A DNA stretch of 64,000 nucleotides from positions 4,501-68,500 of the forward strand of contig CAWERH010000039.1 in assembly GCA_963811315.1 (NCBI GenBank). Direction: 5' to 3'. Positions 1-64,000 of this stretch are shown here, one piece after another. Numbering within the stretch: position 1 is the first letter of the stretch; every line of letters begins with the position of its first letter. This DNA is from an uncultured delta proteobacterium (GTDB lineage: Bacteria > Desulfobacterota > Binatia > UBA9968). The position numbers and the translations under genes were made by a program. Under the pieces are notes generated by a model, which was not told the DNA's origin, ran no database searches, and saw nothing but the letters and a program-made list of their open reading frames with translations.

Positions 1-363
1 TGTTCGCTGATTTTCGCCGCCGACGGTCGCGCGGCGCGATTGGCGACGTTGCAACCGGACCAGCATAGAATCGGCTCGACTTTTTCTTCGTCGCACCAAC
101 GCTGCAGCGCTTCGCGCACTTTCTGCACCGACTCGGCGCGCTGCTTGCCGGCGATGGATTTGTAGAGAATGCCGCGCATGCCGTTCTTCGACGCGAGCTT
201 GGCCACTGAAAGCGCGTCCTGGTGCGCCGCGTCGGCGTGACAATGGATGTCGATGGCGCCTTGGACGCCGCTGATTGCCGGCGGGTATTGAACGCCGCCT
301 TGATAGGCGCGGCGGATTTCGTAGGATTTGATGTATCGCGATTGTGTTGTTGCGTTTTCGCTC
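1..363 (-). CDS. amidohydrolase-related TIM-barrel metal-dependent hydrolase, N-terminal part only (gene runs off the window start)
   Basis: Minus-strand ORF from ATG 361-363: MSENATTQSRYIKSYEIRRAYQGG..AIDIHCHADAAHQD... The HxH metal motif and overall sequence are paralogous to the gene at 39600-40611 and to 60132-60963. Confidence 0.55.
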
Positions 364-480
364 ATTTCGTTCTCGCTTTCTCATGCGTCGAGGGTGTTTT
401 GAAGATTGCCGCCATAATGTTCCCTTCCAAGTGTATCCAATTTGCTATTGGAATGCTCGCTCGGAGAGCGCAGCGTACGA

Positions 481-1525
481 TCACTGCTCCATCAAGATCT
501 TAACCCGCTCGACTACTTCGGGCGGCTGCACCATGACTTGTTTGGCCAATGCTTCCAGTTCTTCGCCGCTGGTCGGGGTAATATCGAAATTCTTTCTCTT
601 GGCTTCGGCCAAAAGCTCGGGGTCCTTCATGACTTTCAAAAACGCCTCGCGAAGAATTCTCACTCGATCGGGGGCCACTCCCGGCGGCGCGACGATCGGA
701 CGGCCGAAATCGTTGGCGGCCAAGACCAGCGGGACCAAACGGCGCTCGGCCTCCGGAGTTTTGTGCTCATTCATGAGCTCTTGAAGCGTGGGTACGGTGG
801 ACAAGGCGGGGATCTCGCGTCGCGCCGGTCTGCATCAGAATGCGCGCGAAGTTGGTTTTGCGCCATGTGTGGTACGGTTCGCGCGAATGATACGCTTGAA
901 CGGTGAAGGCGCGGCAGTGCAGCTCGCCGCGCTCCACGGCGAGATCGATCTCACCGCCGCCCTGGTAACCGGTGACGACAGTAAACTTGGTGCCGAGAGT
1001 TTCTTCCAACATCCGCGGCATGTAGCTGCCCGAAGTGCCCGCTCCGGTGGAGCCGCATTTAGGCGGTTCTTTGGCCTTACGAACGTCGGCTAGAGTTTTA
1101 TAGGGCGTGTCGGCGCGCATGTAGAGCAAGTAGTCGGACTTATCGGAGCTGCCGATCCACGCGAACTTCGCCCAATCGTATTTCACTTCCTTCTGTTTCA
1201 ACAGTTGATTGAAGTAAATCGACGGCTGAATCGCGCCGATGGTCAGCCCATCGGGCTTGGAAACGTTGTAGATGTAATTCGTACCGATGATCGATCCCGC
1301 GCCGGTCATATTCTGGACGATGAAACTCGGATGTCCCGGAATATGCTTGCCCATGAACTGCGCCATCAGTCGGGCGTATAGATCGTAGGCGCTGCCCGCG
1401 CTTGCCGCGGCGATGAGCGTGATCGTCTTTCCCTGGTAGTAGGGAGTTTGCGACCAAGCCTCGGCATGGCAAAAAATCAAAATCGTCAGCAGCAGAAATT
1501 TCTTCATGGAGCCCTCATAATCCAA
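481..1525 (-). CDS. tripartite tricarboxylate transporter substrate-binding protein (Bug/TctC family); apparent 1-nt frameshift near 795-810
   Basis: ORFs 767-1525 and 481-804 together give a TctC-like protein with signal peptide MKKFLLLTILIFCHAEA, GTNYIYN, TGAGTSGSY and a C-terminus DVPTLQELMNEH...KILMEQ. The frame breaks between RDPRL and STVPTLQEL. Confidence 0.7.
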
Positions 1526-1532
1526 TCAATCA

Positions 1533-2646
1533 CTATAAACCGTAAAAGCGCGCGGGATTTTCGGTAAAGATTTTTTCGACCAACGATCGCGAGAGGTCTT
1601 CGCGCGATCTCATGGTGTCGACCAGCGCTTTTTCTTCCGCCGGATCGTTGTGGCCGTAGTCGGAGCCGATCAGCAAATGATCTTCGCCGACGAATTCGGC
1701 AAGGTATTTGATGTCTTCGTCGGCTTCGCAGGCGACATAGATCCGGTAATCACGGAACAAGTCCCGGCACGAGGCGTGTTTCCAGCGCGCGTTGGGAAAG
1801 GACGGGCGCGGGCGAGCCGAACGTTTCAGGTGGTGGTAAAGATAGGGTACCCAACTTGCCGAGGCTTCGAGAAAGCCGAATTTCAAACTCGGAAACTTTT
1901 CGGGAATCGCGCCGGCGATCAGGTCGCGAAAACCGATGACCGGCGGCAGTTGCGACGCCGCGAAGGTTCCATTGAGTTCAAGATCGAAGAAATCGAGCAG
2001 GTGACGCGAGCTTTGCCCGGTGTGCACGCAGATCGGTAGGCCGAGCTTTTCCGCTTCAGCGTAGATCGGTAAGAAGTGGGGATTGTTCAGGGTCAGCGTT
2101 GCCGACGATACCGCTGAAGAAGATTCCAACGGCGCCATTCTGTTTGGCTGCATGCATTTGCTTGATGGATTCGTCCACGGAATTGAGCGGCAGCACCGCG
2201 ACCCAACGGAGCCGGCCCTTCGCCCGCGCGCAGGCGTCACCCAGATAACGGTTGTAAGCGCCGCACAGCGCGACCTGCAAATCGACATCGTCGGTGACAT
2301 CAATCAAAAACAGCGTCGGGTAAATAATCTGAGTTTGGACTCCGGCCTTGTCCATGTCGGCAAGCCGGGCGTCAACGTCTGTGAGCTCGCGGCAAGCGCG
2401 CTGGATATCGGTTCGATTGGATTCGCGTTGGGAAGCGGCAGGGGTGATGATCCGAAAGCCGCCTTTGCCTGCGGCTTTGGGAAAAATCCTGCCGTCGATC
2501 AGCCACATGACGTTGAAGTCGCGATACAGCGTGTCGCCGGGAGCCGAAAGCATGACGGGGCGGCGAGCGTACATGCTCTCGTCGATGAGTTGCCACATAC
2601 TCTCCGATTCGGCGATATGAGTGTCGGCATCGATGATTCCAGTCAT
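1533..2646 (-). CDS. amidohydrolase-2 family (ACMSD/LigW-like) metal-dependent hydrolase/decarboxylase; frameshift near 2100
   Basis: N-terminus MTGIIDADTHIAESE... (ORF 2056-2889) and C-terminus ...PICVHTG...IGSDYGHND...FYGL (ORF 1533-2303). Paralog of 17018-18114. SD AAGGA lies 8 nt upstream of the ATG at 2644-2646. Confidence 0.75.
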
Positions 2647-2810
2647 TGCGGCGTCCTTTCGCTGTGCCGAGGACTGTAACGATTCTCCATTAATAACGTC
2701 AAGCGCATGGTCTGAGTTTTCTATCTGAATCTCTGGAAGTGTTTCAGTTAGAGAAAGATCTCTCACGGAGTCTACCCTGAGTCTGCCCGAAGGGTTCGAG
2801 ATGACAGATA

Positions 2811-2858
2811 AGTTGCCTGCTGTCATTCCGAGCGGAAGCGAGGAATCTTTCCCTGTCG
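2811..2858. repeat. partial MITE/REP-like element (single arm GTCATTCCGAGCGGAAGCGAGGAATC preceded by a short ATGACAG..CTGTCAT hairpin)
   Basis: Shares the GTCATTC[CT]GAGCG-AAGCG-GAATC arm with the full hairpin copies at 7135, 14928, 36470, 49717 and 52488. Confidence 0.4.
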
Positions 2859-2967
2859 TCGTTTGGTGACGAAAATCTAACTGAACCACTACCGAATCTC
2901 TATATCTAATTGCAGTTTGGCGCGGCGTTTCTTATGATCGCCGAAATTGTTTTCTGCGAGGTAGCCA

Positions 2968-3960
2968 ATGACGCTTCGGAGTCGTAAATCCAAGTTTCTT
3001 GTCTGCTTTATTTTGGCTGTTGTTATTCTCACCGGCACCCATACGGCTGCCCTCGCCCAGGACAAAATTCGCGCCGCCTATAGTTCGATCAGCGGGATTT
3101 TTACTCCGGTGTGGATCGCCAGCGATCTGCGGCTCTATCAAAAGTATCAGACCGACGCCGATCTCGTGTACATCGGCGGTTCGGCGGTGGCGGTGAGTGC
3201 GTTGATCGCCGGTGAAATCGATTTTATCTACGGCGGAGCCGATCCGATTATTGCCGGTATTTTGGGTGGCGCGGATCTCACGCTGGCGGGATTCATCTCC
3301 AATAAGACACCGATCAGTCTCTATGTTGGCCCTGGGCTTACCAAAGTCGAAGATCTGAAAGGCAAAACCGTGGCGGTGACCCGGTTGGCTTCGAGCACTG
3401 CCTATATGGCGAAGGTTTGCTTTGGCCAGTATCGCTTGGAGCCGGTGAAGGATATCCCGTTGATTCAATCGGGCGGCTACCCGGAATCGCTGGCGATGCT
3501 GCAAGCCGGACGCGTACAGGGCGCGATGCTATCGCCGCCGTTTACCTATAAAGCCGAGGCTCTTGGCTTCAAACGCATCTGGAACGGCTCCGGCGTGGAG
3601 TATCCGTCTTTCGTCCTGGCGACCCGCAAAACATTCATCCGTGACTCCGCCGATCGAGCACAAAGGGCTTTTAACGCGGTCGCCGAAGGCGTGCACATCT
3701 TCAGAACCGACAAGGAGCGGGCCATTCGCGTCATGGCGAAATACACCAAGGTCAACGACCGAACGATTCTTGAAAATACCTACTTGGATAACAAGGACGT
3801 CTACAGCCCCAACATGCGCCCGACCGCGAGCGGCGTAAAACCGATTCTGGATATTCTGGCAGCGTCCAATCCGAAGGCCGCAGCGGCGAAGCCGGAACAA
3901 TTTTTCGACGTGACCCTGTCACGGCGTTTGGAAGAGAGCGGCGTGATGAAAAAGTTCTAA
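2968..3960 (+). CDS. NMT1/THI5-like (SsuA/TauA-type) periplasmic substrate-binding protein
   Basis: 330 aa with signal peptide and DKIRAAYSSISG...DLKGKTVAV motifs. Member of a large paralog family in this window. Confidence 0.85.
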   Translation: MTLRSRKSKFLVCFILAVVILTGTHTAALAQDKIRAAYSSISGIFTPVWIASDLRLYQKYQTDADLVYIGGSAVAVSALIAGEIDFIYGGADPIIAGILGGADLTLAGFISNKTPISLYVGPGLTKVEDLKGKTVAVTRLASSTAYMAKVCFGQYRLEPVKDIPLIQSGGYPESLAMLQAGRVQGAMLSPPFTYKAEALGFKRIWNGSGVEYPSFVLATRKTFIRDSADRAQRAFNAVAEGVHIFRTDKERAIRVMAKYTKVNDRTILENTYLDNKDVYSPNMRPTASGVKPILDILAASNPKAAAAKPEQFFDVTLSRRLEESGVMKKF

Positions 3961-3965
3961 GCGGT

Positions 3966-5006
3966 TCACGTCATATTGTAAAATCGTTTGGCATTCTCGC
4001 TGAAAACTTTTCGCTTGACCCGTTCCGATAGATCGCCCCTTTCCCAGAATTCGGGGATGTCCTTGGCGAACGCGCCGGCTTCGCGCTCGTGGGGGAAGTC
4101 GGTGGGATACATCAGGTAATCCTCGCCCATCTCGCGCACGACGACATCGAGGGTCTTTTCATCGGTTTCACAGGTAATGTAGATGTTGCCGTTCTTGAAG
4201 TAGTCGCTGGGCTTCTTGCTCAGCGGAAAATGTCTGCGTTTGCGATCGATGTGGAATTTCTCATCCATTCTATCCATCATGTACGGAATCCATCCAGCGC
4301 CGGCTTCGAGGAATCCGATTCTCAGCTTCGGATAAAGGTCGAAGACACCGTCGAGGACGACGCTGGTAAGCTGGATCATCTGCGCGATCGGATGTTCGAG
4401 CGTGTGGATCATCGACATGGTCTGGAGAAAATCGAAACCCAAACCGCGGCTCACCGCCCCGTGCACGGTCAACGGTACGTTCAGATCCTGCGCTTCTTTA
4501 TAAATCGGATGGAAATCCTGATGGCCATAGCCTTTATTCAGCATGGTCACCGCGGGCAAGAGGCCCGCAACCATGCGCTGTTCTTTGACCGCGCGGCGCA
4601 GTTCGGCGGCGGCTTCCGGCGGATTGTGCACCGGCAGCAACGCCACGCCTTTCAATCGGGCGTCGACTTTGCAGTAACGATCGAAGAGCCAGTTGTTATA
4701 CATGCGCGCCACGACGCAGGCCCAATCGGGATCTTGGATCAAGCCCAGGGACAGCCCGGCGGTCGGATAGAGCACCGCGGCGGAGATCTTCGAGCCCTCG
4801 ATGAACTGGATCCAACTATCGGAGGTAACCTTGGTGACCTTGTCGATGCCGCGCACAAAGCCGCGCGGCCAGCCGTCGAGCGAGGGAAAAATTGAAAAAG
4901 TCCCGGTGCGCCGATGGCCTTTATAATCTCCATCAAAGTATTGCTCTAGCTCCGCGTCGGTTTCCAATACGTGGCCGTCCGCATCGATTACAGTGACTCC
5001 ATCCAT
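3966..5006 (-). CDS. amidohydrolase-2 family protein
   Basis: 346 aa, MDGVTVIDADGHVLE... with HxH start and a C-terminal DFPHE acid/His region. Intact ORF. Confidence 0.85.
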   Translation of the reverse strand: MDGVTVIDADGHVLETDAELEQYFDGDYKGHRRTGTFSIFPSLDGWPRGFVRGIDKVTKVTSDSWIQFIEGSKISAAVLYPTAGLSLGLIQDPDWACVVARMYNNWLFDRYCKVDARLKGVALLPVHNPPEAAAELRRAVKEQRMVAGLLPAVTMLNKGYGHQDFHPIYKEAQDLNVPLTVHGAVSRGLGFDFLQTMSMIHTLEHPIAQMIQLTSVVLDGVFDLYPKLRIGFLEAGAGWIPYMMDRMDEKFHIDRKRRHFPLSKKPSDYFKNGNIYITCETDEKTLDVVVREMGEDYLMYPTDFPHEREAGAFAKDIPEFWERGDLSERVKRKVFSENAKRFYNMT

Positions 5007-5205
5007 CTTATGAATCCTCCATCAGCGCGCTTTGGAAAAGCTTTTTCGTTTTGGCTTAGCACCAGCGCGAGAAGGGTGTCAATTCGCCGGATGGTGTTTC
5101 CGATGGGTAGTGACTTATGCGACGTGTGGCATGATCGAAAGTCCGGTTTTGACCGCGCCGCGGCTTTGTATTAAGTATCAGGAAGCCAGGAGGGAACGAG
5201 AGAAG

Positions 5206-5322
5206 ATGGATGCTGCGAATCTGCAAGACAAGATCGAAGCGACCGTTAAGTCTGGCAAAGACAAAATGTATTTCGATTTGTTCTTACTTGGCGCGGGTCT
5301 TTCAAAAACGCGTGAGGCATAA
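5206..5322 (+). CDS. small hypothetical protein (38 aa), possible leader or small ORF
   Basis: ATG at 5206 follows SD AGGAGGG (5188-5194). It encodes MDAANLQDKIEATVKSGKDKMYFDLFLLGAGLSKTREA and lies upstream of amidohydrolase 5364. No homology recognised. Confidence 0.25.
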   Translation: MDAANLQDKIEATVKSGKDKMYFDLFLLGAGLSKTREA

Positions 5323-5363
5323 TAAGAATTTAAATATCTTCATACAGTAAGGAGATCACGAGC

Positions 5364-6452
5364 GTGGGAATTATCGACGCAGACACTCATATCGACGAAA
5401 CGGACGCGACTTGGGAATACATTCAGGAAGACGACTTGCCCTACAAGCCGTCGACGGCTTATCCATCGAATCCGGACCCAAAACTGCCGCCGGCGCGTTA
5501 TTGGGTGATCGACGGCAAGCGTCAGGTGCGCTTCATTCGCAGCGATAAAGATTCGGGCACGACCGTGGCGACCCGCGAGCTGCTGGATGTCAAAGCACGC
5601 CTGAAGCATATGGATGAGTTGGGCACGGACATACAGGTGATTTATCCGACGTTGTTTCTCATGGAAGCGACGGAAAAGCCGGAAATCAATACCGCGATGC
5701 GACGCAGCTATAATCGTTGGTTGGGCGAGCGCTGCGGCGAATCGGGCGGCAGATTGCGTTGGGTGTGCATGCCGCCGCTGCAGAATATGGACGCGACTGT
5801 CGAAGAACTGACCTGGGCTAAAGAGCATGGCGCCTGCGGTGTTTTGAAAAAAGGTGACCGGGAAGTGGGTAAATATCCGGCCGATCCATACTTTGAACGG
5901 CTGTATGCCGAAGCCGAGAAACTCGATATGCCGATCTGTCTGCACACCGGATCCGGGATTCCGGATTTTTCGCCGGCGCGAGAATTCTCCCACGGTCAGT
6001 TCATGCGCACGAAGGCGGCAGTGATCAATGGAGTGCTCGGCCTGGTGCTGCACAAGATCCCCTTAAAGTTCCCCAAGCTGCGCATTGGCTGCATCGAAGC
6101 CGGTTCGATGTGGGCGCCGTTCGTGGCTTACGATTTAAAGCGCCAGGCTTTAAAACAGCAGGGACGTGAGTCGGTAGGGGTTCTCGGTGTGCCGCTGATC
6201 GACATTCCGGCGAACGTCTTCAAAGACAACCGAATCTATGTGACGTGTCAAGTGGACGAAGATTTGCCCTACATCCTCAAAACCATCGGTGAAGATAATT
6301 TGATGGTCGGATCGGATTACACCCACCGCGACCCGTCAATGGAACTGGAGTTCCGCAAGGAATTGGAAGGACGCGCCGACAAAGGCGACATCCCGCAGGC
6401 GTCGGTGCAGAAGATTCTTTACGACAACCCGAAGGCGTTCTATGCGCTATAA
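5364..6452 (+). CDS. amidohydrolase-2 family protein
   Basis: 362 aa, GTG start after SD AAGGAG: VGIIDADTHIDETD...YPTLFL...MVGSDYTHRDP. Intact. Confidence 0.85.
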   Translation: MGIIDADTHIDETDATWEYIQEDDLPYKPSTAYPSNPDPKLPPARYWVIDGKRQVRFIRSDKDSGTTVATRELLDVKARLKHMDELGTDIQVIYPTLFLMEATEKPEINTAMRRSYNRWLGERCGESGGRLRWVCMPPLQNMDATVEELTWAKEHGACGVLKKGDREVGKYPADPYFERLYAEAEKLDMPICLHTGSGIPDFSPAREFSHGQFMRTKAAVINGVLGLVLHKIPLKFPKLRIGCIEAGSMWAPFVAYDLKRQALKQQGRESVGVLGVPLIDIPANVFKDNRIYVTCQVDEDLPYILKTIGEDNLMVGSDYTHRDPSMELEFRKELEGRADKGDIPQASVQKILYDNPKAFYAL

Positions 6453-6522
6453 TCATCTTGTCGCCCGATTGCGGCGAGCTTAACGCCGTGAGCGGTCGTT
6501 AAACTGAAGAAGAGGAGTTTAG

Positions 6523-7074
6523 ATGATCATTCTCAGTCCGGAAGGAAAAGCGCAGACCTCAGGGGCAAAAATCGCGAGCTTGCCGCAGTTCACCGAACTG
6601 CGCGGCAAAGTGGTCGGTTGGCTCGACAACAGCAAGCCCAACGCCGACAAGCTGGCGGAACGGTTTGGCGAGCTTTTAAAAGAAAAATACGGCGTGGCCA
6701 ACATGATTACCAGGCGCAAACTGACCGCGCAGCAAGGCGCGCCGAAACAATATCTCGACGAGCTCGCATCGCAGGCCGACTTTGTCATCTGCGGCCTGGG
6801 TGATTGAGGCTCGTGCACGTCGTGGAGTGTCCACGACTCCCTCGAAATTCAAAAGCGCGGCCGTTTTGCGATCACGCTGATCACCCACGCTTTCGTGGCG
6901 CTGGCAAAATCCGAGAAGGAAGCTTTTGGCGCGCCCGATCACCCGGTGTTGGTCGTGCAGCATCCTATCGGCACGGTCAAAATCGAAGAAGTTAACAAGA
7001 AGGCCGAGGCGGCCTTCGATCAAGCTGGTAAAAATCCTGCTCGACGCCGGAAACGGCGCGGTCAAAGTCGCTAG
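6523..7074 (+). CDS. UGSC-motif selenoprotein (UGSC-family (seleno)protein), copy 1; in-frame UGA at 6805-6807 read as selenocysteine
   Basis: The ORF tool stops at TGA 6805-6807 (..FVICGLGD*). The same frame continues GSCTSWSVHDSLEIQKRGRF... to TAG 7072-7074. The downstream peptide is conserved with paralog 18780-19343. A SECIS-like hairpin sits 11 nt after the UGA. SD AGAGGAG lies 6 nt before the ATG. Confidence 0.7.
6819..6837 (+). other. candidate bacterial SECIS stem-loop GUCGUGG-AGUGU-CCACGAC
   Basis: A perfect 7-bp stem with a 5-nt G-containing loop starts 11 nt 3' of the UGA. The 27 nt tcgtgcacgtcgtggagtgtccacgac are identical to paralog 19071-19097, while flanking synonymous sites have diverged. 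Confidence 0.6.
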
Positions 7075-7134
7075 CCTGGAGGTTGGAGTTTCGGTCTCGA
7101 GTCCGCAGGATCGTCAAGCCGGCCCTTCGAAAGC

Positions 7135-7220
7135 TGTCATGATGAGCGCGAGCGAAGCATCCAGGTTCGCAGTGCCGTTCAGTTAAGAGAAGCCTGGATT
7201 CCTCGTGCTCATGGCAATGA
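7135..7220. repeat. MITE/REP-like imperfect hairpin element (termini GTCAT...ATGAC)
   Basis: tgtcatgatgagcgcgagcgaagcatccagg ... cctggattcctcgtgctcatggcaatgac form an ~85-nt inverted repeat. It is intergenic, between the selenoprotein gene and its partner gene. Confidence 0.55.
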
Positions 7221-7303
7221 CGGAAGGGCGACTTACAGTTGGCACAGTCAGGTTATTCTGGACGAAAGGTGACGGCGGGATTTGAGGGAACGTTTACGCA
7301 AAA

Positions 7304-8357
7304 ATGGCAGAACAACCACTTCAAGCGGAACGATTCGAAATTCCCGACGACCTTTGGGCGGCGCAGGCTTTTTTTGAAGAAAAGGGATGGTCCGATGGTT
7401 TGCCGATCATTCCGCCGACGGAAGAGCGGGTGGCGCAGATGCTCGGCGGCGACGACCCGAAAACCGGACGAGTTGATCGGCGCGGTGCCGCCGCGCTGGG
7501 CGCAGGCGAGCGTCGAGAAGATCGCGATCAATGGCGTCATGGCCGGATGCAAACCGGAGTACATGGCAACCCTGATTGCCGCGGTCGAAGCGATCACCGA
7601 TCCCAAGCTCAATCTTTATGCGTTGCAGGCGACCACGGGCGGACCGGCGGTGATGATCATCATCAACGGCCCGATCCGCCATAAGCTCAACGTCAACGGC
7701 GGGCCCAACGCGTTGGGCGAAGGGTGGCGCGCCAACGCCACCATCGGCCGGTTCGTGCAATTGATCAAACGCAATATCGGCGGCTCCTATCCGGGCACCA
7801 CCTGCAAGGCGACGCTTGGCTGGCCGGGAAAATATTCGATCTGCGTCGGCGAAAATGAAGAGGCGAGTCCGTGGGAACCGCTGCACGTGGAGCGCGGTTT
7901 CAAAGCCGAGCAAAGCACGGTGACGGCGATCAGCGCCGATGCTTCAATACGAGCGTCGGATTTGGACAGCTCGAAAGCGGAAGGCGTGCTGATCAATTTC
8001 GCGCAGAAAATGGACGGCCCGTCCGGGCCGGAAGCGATCATGGTCATTTGCCCGGAGCATGCCAAGATCATTGCCGATGACGGCTTCAGTAAGAAAGACG
8101 TGCAGAAATTTATCTGGGAGCGCGCCGCGTACCGGATGAAGGATTTGCCGGACGAGACCTTCGCGCAACGGGTCAAACGGCGCAGCGATCTGAAGCTCAC
8201 CCGCGACAGCATCATTCCGGTGACCGATAGGCCGGAGGACATACTCGTCATCGTCGCCGGCGGTGACGGCTCGCAGTCGCAGTACATCCACGTCTGGGGT
8301 CAGAGCACGCCGGAAGGCGGGTCGACGCGCAGCGTCACGAAACTCATACGGGATTAA
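7304..8357 (+). CDS. conserved hypothetical protein genetically linked to the UGSC selenoprotein (partner, copy 1); frameshift at the A4 run 7460-7463
   Basis: MAEQPLQAERFEIPDDLW..GLPIIPPTEERV (ORF 7304) continues in ORF 7239-8357 as ..ELIGAVPPRWAQASVEKIAINGVMAGCKPEY...GWPGKYSICVGENEE... It is paralogous to 19885-20967 along its whole length. Confidence 0.7.
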
Positions 8358-8405
8358 GAGTTCCAAACGTTCAAAACGTTCCAGTCGTTCCAAGTCGTTT
8401 CGGAT
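8358..8405. repeat. stop-proximal short tandem repeat array (GTTCCAAACG / GTTCAAAACG units)
   Basis: gagttccaaacgttcaaaacgttccagtcgttccaagtcgtttcgg lies immediately after the stop at 8357. Related arrays occur at 25249, 39516, 45745 and 57760. Confidence 0.4.
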
Positions 8406-8418
8406 AACGCATTGTCCG

Positions 8419-9440
8419 ATGTCTTACCCTCGCCCGCTTGCGGGAGAGGGAAGGGTGAGGGCGTGCATCGACGCGTTATTAATTATCAGCCTGCTTTTGA
8501 GCTTTGTTGTCCTGGTAGCGAAATTTGCTTCGCCGCCGACAAGCTGCGCATCAGTTACTCGGGCACGACGACGAGCAACGCGCTTCTTTGGGTGACCAAG
8601 GAAGCGAAACTTTTTGACAAGAACGGCATCGACGCGGAAGTGCTTTATCTGGCGGCGTCGCTCGGCCAGACCGCGTTGATCGCGGGCGAGACCCAGTTCG
8701 CGGTCTACACGGGACTGCTGATGACGCCAACCCGCCTGCAAGGCGCCGACGTTACGATGATCGCCGGGTTTCTAAATTATCTGGTCTCGCGCTTGGTCGT
8801 GCGTCCGGACATCAAGACCGCCGCGGATTTAAGAGGCAAACGTTTGGCCGTGTCGCGTTTCGGCACGGCGTCGGATTTCGGTACCCGCTTGATGGTGTCC
8901 AAGCTCGGTTTGAATCCCGACACCGACGTCACGATCTTGCAGATCGGCGACACGCCCACCCGGGTCGCCGCACTGATGGCCAAGAGCGTCGACGGCGCGA
9001 TCTTCGATCCGCCCGATCACAAAAAGGCCATCGAAAACGGCGGCCGCATCATGATGAACTTGGAGGAAACCGCGATTCCGTATCAGCATGCCGGTTTGAT
9101 GACGACGCGAAAGTACATCGCCGCCCGGCCGGACATCGTTCGGCGGGTGGTCAAAGCGATTGTCGAGGGCGCCGCGGTGGTGCGCAAAGATCCGGAGACC
9201 ACCAAGCGGGCGCTGTCGATCCGCATGCGCATCAAAGATCCCAAAGACCTCGAAGAAACCTATCAGCAGCTGCGCGGCTTCACGCAAGCCAAACCCTATC
9301 CAAGCCTGGAAGGTTTCAAAGCGATCTTGAACGATTTGTCCAAGCGCGTGCCCGCGGCGAAAAATGCCGATCCGAAAGATTTTGCCGATCTCCGGTTCGT
9401 CGAAGAACTGGATAAGTCGGGTTATATCGATGGACTCTAA
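8419..9440 (+). CDS. NMT1/SsuA-like periplasmic substrate-binding protein; frameshift near 8545
   Basis: The signal-peptide frame MSYPRPLAGEGRVRACIDALLIISLLLSFVVLVAKFA shifts into AADKLRISYSGTTTSNALLWV... The gene is a tandem paralog of 9494-10471. Confidence 0.75.
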
Positions 9441-9470
9441 AGGCGTGAGGCTTGAGGCGGGAGGCTAGAG
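9441..9470. repeat. 7-mer tandem array AGGCGTG AGGCTTG AGGCGGG AGGCTAG
   Basis: It follows the TAA stop at 9438-9440 directly. Confidence 0.4.
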
Positions 9471-9493
9471 TCGTGTGGACAAAGACGTATTTT

Positions 9494-10471
9494 ATGCTTG
9501 AAAAGTTAACGCCGATTCTCACTGTAATTCTGGCTGCAGTTTTGTTGCTGCGCTCCGCATCGGCCGGCGCCGCCGATAAGATTCGTATCGGTTACTCCGG
9601 CGCGACGGTCAGCAACGCGATGCTCTGGGTGACCGACGAAGGCAGACTGTTTCAAAAAAACGGCATCGATCCGCAAATCCTCTATTTGCAAACGACGCTC
9701 GGACAGACGGCGATGATCGCCGGTGAAATCGACATGTGCGTCTACTCCGGCAGTCTGCTCTCGGCGGCGCGCTTGCAGGGAGTCGACGTGGTGATGGTCG
9801 TAAGTTTTCTCAACAAGCCGCTCTATCGGCTGGTGGTTCGCCCCGAGATTCGCACGGTCGCCGATCTCAAGGGAAAACGGCTCGGCATCACGCGCTTCGG
9901 CACTGTCACCGATTCGATGTCCCGGCTCCTGATCAACAAACTCGGACTCGATGCCGAGAAAGACGTTTCTTATATTCAGGTCGGTGATGTGCCAATCCTG
10001 TTAGCTTCCTTGTCGTCAGGCAAGATTATCGACGGCGCGATCATTCAGCCGCCTTATTATTTGAAGGCGGTGGCCACCGGCATGCGCGTTTTGGTGAATA
10101 TGCAAGAGATGGACATCCCGGTCCAACAAACCGGGCTCAATACCACGCAGAAGTTCATCGCGAAAAATCCCGATGTCGTGCGGCGGGTAGTCAAGTCGGT
10201 GATCGAAGGGATCCATCTGATGCGCACCAATCCCGCCGTGGCCAAGCGGGCGCTCTCCAGGCGCATGCAGATCAAAGATGAAAAAGAGATCGAAGACACC
10301 TATCAATTGCTGAAGAGTTTCGTGCAGATCAAGCCGTATCCGACTCTGGAAGGCTTCAAAACCATTTTCGAAGATCTGGCGAAAAGAGTTCCGGCGGCAA
10401 AGAACGCCAATCCCAAGGAATTTGTCGACACCCGGTTTATCGAAGAGTTGGATAAGCTCGGGGTTTATTGA
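9494..10471 (+). CDS. NMT1/SsuA-like periplasmic substrate-binding protein
   Basis: MLEKLTPILTVILAAVLLLRSASAGAADKIRIGYSG... Intact. The ATG at 9494 is preferred over the ORF-tool start at 9452 because it gives a proper signal peptide. Confidence 0.85.
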   Translation: MLEKLTPILTVILAAVLLLRSASAGAADKIRIGYSGATVSNAMLWVTDEGRLFQKNGIDPQILYLQTTLGQTAMIAGEIDMCVYSGSLLSAARLQGVDVVMVVSFLNKPLYRLVVRPEIRTVADLKGKRLGITRFGTVTDSMSRLLINKLGLDAEKDVSYIQVGDVPILLASLSSGKIIDGAIIQPPYYLKAVATGMRVLVNMQEMDIPVQQTGLNTTQKFIAKNPDVVRRVVKSVIEGIHLMRTNPAVAKRALSRRMQIKDEKEIEDTYQLLKSFVQIKPYPTLEGFKTIFEDLAKRVPAAKNANPKEFVDTRFIEELDKLGVY

Positions 10472-10524
10472 CGCATTGGAGCGCCAGTGATACGCGATGC
10501 TTGACGGATAATTGGGGAGGAACG

Positions 10525-11520
10525 ATGTTGAGAATACAAAGATCGCTGATGGGTGTCGCTTTGATTGTGGCTTTCGCCACTCCTGCCCTGGGGCAAAGCC
10601 TGCCCAAAGTCCGCGCCGCCTACACATCCATAAGCATCCAATTCGATGCGGTTTACATCATGAAGGAGCTCAACCTGCCGCGGAAATACGGCTTGGATGC
10701 CGAAATTCTTTTTGTGCCGGTGAGTTCGCGCGCCGTGCAGGCGGCGCTCGCGGGCGAGATTCAATTTATCACCAGTGGCGGCGTGGCCAATATCAATGCG
10801 AACGTCACAGGCGCCGATTTCACCGGGCTTACCGCGACACTCAATACTTTTGTCTTCAAGGTCTTCGCGAGCCCGGAGATCAAAAAGCCTGAGATGTTAA
10901 AGGGCAAGAAGGTCGGCATTTCCCGTCTCGGCGGCGCCAGCGATTTTTCTATTCGCTATGCGCTAAATTACTGGGGTCTCGTCCCCGACAAAGACGTTGC
11001 CATCATCCAGGTGGGCGGCGAACCGGAGTCGCTTCTGGCGCTACAAAACAAAGCCGTGGACGCGGCGATCTTATCGGAACCGTTTGCAAGCCTGGCAAAG
11101 CGCAATGGCTCAGTGCTGCTGGCTGATTTAAGTCAGCTCGGCGTGCCTTACACGATGCACGGCTTCGGGGTGCGCAAGAGTTACATTCAGGCCAATCGGG
11201 ACGTTGTCGTCCGATTCATGAAAGCCTATCTCGAAGGCATCTATGTTTTCAAAACCAACAAGGACATTGCGTTGAACGTCCTGAAAAAATATACCCGGCA
11301 GGACGATCTTTCCCTCGTACAAGTGGCCTATGAGGAAATGTCCCAGAAGCTTATCCGCAGAGTCCCGTACCCCAACCGCGAAGGGATTCAGACGATCATA
11401 GATCAGCTCGCCAAGACCCGGCCGGAAATGAAAAATCTCAACCCCGGCGACTTCATCGATCCGTCGATCTTGAAAGAAATCGAGGACAGCGGGTTTATTA
11501 AAAAGTTGTATGGAAATTAG
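10525..11520 (+). CDS. NMT1/SsuA-like periplasmic substrate-binding protein
   Basis: ATG at 10525 after SD GGAGG: MLRIQRSLMGVALIVAFATPALGQSLPKVRAAYTS... Intact. Confidence 0.85.
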   Translation: MLRIQRSLMGVALIVAFATPALGQSLPKVRAAYTSISIQFDAVYIMKELNLPRKYGLDAEILFVPVSSRAVQAALAGEIQFITSGGVANINANVTGADFTGLTATLNTFVFKVFASPEIKKPEMLKGKKVGISRLGGASDFSIRYALNYWGLVPDKDVAIIQVGGEPESLLALQNKAVDAAILSEPFASLAKRNGSVLLADLSQLGVPYTMHGFGVRKSYIQANRDVVVRFMKAYLEGIYVFKTNKDIALNVLKKYTRQDDLSLVQVAYEEMSQKLIRRVPYPNREGIQTIIDQLAKTRPEMKNLNPGDFIDPSILKEIEDSGFIKKLYGN

Positions 11521-11616
11521 CGGTCGATGTCTCCATGCCTGATCCAGGATCTAATCCTGAATCTGGCCCAAACAAACTAAATCTTTGACTTACTCTGACT
11601 GTGAGATTCGGCGGCA

Positions 11617-12597
11617 TTGATGTCAAATCTAAAACTTACTCTTGCGTGTTGGGACTACGATCGTACCCGGCCGCTCATCGATGGTCGGGTGAAAGCTGAA
11701 GGAATCGATCTCGACATAAAAATCATGCGACCCCGCGAAATGTTTCCTCGGATGCTGGAAAAAAAAGAGTTTGAAATTTCCGAGCTATCGCTTGGTTCAT
11801 TATGTCACCCTCAAAGGCCGCGGCAGCTGTCCGTTCGTGGCGGTGCCCGTGGCGTTATCCAAGATCTTCCGCCACTCGTGTATTTACGTGCGGACGGATG
11901 CGGGCATCAGGAGCCCCCAGGATCTGCGGGGCAAGCGGGTGGGAACTACTCAGCTCGGGTCCACCGGAATTATTTTCATGAACGGCATGATGCAACACGA
12001 GTACGGCGTAGGTCTGGAAGATATCCACTGGTTTATTGGCGGATTGGATTCCCCGACCACGAGACCGGTGATTCCTCTGAATCTGCCGGATAAAATTAAG
12101 GTTGACTTTCTTCCTTCGGATCAAACTTTGGAGGGGATGTTAGAAGCCGGACAACTCGACGCTTTGTTCGCGCTGTACATTCCCTCGATCTTTCAGAAAG
12201 GGCTCGCCGCCGCATAGCGCGCCTGTTTCCGAACTATTATGAAGTCGAACAGGATTATTATCGTCGCACACAGATCTTTCCGATCATGCACACCGTCGTG
12301 GTGCGCGACGATGTTCATCGTGAGCATCCATGGGTGGCTGAAAGTATGTACAAGGCTTTCTGCGAGGCTCGGGATCTAGCCGTCGACGGACTTTACGACA
12401 CGGACGCGCTACGACTCTCGCTTCCTTGGCTCATCAACCATCTTGAGGAGACCTGGAAAGTCTTAGGGAAGGATTTCTGGGCCTACGGTTTGGAGCCCAA
12501 CCGCCCGGCTTTAGAGGCGATCGGCCAGTATGTCTACGAGCAGGGTTTCTCGCCCCGCGCAGTCAGCCCCGACGAGCTGTTCGCGCTGAATGTGTGA
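11617..12597 (+). CDS. cytoplasmic SBP-fold protein resembling 4,5-dihydroxyphthalate decarboxylase (PhtD-like); two frameshifts (near 11800 and 12205)
   Basis: Three ORFs (11617-12093, 11771-12217, 12286-12597) concatenate into MSNLKLTLACWDYDRTRPLIDGRVKAEGIDL...SYVTLKGRGSCPF...MHTVVVRDDVHREHPW... There is no signal peptide. Family assignment is from memory of the LTLACWDYDRTR N-terminal signature. Confidence 0.5.
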
Positions 12598-12669
12598 GGA
12601 CTCTTCTGCCAAGCATTCCTATTAACTCATGTTGTAAAACAATACTCATAGGTAAGTAGAGGAACATTA

Positions 12670-13521
12670 ATGAACGAGAGCATTTCTTCGACTGAGATGA
12701 ATGACCCTATGGTTCCGGTGCCGATTCCGGCGCAGGTTCCGGTCAAGGAGGGGATCGCCGAGCTTCCCGACACCCATCTTGGGTATTGGGATACGGGCGG
12801 CGGCGGAGAGCCGGTGGTGTTTCTCCATCCAGCGTCGGGTAGCGCGCTGGTCTGGCTGTACCAGCAGCCCGTATTTGCAAAAGCCGGTTACCGTGTCATC
12901 GCTTATTCGCGGCGCAACTATTACAACTCGGACTCGGCGCCCGAGGAGAATCCGGGGAGCGCATCGGAAGACCTGCAGAATCTGATCGAATTTCTCGGCC
13001 TGGAGAAGTTCCATTTAGTCAGCTCGGCCGCCGGCGGCAGCATCGCTGCCGACTACGCGCTATCCCACCCGGAGCGTCTGCTTAGCCTCACGGTATCCAG
13101 TAACAACCTTGCGGCTGCGAAAGGCTACATCGCCGAGGCCGCCGCCAGGATCAAACTCAGAGAGTGGGACGATCTGCCGCGCTGGCATCGCGAGCTCGGC
13201 CCTTCCTATCGCGCGGTCAACCCCGATGGCGTCGCCAAATGGACCGAGCTCAACCACAAATCAGAGACCGGCAGGGGCGCCCGGCAAAAGTTGGTGCATG
13301 TCGTGACGCCGGAGAAGCTGGCGACCCTCAAGGTTCGGACGTTGCTCATGACCGGCGCCGCCGATATGTTCACGCCGCCTTCGATTATGCGGATGATCGC
13401 GCGCCATGTTCCCGACAACGAGCTAGTGATCGTGCCCGAGTGCGGCCATTCGGTCTATTGGGAGCAACCCGAGCTGTTCAACCGCACCGTGCTCGGATTT
13501 ATCGGCCAAACTTCGAAATAG
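12670..13521 (+). CDS. alpha/beta hydrolase fold protein
   Basis: 283 aa: ..EPVVFLHPASGSALVW...HLVSSAAGGS (nucleophile elbow)...PECGHSVYWEQPELF. SD AGAGGAA lies 6 nt upstream. Confidence 0.8.
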   Translation: MNESISSTEMNDPMVPVPIPAQVPVKEGIAELPDTHLGYWDTGGGGEPVVFLHPASGSALVWLYQQPVFAKAGYRVIAYSRRNYYNSDSAPEENPGSASEDLQNLIEFLGLEKFHLVSSAAGGSIAADYALSHPERLLSLTVSSNNLAAAKGYIAEAAARIKLREWDDLPRWHRELGPSYRAVNPDGVAKWTELNHKSETGRGARQKLVHVVTPEKLATLKVRTLLMTGAADMFTPPSIMRMIARHVPDNELVIVPECGHSVYWEQPELFNRTVLGFIGQTSK

Positions 13522-13621
13522 ACCCGCGGTAAACCTGTTGCCACAGCGATAGCGCGGCAGACTGGCAACCAAAATGAGAAGAGATTGACCATAAAGGGCG
13601 CAAAGATCACAAAACAAAATG

Positions 13622-13645
13622 GAGGGCGGGTTTTCCAACCCGCCT
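13622..13645. terminator. GC-rich stem-loop GGCGGGTT-TTCC-AACCCGCC (same palindromic element as 54810-54837, opposite loop orientation)
   Basis: Perfect 8-bp stem with a tetraloop, 100 nt after the hydrolase stop. No U-tract follows. Confidence 0.3.
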
Positions 13646-13808
13646 TGGATGACGTGACAAGATTTGCGTGAGCCGCGAAACTTTTGAAGCATAGAGTGCG
13701 GAGAACATGGAGGGCAATTCCGTAACTTTGAGACTCGCTGTCCTCTGCGTCTCGGCGGTGAATCATCCGAGTTCGAGTTTATTTTCTAGAAATTTTCAGG
13801 AGATGGTC

Positions 13809-14881
13809 ATGAAAAAAAGTTTTTCGCCGCCGTGATTTCACTTCTGGTTTGCACATGGGCCGTCGCCGCGAGGCCAACGTCCGCGCAGGAGACCGCTGGC
13901 CAGATTTTGGCGAAGCTTGAAAAACTTTCCACCGAGAACCGGCAGAAAGTCCTGGTCGAGCGCGCAAGGAATGAGAAAGAAGTCACTTTCTATAGCTCCC
14001 TTCAGACCACCGATGCAGAACCCTACGTGAAGGCGTTCAACAAGCGCTATCCTTTTATCAAGGTCAATATCTACCGTGTCTCCGGGCAGAAACAGGTAAT
14101 CATGATCCAATCGGAATTTAACGCCGGCAGGCATGCCTTCGACATTACCAATGCCTCGGCTGCTCAAGCCTTTGGCATCAAGAAGACCGGCGCGTTGGAC
14201 CCGTATCAAAGTCCCCAGCGGCAATACTTTTCCACCGCGCATAAAGACAAGGAAGGATACTTCACCCCGACTTATATCGTCCCGGTGGTGCTTGGCTACA
14301 ACACCAATATGGTCAAGCGCAACGAATTGCCCAAACGCTATGAAGACCTGCTGGAGTCCAGATGGAAGAGTAATATGATCTTGGACATCGAGGAGTTTCC
14401 CTGGTTTGCGGTGTTACTCAAACACTATGGCCGCGAAAAGGGTTTGGACTACATGAGACGGCTGGCCAAACAGGATATCCAGATGGGGCGGGGACGCACC
14501 ACCCAGGCGCAGCTCATCAGCGCGGGCGAGCGGGCCGTCGGCATAGCGCTCAACAGCTCTTCCGTGCTCGACTTCAAAACTCGCGGCGCGCCAATCGACT
14601 GGACCATTCTCGATCCGTATTACGCCAAACCCAATATGCTGATGTTTGCGCGCCACGCGCCTCACCCGCATGCGGCGGCGCTATTGATCGACTGGACGCT
14701 CTCCGAGGAAGGGCAGTCGCTACTGGCGAATTCGGGTTACGTGGTAGCGCGCAAGGGCGTGAAACAAAGCACCCCGGCATTATTGGAAAAGGAGAGCTTT
14801 CTCGCCGATCCCGACTTTATTGGCCCGATCTTGGAAGAGACCGGCAGAGACTTTCGCAGCGTATTCACAGGCGGACGCTAG
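13809..14881 (+). CDS. extracellular solute-binding protein family 1 (Fe3+/ABC-type periplasmic binding protein); frameshift in the A7 run 13812-13818
   Basis: Adding one A gives MKKKFFAAVISLLVCTWAVAARPTSAQE... (signal peptide) followed by ..YPFIKVNIYR...LPKRYEDLL... Paralogous to 34193-35246, 35443-36451 and 42190-43242. Confidence 0.75.
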
Positions 14882-15061
14882 ATTTCGGTCCCGGAAGTTC
14901 GATGAAAAAGTTGATCACGCCTTAGCCGTCATACCTGCGGAAGCCGGTATCCAGATGGTTTTGAAATTCCTGGATTCCGGGTCGCCCCCGGCCTTCGCCG
15001 GGGTTGCCCGGAATGACGATCGATTTAATGTTGCTGGGCCAGGACGCTAGATTTCGGCCAA
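14874..15061. mobile_element. MITE-like hairpin element (14928-15033, termini GTCATACC..GGAATGAC) flanked by perfect 16-bp direct repeats GGACGCTAGATTTCGG (14874-14889 and 15046-15061)
   Basis: The direct repeat includes the TAG stop of the upstream SBP gene. The internal sequence is an imperfect long hairpin of the same family as 7135, 49717 and 52488. Confidence 0.5.
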
Positions 15062-15077
15062 CAACATACCGCTGCGG

Positions 15078-15611
15078 CTAGGTCCGGCGCGCGGGAAAGG
15101 TAACAAGGTTTGTGGGTTGAGTTCGCCTCTTATACATATTCACGCTAGCTTCACGAAGAAAGCTCATCGTTAAGTTCTCCGACTGTACAAAGCCAGTCCG
15201 AGTTTCATATTCAACCTGCACAACGGGATCGTCGGACAGTGAAACATGGCTGTTGTCAATCCGCAGCAACTGCCCGCGCTGGCTATCAACATATCCCCCG
15301 ATGCCGCGAAGTATTTCGGAGATGCTGTCGAACCGGATCCCGTCATTTGACTCGCCACGGCGCATTTTGCCTTCGCGATCAAGAACTTCTATTTGTGCGG
15401 TCGAAAAACGCATTTCTATCAGCGCGATGTAGGGTGGATTCGGGTCGCCGGCTTGTAAGCGGAATTCATCGGCATAGCTTTTCAATTCGAAGATATCGAT
15501 GGTTTGTTTTTGCAATGCCTGACCGATGCAGCGAAGCACTCCGGCGTAACCAAAATTCAACGGCACACAACCTCCCGCGGTTCTTGCAATAAAAACTTCA
15601 CCGCACCGCAA
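15078..15611 (-). CDS. hypothetical protein (lower-GC region)
   Basis: 177-aa ORF with non-repetitive sequence. No family recognised. It is flanked by the MITE on one side and a ~320-bp low-GC non-coding stretch on the other. Confidence 0.4.
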   Translation of the reverse strand: MRCGEVFIARTAGGCVPLNFGYAGVLRCIGQALQKQTIDIFELKSYADEFRLQAGDPNPPYIALIEMRFSTAQIEVLDREGKMRRGESNDGIRFDSISEILRGIGGYVDSQRGQLLRIDNSHVSLSDDPVVQVEYETRTGFVQSENLTMSFLREASVNMYKRRTQPTNLVTFPARRT

Positions 15612-16007
15612 AACTAGCGGTACAGCAATTCAATATGCGGCCCCAAGCGGAGCAGCCTGTGAATTTCCTTTTTTCCCGAAGTCTTTCTTTGATTGACGGA
15701 CGTGGTGTGTTTCTATGCGAGCTATGCCGCAAGTGGCATGCCATGTGAGCTGCAAAAAAAACACCGACGAGTATTTACCCCGTAAGCGCTTGAAAATTGC
15801 GGCTTTTTAAAAACAGCTTAGAAAATGACTGCGGTTAGGAAGAACTCGACTGTTCCATTTTACCGACACAATGCGATGCGGGAATTTCCGCTGTAGGAAA
15901 ATGACAACGGCGGCGTCGGCCTGTTCCTCGTGCAGGATCGGCGATTAAGCTTGCGGCGAGGTGATTGCCGGCGGTGCGGCGTGCAGCGCGACGGCTGCGT
16001 GCAGTCA

Positions 16008-17021
16008 TCAACGGTAGCCGGCATCGTCGGCAGGCAGACCACGTTCTTGGACCTCCACGAGGTAGCGCCAGCAGTCCGGCTGGGTGCCGTCGATGTCGGT
16101 GAAGCCGTAGATGGGGGCGAGCTGTCCGCTGGAGACGACCTTACCCGTCCAGCGCGCAACCTCCGGGTCCGCTGCGAGGGCGGCGACCGCGCGGCCGACG
16201 TAGGTCGGCGACTCGGAGATGCAAAAGTGCGGCATGCGGGCGGTCGCGTCCCGCCAGTTTGCTTCGGTCACGCCGTACGCGTCGAGCATCTTCTCCGAAC
16301 GCAGCCAGCCCGGAGTTACGGCGACGGCCGCGCCGTGGTGCGGGGCCAGCTCGTGACTCTGCGCGAGAGCCATGCGCTGCACGGCGTTTTTGACCAGGTC
16401 GTAGAAGAATCCCACCTGGTGGCGGTACGCCGCGTTGTACTCTGCGGTCCCGTCGGTCATCTCGATGACCAGCCCGCCGGGGCGGCGGATGAGCAGCGGC
16501 AGGGCGTGGTGGCTGGTGATCGCATGCGTGTCGATGCCCAGGCGCAGCATTCGCAGCCCGCCGGCGAGGTCGTGCTCCCACAGCTTGGTGTTGAACTGGA
16601 GGTAGGTGTCGCCGCCCCAGATGTCGTTCACGAGCACGTCGAGGCGGCCGTGGTCTCGGTCGATGCGCTGGACGAGATCGCGCACCTGCTCGCTTTCGAG
16701 GTGATCCACCCGCAAGGCGATTCCCACGCCCCCGGCGGCGGCGATCAGCTCACCGGTCTCTTCGATCGTCTCCGGCCGGTTGATTTCCGACCGGCCTGCC
16801 CGGCTGCTGCGCCCGGTGGCGTAAACTGTCGCACCCGCGCGGGCAAGCTCTACGGCAATCGCACGTCCGGCGCCGCGCGTGGCGCCTGCGACTAACGCCA
16901 CTTTCCCGGTTAATGCTCCAGCTTTTGCTTCATTCTTCGCTGTGGCTTCCATTGGCATTTTCTTCTTGCGCGCACCCTTCCGCGCGCCACGAAACTTAGG
17001 TGCGTTTTCAACAAGCCTCAT
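16008..17021 (-). CDS. short-chain dehydrogenase/reductase (SDR) family oxidoreductase
   Basis: ..GKVALVAGATRGAGRAIAVELARAGATV.. (TGxxxGxG Rossmann motif). The ATG at 17019-17021 overlaps the TGA of the upstream amidohydrolase in an ATGA arrangement. The +strand ORF 15930-16895 is an antisense artefact of ~70% GC. Confidence 0.8.
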   Translation of the reverse strand: MRLVENAPKFRGARKGARKKKMPMEATAKNEAKAGALTGKVALVAGATRGAGRAIAVELARAGATVYATGRSSRAGRSEINRPETIEETGELIAAAGGVGIALRVDHLESEQVRDLVQRIDRDHGRLDVLVNDIWGGDTYLQFNTKLWEHDLAGGLRMLRLGIDTHAITSHHALPLLIRRPGGLVIEMTDGTAEYNAAYRHQVGFFYDLVKNAVQRMALAQSHELAPHHGAAVAVTPGWLRSEKMLDAYGVTEANWRDATARMPHFCISESPTYVGRAVAALAADPEVARWTGKVVSSGQLAPIYGFTDIDGTQPDCWRYLVEVQERGLPADDAGYR

Positions 17022-18114
17022 AGCCCATAAAACTTCCTCGGATTGTCACACAAGATCTTTTCCACGAGACTTGGCGCCACGTCTTCGCGCGCCTTCATCT
17101 GGGTCACCAGATGAGCTTGTTCAGCGGGGTCGTTGTGACCGTAGTCGGAGCCGGTGAGCAGGTGGCCTTCGCCGGTGTACTTGATTAGGTAGGGAATATC
17201 TTCGTCGGCCTCGCAGGCGACGAAGAAACGGCAATCTTCGAAAAGATCGGCAGGGGATTGCCACGATGCTTTCCAGCGTTTGGTGTTGTCGCGCCGTAGC
17301 TTGTGGATCAAGTAGGGTATCCAACTGGCGGAAGCTTCGATGAAGCCGAAGCGCAGTTTTGGAAACATGTCGGGAATCTGATTGAGCACGAGATCGCGAA
17401 ACGCGTGCAGGGGCGGAAAGCCGGAGTGAGACCATTGCCGATTGCGCTCCAGATCGAACATCGCGGTGACGGCCGGGGTGCCGGAGCCGGTGTGAATGCA
17501 GATCGGTAGATCGAGTTCCATCGACGTTTGATATACCGGGAAAAAGTACGGGTTGTCCAAGGTCAAGTTGCCTTCCATGCCGCGGAAGAATACCCCGACG
17601 GCGCCGTTTTGCTTGGCCCACTTCAGCTCCTGCACCGATTCCTCGATGCAACGCAGCGGCGGGATCGCCACCCAGTGGATGCGGTCGTGACTCTGCGCGC
17701 AGGCTTGCGCCATGAAACGGTTATAGGCGCGGCTCAACGCCACGTCGAGCTCGGCGTCGTCGGTGAGGTAGATCAGAAACAGAGTCGGATAAACCACCTG
17801 AGCCGCGATGCCGCCGCGATCCATATCGGCGAGCCGGGCCGGGACGTCGGTCAACTCTCGGCACGCGACCTGAATGTCTTTTCTGTTCGATTGGATTTTC
17901 GACGCCGAGGGGTGACGAGACGGAAGCCGCCCTTGCCGACCGGCTTGGGAAAAATGTTGCCGTCGATCAGCCAGGTCGCATTCCAGCCGCCGTATAACGT
18001 GTCGTCCGGCAGAGACAGCAAAACCGGCCGGCGCGGGTACATCTCCTTGTCGATCATCTGCCACATGGCTTCCGATTCGGCTACGTGAGTATCGGCATCG
18101 ATGATGGGTTGCAT
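17018..18114 (-). CDS. amidohydrolase-2 family protein; frameshift at the G4 run near 17908-17911
   Basis: N-terminus MQPIIDADTHVAESEAMWQ..GKGGFRLVTP (ORF 17851-18114) joins ..SASKIQSNRKDIQVACRELTD...PICIHTG...TGSDYGHND..FYGL (ORF 17018-18064). Paralog of 1533-2646. Confidence 0.75.
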
Positions 18115-18213
18115 ATTTTTAATCCTTCCTTCGAAAGCGCAGTTATATCATAAGTCAGCTCTGCACTCAGGCGTTCTTTCTTCTATGCTGAGCAACTGTC
18201 GAAGTCATCTCGC

Positions 18214-18276
18214 GAAGATTTTCAGCTAATGCAAAGACGAGATTCTTCGCCTTCGGCTCAGAATGACATTGAGTCA
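18214..18276. repeat. degenerate MITE/REP-like hairpin copy
   Basis: gtcatctcgcgaagattttc...gagattcttcgccttcggctcagaatgac. The left arm lacks the CTGAGCCGAAG segment. Confidence 0.4.
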
Positions 18277-18779
18277 CAGTTCTCGATGGTGAAAAACCCC
18301 GGCTTAGACGTAGCATCAATACTGACTCCGATGTTATGGCAGAAAACTCAAGTCGACGAGCTGCGGCATGAAATCAAGACTGCGACCGACCAACGCTTGC
18401 ATCGACAACGTGCCGCCGGCGATGTAGATCACTTCAACGTCCAGTTGGTTCTGTTTAAGAATACCGGCGTCCTTGGCGATGCTGAAGGCACGGCTTCGGT
18501 GCTCGCCGGGGAATTGGTGCCGACCCGCAGAGATGTCAACTGCGCCGCAGCTATACTCGGACCGATAAGAAACAGTGCGGCGGCAAGGATTACCCAGGCA
18601 TAGCGCATCGATGAAGGAATGGATTTCAAATGAGATTCTCGCTGGGTTACGACGCTAGAGCTAGAACAATTGCCCGGACCTGTCAACGCGGAATCGCCGG
18701 CCGCTCAGGTTGCAGACACAGGATGACTTTGCCTATATAGAAACAGTCAAGTTTCGCGCTTCTTAGGAGGATTAGGTTC

Positions 18780-19343
18780 ATGGCGACGATTAAATTTCTC
18801 GATCCCCGAGTGGTGATCAATCCCAAAGACCAGCCGCTGGTGCCGGGTCTGGATACGCTCGAAGGAAAAGTTATCGGCATCATCGATAACGGGCAGGCCA
18901 ATTCGACGACGATGTTTCAAGAGCTGGCGCAACTGATGCAAGAAAAACTTCATACCAAGGAAGTTCTGTTCAAAACCAAACCGACGCACATGCAGGGCGC
19001 GCCGAAACCGATCATGGAAGAAATCCTCAACCGGTGCGACGCGGTGATCACCGGTTTAGGCGCTTGAGGGTCGTGCACGTCGTGGAGTGTCCACGACGCC
19101 ATCGAATTGCAAAAGAAGGGAAAGCCGACGGTAACCCTGTGCCAGTCGATCTTTATGGCGCTGGCGCGCACCGAGGCGAAGTTTTTCGGCATCGCTAAAT
19201 TACCTCTGGTCGAAATCCCGCATCATCCGAGCGGCGGCGCACGGCCTGGTGAGCATCGAGCGGATGCCGAGGGCGCGGTTAGTTTGGTTAATGAGCAGTT
19301 GACGCTGGGTGGGGCGGCGTTGAAGAAGACGCGACAGCGGTGA
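18780..19343 (+). CDS. UGSC-motif selenoprotein, copy 2; in-frame UGA at 19065-19067 read as selenocysteine
   Basis: ..VITGLGA U GSCTSWSVHDAIELQKKGKPTVTL... continues to TGA 19341-19343. The peptide after the UGA aligns with copy 1 (SLEIQKRGRFAITL.. versus AIELQKKGKPTVTL..). SD AGGAGG lies 9 nt before the ATG at 18780. Confidence 0.7.
19079..19097 (+). other. candidate bacterial SECIS stem-loop GUCGUGG-AGUGU-CCACGAC (identical to 6819-6837)
   Basis: It starts 11 nt after the UGA and its nucleotide sequence is conserved between the paralogs. Confidence 0.6.
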
Positions 19344-19465
19344 TCCTGGAGCGATGGAGGAAGAAATATGGATAAGCGTGATCGAGTTTCGGGTTGATTT
19401 TGAACGGTGCCGCATTCCTTTCCCCCTTGCGGGGAAAGGAAAGGATAGGGGGTATGCGAGCAACA

Positions 19466-19864
19466 ATGAACGCGAGCCCGGAAGCTGCGGAAAAATCCAA
19501 CCGATGCCGAGCGTTTGCTCTGGCAAAACTTCGTTTCTGGCAAGTTGACGGTTGCAAATTTCGCCGTCAACAACCCTATAGGAAATTACATTGTTGACTT
19601 TGTTTGTTTAGAAAAAAGATTGATTATCGAGGTCGACGGCGGACAGCATGCTGAACATATGAATTACGGATACCGACCGTGATGCTTGGTTACGAAATCC
19701 GAGGGTTATGTAATTTTAAGATTCTGGAACAACGATGTGTCTAAGAAGATAGATGGCGTCAAGGAAGTGATATTTCAATCCTTGCAAAGCACCCCCTACC
19801 TTAGTCCTTCCCCGCAATCGGGGGAGGAATGGTTGAGAAGCTAGGAAGATCGCATCGAGCACGA
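19466..19864 (+). pseudogene. DUF559 (Vsr-like endonuclease domain) gene with at least 4-5 frame disruptions; pseudogene or error-dense
   Basis: Reconstructable as M-TRARKLRKNPTDAERLLWQ|KLRFWQVDGCKFRRQQP|IGNYIVDFVCLEKRLIIEVDGGQHAEH..DRDAWLRN..GYVILRFWNNDV..IFQSLQ across three frames. Each break is at a short homopolymer. The gene sits in a ~540-bp lower-GC insert between the selenoprotein gene and its partner. Confidence 0.55.
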
Positions 19865-19884
19865 ATAATCTTTCAACGTGTGAA

Positions 19885-20967
19885 TTGGAGTTACCGACAG
19901 TGCAAAACCTCACCTCTAACCTCATCGAAGTCGAAGACAGCTGGGAAGCGGTCAATGACTGGTTCTGCAACGAAAAACTGAGTGACGGTTTGCCGATCGT
20001 GCCGCCTACGGCGGAGCGGGTCGAACGAATGCTCGAGCGCGACGAATCGCGGGATCCGCAGGAAGTCATCGGGCCAATCCCGCCGAAGTGGGCGCCTTGT
20101 TCGATCGAGAAGATTGCCATCAATGCGGTCATGGCCGGCTGTTTGCCGGAATATTTGCCGGTGATCATCGCGGCGGTGGAAGCGATCTGCGAACCGCGCT
20201 TCAATCTCTATGGCGTGCAAGCGACTACCGGATACGTCGGCCCGGCGCTCATGCTCAACGGTCCGATTCGCAAAGCACTCAACGTCAATTGCGATGCCGG
20301 CGTGTTTGGTCCCGGCTTTCGCTCCAACGCGACCATCGGCCGCGCCATTCGATTGATTCTCATCACCGTCGGCGGCGGCTACCCGGGCGACACCGATCGC
20401 TCGACTTTTGGCTGGCCGGGCAAGTACACCATGTGCTTTGGCGAAAATGAGGAGAAGAGTCCGTGGGAGCCGTATCACGTGGAGTTCGGTTTTAAACCTG
20501 ACGAAAACAGTGTGACGGTGTTCGGCATCAATGGTTTTTTGCCGATCCACACGGCCGGCAGTCGCGGCGAGCAGGCGCTTGCTTCGCTCGCAGAAGTTAT
20601 TCGCATGCACCACGGCGTGAGTCATCTCGACGTCGGCAGTTTTGGCGGCGGCACACCGCTGGTTGCCCTGGGCGTCGAAGACGCCGAGATCATGGCGCGC
20701 GACGGCATCACCAAGAAACAAGTCAAGGACTTTCTCTGGGAGCACGCGTCGCTCAAATTTTCCGAAGTTCCGGCGCGCCGCAAAGGCCACAAAGACGACG
20801 CCGAGTTGCTGCGCGAATCGCCCAACGTTACCCCCGATGGCGTCGTCCATCTTTCCACGAAGGCCGAAGACATCATGGTCATCGTGGTTGGCGGCAAGCA
20901 TCGCCATTCGGTATTTCTGCCGATGTGGACCGGGCGCAATACGCTGTGCGTGATCAAGCCAATTTAA
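19885..20967 (+). CDS. conserved hypothetical protein genetically linked to the UGSC selenoprotein (partner, copy 2)
   Basis: 360 aa and intact: ..SDGLPIVPPTAERV..EKIAINAVMAGCLPEY..NLYGVQATTG..GWPGKYTMCFGENEEKSPWEPYHVE.. TTG start at 19885. The 19891-21120 minus-strand ORF is antisense. Confidence 0.75.
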   Translation: MELPTVQNLTSNLIEVEDSWEAVNDWFCNEKLSDGLPIVPPTAERVERMLERDESRDPQEVIGPIPPKWAPCSIEKIAINAVMAGCLPEYLPVIIAAVEAICEPRFNLYGVQATTGYVGPALMLNGPIRKALNVNCDAGVFGPGFRSNATIGRAIRLILITVGGGYPGDTDRSTFGWPGKYTMCFGENEEKSPWEPYHVEFGFKPDENSVTVFGINGFLPIHTAGSRGEQALASLAEVIRMHHGVSHLDVGSFGGGTPLVALGVEDAEIMARDGITKKQVKDFLWEHASLKFSEVPARRKGHKDDAELLRESPNVTPDGVVHLSTKAEDIMVIVVGGKHRHSVFLPMWTGRNTLCVIKPI

Positions 20968-21010
20968 TAGCAATTGGAGTAGTGGAGTGATGCGGAAGAA
21001 GATCGAGGAT
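20968..21010. repeat. tandem repeat array (TGGAGTAG/TGGAGTGA then GAGGATG x3) overlapping the start region of the next gene
   Basis: ttggagtagtggagtgatgcggaagaagatcgaggatggaggatggaggatcg. Confidence 0.35.
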
Positions 21011-21999
21011 GGAGGATGGAGGATCGCCCGCGCGGCGGCGATTTTCATGCTCGCGTTTCTGTTCGCCACGGTTTGTAATGCGCAGGAGAAATTTCGCTTT
21101 CCGATCGCTGAATCGTCCAAGACCTTGAGCTATGGTCCGCTCTGGGTCGCCTCGAAGATGGGTTTCTTTGACAAGGAAGGCTTGGACGTGCCGATCGTCA
21201 CCATGCGCGGTTCGCCGCTGGCGATTCAGGCGCTGACCGCCGATTCGATTTATATCGCCAACGCGACCGTCGATACCCTGATCAACGCCTACGAGAAAGG
21301 CGCGGATATCACGATGATCGGCGGGCCTGATCAACGGGCTTGGACTTGAGCATGATCGGCGGCAAGCCCTATAAGACCTATGCCGACCTGCGCGGCACGA
21401 CGATCGGCACGCAGACGCTGACTTCCGGCACTGGATTCGCTCTTCGCTTGGTGCTCAAGGTGCACGGCTTGGAATATCCGCGCGACTACGCGCTGCTCAA
21501 CATCGGCGGCGCTTCGGACCGCTATCAAGCGCTGACGTCCGGTCAAATTTCTTCCGCCCCGGTCGGCGTGCCTCTCGATCTGGTTGCCAAACAGCAAGGC
21601 TTCAACATCATCGGTTATTTTGCCGATGACCAACCGAACTTTCAGTTTAATGTCTACATCGTCAAACGCTCCTGGGCGGAAAAAAACCGGCCGCTGACGG
21701 TGCGCTTCATGAAAGCGATGGCGTCGACCATGCGCTGGATGGCGGACAACCGCGACGCTGCCTGCACCTATCTTTCAAAGGAAATGGCGATCAGCGTCGA
21801 GCATTGCCGCTATGCCTCCGACTACAACTGGAAAAGCCGCATCTGGGACCGCAATGCCGATATCAACATCGAGGGCGTGCGCACGCTGATCAAAATCACC
21901 GCCGAGCAAGGCATTCTCAAAGAACCTTTACCCCAGCCGGCGAAATACCTCGATCAAAGTTATCTTAAGCAGGCGCTGGCGGAACTGGCGAAGAAATAA
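20987..21999 (+). CDS. NMT1-like periplasmic substrate-binding protein (subtype B, paralog of 29216-30186); frameshift near 21335
   Basis: ORF 20987-21349 (..FLFATVCNAQEKF..LWVASKMGFFD..TMIGGPDQR) joins ORF 21340-21999 (LDLSMIGGKPYKTYADLRG...LEYPRDY...). Confidence 0.75.
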
Positions 22000-22056
22000 C
22001 AAGGCGAAGAGGCACGAGGCTTGAGACGGAAAACTACAAGGGATTGAGGAGATCGC

Positions 22057-23058
22057 ATGAGACAATCAACGCGTTTGGGATTTTTGATTTTGTTCTTGAG
22101 CGCGGTGGCTGTCGCCGCTTCCGCGAATGCTCAGGACAAGATACGCATGGGGCTCAGCTCGGTGAGCGGGTTGCACAGCGCCGTGTGGGTCGCGGCGGAA
22201 AAGGGACTGTTTCGCAAGCACGGTATCGACGCCGAAGTGATCGTCACCGGGCAGGGCGGTACTGCCGGTATCAGCGCGCTGATCGCCAACGACGTCCAGA
22301 TAGTCAATTCAGCGGGTGATGTTCTAGTTGCGGCGGCGTTGCGCGGCGGTGACACCGTGATGATCGCGGGGGTCGTCAACAAGGGGCTGCAGCGATTGGT
22401 CACCAAACCGGAGATCAAAGCGCCGGCGGATTTGAAGGGCAAGCGGATCGGCGTCACCCGGATCGGCGCGGTCTCTCATTCGGTTCTGCTGATGATGCTG
22501 CAGCAGTGGAAAATGAGCCCCAGCGACGTGCAGGTCATGCAGCTCGGCTCGTCGCCGAGCATGCTGGCGAGCCTCGACAAGGGCGGCATCGAGGGCGCGG
22601 TGCTGACGATCCCGTCGATGTTCGTCGCCGAGGACCGCGGCTACCGTGTCTTGCTCGATATGGGGGATACCGACATTTACTATCTGCACACCATGGTCGC
22701 GACGACGCGCCAATACATCAAGACCAATCGCGACAAGGTTTTGCGATTTCTCAAAGGGTATGTCGAAGGTATCGCGTTCGTGAAGCAACACAAGAAGGAA
22801 AGTCTGGATATCGTCAAGAAAAAACTTCGGCTTGGCCCGGAGCAGGAACGCAATCTCGAACGGTCCATCGACCTGTTGATAGCGAAATACTACGAGTCGA
22901 TTCCCTATCCGTCGCTGCGCGGCGTCGAAACCGTGCTCGGGTTCGTCGAAAAGGACAACCCGAAAGCGAAAACCGCCGATCCGAAGTCTTTTGTCGATGA
23001 CAGTTTGCTGCGTGAGATCGAAGCCAGCGGGTTCGTCAAAACGCTTTACCAGCGCTAG
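22057..23058 (+). CDS. NMT1/SsuA-like periplasmic substrate-binding protein
   Basis: MRQSTRLGFLILFLSAVAVAASANAQDKIRMGLSS... 333 aa, intact. Confidence 0.85.
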   Translation: MRQSTRLGFLILFLSAVAVAASANAQDKIRMGLSSVSGLHSAVWVAAEKGLFRKHGIDAEVIVTGQGGTAGISALIANDVQIVNSAGDVLVAAALRGGDTVMIAGVVNKGLQRLVTKPEIKAPADLKGKRIGVTRIGAVSHSVLLMMLQQWKMSPSDVQVMQLGSSPSMLASLDKGGIEGAVLTIPSMFVAEDRGYRVLLDMGDTDIYYLHTMVATTRQYIKTNRDKVLRFLKGYVEGIAFVKQHKKESLDIVKKKLRLGPEQERNLERSIDLLIAKYYESIPYPSLRGVETVLGFVEKDNPKAKTADPKSFVDDSLLREIEASGFVKTLYQR

Positions 23059-23082
23059 GAAACGTTCGTTTCGGACAAGCCG

Positions 23083-24079
23083 ATGAAAATTCTCTGCTTT
23101 GGTCTTTTTGCCGTCGGCGTTCGCGCTTATTTTCGGCAGCCATGCCGACGCGCAGGACAAAATTAGAGTGGGGTTGAGCTCGGTGAGCGCTCTTCATGGC
23201 GCCATGTGGGTGGCTGAGCAAAAAGGATTGTTTCGTAAGCATGGCATCGAAACGGAAATCATCGTCACGGGCCAGGGTGCGACGGCGGGAATCGGCGCGC
23301 TGCTTGCCAACGATATTCAGATCGCCAGCGCCGGCGGAGATGCTCTGATTAACGCCGCCTTGCGCGGCGGCGAGACCGTGATGATCGCCGCCGGTATCAA
23401 TAAAGGATTGAACAGGATTATGGTGCGGTCGGATATCAAAACTCCGGCCGACCTTAAGGGAAGAAAGATCGGCGCGACTCGCGTCGGCGCCGTCTCTCAC
23501 TCGGTTCTTTTGATGATGCTCAAGCGCTGGAACATGAGCCCGGCGGATGTTCAGGTTCTCCAGCTCGGTTCTTCGCCGAACATGCTCCAAGCCTTGGACA
23601 AGGGCGGCATCGACGGCGCTGTGATGACGATCCCGTTCGTGTTCATCGCGGAAGATCGAGGTTTTCGCGTTTTAGTCGATCTGGCGGAAACGGATATTTA
23701 TTATCTTCACACGATGATTGCGTCCACGCGAAGCTATATCAAGGCCAATCGCGACAAGGCGTTAAGATTTCTCAAGGGTTTTCTCGAAGGCATCGCTTAT
23801 TTCAAGCATAACAAAAAGGAGAGTCTCGATATCGTCGGAAAAAAACTCCGTGTCAACGCAGACCAAGAGCGGAATCTCGAGCGCTCCTACGATCTTCTGG
23901 CGACGAAATATTACGAAGCCACGCCTTATCCGTCGCTGCGCGGCGTCGAAACCGTGCTCGGAATCGTCGAAAAGGACAATCCGAAAGCGAAAACTGCCGA
24001 TCCGAAATCTTTTGTCGATGACAGCTTGCTCCGCGAGATCGAACAGAGCGGTTTCGTAAAGACGCTGTACAAGAATTGA
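23083..24079 (+). CDS. NMT1/SsuA-like periplasmic substrate-binding protein, tandem near-duplicate of 22057-23058; frameshift in the T5 run 23104-23108
   Basis: MKILCFGL then a shift into LPSAFALIFGSHADAQDKIRVGLSS... The remainder is colinear with the upstream paralog. Confidence 0.75.
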
Positions 24080-24348
24080 CTGTGGTGCGCCAAGTCGTTG
24101 ATAGGGCAAGCGCGCCACGATGTGGTCGAAGGCGGACAAAGCGAAAAATCCCTCGCTTGACGCTGTGTCGTGATCTCGACTTCTTAAGTGGTCACGAAAC
24201 GCGAGATTCTCGCTAACGCTCAGAATCTTAGTGCACGTTTGGCAACTGCGACACGTCTCTGCTCGGCATGACAAACAAGTAAATATTCCAGTCCCGGAGA
24301 GAAGGAATTCGATAAAAGTAAAGCCCTGACTATAATTGCTAAGCGCGC

Positions 24349-24378
24349 TTGACAGATCGAGGAACGGTCGCATAAGGT
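24349..24378 (+). promoter_or_regulatory. weak sigma70-like promoter candidate (TTGACA-18-TAAGGT) ahead of the enoyl-CoA hydratase gene
   Basis: TTGACA at 24349-24354 in a 330-bp intergenic region. The -10 match is poor. SD AGGAGG 24394-24399 precedes GTG 24409. Confidence 0.25.
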
Positions 24379-24408
24379 CAAACAAAATTTCTCAGGAGGT
24401 ATAGAAAC

Positions 24409-25248
24409 GTGGCTGCAACATTATGGAAAGATTATAAGACGGTTAAAGTCGAAAAAGAGGACGGCATCACCTGGTGTATTCTCAATCGGCCGGAAAAAAG
24501 AAACGCCATGAATCCGCAGCTTCACTACGATATGCTCGAAGCTCTCACCGAATTGGAAGTCGATAAAGACACCAAAGTGCTGGTGATCACAGGCGCGGGG
24601 CCGAGTTGGTGCGCCGGACAGGACTTGCGCGAATATTTTCGCGGCACGGACACCAACCCGTTGGAGCGGCGCAAGGCGAGCTGGGCATCCCAAGAGTGGC
24701 GTTGGCGCCGGCTTTTCTGGTTCCCGAAACCGACCATCGCGATGGTGAACGGTTTCTGTTTCGGCGGTGCTTTCACCCCGCTGATCGCCTGCGATTTCGC
24801 GATCGCCGCGGAAGACGCGACCTTCGGCCTGAGCGAAGTCAATTGGGGTATTTTCCCGGGCGGTTTGGTCAGCCGAGTTTTGGCCGACGCGATGTGCTAC
24901 CGCGACGCCATGTGGGCGATCATGACCGGCGATCCCTTCGACGGCAAGAAAGCCGCTGAGATGAAGCTGATCAACTACGCTGTGCCGAAGGAGAAATTAC
25001 GCGAGGAGACGATCGCTCTGGCGCAGAAGCTGATGAAAAAGAACCCGCAGGTGCTGCGCGCCGCGAAAGAGGTTTATAAATATTGCCGCACGATGGATTA
25101 CAGCCAGGCGGAGGAATACATGAGCGCGAAAGGCACGGCGCTCCGTCTCACCGATCCGGAAAAGGGCCGCGAAACCGGCATGGAGCAATTTCTCGACAAG
25201 AAGACCTACCGTCCGGGATTGGGCGAGTACAATCGGGACGCGAAATAA
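24409..25248 (+). CDS. enoyl-CoA hydratase/isomerase (crotonase) family protein
   Basis: 279 aa: ..ILNRPEKRNAMNPQL..VITGAGPSWCAGQDL..FCFGGAFTPLIACDFAIAAEDATFGLSEVNWGIFPGG.. Confidence 0.85.
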   Translation: MAATLWKDYKTVKVEKEDGITWCILNRPEKRNAMNPQLHYDMLEALTELEVDKDTKVLVITGAGPSWCAGQDLREYFRGTDTNPLERRKASWASQEWRWRRLFWFPKPTIAMVNGFCFGGAFTPLIACDFAIAAEDATFGLSEVNWGIFPGGLVSRVLADAMCYRDAMWAIMTGDPFDGKKAAEMKLINYAVPKEKLREETIALAQKLMKKNPQVLRAAKEVYKYCRTMDYSQAEEYMSAKGTALRLTDPEKGRETGMEQFLDKKTYRPGLGEYNRDAK

Positions 25249-25300
25249 ATAAGTTCAAGGTTCAAAGGTTCAAGGTTCAACGCTGGGTGCGGATTTTGGT
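25249..25300. repeat. stop-proximal 8-9-nt tandem array (GTTCAAGG/GTTCAAAGG x4)
   Basis: aagttcaaggttcaaaggttcaaggttcaacg directly after the TAA at 25246-25248. Confidence 0.4.
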
Positions 25301-25369
25301 TTGAAGGATTGCCGTCAAGCCGAAATCCGCAATCCAAAAGTGATCCCCGCAGACTAAATTGGAGCGAAG

Positions 25370-26535
25370 GTGGATTTCAATCTTCCCGAAGAGCTGCAAG
25401 TTCTAAAAGACACCGTCCGCAAATTCGTCGATCGCGAGTTGATTCCGCTCGAGCGCGAGTGCCGCCCCGAGGGCGAGGACATGCCCGAGCAGTACATCAA
25501 GCCGCTGCAAGAAAAAGCCAAGGCCATCGGTCTATGGCTGCTCGATGTGCCGGAGGAATACGGCGGCGCCGGCCTGGATCTCATGAGCCGTTGCGTGATC
25601 ATGGAAGAGGTCGCGCGCACGGTGGCGATCCCGTTTCGCTATGCGCCGATCTTCGGGCCGGAAGTGCGGCCGGTATTGTTCCACTGCAACGAGGAACAGA
25701 AGAAGCGATTTTTGCTGCCGGTGATCGAAGGCAAGATGCGGATTTGCTTTGCGCAAACCGAGCCCGATGCCGGCAGCGATCCAGCCGGGGATGAAGACGC
25801 GGGCGGTAAGAGACGGCGATCATTACATTATCAATGGCACCAAGCGCTTCATCACCGGCGCAAAGCACGCCGACTACGCCCAAGTCATTGCGGTCACGGA
25901 CCCGCAGAAGGGCGCGCGCGGCGGCGTGAGTTGTTTCATGGTCAGCATGAAGGCGCCGGGCGTTACGCTAGAGCGGCTGTGGCCGACGATGATGGGCGAC
26001 ACGCCGGGACAGATTCATTTCGAAAACGCGCGAGTGGCTGCCGCCGACATGATCGGCGGGGAAGGGCAAGGGTTTTGCGATCGCGCAAAAATGGATCGAG
26101 GAAGGGCGCATCCGCGGCCATGGCGCGCGTCCGGTCGGCATCGCGTCGCGCGCGCTCGACATGATGATCGAGTATTCCAAAGTCCGCACGACCTTCGGCC
26201 AGCCGCTGGCGAACCGCCAGGCGATTCAATTCATGATCGCCGACTCGGCGATGGAACTGCATGCCTGCCGCTTGATGGTTTACGAGTGCGCCTGGCGTCA
26301 CGACCGCGGCGAAGATATTCGCCAGCTTTCTTACATGACGAAAATTCAGTGCGCCGAGATGGCGAGCCGGGTGGTCGACCGCTCGATTCAAGTGCACGGC
26401 GGCTTGGGACTAATGCGCGAGCTGCCGCTCGAGTGGTGGTATCGCCAGGTGCGCAGCATCCGCATCACCGAAGGCACGCCGGAAGTTTTGCGCTGGCGTT
26501 TGGCAGAGCACATCATTAAGAATCACAAAGGATGA
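25370..26535 (+). CDS. acyl-CoA dehydrogenase; two frameshifts (G4 run 25791-25794 and T4 run 26073-26076)
   Basis: Three ORFs concatenate: MDFNLPEELQVLKDTVRKF..EPDAGSDPAG | MKTRAVRDGDHYIINGTKRFITG..GEGQGF | AIAQKWIEEGRI...QVHGGLGLMRELPLEWWYRQVRSIRITEGTPEV.. Confidence 0.75.
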
Positions 26536-26540
26536 TTTGG

Positions 26541-26620
26541 CCGTCGAGGATAGAGGATCGAGGATCGAGGATAGCGTCCGGTCGATCTTCGCATCCTCCA
26601 TCTTCTATCCTCGGCTGAAA
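26541..26620. repeat. 8-mer tandem array (GAGGATAG/GAGGATCG x4) paired with its inverted complement, forming an imperfect hairpin
   Basis: cgaggatagaggatcgaggatcgaggatag...catcctccatcttctatcctcgg. Confidence 0.45.
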
Positions 26621-26645
26621 ACCGATTACACTATCATGGATTGCA

Positions 26646-27856
26646 ATGACTGATACGCTCGATGCAACTGCGCTGCTGCCCGGCTACCGAGTCCTCGATC
26701 TCACCTCGTCGATCGGCGCGCTGTGCGGCAAATTGCTCGGCGACCTGGGAATGGATGTCATCAAGATCGAGCCGCCCGACGGTGGCGCGGCGCGCAGGGA
26801 GCCGCCCTTCGCCAATGGGCACGCGCATCGGGAGGGCAGTCTCCGCTTCGCCTATCTCAACGCCGGCAAGCGCAGCATCACGCTCGATCTCACCAAGCCG
26901 AGCGCGCGAAATTTGTTGCTCCAGTTAGTCGAGCGCGCCGACGTAATCGTCGAGGACTTCGCTCCCGGGTATCTATCCGGATTGGGTTTGAGCTATGAAG
27001 CTCTGCTCGAAAAACAGAGCAAGCTTATTCTCGTGTCGATCAGCGGCTTCGGTCAGGACGGGCCCTACGCGAATTACCAAACCACGGATCTGATCGGCAA
27101 TGCCATGGGCGGGCTGCTCTATATCAGCGGCGACCCGAAAATGACGCCGTGCAATCCGCCGGAAACCCAGTCGCTCTATTACGCGAGTCTGTTCGCGTCC
27201 TACGGCGTCATGCTGGCGCTGTGGCAGCGCGAGACCCGCGGCATCGGCGCGTGGATCGATACTTCGGTGCAAGCGAGCATGGCGCTGCACGAGCACGTGG
27301 CGTTCAACTATTCCGCCGAGGGACGGGTGATGAAGCGCGCCGGCAGCCAGCACCAGCACAATGCGCCGGCGAATTTGTTCCAATGCAAGAACGGTTGGAT
27401 CTCGCTCTTCGTCACGCAGACGCATTGGCCGCTCCTGCTTAAAGTTTGGCCCGATCACGATCCCGAGCTCGACGATCCCAAGTGGATCAACAGCAACCTG
27501 CGCCGGCAGCATGCCGATTACATCAACGCGCAGGTGACCGCGTTTACGTCGGGTTTTCTCAAGGAAGATCTGGCGGAGCTGATGCAGAAGCACGGTATTC
27601 CCGGTTTGCCGGTCAACTCGCCGTCGGATTTTATGAAGGACCCGCACATTCAAGCGCGCGGGTTTTTTGCCAATGTGACGCATCCCGTGCTCGGTTCGTT
27701 TGCCCAGCCGGGAACTCCTTTTATGGTCGACGGCCAGCGCTCGCGCGCCGTCGCCCGCGCCGCTGCTGGGACAGCACAATCATGAAGTGCTTTGTGGCGA
27801 GCTGGGATTGAGCGCGGGCGAGATGGCGGTGCTGGCGGCGGAAAAAACTATTTGAG
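26646..27856 (+). CDS. CoA-transferase family III (CaiB/BaiF/BbsE-like); frameshift near 27735
   Basis: ..YRVLDLTSSIGALCGKLLGDLGMDVIKIEPPDGG... and a C-terminus recovered in the other frame: PPLLGQHNHEVLCGELGLSAGEMAVLAAEKTI*. Confidence 0.75.
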
Positions 27857-27859
27857 GCC

Positions 27860-27957
27860 AATTAAAAATTAAAAAGGCAAAATTAAAAAAGCGGGAACCC
27901 GGAACACTTTGGACCGATTCGTAGATTATTTGAATTTTTAACTTTTAATTTTTAATT
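27860..27957. promoter_or_regulatory. AT-rich inverted repeat between the tandem CoA-transferase genes (arms AATTAAAAATTAAAA..., ~40-nt spacer)
   Basis: aattaaaaattaaaaaggcaaaattaaaaaa ... ttgaatttttaacttttaatttttaatt. The arms share 15/15 nt at their outer ends. Local GC is about 25% in a ~63% GC context. Confidence 0.4.
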
Positions 27958-27959
27958 CT

Positions 27960-29171
27960 ATGTCTCCTAGTCAGATTTTAAAAGGCGTGCGCATTCTCGC
28001 TTTCACCACGGGCTACGCCGGTCCTTACGCCGGCAGGCTGCTTGCGGCCTACGGCGCGGAGGTGATCAAGATCGAGTCGAGGAAGGGCGGGCTCGATACC
28101 TTTCGCCATTACGGCCAGCACAAGGATATCGACGCCGCGCCGCGTTTCATCGAGTGCAACCTCGGCGTGCGCTCGTTTGCGGTCAATCTCAAACATCCGA
28201 CCGGCGCCAGACTGGTTCGCGAACTGGCCGGTAAATCGGATGCGATTCTGCAAAATTTTCGTCCTAGAGTGTTGGATAAGCTGGGTTTGGGTGACGACGA
28301 ACTGAGAAAACTTAATCCTAAACTTGTGGTTGTGAAATTGCCGGGCTTCGGTTCCGAAGGGCCGAAGAGCGGTTACGGCACTTGGGGATTTAATCTTACG
28401 GCTTTCTCCGGCATGACCTATCTGTGGAATCATCCCGAGCAGGATCGCCCCATCGGCAGTCAGGGCGTCTATCCCGATCACTTGGGTTTCGTTATGGGGC
28501 CGACGCTGCTGGTCGCGGCGCTGCTGAACAGCCGGCGTAGCGGCAAGGGCGTGACCATCGATTTGGCGCAGATCGAAGGCACGGCGTACACGCTCGGCGC
28601 GACTTACCTGGAAACCTCGGTGAACGGCGACGATCCTCAGCCGCAGGGAAATCACTACGCGCTCGCCGCGCCGCACGGCTGTTACCGTTGCCAGGGCGAT
28701 GACCGCTGGTGCGTTATTTCGGTGCGTGACGACGATGAGTGGCGCGCTTTCTGCCGCGTCATCGGCAGGGCGGAATTGATCAGCGACGCGCGTTTTACCG
28801 ATCTGCAAACCCGACTGGGGCATCGGACTGAGCTCGACGACATTGTCAGCGCGTGGACGCAAGCGCGGCCTGCGGAAGAGGTCATGACCCAGATGCAATC
28901 CGCCGGGGTGCCTGCCGGTGTGGTGCAGAGCGGCGCGGACCTGCTCAAGGATCCTCAACTGCGCCACCGCAACTATTTTTCGCCATTCGCCGATTCGTTG
29001 ATCGGTCCGTTTGAAATCCCGCGCAGTGGTTTCCTGTTCCGCGGCTTGAACGAAGAACCTCTGCGCTTACCCAATCGACTCGGCGCAGACAATGAGCCAA
29101 TTCTAACCGATTTGCTCGGTTATGATCAGGCAACGATCGAGCAATGGCGCCAGGAAGAAGTGCTCACATAA
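27960..29171 (+). CDS. CoA-transferase family III (CaiB/BaiF/BbsF-like)
   Basis: 403 aa, intact: ..VRILAFTTGYAGPYAGRLLAAYGAEVIKIESRKGG... Confidence 0.85.
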   Translation: MSPSQILKGVRILAFTTGYAGPYAGRLLAAYGAEVIKIESRKGGLDTFRHYGQHKDIDAAPRFIECNLGVRSFAVNLKHPTGARLVRELAGKSDAILQNFRPRVLDKLGLGDDELRKLNPKLVVVKLPGFGSEGPKSGYGTWGFNLTAFSGMTYLWNHPEQDRPIGSQGVYPDHLGFVMGPTLLVAALLNSRRSGKGVTIDLAQIEGTAYTLGATYLETSVNGDDPQPQGNHYALAAPHGCYRCQGDDRWCVISVRDDDEWRAFCRVIGRAELISDARFTDLQTRLGHRTELDDIVSAWTQARPAEEVMTQMQSAGVPAGVVQSGADLLKDPQLRHRNYFSPFADSLIGPFEIPRSGFLFRGLNEEPLRLPNRLGADNEPILTDLLGYDQATIEQWRQEEVLT

Positions 29172-29215
29172 ATTCTTAGGACCAACCCCATCGATTAAAT
29201 ACGAGAGGGATTCAG

Positions 29216-30186
29216 ATGTGGAAACGGGTTTTAGACACGGCTCATCCTCCTTTTGTTCCTCTCGTGGGCAATTCCGTGCTCACGCTCAAGAAGTCATTAA
29301 ACTCCATGCCAGCGTCGTAGCGAAAACATTCGGTTTTGGTCCCGTCTGGGTTGCGTCCAAGCAAGGATTTTTCAATCAGCAAAAACTCGACGTCGAGGTT
29401 CTCCTCATCCGCGGCTCGGACGTTTCCACGCAGGCTCTGGCCAGCGGCTCGCTGCAAGTTTCCGGCGCATCGGCCGACGCGCCAATCGCCGCCTTTGACC
29501 GCGGCTTGGACATGGTGATTATCGGCGGGATCATCAACGGTCTCAGCCAATCGCTCATGGGCGGCAAAAACTACAAAACCTATGAAGATTTGCGCGGCGC
29601 CACCCTCGGCGCCAATAGTCTTACCGCCGGCACGGCGTTCGCTCTGCGGCGCGTGCTCAAAGCCAAAGGCTTGGAATACCCGCGCGACTACAAGCTGATC
29701 AACGTCGGTGGCACGCCGCAGGCCCTGGCGGCATTGGCTTCAGGGCAGATCGCCGCGGCGCCGCTTTCTTTGCCGGTGAATTTTGTCGCCGAGGAACAGG
29801 GGTTCAATACCATCGGCCGGTTTATCGATGTGATTCCGCACTATCAGCTTTCGGTCTATTCGGTGATGCGGCCGTGGGCCGAAAAAAATCGCGGAGTCGT
29901 CGTCCGTTTCATGAGATCGATCTCATTGGCGGCGCGCTGGATATTCGCGAACAAGGATGCCGCAGTAGATTTGCTCGCCAAAGAGATGGGCCTCAAACGC
30001 GAGTACGCGCGCAAAGGCTGGGAGTTCTACACCGAAAAAGGGTTGTGGAGTCCGGTCGGCGACGTGACGCTTGACGGCCTCGCCATCGTCGCGCAAATCT
30101 ACGCGGAGCAAAACCAGCTCAAGGGACCGCCGCCCAATCCGGCCAAGTACGTCGATCAAAGTTATCTGCAGGAAGCGCTGAAATGA
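29216..30186 (+). CDS. NMT1-like periplasmic substrate-binding protein (subtype B, paralog of 20987-21999); frameshift(s) in the first 80 nt
   Basis: ATG 29216 gives MWKRVL. The signal-like TRLILLLFLSWAIP lies in a second frame and the mature part AHAQEVIKLHASVVAKTFGFGPVWVASKQG in a third. One or two indels are needed to join them. Confidence 0.65.
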
Positions 30187-30317
30187 AAAGCAGGCAATAG
30201 GCATTAGGCCAGTGAGATGCAAATGGCTCTTGCAATTCTTACTGCTAGTGCCTAGTCGCCTTCCCAGTCTCTTGAATATTTTTGGCTGTGCCCTTATAAC
30301 TCACCGATCACAAGGAG

Positions 30318-30870
30318 TTGAATCTTCCGAGAGTGATAAACCCGCCTACAAGTCTCAAAACCGATCGATTAAGTCTCAGAAAGGCAAAGTTGGCAGATGC
30401 GGAGGCGATTTTTCGCCAATACGCCACTGATCCTGAAGTCACCAAGTACGTAAGTTGGCGCGCGCACCGGAATCTCGAGGAGACCCGCGATTACATGCGT
30501 ATGTGTTCGCTCGCGTGGGATGTCGGCAGGGCATTCCATTGGGTGATCGAGCGCGCCGCAGACAAGCAGGTGATGGGCATGATGATCGCCCGCGTGGATG
30601 CCGGGAAATGGGAATTGGGTTACGTCCTGGCGCGGCAGCACTGGGGCGCAGGGCTTCATGACCGAAGCGTTGAAGGAGTTGATCGCTTGGGCGTTGAAGC
30701 AAAAAGATATTTACCGCGTTTGGGCGGTGTGCGACGTCGACAATCTCGCATCTGCGCGGGTGATGGAAAAATCGGGTATGCAACGCGAGGGCGTTTTACG
30801 GCGCTGGTCGGTGCATCCGAATCTCAGTCCCGAGCCCCGCGACTCGTATTGTTATGCGATTGTGAAGTAG
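30318..30870 (+). CDS. GNAT family N-acetyltransferase (RimJ/RimL-like); frameshift near 30648
   Basis: ..DRLSLRKAKLADAEAIF..WVIERAADKQVMGMMIARVDAGKWELGYVLARQHWG | QGFMTEALKELIAWAL..VWAVCDVDNLASARVMEKSGMQREGVLRRW.. Confidence 0.7.
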
Positions 30871-30871
30871 G

Positions 30872-30925
30872 GGAAAGGACTCGGTTGGAGTATTGGAGTA
30901 ATGGAGTATTGGAGTGATGGAAGGG
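30872..30925. repeat. 8-mer tandem array (TTGGAGTA/ATGGAGTA x5); an inverted copy of the same array is at 38182-38232
   Basis: ggttggagtattggagtaatggagtattggagtgatggaag. Confidence 0.45.
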
Positions 30926-30965
30926 AGCAGGTGCTCGATGACGGCATACCGAACTAGATGATTCC

Positions 30966-31990
30966 ATGACCCAACTCCGATTTCGTGCTGTCGCTTCGTT
31001 GGTTGCCATTCTCGTTTCGCTGCACGCCGACTTGGATTGTCATGCCGCCAGCGATGCCGGAAAGTTGGAGAAAACCGAGATCGTGCTCGCCTATCCGCAG
31101 CCCAGCGGCGTCTTTACGCCGATCTTCGTCGCCGGCGAAGCGGGGCTGTTCAAGAAGTACGGTCTCAATGTGAAGCTGCAGCAGCTCAATCCGCAGTCGT
31201 CGGTGCAAGCCGTGGTTTCGGGATCGGCGGATATGTCGGTGGCGGCGGGCGATCTGGTGAACGCTTCGCTGCAGGGCGCCAAAATCAAATTGGTCGGCAG
31301 CTCCATGTCACAGCTCGTGTTTCAGCTTTGGGCGGCCAAGGAAATCACCGGCGTAGCCCAGCTCAAGGGCAAAACTCTCGCCGGCACGACGCCGCGTTCG
31401 GTGCTTGAAATCGCCACCCGCGAAGCGCTCAAGCGGCAAGGACTCGCCTTCGGCACAGACTATCAATTGATCTACGTGCAAAGCGTGCCGGCGATTCTCA
31501 CCGCAATTACCAGCGGTCGAGCGGCGGCCGGCGCTATGTCGGCGCCGATCACCGGCAAAGCGAAGGAAGCCGGCCTCAATATGCTCGTCGACATCGCCAA
31601 GGCGAATGTTCCGGGGTTGCAGCTCGCGTACGGCTTCAGCGAAAAGTTTATCAAAGAAAATCCCAACACGATCTTCGGCGATTCTGAAAGGCGTCGCGGA
31701 GGGCGTGGCGCGAACCAAAAACGATCCGGCCGCGGCCAAGCGCGCGATCGCGAAATATACCCAAACCGAAGACATCCCGGATCGTCGACGACACCTATGA
31801 TTTTTATGCGCCGTACTTCGTCACCAGTCTCGCGCTCAAGCCCGAGCAGCTGACGACTTGGTTCGGCTATCTCGACGAGAAAGAATATCCGCAAGTAAGC
31901 AAGGCGAGCGCCAAAGATTTCTACGACAATTCCTTTGTCGAGGCGCTCGAGAAATCCGGTTTCTTTCAAAAGCTCGCGCAATCCAAAGTA
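30966..31990 (+). CDS. NMT1/SsuA-like periplasmic substrate-binding protein; three frameshifts (near 31680, 31785 and 31985). In one frame there is no stop before the next gene
   Basis: MTQLRFRAVASLVAILVSLHA...NPNTIF | AILKGVAEGVARTKNDPAAAKRAIAKYTQTEDIPD | DDTYDFYAPYF..EALEKSGFFQKLAQSK. The likely stop is TAG 31988-31990 after an A-run correction. Confidence 0.6.
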
Positions 31991-32020
31991 GAAGATATTT
32001 GCGAACCTCTCGGGGGATCC

Positions 32021-33006
32021 ATGTCGAAATTCTTGATCTGTGCCGTTACGATTATCTGTCTGTTGATGGGTGCGAAGATAAGCCGCGCTCAAGAGCGCGT
32101 GCGGGTCGGCTGGGCGGCGATGACCGCGTCGCACACACCGCTGTGGGTGGCGCAAGACAGAGGCTTCTTGGCTAAACAAGGGTTGGCCGTAGAGTCGATT
32201 TTTTTTGGCGCCGGTCCGCCGGCCATGCAGGCGCTGGTGGCGGGCGATCTCGATATCGTCGTTACGTCCGCGCCTAACGTCGTCAATCCGCGTCTCGGCG
32301 GCGTTGATGCGGTGATGATCCTGTCGATCATCCCGACTTTTATCGACCATATCGTCAGCGCGGCGAACATCACGACCACCGAGCAGTTGCGCGGCAAGAT
32401 CGGTTCGGTCAATCGTTTCGGCAGCATCTCGGAGATGGGGTTGCGGCTGTCGTTGCGGCGACTGGGCATCGATCCGGAAAAGGACGTGACGATCGTGCCC
32501 GCGGGCGGGAATCCCGAGCGGCTCGCGTCCATTTCCCGAGGGATTTCTCAGTTTACGATCATGAGTGAACCGTTTGTCAGAGAGGCCGAAAAGCTTGGGC
32601 TGCGCAATCTGGTCAGCATGGCCAATTTGAAAATCCCGCTCCATGGCAACGGTGTGGTGACGCGGGAGGCGATCATCAAGAACAAAAGGCCGATGGTCGC
32701 AAAATTTGTCCGCGGCATCACCGAAGCTATTTACTTTATCAAGAACGATAAGGAAGCGACCAAGGCAATTATCGGCAAGTATACTCGATTCACCGACCCC
32801 GAAGGCCTGGAGCGCACTTATAGAAATCACGTGGCGGTTTTGTTGGACGTGCCGTACGCCGATCCGGTGGGCATCAAGACTCTGCTGGATGATATGGCTC
32901 CGCGAAATCCCAAAGCCGCGGCAGCCGATCCGAAGGCATTTGTCGACGCCAGCTTCGTTCAGGAGATGGAAACTCAGGGTTCATCAAGCAACTGCAGAAA
33001 CGGTAG
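32021..33006 (+). CDS. NMT1/SsuA-like periplasmic substrate-binding protein; C-terminal frameshift near 32978
   Basis: MSKFLICAVTIICLLMGAKISRAQERVRVGW.. SD GGGGGA lies 6 nt upstream. The expected end ..ETQGFIKQLQKR* is recovered after a T-run correction. Confidence 0.8.
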
Positions 33007-33121
33007 GAAGGCATAGGCATCAGGCAATAGGCAACAGTGGATAAAGGCAAAAGTAAAAAGGTGAAATAAGAGACGAAATTCTAAAGCGGCAATAAACGTT
33101 CTTAGCCACGGAGGTCGCGAT

Positions 33122-34120
33122 ATGATCGCGCGAGTCGTTCGTCGATGCTGTTCGTTAGTGATCGCTTTTTTGTGTATCAGCTACCCCGCGTTGCCCGCCG
33201 AGAAACTTGTCGGCCTTCAATCCGCTCCCAGCATCGCCATGGCCGTGCCATGGTTCGCCGAGGTAGCGCGGCTTTATCCGAAATACGATCTCGACTTTCA
33301 ACTGGTTTATATCGCCTCGTCGGGCATCGTCACTGCCGCGATGAGCGGCGGCAATGGCAGTGTGGCGATCGTCGGCGGCGAAGGACCGATCCGCGCGTTC
33401 CTGAGCGGCAATACCGATTTCGTTTTCATCGGTTCGGTGAAGAACGTTCTTACTCACAGCATCATGGGCAAGGGCGACATCAGGCGTCCCGAGGATTTAA
33501 GAGGCAAGCGCATCGGCGTCGGTCGCATCGGCGGCAACTCGCACTATTTCACCCAATTGGCGATGCGCCAAAAGGGCCTCGATCCGCTCAAGGATGCCAA
33601 CTTGATTCAAACCGGCGGCGCGCCGGAAACTTTTTTGGCGCTTGCGACGGGCGCCGTCGACGCGGCTTCGATAACGACGCCGCAGGACACGCGCGCGGCT
33701 TTCCAGGGCTTCAACTACGTCATCGACGGCCGTGAGATCAAGCCGCCGTACGTCGCCACCGGGTTCGTTACGCTGCGCTCGGTTATCGCGAAACGGCCGA
33801 AAGTGATCAGCCAGTTCATGCACATGATGGCGGAGTCGCTAAAAATCATGGTGACGGATCGCGAGTTGGCGTTTCGACTGATGGCCAAAAAAATCGGCCT
33901 CACCGACCGAAAAGTTTTCGACGCCGCCTACACAGCCGAATTGAAAGTGCTGGAGCCGCGCCTGGACATCAAACCCATTGCGATCCAGGCAACCCTCGAC
34001 GAGATCGCCAAGACTGACCCCCGCGCCAAGCAAGTAAAAGCCGAGCAGTTGATCGACCGGCGCTTTCTCGAAGAGATGGAGAAGGACGGGACGTTTGATC
34101 GGCTGGGAATGGCGCGCTGA
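33122..34120 (+). CDS. NMT1/SsuA-like periplasmic substrate-binding protein
   Basis: 332 aa, intact: ..LRGKRIGVGRIGGNSHYF...RFLEEMEKDGTFDRLGMAR*. Confidence 0.85.
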   Translation: MIARVVRRCCSLVIAFLCISYPALPAEKLVGLQSAPSIAMAVPWFAEVARLYPKYDLDFQLVYIASSGIVTAAMSGGNGSVAIVGGEGPIRAFLSGNTDFVFIGSVKNVLTHSIMGKGDIRRPEDLRGKRIGVGRIGGNSHYFTQLAMRQKGLDPLKDANLIQTGGAPETFLALATGAVDAASITTPQDTRAAFQGFNYVIDGREIKPPYVATGFVTLRSVIAKRPKVISQFMHMMAESLKIMVTDRELAFRLMAKKIGLTDRKVFDAAYTAELKVLEPRLDIKPIAIQATLDEIAKTDPRAKQVKAEQLIDRRFLEEMEKDGTFDRLGMAR

Positions 34121-34192
34121 CGCGCGGCAAGGGCGTTCAAGCTTCAAAGTTTGGGAACGGAATTACCTTGCACCTGAAGTTGTCTCAACCCA

Positions 34193-35246
34193 TCACCGAC
34201 GCATGAATTCTGAAACAGTCTTCTGCCACTTGGCCATCGCCTGATCGTATTGAGAAGTTGTCAAACCCTCTTCCGGATACCAGCGTTTAAACCCGTAATC
34301 CTTTAAAGGGCTGCCGTGTTTGAAAGTCTCGATGAGCATTTTCTGTCCTTCGGGACTGAGAAGAAAATCGACCAATAACAGTGCACCATGAGGACGTTGG
34401 GCGTGAGAAAAAACAGCCGCACCGCCGGAGATCGCGGGCACGAGATCCATCGGAACCCATGCGACGGGCGCGCCTTTGTCGACTGCATGACCAATGTTGC
34501 TATGAATAGCCGTAAACGATATCGGCACCTCTCCGGATACCATTAATTCATTGAAGCCGGGACCACTAACCCCATGGACCGTAATGTCCTGTTCCTTTAA
34601 TTTTTTCACGAAACCTTCACCTTTTGCTTTGATTATGCCGCCGATAAGTCGAGCGGCGACATCGTCGTTGCTGATCGACATTTTTCCCTTCAGGGCCGGC
34701 TTTAACAGATCGTCGAAGCTCTTAGGGATGTCGGCTGAGGGCAGAGCATTCTTGTTGTAGCCCACGCCGATATAGGACTCCCGGTCAGTCGTCCAAAAAA
34801 CCAACCCGCGCGGGGCCTTTTGTTTGGCGGCGTCGGGGTATTCGGACAAATACGGCGAGGTGTATGGTAAGAGCAGTTGGCTGTCCCGTAACACCATTAG
34901 TCCGGGAGGCGAAGTTTCAATTACATCTCCGAGATAACGTTTCGAACTCGCTTCGGCCAAGACCCGGGTCGCCAGTTGGGTGCCGCTCGCTCGATAGGTC
35001 TCGATGGTTACACCGGGATATTTGGATTCAAATATTTTAACGATTTCCTTGTTCGCAATCAGAGAGGTGTACCATAAGAGCTTGCCTTCTTGCTTCGCTC
35101 CTTCATAGAGCAACCGCCCGCGGTCGGAGCCCTGTATATTTGGCCAAATCAGCTAGAGTCGTCGGCTTGGCGCTTTGACCCCAAGCGCTTCCTGGAAGAC
35201 TTGAAAGAAAAAAAATGGCGGCGAACAAGATTTGTCGGCCAGACAT
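34193..35246 (-). CDS. extracellular solute-binding protein family 1 (Fe3+-type); frameshift at the C3/G3 run near 35130
   Basis: The signal-peptide ORF 35103-35354 (MSGRQILFAAIFFLSSLPGSAWG..ADLAKYTG) joins ORF 34193-35113 (LYEGAKQEGKLLWYTSL..). SD GGAGG lies 7 nt before ATG 35244-35246. Confidence 0.75.
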
Positions 35247-35442
35247 CTGAATTCCTCCGGGTAGCACTTTGTAGTTTACGGTTCTTAGCTGCAGTGAACG
35301 GACAAAGTCAATGTAAGAAAACAACGACGGCGTTGGGATACGTTTGCTTAGCACGCATCTCTAAGGTTGACGTAAGATCCGGTTGTTGGATATCGTCTGA
35401 TCACGACCAGCGATATCGTTACCCGTCGGAGAACGTGACACG

Positions 35443-36451
35443 ATGATGCGTTTTGCTTTGGCTCTATGGATCGCCGCCTTTGTTGCCTTTGGTTTTTCTT
35501 CAGAATCGAGCGCAGCAACGAGAGAAGATCTCATTGAAGCGGCAAAAAAAGAACGTGAAGTGGTTTTTTACACCACGACGAATTTAGAAGAAGCCGCCGC
35601 GATGAGCGCGTCGCTTCAAGGCGAAATATCCGTTCCTCGACGTCAACATCAACCGGGCAGAAGGCGAAAGGATCGTCACCAAAGTCCTGCAGGAGGCGCG
35701 CGCCAAGAAATCCCTTGTGGACGTAATGCAAACGCCGGCATTTTATCTCCATGCGCTAAAAACAAGGGGGATTTTAGGCGAATACTCCTCGCCAGAGGAC
35801 CGTTTTTACCCGCGGAACTTTAAAGAAGAGAAATCCTGGACCACGACCTACTACAATCCGTACGTGGTTCTCTACAACACCAAGCTCGTCTCCGCTCAAA
35901 ACCTGCCGAAGCGGTACGAAGATCTGCTGAATCCTTTCTGGAAAAATAAAATGATCTTGGAAAAGGACAAGATCGATTGGTTCACGGCGATGCTGCAGAT
36001 TATGGGAAGAGAAAAGGGCGTTAGATACATGAGAGACCTGTCCCGGCAGAATCCGATGTTGCGGATCGGGCAGACCCTCATAACCCAATTGGTTGCCGCC
36101 GGTGAAATAGCGCTGCAGATCAACGCCAACGCCGTGAGCGTTAACCGGCTAAAGCAAAGAGGCGCTCCGATCGATTGGGTTGCGCTGGGACCTCTGCCGG
36201 GCCTGATGGTCGGAGTGGGTCTCATGTCTCAAGCGCCGCACCCTGCCGCAGCGAGACTGTTTGTCGACTTCTTGCTGTCCAAAGAGGGGCAACAGCTTTA
36301 TCAAAGCGCCGGGCGACTGGTCGCGAGATCCGATTTGCCCCAGGATGAGAGCATGAAAGTTAGAGGAGCCCAGATTGTGCCCGTCGACCCTGCCTGGGCC
36401 GAAAACTTCGACGAAGACTCGAAGCTAATGAAAGAGATTTTTTCCAACTGA
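35443..36451 (+). CDS. extracellular solute-binding protein family 1 (Fe3+-type); frameshift near 35600
   Basis: MMRFALALWIAAFVAFGFSSESSAATREDLIEAAKKEREVVFYTTTN..SASL | KAKYPFLDVNINRAEGER...LPKRYEDLLNPFWKNKM... Confidence 0.75.
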
Positions 36452-36469
36452 GAATCGAACGCGAGCATA

Positions 36470-36522
36470 TTGTCATCCCGAGCGAAAGTGCGGATCTAGA
36501 TTTCTCGCTGCGGTCGAAATGA
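36470..36522. repeat. MITE/REP-like hairpin (short copy)
   Basis: gtcatcccgagcgaaagtgcggatctagatttctcgctgcggtcgaaatgac. Confidence 0.45.
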
Positions 36523-36577
36523 CGACAGAGCACATGTTTCGGGTACGCCAAGGACTAAAGCATAGAATGAGGTAAAC

Positions 36578-37761
36578 ATGCCGGAGCAATCGATCAAAGA
36601 CAAAACCGCGATCGTCGGGATCGGATGGACCGCGTTCTCGCGTAAATCCGGAGTCACGACCTTAAGCCTCGCTGCCGAGGCAAGCCTCAAGGCGATCGCC
36701 GATGCCGGGCTGCAAGTCCAGGACATCGATGGAGTGGTTTCGTTTTACCACCGGCAGCCGGAAGGCCAGATGGTACGGGAATTGGTCCGCGCGCTCGGTC
36801 TAAAGAAATGCAACTTCGAATTCTACAGCGACGGCGGCGGCGGTTGGAACTGCGGCGCGGTGCTCTCCGGCGCGATGCTCGTGCACTCGGGGATCTGCAA
36901 GAACGTCCTGGTTTTCAAAGCGCGCAATCGTTATAGCCAAGGACGCGCCGCGCGGGCGGAGCGGGCCAACGACGTCAAGGGCGACGCGCAGTTCACCACG
37001 CCTTTCGGCATCCACCATGCCGCCGCTTCTTTCGGTCCCATCGCGACGGCGCACATGGCGCGCTACGGCACCACGACGCTGGACTTTGCCCATCTCGCCG
37101 TCACCGAGCGCAGCCACGCCGCCCTCAACCAAAAGGCGATGATGCGCAAGCCGATCACCATCGACGACCACCAGAACTCGCGCTGGATCATCTATCCTTT
37201 TCGATTGCTCGATTGCTGCCAGGAGAGCGACGGCGGCGTCGCCATGGTGATCACCTCGGCGGAACGGGCGCGCGATCTGAAACAGGCGCCGGTCTATATC
37301 ATGTCGGGCATGGGCGGCCAGGGTCAGACGGCGGGTCTTTGGGAAACCAACGGCGCCAACTCCGCTCCGCTTCTTTATGAAGGGGCGGGCATCACGCCGA
37401 AGGATGTCAGCATTGCCGAGATTTACGATCCGTTTACATTCATGTGCATGACGCACATCGAAGACTTCGGTCTGGTCAAGAAGGGCGAGATCGGCGGATG
37501 GGTCACGGCGGGCCACAATCGCCTCGACGGCGACTCTGCCGGTGAACACTCACGGCGGCCTGCATGTCCGAGGCGCACATTCACGGGCTCAATCACGTGA
37601 TCGAGGCGGTCCAGCAACTGCGCCCCGAAGGCGTGGTCGATGATCTTTGCGACGGCGCGCATACCTATGACCGCTCCACTTGCCGCCAGGTGCGAAACCC
37701 AGAGATCGCGCTGGTATGCGGCGAGTGCGGCGAGAGCGCCATGCTCCTGAGGAGGGCGTAA
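36578..37761 (+). CDS. thiolase-like protein, SCP-x/nonspecific lipid-transfer-protein type (BbsB-like); two frameshifts at 37530-37570
   Basis: MPEQSIKDKTAIVGIGWTAFSRKSG..DCCQESDGGVAMVITSAERA.. then LPVNTHGGLH and SEAHIHGLNHVIEAVQQLR..ALVCGECGESAMLL in the two other frames. Confidence 0.75.
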
Positions 37762-37763
37762 CG

Positions 37764-38181
37764 ATGGCAGACTATACCAAGCCGCTACCGATACCGGATC
37801 TTGATTCACAGCCATTCTGGGACCGATGCAAAGCGCACGAGCTTTCGGCACAGCGCTGCGACGATTGTGGAAAATTCCGCTGGCCGCCCCAAGCTTTCTG
37901 CCCGCATTGCTATTCTTGGAAATTCGCACTGGACGAAGCTCGGCGAAACCGGCACCGTGTATTCTTTCGTGGTCGTGCATTACGTGTCGATTCCTGCTTT
38001 TGAGGGCGACGTGCCGTACGTCGTAGCGCACATCACCCTCGACGGCACCGAGGATCAGATAACGATGATCAGCAACGTGATCCAATGCCCGTGGCAGGAA
38101 GTGCGGATCGGGATGCCCGTGCGGGTGGTCTTCGAAGATGTCACACCGGAAGTGACTCTGCCGAAGTTTCGCCCGCTCTGA
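37764..38181 (+). CDS. DUF35 Zn-ribbon/OB-fold protein (thiolase partner, BbsA-like); frameshift near 37905
   Basis: MADYTKPLP..FWDRCKAHELSAQRCDDCGKFRWPPQAFCPHCYSW | SHWTKLGETGTVYSFVVVHY.. The ATG is 2 nt after the thiolase stop. SD GGAGG is present. Confidence 0.7.
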
Positions 38182-38232
38182 AGAATGTGAACTCCAACAA
38201 TCCAATACTCCATCACTCCAATACTCCAGCTG
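38182..38232. repeat. inverted copy of the TGGAGTA 8-mer tandem array
   Basis: ctccaacaatccaatactccatcactccaatactccag is the reverse complement of the array at 30872-30925. Confidence 0.45.
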
Positions 38233-38252
38233 CTTTCTAGGAGGTATCAACC

Positions 38253-39415
38253 ATGCCCGGCGCTCTCCAAGACTTACGTGTGATCGACTTTACCCACGCC
38301 CTCGCCGGACCTTTCTGCGTGATGTTGCTTGGCCATCTGGGCGCCGACATTATCAAGGTCGAGCCGCCCAACGGCGATGAGTTTCGCCGGTTATGGATGC
38401 AGCCCGGCGCCACCACCGATGCCTACGAGTCCTTATGGATAAACGTCAACAAGAAAAGCATCGTGCTCAATCTAAAGACCCAAAAGGGAGTCGAGCTGGC
38501 GCGCCGGCTCATTGCCCGCGCCGACGTGCTCGTCGAGAACTACCAAAAAGGCGTGATGGAGCGATTCGGTCTGGACTACGACTCAGTCAAGGCTCTCAAC
38601 CCGCGGCTGATCTACGCCTGCTCGCGCGGTTACGGCGAGTGGGGACCGTATGCCAACTACGGCAATACCGCGGCGAGCAACAACAGCATCGCCGGATGGC
38701 TCCATAGCGCATGGAAAAACAACGGCGCGCCGGGGACCAAGACGCTTGGGCATCGGCGACGAAGCCGCCGGCGTGAGCATCGCGCTCGGCATCCTCGCGG
38801 CTCTGCACGCGCGCGAGCGCACCGGCGAGGGCCAGAAGGTCGAGGTTTCGATGCAAGAAGCCGTCCTTGGTTTCATGACCAGCTCGATGCACGAGCATTT
38901 CACAGGCAATCGCGTCGGCAATCGGCCCGATGAAAGTGGCCGACGGCTATTTCACCTTGCGTGTGCCGGACATGAGTGATGCGGTTTGGGCGCAGGCAGC
39001 AAAGGTCATCGGCGGAAACGAGCTACTTCAAGATCCCCGTTTTGCAACGGCGAGCGCGCGCCGCCAGCACCGCGCCGAACTGGAGGAGATCGTCAAAGAC
39101 TGGGCAAGCGGGAAAACTCGTCAGGAAATTTGGGACGGGCTGCGCGAGCTCGATTACTTCGGCGCGCCTGTGCTGTCCATTGGCGAAGTAATGGAAGATC
39201 AGCACATCAAAGAGCGGCGCGCGTTCATTGAACGCGATCACCCGACCGCGGGGCCGACTACATTGCTTGCTCCCTGGATTCACCTCTCTAAAACTCCCAC
39301 TAGCATCCATCATGATGCGCCCGCCATCGGCCAGCACACCGACGAAGTGCTCGGCGCGCTTGGCTTGACCACGGCGGATTTGGCCGACCTGCGGGCGCAG
39401 GGTGTTATTAAGTAG
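38253..39415 (+). CDS. CoA-transferase family III (third copy); two frameshifts (near 38745 and 38935)
   Basis: MPGALQDLRVIDFTHALAGPFCVMLLGHLGADIIKVEPPNGDE.. | ..GIGDEAAGVSIALGILAALHARERTGEGQKVEVSMQE.. | ..DYFGAPVLSIGEVMEDQHIKERRAF.. Confidence 0.7.
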
Positions 39416-39429
39416 CGCCGAGAGCGTCG

Positions 39430-39515
39430 CCGCCGAGCCACTCGATCGGCGCTTTCTCGAAGAGAGAGAAACGATGGGAGTTTGAGCGGCTGGGAATGGC
39501 GCACTGACGCGCGGT
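39430..39515 (+). pseudogene. non-coding remnant: duplicated 3' end of an NMT1-like SBP gene plus its downstream repeat
   Basis: ctcgatcggcgctttctcgaagaga...gagcggctgggaatggcgcactgacgcgcgg matches the last ~25 codons and stop of 33122-34120 (gatcgaccggcgctttctcgaagagatgg...gatcggctgggaatggcgcgctgacgcgcgg). Confidence 0.5.
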
Positions 39516-39590
39516 CGGTGCTTCAAAGTTCAAGGGTTCAATTTGAGGCGCGGGCACCTTGAACTTTTGAACATTGAACCTTGAACGGTT
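39516..39590. repeat. GTTCAAGG-type tandem units in inverted arrangement around CGCGGG (hairpin between convergent genes)
   Basis: caaagttcaagggttcaatttgaggcgcgggcaccttgaacttttgaacattgaaccttgaacgg. Confidence 0.4.
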
Positions 39591-39599
39591 TGCTCTGCT

Positions 39600-40611
39600 T
39601 TATTGCAGCTCCAACCCCACCACCTTCGCGGGGTTTTTCGTGCATACCGTATAGAGCTCTTCCTGATTTAATCCGAACGCTTCCATATAGCCGCGCACCA
39701 AACGCATCGCTTCCACTGAGTCGGGGAACAGTGGTTCGCCGGCGTCGCTGGAGAGCGTGAAGTGTTCCGGGCCGACTTCGCGGATGGTGTTGTACATGAT
39801 CTGCGGGATCGACGCCGAGGAGCGGTGAAAGTTCGTCCCAGGTGAAGTTAAAGAGAATTCCGACCGGGGCAAGTTCCTTCATCATCTCGGGCGAGACATT
39901 CAAGAACGGACTGAAGGGATGGTCGATGACGGCGCGCTTTAAACCGGCTTTGTCGACTTCTTCGGCGAGCTTGTAAATCTCCGCATGGGTCGCATGACCG
40001 AAAAAGAGCGCGACGTTTCGGTCGGCGCAGAGATGGACGATGTCGCGAATCTCGGGCTTTAACTTGCCGTTTTCATCGAGATCGTAGTGGCCAATCTGCA
40101 TGGCTTCATCCCATGGAAGAGGCCCGGTCCAACCTGGAGTGTTGCGGCTCTCGACGAAACGGCCGTAGGTGCCGACGGTGCTCATGGTGATCACGTGGGT
40201 GAACACCGGCAGCCAGACCGCGGTGATGCCGCGATCGATCATGGCGCTGACCGTCTTCGCCGAGACCGGCGCCATCTGCCGGCCGCAGACATAGCTCGAC
40301 CAGCAGGTGATCGGTGCAACGCCTTCCTTTTCCGCCCAGCGATTGACGTCGTCCTGTACGTCTTGGGTGGCTTTTACCGGATCGTCACCGGGGATGCTCT
40401 TGAAAAGCAGCCCTTTCATTTCGGCCAGCGCAGCGCGCCGCGCCAAGTCGAAAGGATCTTGCTGGCCCTCATGGGTGTGGCAGTGGATATCGATGGCGTC
40501 TTTGACTTTGATATGCGGCGGATGCACTACGCCCGGTTTGTATTGGGTGCGCGCGGCATAAGAAGTCACGCAACGTTCGTGGGTCGGGGTGGAAACTTTT
40601 TGAGTGGGCAT
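39600..40611 (-). CDS. amidohydrolase-related TIM-barrel metal-dependent hydrolase; frameshift near 39850-39880
   Basis: ATG 40609-40611 after SD AAGGAGGG: MPTQKVSTPTHERCV..VKDAIDIHCHTHEG..ILFNFTWDELSPLLGV | ..SSDAGEPLFPDSVEAMRLVRGYMEAFGLNQEELYTVCTKNPAKVVGLELQ*. Paralog of 1-363 and 60132-60963. Confidence 0.7.
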
Positions 40612-40841
40612 CGGATCGCCCTCCTTTGGGTTGCTGTTCGCGATGTTGCTACAGATCAGGTGGAAAAGGCAATAGGGAATATTGGATGGCGAGCGTTCAA
40701 GCCGTTCAAAAAGCCTAACTGTGAGATTCGGAGCGAAAGCGCGACGAAAATTGTACTTGGTTTTTGCCCTGGAGTCATTGTAAGAACGAGCGAACTGTTT
40801 GACTCTCGTTGAAACTTTCTTTGTGCCCAGGGGGGGCCGTC

Positions 40842-41858
40842 GTGAAAGCGAAACGCTTCTATCCGACTTTGCGGGCATCGTGTCTATTTCTCGCGGCGAT
40901 GCTGTTGGTCCTGCCTGAGACGAGATCTCTTGCGGCGGACAAGGTCAATATGATCTACACCGCGCGCGTGATGTCGCAGGCCTATCCCTGGTTCGCTCAG
41001 GAGGCGGGACTTTTCAAGAAATATGATCTGGACGTTCCGCTGGTTTTCGTCACGCCGGGCGCTCCGTCGGTGGCGGCGATCTTATCGGGCGACAGCGAGA
41101 TCGCCATCATTGGCGCGGCGAGCATCACCCGGCCGTTTGTGCAGGGAAACAAGGATCCGGTCTTGATCGGCGGCATCAAGAGTTTGCTGACTCACAGCAT
41201 CATCGCCAAGCCGGACATCAAACGCCCCGAGCAACTCAAGGGTAAACGCATCGGCGTCTCGCGCATCGGCAGCAATCCGCATTATTTCGCGGTGCAGGCG
41301 CTGCGCCACTTTGGCATCGAATCGCGCGAGGTCAGCTACATTCAGGCCGGCGGCGCGCCGGAGACACTCGCCGCGCTGGTGGCCCAAGGAATCGATGCGG
41401 CGGTGTTGACCGTGCCGACGGACGCGCAAGCGCTCAAGCTCGGTTATCACTATGTTGTCTATGGTCCGGACCTTGGAATCGCCTACGCCGCGACGACGAT
41501 CACGACGCGCCGCTCGATCATCGCCAAGCGCGGCCCGGTCATCGGCCGCGTGATGCGCGCCCTGGCGGAGGCCGCGAAGATCATGCACACGGACAGAGAA
41601 TATATGTACAAGGTCATGGCAAAGTATCTCCGCGTCGACGACCGCAAACTTTTGGAAGCGAGTTTCAACGTGGAAAGCAAAGCGCTGGAGCCGAGACTGG
41701 CAATAAAACTGGAAGGCATCCAATCGACGCTCGACGAGATCGCGCCGACCGAGCCACGCGCCAAGGCAGTAAAGCCGCAAGAGATGATCGACACACGCTA
41801 TCTCGACGAAATGGAAAAAAGCGGATTCATGGAACAGCTTTGGAGCGGAAAGAAGTGA
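40842..41858 (+). CDS. NMT1/SsuA-like periplasmic substrate-binding protein
   Basis: GTG 40842 after the G7 SD run: VKAKRFYPTLRASCLFLAAMLLVLPETRSLAADKVNMIYTA.. Intact. The minus-strand ORF 41082-42008 is antisense. Confidence 0.8.
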   Translation: MKAKRFYPTLRASCLFLAAMLLVLPETRSLAADKVNMIYTARVMSQAYPWFAQEAGLFKKYDLDVPLVFVTPGAPSVAAILSGDSEIAIIGAASITRPFVQGNKDPVLIGGIKSLLTHSIIAKPDIKRPEQLKGKRIGVSRIGSNPHYFAVQALRHFGIESREVSYIQAGGAPETLAALVAQGIDAAVLTVPTDAQALKLGYHYVVYGPDLGIAYAATTITTRRSIIAKRGPVIGRVMRALAEAAKIMHTDREYMYKVMAKYLRVDDRKLLEASFNVESKALEPRLAIKLEGIQSTLDEIAPTEPRAKAVKPQEMIDTRYLDEMEKSGFMEQLWSGKK

Positions 41859-42189
41859 GAGGTCATAGGCCGATCGTGCTCCGCGCACAGCCGTCCACAA
41901 GAGAGTAATTTTCCGCCTGTCGTTTGAGCATCGTGTGAGCAACAAATAAGCATCGCGCAGGGCGAAAATACTTCGCTGAATTAACGTGCGTGTGAACGCA
42001 AATCTCATGGCATAAGCATTGCTGAGCTGGCTATATGAGCGCGCGAAGCAGACGACCGTGCGAAGGGCAGATGCGAGCTACTGGAAGGCATCAGGAATTG
42101 GCGAGTACATCTCTCTTAGCGTTCAGTTATTGCTGTGCGGATATGAGTTTCACAAAAAGCGGCGTTCGGAACATGAAAGGAGAAATGTC

Positions 42190-43242
42190 ATGAGTCGTCA
42201 GCAACCTTTGTCGAACTCGATCGGACCGGGTAATCGTTCTTTGGGTTTTGGCCTTCGCTCTGGTGTTTTGCGAGACTTTTGCCGGCGCCGTTTCGTCGGC
42301 TGCGGAGTCGATCGATCAGCTTTATGAGAAAGCGAAGAAAGAAGGAAAGGTCACGATCTATGCGCCGTTTTCTGCCCGAGCGATGACGGTGATTCCGGCG
42401 GGTTTCATGAAGAGATTTCCCGGCGTCACGGTGGACCATATAGACGGCACGACCGATGTTCTGATCGCGCGAGTCATGGCCGAGTCGAAGGGAGGGCGGG
42501 TCATTGCCGATGTTATGAGCGGCGCGCTGACCTATTTGCCGCAAATCCTCGACATGAAGATTTCGGCGCTCCGTAGAAGTACCCGAGGCTGCGTCCTATC
42601 CGGCCCAGTTGAAGGGCGACCTTTGGATCGCGACCGATACGCAATATTACATTGGCGGTTGGAACACCAATCTTGTCAAAAAGGGCGAGGAGCCAAAGAG
42701 CTATGAGGATCTTGGCGAACCCTAAGTGGAAGGATAGCCTCATGGGCGAGCCGCGCGATTTCCAAGTGCTCGTCGGCTTTGCCAAGCGCAAATTCCGCAG
42801 CGACGAAAAAGCAATCGATTTGTTCAAGAAGATCGCGGCTACTCAGGTCGAGTTTCACAGGGGGCATTCTCAGTTGGCCGAGTTTCTCGTGGCCGGCCAG
42901 CGCGCCGTTTGTTTTACTTGCTATGCGCACCATTTCCCGCCACGGGTGAAGCAAGGCGCGCCGATTCAAGCGTTGATGACCGAAGGCATCGGTGAAATCG
43001 GCGGCTCTGCGACCGTGCTAAAGGGCGCGCCGCATCCCAACGCCGCTTTGCTATGGGTTCGTTGGGCTGTCAGCGAAGAGGGACAAAAGGTTTATGCTCA
43101 AGCCGGAGAAACTCCCGCCCATCCCAAAGTGGAACCTTTGGAAAAAATCCGGCCGGCAACGGCGCATATGCTGACGATCGACGACGTTAAGGAATTTCCC
43201 AGGTATGAAAAAATCTGGAAGGAGATCTTTCAAATCCGTTGA
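42190..43242 (+). CDS. extracellular solute-binding protein family 1 (Fe3+-type); three frameshifts (near 42245, 42570 and 42715)
   Basis: MSRQQPLSNSIGPGNRSL | VLAFALVFCETFAGAVSSAAESIDQLYEKAKKEGKVTIY.. | ..VEVPEAASYPAQLKGDLWIATDTQYYIGGWNTN..SYEDL | ANPKWKDSLMGEP...IFQIR*. SD AAGGAG is present. Confidence 0.6.
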
Positions 43243-43340
43243 ATTACCCAGCGGCAAGCTGACAGATATCAGAGCCGATGGAATTCGTCCCAAAGCCGTC
43301 GCTCTCCGAATGTCTCAATCAGGGACAGTTCGAGTCTAGC

Positions 43341-43372
43341 CTGGATTCCCGCTTAAAGCATGCGGGAATGAC
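43341..43372. repeat. partial MITE/REP-like arm (..GCGGGAATGAC) with a TCCCGC..GCGGGA hairpin
   Basis: ctggattcccgcttaaagcatgcgggaatgacg. Confidence 0.3.
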
Positions 43373-43495
43373 GACCTTCGGATAGATGTGCCCCTGTTTG
43401 TGAAGCCCGAGTTCTAACGTACTAAGGAAGCAGTTGCGGCGCATCGGCATGATTGAGCCGACGCGCCGCAAGCAGAAGAGCTGTCGATCGGATTA

Positions 43496-44479
43496 CTAAG
43501 CCTGTTGCACCGCCGCAAGTTTCCAAGAGTTCGGTCCGACGGGACGGGTGAAAGTCCAGTATTCTTCGAACTCGATGGGATCGGAGTTGCTGCCGGTGAC
43601 TACGGCGCCTGTCTTGGCGTCGACCGTGTAATCGAGCAGGTTGGCGCGCAACCGGACGGTGATGAAGTCGTTGCCGCTTTCGGTCCACACTTCGGTGATG
43701 TCGCTGTCGCGCAGGGCGATATTCTCCATGCGATTTTGCTGGCCGCGCGCGCGCAGATGGTCGAGCTCTTCCTGCCAGGTTTGCATCAGCTCGGCGCCGC
43801 AAAAAGTGCTTAGCGCCGCGGTGTCCTGCTTGTTCCATGCGCCCTGCACTTTGAAGAAAGTATCTTGAGCGCTTTTTAGAAAGCGATCCGGCTCGAAGCT
43901 GCGATCCATCATTGTCAATGATCGATAGTCAACCGGGTCGTTTGCCAGTTGCGCTTCTTGGACCGGTTCGCTCGCCGACGCATACTGCATGGACGGCTGG
44001 GTATTCTGATATTGCATCGAGCCGAATCCGGACGCGACGGCGGGCCTGCGAAAAAACTTACGATAGAGGAAATACCCCAAACCGCCGAGCAATAAAATCT
44101 CCATCATGCCGAATCCGCTCCCGCCAAGCCCCCCAGGGCCGCCGAAGCCGCCGAAGGCATTAGCGACGCCCGAGAAGAGCATCGAGCCCAAAAATCCCCC
44201 AAGAATAGCCGTGCCTATGCCGCGCATGAAACCGCCCGATTGCGCTCCAAACATGCCCCCGGGTTGCTGGGGCGGTGGGGTTTCCCGGCGCGCTTGAGAC
44301 GGGCTAGACGGTTGGGTCGGCCGGGCTGGCGCCTGGTAACTCCGGGAACCGCGGAAACCGCCTGAGCGGCCGCCGCCGGCGCGGGCATCGGCGTAGCTTT
44401 CCAGAACAATTTGCGAAAGCCCGAGCACTGCGAAAAGGCTGATCGCGGTCAAAACTGATGTACGTTTTGATATCGTCAT
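43496..44479 (-). CDS. Tim44-like domain membrane-associated protein with a Gly-rich low-complexity N-terminal region
   Basis: 327 aa with signal/TM, GGFGGPGGLGGSGFG and a TM segment, then a C-terminal ..FDPDRFLKSAQDTFFKVQGAWNKQD...TFTRP domain typical of Tim44-like (PF04280) proteins. Confidence 0.7.
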   Translation of the reverse strand: MTISKRTSVLTAISLFAVLGLSQIVLESYADARAGGGRSGGFRGSRSYQAPARPTQPSSPSQARRETPPPQQPGGMFGAQSGGFMRGIGTAILGGFLGSMLFSGVANAFGGFGGPGGLGGSGFGMMEILLLGGLGYFLYRKFFRRPAVASGFGSMQYQNTQPSMQYASASEPVQEAQLANDPVDYRSLTMMDRSFEPDRFLKSAQDTFFKVQGAWNKQDTAALSTFCGAELMQTWQEELDHLRARGQQNRMENIALRDSDITEVWTESGNDFITVRLRANLLDYTVDAKTGAVVTGSNSDPIEFEEYWTFTRPVGPNSWKLAAVQQA

Positions 44480-44848
44480 AAGAACTTTGCCTCCTTAGAC
44501 TAGCATTCGAAGTCTAGGCTGGAAAAAGCTAATGTCAATAGCAACGTCAAATGTGGGTTAGATAAGCAGAATCTGACAGAAGTGAACGGAGGCGACAACA
44601 TTAGGGTTACCCTCCCTAGCTGACATCTTGGGGTTGCTATGATCCAATAAATACTCTGCACCTACAGTATAGCTTTTTCGATTGACAGCGCTAACGCACG
44701 GTTGTTATGTACCCAATTCGTAGCCGGTGCGTAGATTGGTCAATGTACATTTTGGGTATGTCGGTTAACGCCGCGCTTGTCCACGGGATGAGAAAATAAT
44801 TGCTGCGTGAATGACAGCGACGCGGCAAGGCAAGAGGATCGGTTTTCC

Positions 44849-45703
44849 ATGACACAACTTTCATTGACTTGGCCCAACAATGCGCGGGTGGCATTTGTGC
44901 TCGGTATCGCCTTCGAGGCCTGGGATAGAAGCAAACCATCGCAAGGCGGTGCTCTGCAATCGCCGCTGCCGAAAGACGCCCTGTGGAAATGGGACTGGTC
45001 GACGGAAACTTTCCGTGACTTCGGGCCGAAAGTGGGGCTCAAGAGGCTGCTCGATATTTGCGATAAATATGATTTGAAAGTGAGCGTGCCGTTAAATGGC
45101 CTGTCGTGCGTTTATTATCCCGAACTGGTCAAATATGCTCACGAGCGCGGCCATGAATTGGTCGCGCACGGGTGGGATCAGGGCGAGCGGCTGTACATGC
45201 TGACACGGGAGCAGGAACGGGAGAATATTCTCAAGACCATCGATGCCATCGTAAAAGTCACCGGCGAGCGACCGACGGGGTGGTCCTCACCCGGCGTGCG
45301 TCCGACCGACAATACGATCGAGCTGGTTCTCGAAGCGGGACTGGAATATCACTGTGACTTTCATGACGACGAAATGCCTTATCCGATCTGGGTCAAAGAC
45401 AAGCTCCTGATCGAGTTCCCGCATCAATATACGATCAACGATCATCGCATGCAGGAAGAGGGAACGCGCCACGAGTTTTTCGAGAAGTTCAAGGATGAAT
45501 TCGACTACCGCTATAAAATCGGCGGCGATAATCCGACGATGATGAACGTGATCACCCATGCCTATTTAAGCTCGCGCATCCCGCTCATCGATACCTTCGA
45601 GCAGATTATCACCTACGCCACCAGCCACAAAGATGTCTGGCTGGCCCGTCGCGGCGACGTCGCGGCGTGGGCGCGGAAACAGATATTAGCAAACCGAACA
45701 TAG
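44849..45703 (+). CDS. polysaccharide deacetylase (NodB-homology, PuuE-like) family protein
   Basis: MTQLSLTWPNNARVAFVLGIAFEAW...VPLNGLSCVYYPELVKYAHERGHELVAHGWDQGE..DFHDDEMPYPIWV.. An alternative upstream ATG is at 44807. Confidence 0.75.
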   Translation: MTQLSLTWPNNARVAFVLGIAFEAWDRSKPSQGGALQSPLPKDALWKWDWSTETFRDFGPKVGLKRLLDICDKYDLKVSVPLNGLSCVYYPELVKYAHERGHELVAHGWDQGERLYMLTREQERENILKTIDAIVKVTGERPTGWSSPGVRPTDNTIELVLEAGLEYHCDFHDDEMPYPIWVKDKLLIEFPHQYTINDHRMQEEGTRHEFFEKFKDEFDYRYKIGGDNPTMMNVITHAYLSSRIPLIDTFEQIITYATSHKDVWLARRGDVAAWARKQILANRT

Positions 45704-45744
45704 CAGCTGAGTTAGCAGCGGTCATTTGCCATCGGCAGCCGCCA

Positions 45745-45800
45745 AATCACTTTTTCGTTCCAGCCGTTCAAAACGTTCCAATCGTTCCAGTTGTTTCGGA
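45745..45800. repeat. GTTCCA/GTTCAAAACG-type tandem units ending in the CCAGTT-GTTTCGG-AACTGG hairpin
   Basis: ccagccgttcaaaacgttccaatcgttccagttgtttcggaactgg after the stop at 45703. Confidence 0.4.
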
Positions 45801-45821
45801 ACTGGGCGCGCCAAGTCTCGG

Positions 45822-46793
45822 TCACTTGACCCAGAGATTGTTTAGGTCGCCGATGTTCGGCAATAGGCCGAGCGATATCCCGGACTGCAAAATTTTATTT
45901 TGCGATTGAAAAAAGGCCTCGCCCCATTTGTCGGCGAAGTTGGCTTTATTTTGCTTGATGCCGGCGGCGATTTCCTCCGGGGTGCTTAGGTTAAATAGCT
46001 CTTTGGATTTCGATTTGAAAAAATCTTCGTCCTGGCCGGCCTTGATCATCTGCACCGCGTCCGCATAGGCGCTCCTGATGGCTTTGACGATTTGCGGCTG
46101 TTTGTCGATGGTTTCCTTGAGCATGCCGACCGTCGACTTGAGCGGCGGCGCGCCGAAGATCTGCTCGAGCTCGATGTCGAAGTCGAGAAGCACGCGATAT
46201 CTGCCGGACATCACGAGCCGCGTTGTGTGCGGTTCGAACATGTTGATCGCTTCAACTTCGCCGCGCTCCAGCAACGCAATCAACGCGCCGGTTTCGGCGG
46301 GAACGTTTTGGAAGTCTTTTTCGATGTCGAGCTTTCTTTCCTTGGCGATCACCGCGGAAAAAAAGTAGGCGCCGGTGACCCGCGCGAAGTTGCCGATCTT
46401 CTTGCCTTTGAGATCACCGAGGCTTTTATACGGCGCGTCTTTTTTAATCAGCCACGAATTGCCGGACCAGATCTGCGGCGCGATCAAGCGTATGTCGGCG
46501 CCGCTCTTGACCAGGTTGACCGCCGTGCTGGGCTGCATGGCGCTGGCTATGGTGCGGCCGAGCTTGACCGCATTGGCCGCTTCGGTGAAGTCCATCATCA
46601 TGTTGGTGATCTTGAGGCCGTACTTGGTATCGAGTCCTTTGTTCTCAATCAGCGCAGCGATGTAACCGGATTGACCGGAGGCGCTGGTGGCAATGTTGAT
46701 GGGTTGCAAGGCTTGGCCGGCTTGGGCCGTGCCGCATAGTCCGGCGGCGGCAAAAAACCCACTGATTAGCCCGAGCAAAGTTCTCATCTTCAT
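45822..46793 (-). CDS. ABC transporter substrate-binding protein (NitT/TauT/SsuA family)
   Basis: 323 aa with signal peptide MKMRTLLGLISGFFAAAGLCGTAQA. Its ATG overlaps the stop of the ATPase gene (ATGA). Confidence 0.85.
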   Translation of the reverse strand: MKMRTLLGLISGFFAAAGLCGTAQAGQALQPINIATSASGQSGYIAALIENKGLDTKYGLKITNMMMDFTEAANAVKLGRTIASAMQPSTAVNLVKSGADIRLIAPQIWSGNSWLIKKDAPYKSLGDLKGKKIGNFARVTGAYFFSAVIAKERKLDIEKDFQNVPAETGALIALLERGEVEAINMFEPHTTRLVMSGRYRVLLDFDIELEQIFGAPPLKSTVGMLKETIDKQPQIVKAIRSAYADAVQMIKAGQDEDFFKSKSKELFNLSTPEEIAAGIKQNKANFADKWGEAFFQSQNKILQSGISLGLLPNIGDLNNLWVK

Positions 46794-47551
46794 GACTCTC
46801 CGTCCTCCTTCAACGTGACCTTGGTCTCCAACTCTGCGGCGAAATTATAAATCTCCGGGCCCCAATGCCGCGGCGTCGGCAGCGGATTGGCCACGTAGGC
46901 GTCGAGCGTCGCCGGCCGGCGCGTCAGCGTGACGACGAAGTCGCTCATATACGCGGCTTCCGCGAGATTGTGCGTGACGAACAACACGGTGCGATGCAAT
47001 TGTTCACACAAGCGCCGCGTGGTTTGACGCAGCTGGCGCGCGGTCAGCTCGTCGACACTGGCGAAGGGCTCGTCCATCAACACCAGATCCGATTCGACGG
47101 CCAAAGCGCGAGCCAAACCGACGCGCTGGCGCTGCCCGCCGGAGAGATAAAGCGGATATTGATTGATGTATTCGTCGAGCCCGACCAATTGCAGGTAGTG
47201 CTCCACGCGCTTCTTCCATTGCGCCTGCGGCACGTCGGCGCCTTTGAGCGCCAGACACAAGTTCTCGCCAATGGTTTTCCATGGCAACAAGCGCGGGCTT
47301 TGAAATACGTAGCCGATCAATGGGCGCTGCTGCACCTGGCCGTTGTTTGAATAGCGCAACTCACCGCGGTCGAGCGCTTCGAGCCCGACGATGGAGTTGA
47401 GCAGCGTCGATTTGCCGCAGCCCGACGGACCGATCAATACGGTAACCGAACCCGCGCGCGCTTCGAACGATAGCCGATCGATGACCTTGAACGGCTGTCC
47501 ATCTTCGCGGCGGAACCATTTTTCCGCGTCTTTGACGACGAGTTCGGCCAC
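46790..47551 (-). CDS. ABC transporter ATP-binding protein (NitT/TauT family)
   Basis: Walker A GPSGCGKST, signature LSGGQRQRV and Walker B LVLMDEPF. Confidence 0.9.
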   Translation of the reverse strand: MAELVVKDAEKWFRREDGQPFKVIDRLSFEARAGSVTVLIGPSGCGKSTLLNSIVGLEALDRGELRYSNNGQVQQRPLIGYVFQSPRLLPWKTIGENLCLALKGADVPQAQWKKRVEHYLQLVGLDEYINQYPLYLSGGQRQRVGLARALAVESDLVLMDEPFASVDELTARQLRQTTRRLCEQLHRTVLFVTHNLAEAAYMSDFVVTLTRRPATLDAYVANPLPTPRHWGPEIYNFAAELETKVTLKEDGES

Positions 47552-48415
47552 TCAGCGTCTCCACACATCGATCTTCGGCCGCCACGCGGTGAGCCGGCGT
47601 TCGGCGAAGTTGATGATGCCGTATTCGATGACGATCATCGCGACGACGAAAGTAAGCGTCCAGGCGATGACCCCTTCCATGTTGAAGACTTGATAGGATT
47701 TCATGACCTGATAACCGACGCCGTTGCTGGTGCCGAACATTTCGACAACTACGACGACTTTCCAGGCGAGTCCGAGACCGTAGCGGGTGGCGGCGAAAAT
47801 ATTGGGCACGAGCTGGGGCAGGATCACCTGCGAAATCTTCATCCATTTGGTGAAGTGAAACACATGGCTCATGTCCATCAGCTCTTTGTCGAGGGACTTT
47901 ACGCCGGCCCAGATATTGATGACCAGCATCGGAAAGATGGTCACGGTGACGGCGAAGTACGGCGAGAATTCGTTGATGCCGAACAGCATCACCGCGATCA
48001 GCGCCCACATGAGCCCCGGGATCGTCAAGCCGAGCACGACGAGAGGCTGAAAAAATCGTTCGCCCATGACCACGGTGCCCATGTAGATCCCGACACCGAT
48101 GCTGAAAAACATGGCGATCACCGAGCCGACAAAAACCCGTCGCAGGCTCTGAACCATGTGAAAGAAAAACGTGCCGTCGGTAACCAGTCGAATCGCTTCA
48201 TTGACGGTGCTGGCTGGGCTAGGCAACAAACGCGGATAGATCAGATAGAGCAGCCACCAAATTGCGCCGACGCTCGTCACCGCGAGCAAGGGCGGGAGGC
48301 CGCGCAGCGCGAGCTCATAGAGGAAGGATCCGCCATGTCCCGGAAATTCGTCGGCGTGATTGATGCCCGAAGGCTGTCCGGTCAGCGCCGCTTGATGATG
48401 ATGATCCAACGCCAC
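47552..48415 (-). CDS. ABC transporter permease (BPD_transp_1, SsuC/TauC-like)
   Basis: Six predicted TM helices. It directly abuts the ATPase start, and the three genes together form the only complete transporter operon in the window. Confidence 0.8.
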   Translation of the reverse strand: MALDHHHQAALTGQPSGINHADEFPGHGGSFLYELALRGLPPLLAVTSVGAIWWLLYLIYPRLLPSPASTVNEAIRLVTDGTFFFHMVQSLRRVFVGSVIAMFFSIGVGIYMGTVVMGERFFQPLVVLGLTIPGLMWALIAVMLFGINEFSPYFAVTVTIFPMLVINIWAGVKSLDKELMDMSHVFHFTKWMKISQVILPQLVPNIFAATRYGLGLAWKVVVVVEMFGTSNGVGYQVMKSYQVFNMEGVIAWTLTFVVAMIVIEYGIINFAERRLTAWRPKIDVWRR

Positions 48416-48555
48416 AAAATCATTACTGCAACAGAACCGGGAGCGCTGTCAATGCGAAGCGGCTTCAGTTTAGCGCCGCTTGTCGTTGACTTGAAGCTTT
48501 TGCTTCGATTACGCTCTCGGTCGTTGCACGAGCCAAATTGTCGGAGGTGACGGTT

Positions 48556-49678
48556 ATGGCGAATTCGAACAATCCTTTCGGGCCGCGGCCGATGAATGAA
48601 GTGAAAGAAGAGTTGCTCGGCCGCGCCAAGGAAAATCGCAATCCGTTTCTCTACACGATCTTCGAGGAAGTCGCGCCGGTGATCGCGGGGCTCGATTCTG
48701 TCGATCGCGAAGCTTGGGCGCGCGGGTTCAGCGCGCTGGCGGCGCCGCATGAAGAACGCGCGGCGAAAGCGGCAGCGGCGGGGGACACAGACACCGCGCG
48801 AAGAGAATATTTGGTCGCGTACGATTGTCATCATGTCGCGCGCTATCCAGCGCCCAACTCGCCGGGCAAGTTGGCGGCCTATAGAAAGTCCCAGGAAAAT
48901 TTTCTCAAAGCAGCGCGCTATTTCGATCCGCCGCTGGAGCGGGTCGACATGCCGTTCAACGGAAAATCGGCTGAAGGCAAAGTTTCCGTTGGCCTATTGC
49001 GCAAACCGAAAGGCGCGACGCAAGCCGCCGGTCGTGGTGCTTTGGGGCGGCATCGACGCGTTCAAGGAAGAGCGGCCGAGCGATCGTTATCTGCAAGCGG
49101 GAATGGCAACGCTCGCCATCGATATGCCGGGCGTGGCGGATGCCCCACTGGCGGGCTCAGAGAACGGCGAGCGGCTGTGGGATGCGGTCTTCGACTATAT
49201 CGCCGGGCGCGCCGATTTAGACGTTGGCCGGGTTGGCCTGCACGGTGGCAGCACCGGCGGTTACTGGGCAACCAAGGTCGCGCACACGCACGCCAACCGG
49301 CTGCGCGCGGCGGTCAATCAGGGAGGGCCGGCGCACTTCGCTTTTCAGGCGGATTGGATCATCAAGGCGCAGCGCGGCGAATATCCCTTCGAGCTCGCCG
49401 AAACCTTGGCGTGCGCGTTTGGCCGCTCCAGCGGCGAAGAGTGGATCGAGTACGCGCCTAAACTATCGCTCCTGATCAAGGAATTCTCGATCGGCCGTGC
49501 GCGCCGCTGCTGTGCGTCAACGGCGTCAACGATAGCGTGTTTCCGATCGCCGATATGCATCTCTTGCTCGAACACGGCAGTCCAAAGGCCGCGCGTTTCT
49601 ATCCCGGCGGCCACATGGGTGGCGGCGATTCACAATCGGTGATTGTCGCGTGGTTGAAGGAGAGATTGTCGGCGTGAT
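48556..49678 (+). CDS. alpha/beta hydrolase, FrsA/DUF1100-like esterase; two frameshifts (near 49010 and 49500)
   Basis: ATG 48556 after SD GGAGG: MANSNNPFGPRPMNEVKEELLGRAKENRNPFLY.. | ..PPVVVLWGGIDAFKEERPSD..VGLHGGSTGGYWA (GxSxG).. | ..PLLCVNGVNDSVFPIADMHLLLEHGSPKAARFYPGGHMGGG.. Confidence 0.7.
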
Positions 49679-49716
49679 CGCGGCGGACAAAATTCTTCTT
49701 GTACGTTTATTGGGAT

Positions 49717-49804
49717 GTCATCCTGAGCCGCAGGCGAAGGATCTGCTTCTGAGATAGAAAGACGCGAAAGCAGATTCTTCGTCGCGCGGCTCCTCAGAAT
49801 GACA
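49717..49804. repeat. MITE/REP-like hairpin, full copy (GTCATCCTGAGCCGCAGGCGAAGGATCTGC...GCAGATTCTTCGTCGCGCGGCTCCTCAGAATGAC)
   Basis: ~88-nt imperfect inverted repeat. The 3' flank gaatgacaccgtctatg..aaatgat is shared with the copy at 52488-52590. Confidence 0.55.
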
Positions 49805-49859
49805 CCGTCTATGTTGAAATGATGCGTGGGGTCACAGCGTGATGCGTGCGGAGTAGTGA

Positions 49860-50336
49860 TTACTTGCGCTGCAGACGGTCGAGGTTTTGCTGGGTTTGAT
49901 TGCGGCGGATTTGGTCTTGCAGGGAATCGATTCGCTGCTGGCGCTGCAAATTGTCAATTTGCTGTTGCTGGCGCACCGGATTCGACTCGCGCTGGATACG
50001 ATTGATCTGCTGGTCAGTCTGTAAGCGCTCGAGCTGCTGATCGTTTCTGTTCTGATCGAGGTCGCGCTGAATCTGTCCGGCTTGTGGTTGTGACTGAGAT
50101 GGTTCGCTCTTCTGGTTTTTGATTTGATCGAGTTGTTGCTGCTGCCGCTGGCTTTCCTGGTCGCGCTTGAGATTTTCGATCTGTTCCTGGCGCTGCGCCG
50201 CTTTGGCTTTCTCTTCCTGGCGCGCTTTGGCTTGCTCCTTCAATATTTGTTCGACCTGGTCCGTGGCAGCCGACGCGTTCACAGCGAACAGTACGATAAA
50301 AAGCGCGCTGGCGGCTGCTGTCGCAACGAATCTCAT
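49860..50336 (-). CDS. secreted Gln/Arg-rich low-complexity (coiled-coil-like) protein
   Basis: MRFVATAAASALFIVLFAVNASAATDQ (signal peptide), then ~130 aa of QxxQxQRxQ periodic repeats (..QQQQLDQIKNQ..QIQRDLDQNRNDQQLERLQTDQQINRIQRE..). Confidence 0.5.
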   Translation of the reverse strand: MRFVATAAASALFIVLFAVNASAATDQVEQILKEQAKARQEEKAKAAQRQEQIENLKRDQESQRQQQQLDQIKNQKSEPSQSQPQAGQIQRDLDQNRNDQQLERLQTDQQINRIQRESNPVRQQQQIDNLQRQQRIDSLQDQIRRNQTQQNLDRLQRK

Positions 50337-50353
50337 ACAATTATCAAAGCAAA

Positions 50354-51294
50354 CTAACGGGGTGATGGCAACATCGAGAAGTCTACTAATTTCTCGGGGT
50401 CAAGATTCTCCGGGAGCGGCCGCTCGTCACGCAGGAGCGCTAGGTAGCCGCGCACTTTTTTCAAGTCGATGGCGCCGTTGGGCGAAAGAATGCCCATGAT
50501 CGTTTCGTAGGATCTGTCTGCTTCGCTGCGGCTGATCTTAAAGCGTACCTCAATCATCCGGACGGTCTCGGCGCGGTTGGCGCGTTGCCAAGCGATGGCG
50601 TCCATGACCGCGGCGATGGTCTTTCGAATCCGCTCTCGATTGTTGCGAATCTCGTTCTGAGAGGTGAACAAGCCGACGTAGGGAATATCCGCCAAGTCAC
50701 CGAGAAAGAGGAATTTCTTGTAGCCCAGGGATACTGCCTTCTCGTCAAACGGCGGGCTCAGGACCGCGCCAACCACTTGATTGCTCGTCAGCGTCGCGAA
50801 GCTGTTGGCCGTTCCACCGGTGGTGAGAAGACCGACCTGCTTTTCGTCCAAGCCAAGCTTCTTTAATCCGGCGCGCGCGAAATAATACGGCGAAGAACGG
50901 ATGTCTGAGATGGCAATTTTCTTGCCCACCAAATCTCGAGCGCTGGAAATCTCCGCATTGGTGACCAATACCCACGGCGTGTCTCATAGAGTGACAGAAC
51001 GACTACGAGCGGCAGGCCCGCCACCGCCGCGTTGATTGCGGCTTGGGGTGAAGTGAAGAAATGGATGTTGCCGTTCATTACCGCCTGCGGGCCGATGGCG
51101 CTGCGCATCTGGATATAGTCGACGTCCAAGCCCGCTCTCGTGAAAAAGCCCTGTTCCTTCGCGACCTCGAAAGGGAGCGTGGAGACCGCCGAAGAGGGAT
51201 AGCCGATACGAACCTTTTGTGCCGGATCAGCAGGCCAGGCGACGCGCGCACTAAGGACAGAGGCGATTGTTAAGATCAGCGTCAAGGATTTCAT
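50354..51294 (-). CDS. NMT1/SsuA-like periplasmic substrate-binding protein; frameshift near 50965-50990
   Basis: MKSLTLILTIASVLSARVAWPADPAQKVRIGYPSS..VVLSLYETR | ..VTNAEISSARDLVGKKIAISDIRSSPYYF... It lies 25 nt downstream of amidohydrolase 51319-52452 on the same strand. Confidence 0.75.
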
Positions 51295-51318
51295 GGGCCT
51301 GACGATTTTGCCGGATTA

Positions 51319-52452
51319 TTACATTCCCGTCATTCCGTAATAGGTTGCGCAGTTGTCCCAGAGAATCTTTCGCTTGTCCTCGTCGGTGATTGGCAGTTGC
51401 AAGAAGCGCTCGACCGCTCTCGGATATTTCGTATCGACATGGGGAAAGTCCGTGGAGAAGACCAAGCGCTCGTTGCCGCAGAAATCGATCGCGTATTTCA
51501 CCGGATCTTCGTCGCATTCCACCGAGGCATAGCATTGCCGTTTGAAATAGTAACTTGGCGGGTTTTTGAGCTGCGGCGCCCACTGGTCGCCGTAAAGCTC
51601 CCAATGTTCATCGAGACGCCACATGAGAAAGGGCAGCCAGCCGCAGTTGCCTTCGAGAAACGCCACCCGCAGTTTCGGATGACGGTCTAAGATTCCGCCG
51701 CCGCAGAAGCTTCCGACCGCAAGCATTTGTTCCACGGGATGGGAAAAGGTATGGCGCAGCATGAAATCGTAACCGAATTGCTCGCCGACCTGGCGCGCCG
51801 CCGAGTTGTTGGACTCATGGAAGCCGAGCGGCACTCCGAGATCTTCGAGCGCGGACCAGAGCGGCTCATAGTACGGCTCGTGCCAGTTGTGGCCGTTGAC
51901 GATGTTGGCGCGCAGAAAGATCGCGCGAAAACCCAACTGTTCGACGCAGCGGCGCGTCTCGGCGATCGCATCGTCGATGTTGAAGGGCGATACCATGCCG
52001 GCGCCGATGAGCTTGCGCGGATCCGCTTGGCAGAATTCATAGAGCCAGTCGTTGTAGGCGCGCGCCAGCGCGGCGGCGAATTCGCCGTCCAAATCCGGGA
52101 TACTGAGCACGTTCAGCCCGCGGCTCGGATAGAGAATCGCCAGATCGATTCCTTCCTCCGCCATTGCGTCGAGCTGCACTTGCGGCGACCAGCCGCGCTC
52201 ATTGTGAGTCTTAAAAAGTTTCTGGTTTTTGTGAAAAATATGTCCCGGCGGGGGAAGTGTTCCCGGAGGCGGGTCGACGGGGCGGCCCCAGGCTCTGCCG
52301 TCGGGACCGATCATGCGAAGGTCGCGCACATGGTCGGTCGTGCCGATGGGCGCGAGATGTTTAAATCTCTTGTCGATGTAGCGCGGCCAAAGATCGGCCG
52401 GCTCGAGGATGTGCATGTCGCTGTCGAGAACTTTGAAACCGTTGTTGGCCAT
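51319..52452 (-). CDS. amidohydrolase-2 family protein
   Basis: MANNGFKVLDSDMHILEPADLW...LGFHESNNS...VFSTDFPHVD.. ATG 52450-52452 after SD GGAGG. Confidence 0.85.
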   Translation of the reverse strand: MANNGFKVLDSDMHILEPADLWPRYIDKRFKHLAPIGTTDHVRDLRMIGPDGRAWGRPVDPPPGTLPPPGHIFHKNQKLFKTHNERGWSPQVQLDAMAEEGIDLAILYPSRGLNVLSIPDLDGEFAAALARAYNDWLYEFCQADPRKLIGAGMVSPFNIDDAIAETRRCVEQLGFRAIFLRANIVNGHNWHEPYYEPLWSALEDLGVPLGFHESNNSAARQVGEQFGYDFMLRHTFSHPVEQMLAVGSFCGGGILDRHPKLRVAFLEGNCGWLPFLMWRLDEHWELYGDQWAPQLKNPPSYYFKRQCYASVECDEDPVKYAIDFCGNERLVFSTDFPHVDTKYPRAVERFLQLPITDEDKRKILWDNCATYYGMTGM

Positions 52453-52487
52453 AGATCCTCCTACCCGAATAAAAAACCCCATGCATG

Positions 52488-52562
52488 TCATGCTGAGCAA
52501 AGCGAAGCATCTCGCATTCCTGAATGTTTAGGTTGAGATTCTTCGGCTGCGCCTCAGAATGA
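52488..52562. repeat. MITE/REP-like hairpin, full copy (GTCATGCTGAGCAAAGCGAAGCATCTCGC...GAGATTCTTCGGCTGCGCCTCAGAATGAC)
   Basis: ~75-nt imperfect inverted repeat, intergenic. Confidence 0.55.
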
Positions 52563-52607
52563 CACCTATGAATGGCAAAATGATCAGGTTGCATCATCTT
52601 CGCGTGC

Positions 52608-53564
52608 TCATGTTGACTGCGGATTCGTCGAAATATATTTCGCCGCTTTTTGCGGGTCGATGCCGTCAGCGCGCAGTTGCACTTGCGCCGCCTCTTCCTG
52701 AAGTTGAAAGGTCACCGTGTAGGCCGACTCGTCGCCCCAGCCACGGTTGACTCCCGCTATCAGAGCTTGCTCCGCCAAATTGGCAAGCGGCAAGGGCACG
52801 TCAAGCTCACGTCCCAATGCCGTCGCCAAACCGACGTCTTTACGGAGCAACTTGAGTGGAAATGTATCGGTTTCGTAATCGTTGCGAAAAACCGTCTGCG
52901 GCACTTGCACATGGAGTACGTGCATCCGGCCGACCATGCCCCGGCGCACGCACTCCCAGAGTGATTCGGTATCGACACCCGCTTTGACGCCAAGGGTGAG
53001 TCCTTCGGCGATGGCTTGAGAGATCGTGCTGTTGATCATTTGGTGGACGAGCTTGCAGATGCTGCCGCTGCCCAATGGACCTGCGTATAAGACTTGATCG
53101 CCGAACGCGCGCAGCACCGGAGTAACCCGCTCAAAGATTTCTCGAGCCCCGCCGACCATGACCTCATGAATACCGCGCGCCGCGCCCGGCTGACCGGAGG
53201 CGACGGGCGCGTCGAGCACGAAAGCGCCTTTGGCGCGAAAAAGCGGTTCGAGGCGGCGAACCAACGACGGTGGACTGGTGGAGATATCGATGAAGACCGA
53301 TCCCGGCTTTATACCTTCGAGAATTCCCTGGACGCCGGCTGCGATCTGCTCGACGTCCTTGGGCATCGGTAGCGCGGTGATGATGATATCGCTTTGCCGC
53401 GCCAGGTCCCTGGCGGAGTCAACGACTTTGGCGCCGTGTTCGCCAAACGAGCGAGTTGCTTCGTCGCGCAGATCGAACACAACCATTGGAAAGCCCGCCC
53501 GCTGGATATGGCCCGCGACGGGTCCGCCCATGTTGCCGAGACCGATGAAACCGATTGTCTCCAT
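52608..53564 (-). CDS. NAD(P)-dependent oxidoreductase, 3-hydroxyisobutyrate dehydrogenase/6-phosphogluconate dehydrogenase-like family
   Basis: METIGFIGLGNMGGPVAGHI (Rossmann fold) ...GPLGSGSICKLVHQMI.. 318 aa, intact. Confidence 0.85.
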   Translation of the reverse strand: METIGFIGLGNMGGPVAGHIQRAGFPMVVFDLRDEATRSFGEHGAKVVDSARDLARQSDIIITALPMPKDVEQIAAGVQGILEGIKPGSVFIDISTSPPSLVRRLEPLFRAKGAFVLDAPVASGQPGAARGIHEVMVGGAREIFERVTPVLRAFGDQVLYAGPLGSGSICKLVHQMINSTISQAIAEGLTLGVKAGVDTESLWECVRRGMVGRMHVLHVQVPQTVFRNDYETDTFPLKLLRKDVGLATALGRELDVPLPLANLAEQALIAGVNRGWGDESAYTVTFQLQEEAAQVQLRADGIDPQKAAKYISTNPQST

Positions 53565-53786
53565 CGTTGCTCCTCATCGCCACGTATGATTTCCCAGCTT
53601 ATCGCAGAACGCCCAGTCCAGTGTCAACGCGGGGATACGGAAATTTCACGACGGGGAGCGCTGAGTGCGCAGAGGCAAAAGCTCAAATGAAAGAGTTGCG
53701 TTCGCAGTGTCGCCGCGGTGAGAACTTTGCCTTTCTCGTCTGCTACGATTCTGATAATGATCAGGCGCCGGAGAGGAGCAAATTCT

Positions 53787-54788
53787 ATGGGACACATGAT
53801 GGACGGCAAATGGGTTGACGACGACCGCATCACCGCCGATACGCGCGGCGCCTTCGTGCGCGCCGATTCGCAATTTCGCAGTTGGATTACCGCCGACGGC
53901 GGCGCGGGACCTTCAGGCAGCGCCGGTTTCAAAGCGGAGCCCGGCCGCTATCATCTGTTCGTTTCCTACAACTGTCCTTGGGCGCACCGCGCGATCATCT
54001 TTCGCAAGCTAAAGAAGCTCGAAGACGTGATTTCCATGTCGCTTGCCGACAAGCCCAAAGCGCATGGCTGGGCTTATTCCGAAGTCATCGACGATTTTCG
54101 TCCCGAGGACGACGGCATCTTTCGTTTGCACCAGGTCTATGCGGCGGCGGATCCGAAATATACCGGCAAGGTTACCGTGCCGACACTCTGGGACCGCGAG
54201 CGGCGCACGATCGTCAACAACGAATCCTCCGAAATCATTCGCATGTTCAATTCCGCCTTCGGGGCGTTTACCGAGGTTGATTACGATTTCTATCCGGCGT
54301 CTTTACGCGGCGAGATCGACCGGATCAACGAATTGGTTTACGGCCATTTCAATAACGGCGTGTACCGCGCCGGCTTTGCGCGCAGTCAGGAAGCCTACGA
54401 AGACGCCGCGCGCAAAGTTTTTATTTGTCTCGACGAAATGGAACGCCTGCTCGGTGCGCGGCGTTATCTTGCGGGGGAGCGAGTCACCGAAGCCGATTGG
54501 CGCGCATTTCCGACGCTGTTGCGCTTCGATCTCGTTTACTACAGCCACTTCAAGTGCAACCTGCGCCGGATCCAGGATTATCCCAACCTGGCGAATTATC
54601 TGCGCGAGCTCTATCAGTGGCCGGGGATCAAAGGCACCTTCGATTTGCAGAAAATCAAAGAGGGTTACTACAGCCAGCGCAACGTCAACCCGACGGGCAT
54701 CGTGCCGATCGGGCCGATTCTCGATCATTTAGAATCGCCGCACGACCGGAACCGGTTGCCTGCCGACGGCGGCTTGAAGGAATATTAG
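53787..54788 (+). CDS. glutathionyl-hydroquinone reductase (Xi-class GST, YqjG/ECM4 family)
   Basis: ..FRSWITADGGAGPSGSAGFKAEPGRYHLFVSYNCPWAHRAIIFRKLK.. (CPWA active site). ATG 53787 after a GGAG-rich SD. Confidence 0.8.
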   Translation: MGHMMDGKWVDDDRITADTRGAFVRADSQFRSWITADGGAGPSGSAGFKAEPGRYHLFVSYNCPWAHRAIIFRKLKKLEDVISMSLADKPKAHGWAYSEVIDDFRPEDDGIFRLHQVYAAADPKYTGKVTVPTLWDRERRTIVNNESSEIIRMFNSAFGAFTEVDYDFYPASLRGEIDRINELVYGHFNNGVYRAGFARSQEAYEDAARKVFICLDEMERLLGARRYLAGERVTEADWRAFPTLLRFDLVYYSHFKCNLRRIQDYPNLANYLRELYQWPGIKGTFDLQKIKEGYYSQRNVNPTGIVPIGPILDHLESPHDRNRLPADGGLKEY

Positions 54789-54809
54789 ACCCGAAAGGAC
54801 CAAGAGGGC

Positions 54810-54837
54810 GGGTTGGAAAACCCGCCCTCCAGGTTAG
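54810..54837. terminator. perfect palindromic hairpin GAGGGCGGGTT-GGAA-AACCCGCCCTC between convergent genes (candidate bidirectional terminator)
   Basis: 11-bp GC-rich stem with a tetraloop, between the GST stop (54788) and the corrected PPOX stop (54850). A related copy is at 13622-13645. Confidence 0.45.
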
Positions 54838-54849
54838 ACACTTTTGTGG

Positions 54850-55270
54850 TTAAATTCTGTTTACGCTCTGGGGGCCGACTTTTTCCATTTTGACGCGGAT
54901 GATCACGCGCTTTTCGTCGGCCATTTTGGTTCTTGTACTCGTCCCAGTTCTTGTGCTCGCCGCGGATCTGCTTGTACCAATAAATCAACATATCCATCGC
55001 GTCTGGCAGCTCGATTATTTCCGCTGTGCCATGGATCTGCACGAACTTCGAGCCGCTGTATTGCTCGCCGAAGATCAACAGGGAAACGCGCGGATCGCGG
55101 CGCAAATGCTTGATCTTGTAGGTCGTGCCGCGGGAGGTGATGATTACGCGTCCTTCGGCGTCGATGCCCGGCGTGACGAAAGTCATCTGCGGCCAGCCGT
55201 CTTTCTGGCGCACTGCAATACAGGCCCGGTGGTTTTGCTGTAGAAACTTTTGCGCGTCGGCGATTTCCAT
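54850..55270 (-). CDS. pyridoxamine 5'-phosphate oxidase (PPOX) family protein, putative F420/FMN-binding split-barrel; frameshift at the A4/T4 run near 54905
   Basis: ATG 55268-55270 after SD AAGGAG: MEIADAQKFLQQNHRACIAV..RVIITSRGTTYKIKHLRRDPRVSLLIF.. The C-terminus is recovered as ..MADEKRVIIRVKMEKVGPQSVNRI* in the adjacent frame. The ORF-tool tail translating the hairpin is rejected. Confidence 0.7.
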
Positions 55271-55470
55271 TGTCTCTCCTTTTAGTCGCTGCGGCTGCTT
55301 TCCGGCAGCTTGCTGCGTAACGATCAGTCTTGGTTCGTCATTCCCGCATGCTTTTAGCGGTGAATCCAGGCGCAATCAGGCGGATCGGAACTGCCCCGAT
55401 TAAAGCATTCGGGGGTGACGGTTCAGGTAAAAATTCTAAATCTAATGCCGTCAACCCAACGGGCCCGGGT

Positions 55471-55710
55471 TTAACCGTGCCCATTGGTTCCCCAGGTTCT
55501 GCCGTCGATCCACAGCTTCGCGAGTTCGAGCGCGTAGGCGTCGGCCTGCCGCTGCGTGTCGAAAGTGCCGCGGCGCCGGCCGAAGATCGGGATGCGTTTT
55601 TCTTTTTGATTTTCAAATACCACAATGGTCGCTCTGGCGACCCACTCGCCCGATTTGGTTTGCTCGGCCTCCAGTTCGACGCGATGGCCCCGATAGGTTT
55701 TAGTTCGCAC
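55471..55710 (-). CDS. small hypothetical protein (79 aa)
   Basis: Non-repetitive ORF MRTKTYRGHRVELEAEQTKSGEWVARATIVVFENQKEKRIPIFG.. No clear SD and no family recognised. Confidence 0.3.
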   Translation of the reverse strand: MRTKTYRGHRVELEAEQTKSGEWVARATIVVFENQKEKRIPIFGRRRGTFDTQRQADAYALELAKLWIDGRTWGTNGHG

Positions 55711-55718
55711 TGGTAGAG

Positions 55719-55818
55719 GAAAGGATGAAGGATAAAGGCGGAAGGATGAAGTACGCAGATCGTCGATTTGGGTCTTCCCTCAATTTATCCTTTATCCTTT
55801 TGCCTTTATCCTTTCTTC
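55719..55818. repeat. AAGGATRA-type 8-mer tandem units and their inverted complement forming a long imperfect hairpin
   Basis: ggaaaggatgaaggataaaggcggaaggatgaag ... cctcaatttatcctttatccttttgcctttatcctttc. Confidence 0.45.
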
Positions 55819-56647
55819 AAATACTGACCTTGCCGCCGTTGAGCTTGATGCCGAGCTTCGCCAATGCTTCGACCACTGGGATCTCCGCGCCGAGCGCTTT
55901 GCCGACATCGGCGGCGAGCGGCAGATCTTTGTCGTAGAGATTCGTGCCGGGATTGAACGTCAATTCGCCGCCGGAGATGTCGTAGCGGGTTTCCCAGCGA
56001 TCGAGGATGTGCTGCGACTTGGTTTTTTTCATCAGATCGAGCGCGGCCTTGTAGCTGACGCCGCCGGCCTTGGCGATCTGCAGCGCTTCATAGACGATCA
56101 ACGCTTCGGAGGCGGTGACCATGTTTTTGAATAGTTTGGTCACGTTGCCGCAGCCAAGCGGACCCATGTGCACGGCGTCTTTCGCCATCTTCAGCAGATG
56201 CGGCTTGGCGCGCTCGAAAAAAGCTTTTTGCCCGCCGACGAGAAAGGTCAAACCGCCCTGGCGCACCATGCTGGGAACCGCCGTCATGCAGGCGTCGATG
56301 ACGTTGACGCGTTTGTCGGCCGCCAGCTCGGCAACTTTTTTTGTCGTTGCCGGACGGATCGTGCTGTGGAGCAAGACCAGCGCGCCGGGCGACGCGCCCT
56401 CCAAAATGCCGTCGGCTCCGAGCACGCAGTCCAAGACTTCCTGATCGGTGCGCACGACGACGTCGATGAGCGTGCAGGATTGCGCCACGGCCTTCGCCGA
56501 CGGCGCGGTTTCAGCGCCTTCCGCGCGCGCCGCTTCCAAAGCGGCGGGGGCGATATCGAAGGCGGTAGCGACGACGTTGGCGAGTTTCAATCGCGATAAC
56601 AGGGCGCTGCCCATCGCGCCGGTGCCGACAAAGCCGATTTTGTCCAT
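55817..56647 (-). CDS. NAD(P)-dependent oxidoreductase, 3-hydroxyisobutyrate dehydrogenase-like family
   Basis: MDKIGFVGTGAMGSALLSRL.. 276 aa, intact. Confidence 0.85.
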   Translation of the reverse strand: MDKIGFVGTGAMGSALLSRLKLANVVATAFDIAPAALEAARAEGAETAPSAKAVAQSCTLIDVVVRTDQEVLDCVLGADGILEGASPGALVLLHSTIRPATTKKVAELAADKRVNVIDACMTAVPSMVRQGGLTFLVGGQKAFFERAKPHLLKMAKDAVHMGPLGCGNVTKLFKNMVTASEALIVYEALQIAKAGGVSYKAALDLMKKTKSQHILDRWETRYDISGGELTFNPGTNLYDKDLPLAADVGKALGAEIPVVEALAKLGIKLNGGKVSI

Positions 56648-56660
56648 GATTCGATTCCTC

Positions 56661-57677
56661 CTAAGCTTTTGCTTCGAGCTGCGGCATGACCTGTTTGGTA
56701 AATAATTCCAACGAGCGTGAGGTTTCGTCCGGCGACAGATCGCCGAAAGCGAATTGACCGACGAGATAGTTGCAGCCCGCTTGAGCCATTTGATCCTGTA
56801 AAAAAGCGGTAACGGTCGCCGGACTGCCGGCGATACCCTGGCCCACTTTTATGAGCGCGTCCAACTCCGCCGGTCGCTGATGCACCGGGCCTTTGCCGCC
56901 GCGATGGTAGAAAAGATGGTTGAAGCTCTTATGCCATACCGGATAGGCCCTGCGGCCAATCTTGACCGCTGCATCGTCGGTTTCCGCGACGAAGATGAAG
57001 CGGCCCAGACCGATCAGCGGCGCGATGGGATTTTTCGCCTGCGTCTCGCGCCATACTTCGCGAAAGCGATCGGTGAATTCACGGGTCTTGTCGGCGGGAT
57101 CGAGGCTCACGACATTCAGTCCTTGGCGCGCCGCTCGTTCCGCGCTCACCGTCGAGTGCACGCCGTACCAGACCGGCGGATGGGGTTTTTGCAAGCACTC
57201 CAATTCCATTGGCACGTCATCGAACGAGAAACAGTCGCCGTGAAAGTCGAGCGTCTTGTGGGTCAAGCCGCGCATGATGAGTTCGAGTCCCTCGACGTAC
57301 ATTGCCTCGGCCTTGGCGGGATCATTGCCGTAGATCGCTGCTTCGATCTGCGATGCGCCGCGGCCGAAGCCGATGTCGAGGCGGCCGCCGCTCATCTGAT
57401 CGAGCATGCAAATCTCTTCGATCAGGCGGATCGGATGATAGAGCGGCAGGGCATAAACCAGCGGCCCGAAACGCAGCCGCTTGGTGCGCTGCGCCACCGC
57501 GGAGAGAAAAACGCTGGGCGAAGGCGCCATGCCGAGCGGCGTCGAGTGATGCTCGGCGACGTGATAGGCGTAAAAACCCTCGCGATCGTAAGTCTCGATG
57601 AGTTGAAGGCGCGCCTCGTAATATTCGCGCAGCGGCAAATTGTTGCGGTCCAGGTGGTCGAAAATCCCAAACTTCAT
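56661..57677 (-). CDS. LLM-class flavin-dependent oxidoreductase (luciferase-like monooxygenase)
   Basis: MKFGIFDHL...YHVAEHH..LVYALPLYHPIRLIEEICMLDQMSGGRLDIGFGRG.. 338 aa, intact. Confidence 0.85.
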   Translation of the reverse strand: MKFGIFDHLDRNNLPLREYYEARLQLIETYDREGFYAYHVAEHHSTPLGMAPSPSVFLSAVAQRTKRLRFGPLVYALPLYHPIRLIEEICMLDQMSGGRLDIGFGRGASQIEAAIYGNDPAKAEAMYVEGLELIMRGLTHKTLDFHGDCFSFDDVPMELECLQKPHPPVWYGVHSTVSAERAARQGLNVVSLDPADKTREFTDRFREVWRETQAKNPIAPLIGLGRFIFVAETDDAAVKIGRRAYPVWHKSFNHLFYHRGGKGPVHQRPAELDALIKVGQGIAGSPATVTAFLQDQMAQAGCNYLVGQFAFGDLSPDETSRSLELFTKQVMPQLEAKA

Positions 57678-57759
57678 ATCACGCGGGATATATCGTGAAT
57701 CTTGGTGAAATCAAAGGCCGCGGCGGAGAAATTGAAGACGCGGCGGCCGGTTCGGTTTT

Positions 57760-57812
57760 GAATCAGCCAACGGCTTGAACGTTTTGAACGATTGGAACGT
57801 CTTGAACCCGGT
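57760..57812. repeat. inverted copy of the GTTCAAAACG/GTTCCAA tandem array
   Basis: ggcttgaacgttttgaacgattggaacgtcttgaaccc is the reverse complement of the 8358 and 45745 arrays. Confidence 0.4.
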
Positions 57813-57818
57813 TAAAAT

Positions 57819-58880
57819 TCAGCCAAGTCCGTAAAACTTGCGCGGATTTGACTCGAGAATCTTCTCGATGACCGCCGGGGCGATGCGGCGATCGTTGCGC
57901 AGCAGACGGATCGCGTTGAGCTCGGATGAGGGATCGTGGTGACCGTAGTCGGTGCCGATCATGAGAGCATTTTCACCGGCATGGCTCAGGACGTAAGGGA
58001 GATCGTCGGTATTCTCGCACGCCACCCACATGTTGTTGGCGGCGAGCGGATCGGCGGGAAACGGCCTGCCCTGACGGCGGAAGCGATCGGCCAGATCGTT
58101 CAGAACATAGGGCACCCATTGGGCGCTGACCTCGACGAAGCCCCAACGGACCTTCGGGAATTTTTTCGGCAACTCTTTCTCGATCAGCGTGTGACAGGCG
58201 CCGACGACCGTGAGTTTGAACTTGGTAAATGTCGTGTCCTCGGCGAAAAAATCGTGGTGGAGGAAACTGCCGTTGGCGGAATGGACGCAGACGGGCAGAT
58301 CAAGATCGCCGCACATCTCCCAGAGCGGATAAAAGTAGGGAGATCCGAGCGCCTGCTCGCACTCCAACCCGCGCATGAAAAGCCCGCAGGCGCCGTGGTT
58401 CTTGGCCCACTCCAACTCATCGCGCACCGCTGCCGGAGTTTTTTCCAGAAGCCGCAGCGGCGGCTTCACCACCCAGCGCAACCGGCCCCGTCCTTGGCGC
58501 CAGAGATCGCCCATCCAGCGATTGTACGATCTGCAGAGAGCGCGTTCGCGCGCGGCGTCCTGCACGATCGGGCGGAGAAACAGCGTCGGATAGAGCACCT
58601 GAGTCTCGATGCCAAGCTCGTCCATGTGCGCGAGCCGGGATTCGACGCTGAGCATTTCGCGCGATTCTTTCGAGGTGTCGGTGCCGACGTTGCGGTCTTT
58701 GCCGTGCGCGCGTCCTTCGATCACCCAAAAGTCGCGCACAGCAGTGCCCTCGTTGCTGCGCAGCTCCGCGCCGAAGCTCTGGGTCATCAGTTGCGGCGCA
58801 AAGCGGCGCTCATCGTCGTCAAGATAACTCCAAGTCTGCACCGTCTCGATCACGTGCGCGTCAGCGTCAATCGCTCCCAT
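57819..58880 (-). CDS. amidohydrolase-2 family protein
   Basis: MGAIDADAHVIETVQTW...YPTLFL..PVCVHSANG..IGTDYGHHDPS..FYGLG. 353 aa, intact. Confidence 0.85.
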   Translation of the reverse strand: MGAIDADAHVIETVQTWSYLDDDERRFAPQLMTQSFGAELRSNEGTAVRDFWVIEGRAHGKDRNVGTDTSKESREMLSVESRLAHMDELGIETQVLYPTLFLRPIVQDAARERALCRSYNRWMGDLWRQGRGRLRWVVKPPLRLLEKTPAAVRDELEWAKNHGACGLFMRGLECEQALGSPYFYPLWEMCGDLDLPVCVHSANGSFLHHDFFAEDTTFTKFKLTVVGACHTLIEKELPKKFPKVRWGFVEVSAQWVPYVLNDLADRFRRQGRPFPADPLAANNMWVACENTDDLPYVLSHAGENALMIGTDYGHHDPSSELNAIRLLRNDRRIAPAVIEKILESNPRKFYGLG

Positions 58881-58893
58881 CGGTTTCTCCTTA

Positions 58894-59883
58894 CTAAAGG
58901 CCCTTGGCGGCCTCTCGCACCACCGATGTGTCGATAAGTGCCGCCGGCGCGACGTTCTTTGCCTCGGGAGTACTCCTCGCTAGATCTTCAAGGATCGTCT
59001 TTATTCCATCCTCGTACGGGGTTGGAATATCGGGAAGGATTTTTATTTGGTGCTCCAGCGCCGTCTTTACCGCTTCGTGATCGGTTGTGCGCACATATTT
59101 GGCGAGTACTCTTTCGGCAAACGGCCGGTCGTTTTTGATCCGTTTGATCGCCAGCATGGAGGCTCTCATAAATCTGACCACCACTGAGCGATTCTTTTCC
59201 AAAAAGCTCCGCGTCGTGCCATGTCCCGTGAGCAAGTAGGGAACTTTGAGTTCTTCCAAATCGAGCAGGATGTGCATGCCGGCTTTCTTCACTACCGGTG
59301 TGATGATCGGCGAGAAAACCGACAGAGAAATATCTCCTCGTTGCATGGCAAGCAGTCTGTCGCCTTCTAGCCCAATTTGAATCATCGTCACGTCGGTCTT
59401 CTTTAATCCTAGATGCTTTAAGGCATACTCGGCAACGAAGTCGGAGGTCGAGCCGAAGCGGCTGACGGCCAATTTTTTTCCTTTTATATCTTCGGGCTTT
59501 TGGATCTCAGGCTTCGCTCCCAGGGTGTAGGCCATCACGTTCTGCAGTCGGCTGATGACGACCACGTCTTTATTTCCTTGCAGGTACGCATAAGCGGCGG
59601 ATGTGCCGCCGATCAAGCCGATGGGACTCTGGCCGGTAACCAGCAGCTGCACCGCGAGCGAGCCGCCACGAATCAAAAGCATGCGCACGTCCAAGCCTTG
59701 CTCGTCGAAATAGCCGGCATCCTTCGCGACCCAGAGGCTCAGCATATTCGCGTTGGTGGCGGAGTAGGTCACGGGCAGTACGGTCTTTTCCTGCGCCAAA
59801 GATTTCGAGTCGCCGCAAAAGAGAAAAATAACGGCGAGCACAAGCATCGAAGCGTTTTTCATGAGACGACTCTCCCGCGCCAT
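58894..59883 (-). CDS. NMT1/SsuA-like periplasmic substrate-binding protein
   Basis: 329 aa with signal peptide. It lies 14 nt upstream (transcriptionally) of amidohydrolase 57819-58880 on the same strand. Confidence 0.85.
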   Translation of the reverse strand: MARESRLMKNASMLVLAVIFLFCGDSKSLAQEKTVLPVTYSATNANMLSLWVAKDAGYFDEQGLDVRMLLIRGGSLAVQLLVTGQSPIGLIGGTSAAYAYLQGNKDVVVISRLQNVMAYTLGAKPEIQKPEDIKGKKLAVSRFGSTSDFVAEYALKHLGLKKTDVTMIQIGLEGDRLLAMQRGDISLSVFSPIITPVVKKAGMHILLDLEELKVPYLLTGHGTTRSFLEKNRSVVVRFMRASMLAIKRIKNDRPFAERVLAKYVRTTDHEAVKTALEHQIKILPDIPTPYEDGIKTILEDLARSTPEAKNVAPAALIDTSVVREAAKGL

Positions 59884-60131
59884 GACTGCGATTCTTGGTT
59901 GCTCCCCTTTGAAGAAGAAAACTGAGCGGATTTGATCTTTCGTGGACCCTACATCTTGTAATCTGACGGAACCTAATCCAGTTCAAGTTCGTCTGTCAAT
60001 GCGCGGAGTGCGCAAATGCCAAATGTTACGTGACGGCAGTGCGTCAGCGCTTGACAGAGTTCGCCGCGGACGTGTTATAGGTCGCCTTGAAAATGATCAA
60101 CCTTGCTAAGCGAGTGAAGGAGAGCTATCTT

Positions 60132-60963
60132 ATGATTACCGACAAAGCCGGACGCGATCACTTCGTTATCGACCAACACGTACACGTCGGCATGCGACCC
60201 GCACGCTCGACGACTGCGTCGAGTTCGTACTTACCCGATGAGTTGCTCGCCAACATGGACGCAAGCGGCGTCGATATGGTGGTGGGATTTCCGAAAGCCA
60301 ATTCGCATACGGACTACCGGGTGGAAAACGAGCGGATCATCGCCGCGATGAAGCAGCACCCGACGCGGATCGTTGCCTTTGCCCGGATCAACCCGTACTT
60401 CGGCGCCAAGGCGGTCGCCGATGTTCACGACTACGCGGCGAAAGGCGCGCTCGGCTTAAAGATTCATCCGCTGCGGGATTTCTCCGGCAACCGTGTCAAC
60501 GATCCCGAGTTGATGTTCCCCATCGTCGAAGCGGCGCAAGCGGAAAAGCTTTTGCTTCTCGTGCACAGCGGCAATTCTTGGAACTGCGCGCCGACCTTGA
60601 TCGCCGATCTCGCAAGCAATTTTCCCAAAGGCTAATTTCGTGATCGCCCACTCGGCGGGCTTCGAGGGCCATCAAGAGGCGATCGTGGCAGCGCGCCATC
60701 AAGATAATTTGTATTTCGACACCGCGTCGAACGGGTATCCCGACATCACCACCAACGTCGTGCGTGCCCTCGGCCCTGAGCGGGTCGTTTACGGTTCGGA
60801 CCATCCAACCTTGCCGTTTGGATTCGAGATCGGCAAAATCGTCAAGTATGCGGGCCTCAATTCCGATCAGTTGGATTTGATCCTCGGTAAAAACCTCACG
60901 CGCCTGTTGCGCATCGAGCCGAAACCGTCCGCGCCGAAAACCATGGACATCACGCAAATCTGA
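60132..60963 (+). CDS. amidohydrolase-related TIM-barrel metal-dependent hydrolase; frameshift near 60625
   Basis: ATG 60132 after SD AAGGAGAG: MITDKAGRDHFVIDQHVHVG..LKIHPLRDF..LLLLVHSGNSW..SNFPK | ANFVIAHSAGFEGHQEAI..LYFDTASNGYPD..VVYGSDHPTLP.. Confidence 0.7.
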
Positions 60964-61415
60964 CTCCCGTGGGTTTCATCCTTGATAGAGGCCGTTGGCG
61001 AGCGCTCGCATCACTAAAGTGTCGATCCGTGCCGCCGTTAGATTCGTACGGATAAGTCTTCATTCCGCTCTGAATGCTCGTGCGACGCGTACGCCGTCGA
61101 ATGCTACTCCAACTTGACTGTCGGGGCAGGCGCCGCAGAATGTTTCTTTGTCGATGCATCCACGCTGAACGGCCCCGCAGATGCCTTCCAAGAGCTTGGC
61201 CTGAACGATTGAGTTCCGATGAATTGCGAGCGGCTCGTCGGACGCAGATGCGCCAGCATTTGCCGCCAAAGCCCATGCGTCGACGCCGACGAATTCCCGG
61301 TTCTCCATTGCGACCGGCCTTTCCGCGTGCTTTCCTAAAAGGGTTGTGGAAGCCACGGATTTTGAGCCAGGCTCGCGCGCTGTTTTGACTGCCGGCGAAA
61401 AGCGGAGGAGCCGCC

Positions 61416-63897
61416 GTGGCTGAACACGCATCGGCTTTGGGACGCGTCCGACGTTTCTACCTGCGCCTCGCGGGATATTTCTCGGCCGCGATCGACGCCG
61501 GCAGGACGCCGCGGGCCAGAATCATTTCCGGCGCGAAGGCGCTGGCCGTGTTAGCCGCACTCGGGTTGGCGCTGTTGTTTGCGTACGCGATCATTCTAAT
61601 TCCGTTCACGCCGAGCATTGCCAATATCCGCAAAGCGAAGATCGACCAACCCAGCGTGCTGATCTCCGCCGATGGCAAGCGCCTGGCCACACTCAAGCCG
61701 ATGAATCGCGAGTGGGTCCGGTTAACGCAGATTTCGCCGCACGTGGTTAATGCCCTGATCGCCACCGAAGATCACCGCTTCTATCACCACTACGGCATCG
61801 ATGTGCTGCGCACCGTGATCGGATTCCTGCATACGATGACCGGCGATCCTGAGGGCGGTTCCACGCTAACGCAGCAACTGGCGCGCAATCTCTATCCCGA
61901 AGATGTCGGCCGCCAGCGCACGATTACGCGAAAAATGAAAGAGACGATTACGGCGATCAAGATCGAATACGCCTACAGCAAAAAGGAGATTTTGGAAATT
62001 TATCTCAACACGATTCCGTTTTTGTACAACGCCTTCGGCATCGAGATGGCGGCGCGCACCTATTTCGATAAGCCCGCGCAAAAACTCAACGTGCTCGAAA
62101 GCGCGACGTTGATCGCCATGCTCAAAGGCACCAGCTATTACAATCCGGTGCTCAATCCCGAGCGCGCGCTCAAGCGGCGCAACGTGGTGATGGGGCAAAT
62201 GGTCAAGCGCGGCGTTTTGAACCAGGCCGATTTCGATCGCTTAAAGGATAGGCCGATACACCTCGATTTCGAGCGCCAGCCGGACGCTATCGGTCCTTCC
62301 CCTCACCTGGCTACCCAGATTCGCAAATGGCTGATCGATTGGGCGGACCGTAACAATCATGACATTTATTCCGATGGATTGATGATCTACACGACCATCG
62401 ATTCTCGTTTGCAGGCCGCGGCCAACCAAGCCGTGCAGCGTCAGATGGATGCGTTACAGGCAGTAGCCGACGTCGAATGGGGGATGAGCTCTGCGGCCGT
62501 GATCTCTTCGGATGCGAACGTCTATCTCGATCAACGCAGGCGTGTACAGCCCTTCGGTTATTTCTGGAAAACCAAGAGCGCCTTGATCGATACCTTTATT
62601 CGAGAATCGGCGGCGTATCGCGGCGCCGCTGGATGCCGGCACTGCGCCGGACGAAGCCCTGGCACAGCTCAAGAGCAACAAAGAATTCATGGCGAAGCTG
62701 CGTGGTGACAAGACCCGTTTGCAGGCGGGCTTCGTCGCAATCGATCCGGCCACCGGTTACGTCAAGGCGTGGGTCGGCAGCCGCGACTTCAAAACCGACC
62801 CGTTCGACCACGTGGCGCAAGCGCGGCGGCAACCGGGTTCGACGTTCAAACCGTTCGTGTATGGCGCGGCGCTTGAACATGGCATGTCGCCCGATAAACG
62901 CTTCGTCGATCAAGCCGTCGAGATTCCGCTGCCTGACGGCAGCGTGTGGCGCCCGACCGATCTCTCCGAGCCGACCGGCCGGTCGATGACTGCGCGCGAG
63001 GGTCTCATCTATTCCAAAAACACGATCACCGCGCAGGTCATGCGGGAAATCGGCCCGAGAAAAACCGCGGAACTGGCGCGCCGCATGGGCGTTAACGGAA
63101 GCAAACTCGACGAAGTGCCCGCGTTAGCGCTGGGCACCAGTCCGGTGACGCCATTGGAGATGGTCTCCGCTTACAGCACTCTCGCTAACCGTGGCCAATA
63201 CCGCGAGCCCATTTCCGTCACCCGCATTACCGACAAGAACGGCAACGTGCTCGCCGACTTCAAAACCCAAAGTCAGGTCGTCATGTCCGACAAGACCGTG
63301 GGCGACTTGATCAACATGCTGCGCGATGCCGTCGACCTGGGCACCGGGCAGGTGGTGCGGGGGCGCTTCGGCGTGCGCGCCGATGTCGCGGGCAAGACCG
63401 GCACCACACAAAAAAATACCGACGGCTGGTTTATCTTGATGCATCCACGTCTGGTCGCCGGATCGTGGGTCGGCTTCAACGACTCGAGGGTCACCATGCG
63501 CAGTAACTACTGGGGCGAGGGCGGCCACAACGCGGTGCTCGTAGTAGGAGATTTTTTTCAGCGTGCTCTGGACGCGCGCTTGATCGATGGCAGCGCCCGC
63601 TTTCCGTATGCTAAACCGCGCGATTCGACCATCGAGCCGTATTTGGATGCAGCCAAAGATTGGTTCGACACGCTAAGCGGTTGGCTGTTCGGCGACAAAA
63701 CCCAATCGCGATCTCTGCCGCCGCGTGCGCCGCGCCGCAACCTCGACCGCGAAGCATCGCTACCCGACCCGATGAAAGATGAAGGAGCGCGCTCCGACAA
63801 TTCGCCGGAGCAGGGGACAATCGACAGGCAACGCGAACGTCAGCGGCTGTTGGAGCTGTTGAAGCAGAAGCGCGAAGAGCGCGAGCGGGAACAGTAG
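61416..63897 (+). CDS. mrcA: penicillin-binding protein 1A (class A PBP, GT51 transglycosylase + transpeptidase); frameshift near 62625
   Basis: TM anchor LAVLAALGLALLFAYAIILIPF, GT51 motifs IATEDHRFYHHYGID and GGSTLTQQLARN, then transpeptidase motifs STFKPFVY, SKN and KTGTT in ORF 62689-63897. Confidence 0.8.
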
Positions 63898-64000
63898 AAA
63901 AAAGAATACTTTCCCGGGCGATGATGTCCACCTGGGTACCGAGTCGATAGGAGCTAGGCGGAATCACTTGCCGCTGAATTCAGTGCCGGTAGAACTTCTT

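Follow-up and report, generated by a model that had tools for sequence, protein, structure and literature searches.

A reading frame that runs from 18780 to 19343 is interrupted once, by a TGA, and this raises the question whether that codon ends a short protein or is read as selenocysteine (Sec) in a longer one. The question arises twice in the window (the whole 64-kb stretch of DNA that was analysed), as a second gene with the same layout lies at 6523-7074. An earlier, sequence-only reading had proposed that both are UGSC selenoprotein genes and that a hairpin just after each UGA serves as the recoding element. Taken as a whole, the locus is, in our view, very probably best explained by a genuine UGSC selenoprotein in which a SECIS hairpin recodes UGA-96 and which probably acts together with a partner protein. 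As a selenoprotein call, this is ordinary: two members of a known family with a known type of recoding element. More can be said about the recoding element and about the company that the gene keeps, and both are discussed below along with the competing explanations. The features that we refer to are collected in Table 1.

Table 1. Features of the two UGSC loci, in window coordinates.
Feature	Position	Strand	Details
Amidohydro_2 gene upstream of copy 1	5364..6452	+	41% identical to the amidohydrolase of copy 2
UGSC copy 1	6523..7074	+	UGA 6805-6807; hairpin core 6819-6837; same layout as copy 2
Partner gene, copy 1	7304..8357	+	45% identical to 19885-20967; 1-nt frameshift in A-run near 7455
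Amidohydro_2 gene, divergent neighbour of copy 2	17018..18064	-	Pfam
Shine-Dalgarno sequence AGGAGG	18765..18770	+	9 nt 5' of the copy 2 ATG; direct reading
UGSC-family selenoprotein gene (predicted), copy 2	18780..19343	+	187 codons including Sec96; own stop TGA 19341-19343; translation
In-frame UGA, the U of UGSC, predicted to encode selenocysteine	19065..19067	+	Translation and homologues
27-nt block	19071..19097	+	Same sequence as 6811-6837 and as the family consensus of Sec forms
Candidate SECIS hairpin, copy 2	19078..19098	+	9 bp (core 8 bp, 19079-19097); apical loop GUG 19087-19089; fold
Decayed DUF559 (endonuclease-like) remnant between UGSC copy 2 and partner	19470..19787	+	Three-frame translation; Pfam E 3.5e-20
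Partner gene, copy 2	19885..20967	+	360 aa; invariant Cys86 (AxxMAGCxP) and GLPxxPPT motif
Three NMT1-like substrate-binding protein genes downstream of partner	20987..24079	+	First one split by a frameshift near 21340

The sequence-only reading had taken the family to be uncharacterised. That holds for its function, which reviews from 2022 and 2026 still list as such, but not for its identity, since the family has a name and two profiles (PF24696 and NF041046). [quoted passage not shown] In the Global Ocean Sampling data, UGSC ranked among the most abundant selenoprotein families (255 Sec versus 21 Cys forms), with its highest frequency in the non-marine samples (PMC2398784). In that same study, Zhang and Gladyshev (2008) proposed a thioredoxin (Trx)-like fold for the protein and reported its fusion with a domain called 'Unknown_1' (PMC2398784).

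The gene at 18780-19343 (copy 2) translates as MATIK...VITGLGA-(TGA)-GSCTSWSVHDAIELQKKGKPTVTL...TRQR, where the TGA is the sole interruption of the frame. GSCTSWSVHD stands directly 3' of the UGA and is followed by the hairpin, and the AGGAGG that had been pointed out as a Shine-Dalgarno sequence is indeed in place (Table 1). Against PF24696 (Pfam; cutoff 25 bits), copy 2 scores 140.0 bits (E 1e-40) and copy 1 147.3 bits, and the alignment spans profile positions 2-171 of 172. NF041046, scanned with Sec replaced by Cys, has an equivalog cutoff of 125 bits; copy 2 stays below it (110.2 bits, E 8.5e-32) and copy 1 exceeds it (127.8 bits). Judged by these profile scores, copy 2 is clearly homologous to the UGSC family but belongs to a divergent subgroup. 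What it has in common with the family is a full-length profile match, the position of the motif, the existence of Cys homologues, and a putative SECIS directly after the UGA.

The homologues are particularly informative on the UGA itself. In an alignment of 32 members, every one has G-S-C-T after the Sec/Cys position (32/32), and the Sec position is occupied by Cys in 28 of them and by a TGA called as W in the other four. Such a W, produced by reading through the UGA codon, is found in the JGI gene calls of homologues P0001-P0004, whereas the aligned residues are CGSCT in full-length Cys-form homologues. Dozens of 95-aa gene calls that are 74-98% identical to the N-terminal half end exactly at the UGA codon, some of them from Candidatus Binatia MAGs. 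When metagenome contigs were scanned with a UGA-containing pattern (TGA-GG-TC-TGY-AC...TGG...GAY), at least 120 loci were returned, every listed one of which is an in-frame UGSC gene, and TGA was found at the UGSC codon in at least 122 metagenomic genes. The match to PF24696, the conservation of the UGA in more than 120 homologous genes, and the Cys-form homologues all agree with the proposal that this is a second UGSC selenoprotein gene. We rejected an alternative genetic code in which TGA would be a sense codon, because no ordinary stop is commoner in the window: 13 of the 26 surveyed genes end with it, copy 2 among them. The standard code thus applies, and the UGA of copy 2 needs specific recoding.

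The two copies have drifted far apart, with proteins that are 37.6% identical and DNA that is 51% identical, in line with the moderate identity reported earlier. Their longest identical run is nevertheless 27 nt, versus 13 nt for the next one, and this run is the block that starts shortly after the UGA. The 27-mer (TCGTGCACGTCGTGGAGTGTCCACGAC) occurs in the window at exactly the two sites of Table 1; allowing three mismatches adds none, and shuffled sequences gave 0 matches. Outside the block, dS is saturated by protein divergence, so codon identity was compared instead of the sliding-window dS that had been suggested. Inside the block, 8/8 degenerate codons are identical between the copies, versus 20/40 conserved ones elsewhere (p ~0.004). 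The sequence-only reading had also allowed for a generic repeat and called for a covariance-model search. A model built from 113 Sec-form homologues matched only the two UGSC sites in the window (70 bits, E ~1e-15), so that the block is not a repeat of that kind.

The claim that the shared block is the mark of a recoding element is supported by hairpin-preserving codon choices that are specific to Sec forms (see below). One correction applies: the identity does not set this pair of copies apart, since the window's 27-mer equals the consensus of 113 different Sec-form sequences, which come from many lineages. The identity of the copies thus reflects family-wide purifying selection, on RNA and peptide, and not a local event. 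The duplication is old, as had been supposed. On metagenome contig L184, genes of the copy 1 and copy 2 types lie about 3 kb apart, which places the duplication before the split of the window's organism from its L184 relative. Contig L169 has two UGSC genes as well. The proximity of two paralogs, thought to be unusual at first, is therefore normal for the lineage and recurs in relatives of the window's organism, probably Candidatus Binatia.

The hairpin was found where it had been noted, with a core that begins 11 nt after the UGA in both copies; the fold is slightly longer than described in copy 2 (9 bp) and measures 8 bp in copy 1. Folding energies of the single sequences were not significant in comparison with shuffles (z = -0.7 and -1.7), and support for the hairpin consequently comes from comparative data. 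We compared about 122 metagenomic Sec-form genes (113 unique sequences) with 79 Cys-form genes, the latter from a genome scan with C or W at the Sec position, so that only Cys forms were returned. In the statistics on pairs, codon choice, and entropy, copy 1 (one of 123 sequences) stood one base out of register, which leaves the conclusions unaffected.

The core stem pairs are formed in 87-100% of the 113 unique Sec-form sequences (87-99% when all of the roughly 122 genes are counted) versus 37-99% of the 79 Cys forms. On average, 7.9 of the 9 pairs are present in Sec forms and 5.5 in Cys forms, and the mean MFE amounts to -13.1 and -7.4 kcal/mol, respectively. All eight core pairs are kept in 88 of the 113 unique Sec-form sequences, and 100 of the 113 have a GUN loop, its G-U being there because the codon of Ser+7 is AGT. 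At the level of sequence comparison, the decisive signal for a SECIS is that the two forms choose different synonymous codons for identical residues. Ser+7 is encoded by AGT in 105 of about 122 Sec forms versus 0 of 79 Cys forms, Thr+4 by ACG or ACA in 110/122 versus 35/79 (Fisher p = 2e-12), and Val+8 by GTC or GTT in 74/79 versus 25/60 (Fisher p = 1e-11). Over codons +3 to +10, the entropy at third positions is as low as 0.07-0.8 bit, compared to 1.4-1.8 bit in the flanks, and this dip is seen in Sec forms only. The hairpin thus behaves as a bacterial SECIS, with a structure that is selected in Sec but not in Cys forms. Compensatory covariation, on the other hand, is nearly absent because the sequence is so conserved: among the 113 Sec-form sequences, four cells in two pairs change on both sides. 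An Rfam scan of the whole window gave no family at gathering score.

In Escherichia coli, the SECIS of fdhF obeys an 11-nt spacing rule and has a G-U in its apical loop. The UGSC hairpin resembles it in both respects, and also in its location within the coding sequence and its short GC-rich stem, but it differs from it by having no evident bulged U and a loop of only 3 nt (GUN). Some members deviate further. About 4% of the Sec forms (L099, L126, L147, L186, and L190, mostly of the GLGN-U and LVVD subtypes) do not have the consensus hairpin and show different hairpins further downstream, so the UGSC family may have more than one SECIS solution.

Critically speaking, the same observations could be explained without any recoding. 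If the TGA were a nonsense mutation or a sequencing error, the locus would be a pseudogene or a pair of unrelated short ORFs; apparent 1-nt indel frameshifts do occur in other genes of the window, and gene callers do split or truncate the UGSC gene. However, the TGA occupies one and the same codon position in the two paralogs, in the dozens of 74-98%-identical calls, and in the 120 or more loci of the pattern scan, other homologues have Cys at that very codon, and the half downstream of the TGA stays in frame with conservation at the protein level. Conservation of the codon refutes this reading, and we assign it practically no probability. Another objection denies the RNA element and attributes the 27 identical bases to amino-acid conservation combined with codon bias, or to recent gene conversion from one paralog to the other. 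The peptide SCTSWSVHD is itself conserved, 4/9 pairs fall at non-synonymous positions and are partly formed in Cys forms too, and covariation is minimal, all of which would fit. Yet Cys forms write the same residues with other codons (AGC or TCG instead of AGT, ACC as often as ACG, and GTG as often as GTC) and form fewer pairs on average, and local conversion is unneeded when the 27-mer is the consensus of the Sec forms at large. This objection is, in our judgment, very improbable. What we regard as established, on comparative grounds, is that 18780-19343 encodes a UGSC-family selenoprotein with a conserved UGA and a selected hairpin.

In the mechanism that we propose for this selenoprotein, UGA-96 would not act as a stop but would be read as selenocysteine owing to the SECIS hairpin immediately downstream in the mRNA. 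By analogy with E. coli fdhF, the hairpin would recruit SelB-GTP-Sec-tRNA(Sec) to the ribosome; we infer such SelB-dependent recoding from what is established for bacterial Sec insertion. The hairpin is written within the codons for T-S-W-S-V-H-D (ACG TCG TGG AGT GTC CAC GAC), and the fixation of their synonymous positions by selection on the RNA would explain why paralogs with 38% identity share 27 identical bases. None of selA, selB, selC, and selD was found in the 64-kb window, where domains were scanned in about 40 larger ORFs, and a tRNA scan of the window gave no tRNA, hence no tRNA-Sec there.

The strongest clue to the function of UGSC is its near-obligatory linkage to the gene that we call its partner. 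Of 80 Cys-form loci in genomes, 79 have the partner as an immediate neighbour on the same strand, and the exception is a contig of 1.7 kb. It lies downstream in 50 of the 56 Sec-form loci with enough flank. Looking from the other side, a split Sec-UGSC was present just upstream in 3/3 loci fetched through the partner. Fusions exist in both orders, as UGSC::partner (in Sec and in Cys forms) and as partner::UGSC, and UGSC is the only recognisable domain that is fused to the partner, which is probably the 'Unknown_1' domain of the earlier survey (PMC2398784). With 4,954 clusters at 50% identity (E <= 1e-3), the family of the partner is large, and it has further invariant residues besides Cys86 and the GLPxxPPT motif. 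It has no sequence relative in Pfam, NCBIfam, or the PDB, and a scan of 51 members against NCBIfam gave no recurrent family. Its AlphaFold model (pLDDT 90.8) is confident and without a structural neighbour. From the gene linkage and the fusions we infer that UGSC acts in complex with this protein of about 355 aa, and it would then be the catalytic or redox component of an enzyme with two subunits.

Both copies of the pair are embedded in paralogous cassettes, consisting of an Amidohydro_2 gene, UGSC, the partner of about 360 aa, and then arrays of NMT1-like genes, and relatives have the same order. The two UGSC copies are old paralogs of the whole cassette (amidohydrolase, UGSC, partner, and NMT1-type binding proteins). 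The cassette context suggests a possible role in the breakdown of some imported organic acid or amide. Counted over the whole window, genes for NMT1/THI5-like binding proteins are unusually dense, with at least 12 in 64 kb (e.g., 2968-3960, 8412-11520, 20987-24079, and 29122-34120), and they are accompanied by five Amidohydro_2 genes, two family III CoA-transferases, an enoyl-CoA hydratase, and a thiolase-like gene. By its gene content, the window resembles the catabolic islands that are typical of Candidatus Binatia-like MAGs. In a Chloroflexi-like relative (L212, L213), a gene for a thioredoxin-reductase-like flavoprotein (Pyr_redox_2; 3440-4399) lies directly upstream of Sec-UGSC and partner, and a CoA-transferase and NADH-dehydrogenase-like Fe-S subunits are encoded downstream. 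It is possible that this flavoprotein is the reductant for the UxxC pair.

Between UGSC copy 2 and its partner, the DUF559 remnant carries frameshifts and a stop, and the same insertion, partly intact, is found at this position in close relatives (L081, L082, and L088). The 715 nt between the amidohydrolase and copy 2 (18065-18779) contain no convincing ORF; an NMT1-like gene occupies this place in L081-L088, and the stretch may mark the scar of a deletion or represent an element that escaped recognition. Cassette 1 looks damaged. Copy 1 appears to have one extra base near 7021, as a result of which its last 18 or so residues differ from those of all orthologues; the ending of the latter (...AFDQLVNILL...) matches the window's +1 frame. 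The partner of copy 1 shifts frame after the A-run and reads CCGAAAACCGG where CCGAAACCGG is expected. This damage (7304-8357 and 7015-7074) represents either indel errors of the assembly or early decay. Elsewhere in the window, three more genes are each split into two overlapping ORFs in different frames, namely those for an NMT1-like binding protein (20987-21999), an acyl-CoA dehydrogenase (25370-26519), and a class A penicillin-binding protein (61416-63897, with a transglycosylase and a transpeptidase half). Several such frameshift-like splits suggest indel errors, possibly from long-read assembly, and the quality of the sequence is thus imperfect.

As to structure, the fold was modelled on homologue P0001, which is 83% identical to the window protein and has W at the Sec position. 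The predicted structure is a small flavodoxin-like domain, a five-stranded parallel alpha/beta sandwich, and does not qualify as a thioredoxin fold. Sec96-Gly-Ser-Cys99 would be located at the N-terminus of a helix, the usual site for a redox-active selenol/thiol pair. Fold and motif together point to Sec96 and Cys99 as a putative redox or nucleophile pair. Searches of PDB sequences with the profiles of both families, UGSC and partner, yielded nothing meaningful, the best matches being to an Asp/Glu racemase (E 0.48) and to a helicase (E 0.53).

A more distant likeness connects UGSC to the selenoprotein B subunits of Sec-dependent reductases. Among 32 UGSC members, 14 match the GrdB model TIGR01917 (best E 1.4e-4), and further matches were obtained to GrdF (8), TIGR01918 (7), GrdH (6), and PrdB (1). 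For copy 2, the GrdB match joins residues 80-148, the Sec region, to profile positions 331-393, at scores below the family cutoffs (15.3 bits versus 602 for TIGR01917 and 12.2 versus 65 for TIGR01918). Pfam GRDB gave no match among the scanned UGSC members. GrdB and PrdB share a UxxC motif, which in GrdB is part of a UxxCxxC (PMC13188914); the UGSC motif (UGSCTSW) includes the UxxC but not the second xxC. The resemblance to GrdB, GrdF, GrdH, and PrdB (PF07355, TIGR01917/01918) is thus one of motif and of weak but recurrent matches to the Sec-bearing region, and both groups are credited with a second, substrate-side subunit (which for UGSC would be the partner). They differ in size (about 180 aa for UGSC versus about 240-430 aa), in that UGSC has no pyruvoyl proprotein partner and no grdA/grdC context, and in the phyla and lifestyle of their hosts. 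Neither grd nor prd genes turned up in the window, and the adjacent partner is unlike GrdE or PrdA. The similarity is therefore best treated as a lead, not as membership.

Two views of what the protein does compete with, or go beyond, a two-part enzyme in general. One takes UGSC for a free-standing thiol/selenol oxidoreductase of the thioredoxin fold that serves general redox homeostasis without a dedicated partner, in keeping with the UxxC motif at a helix N-terminus, the fold proposed by Zhang and Gladyshev (PMC2398784), and the presence of the gene pair among housekeeping genes in some Chloroflexi loci. The motif and its position are indeed what UGSC has in common with the Trx-, Prx-, and Grx-like UxxC selenoproteins, but its predicted fold is flavodoxin-like, and to the published picture of the family our results add precisely this flavodoxin-like rather than Trx-like fold and a near-obligatory partner linkage rather than an occasional fusion. 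We consider a free-standing oxidoreductase improbable. The other view goes further and regards UGSC and its partner as a new Sec-dependent reductase, similar to component B of glycine, sarcosine, betaine, or D-proline reductase, which strikes us as conceivable but doubtful. The chemistry that goes with it is tentative to the same degree: the selenol would attack a substrate held by the partner and cleave a C-N or C-X bond, after which the selenoether or selenenylsulfide would be re-reduced. The recurrent profile matches, including the one of copy 2 across the Sec region, the shared UxxC, the thioredoxin-reductase-like gene directly upstream in L212 and L213, and the catabolic context (amidohydrolases, CoA-transferases, and binding proteins) all favour it. 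They are set against scores far under the cutoffs and an unmatched Pfam GRDB, the absence of the second Cys of the GrdB motif, a partner without similarity to GrdE, PrdA, or anything else, no grdA-like gene nearby, and hosts from aerobic soil and water lineages instead of amino-acid fermenters.

For annotation, the consequences of a UGSC selenoprotein with a recoded UGA are immediate. In entries such as P0182, P0183, P0193, P0194, and similar ones, truncated Sec-form N-terminal halves are labelled 'predicted GTPase' or 'hypothetical protein', a systematic mis-annotation that is caused by the UGA. Gene callers cut UGSC genes at this codon and leave 95-aa fragments, so the real product of 187 aa is missed in most metagenomes.

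For the biology of the family, UGSC and its partner might be the two halves of a widespread, undescribed Se- (or Cys-)dependent enzyme, an idea that we put forward as speculative. UGSC would in that case be related to the Sec domain of glycine/proline-reductase selenoprotein B but stand alone, and the partner would be a new substrate-binding catalytic fold, possibly for reductive C-N/C-X cleavage in aerobic soil and freshwater bacteria. The pairing and fusion of the two proteins, the predicted flavodoxin-like fold, and the faint link to selenoprotein B offer a concrete two-protein system to express and test, and cultured hosts of the Cys form (Embleya, Yinghuangia, and Conexibacter) are available for genetics.
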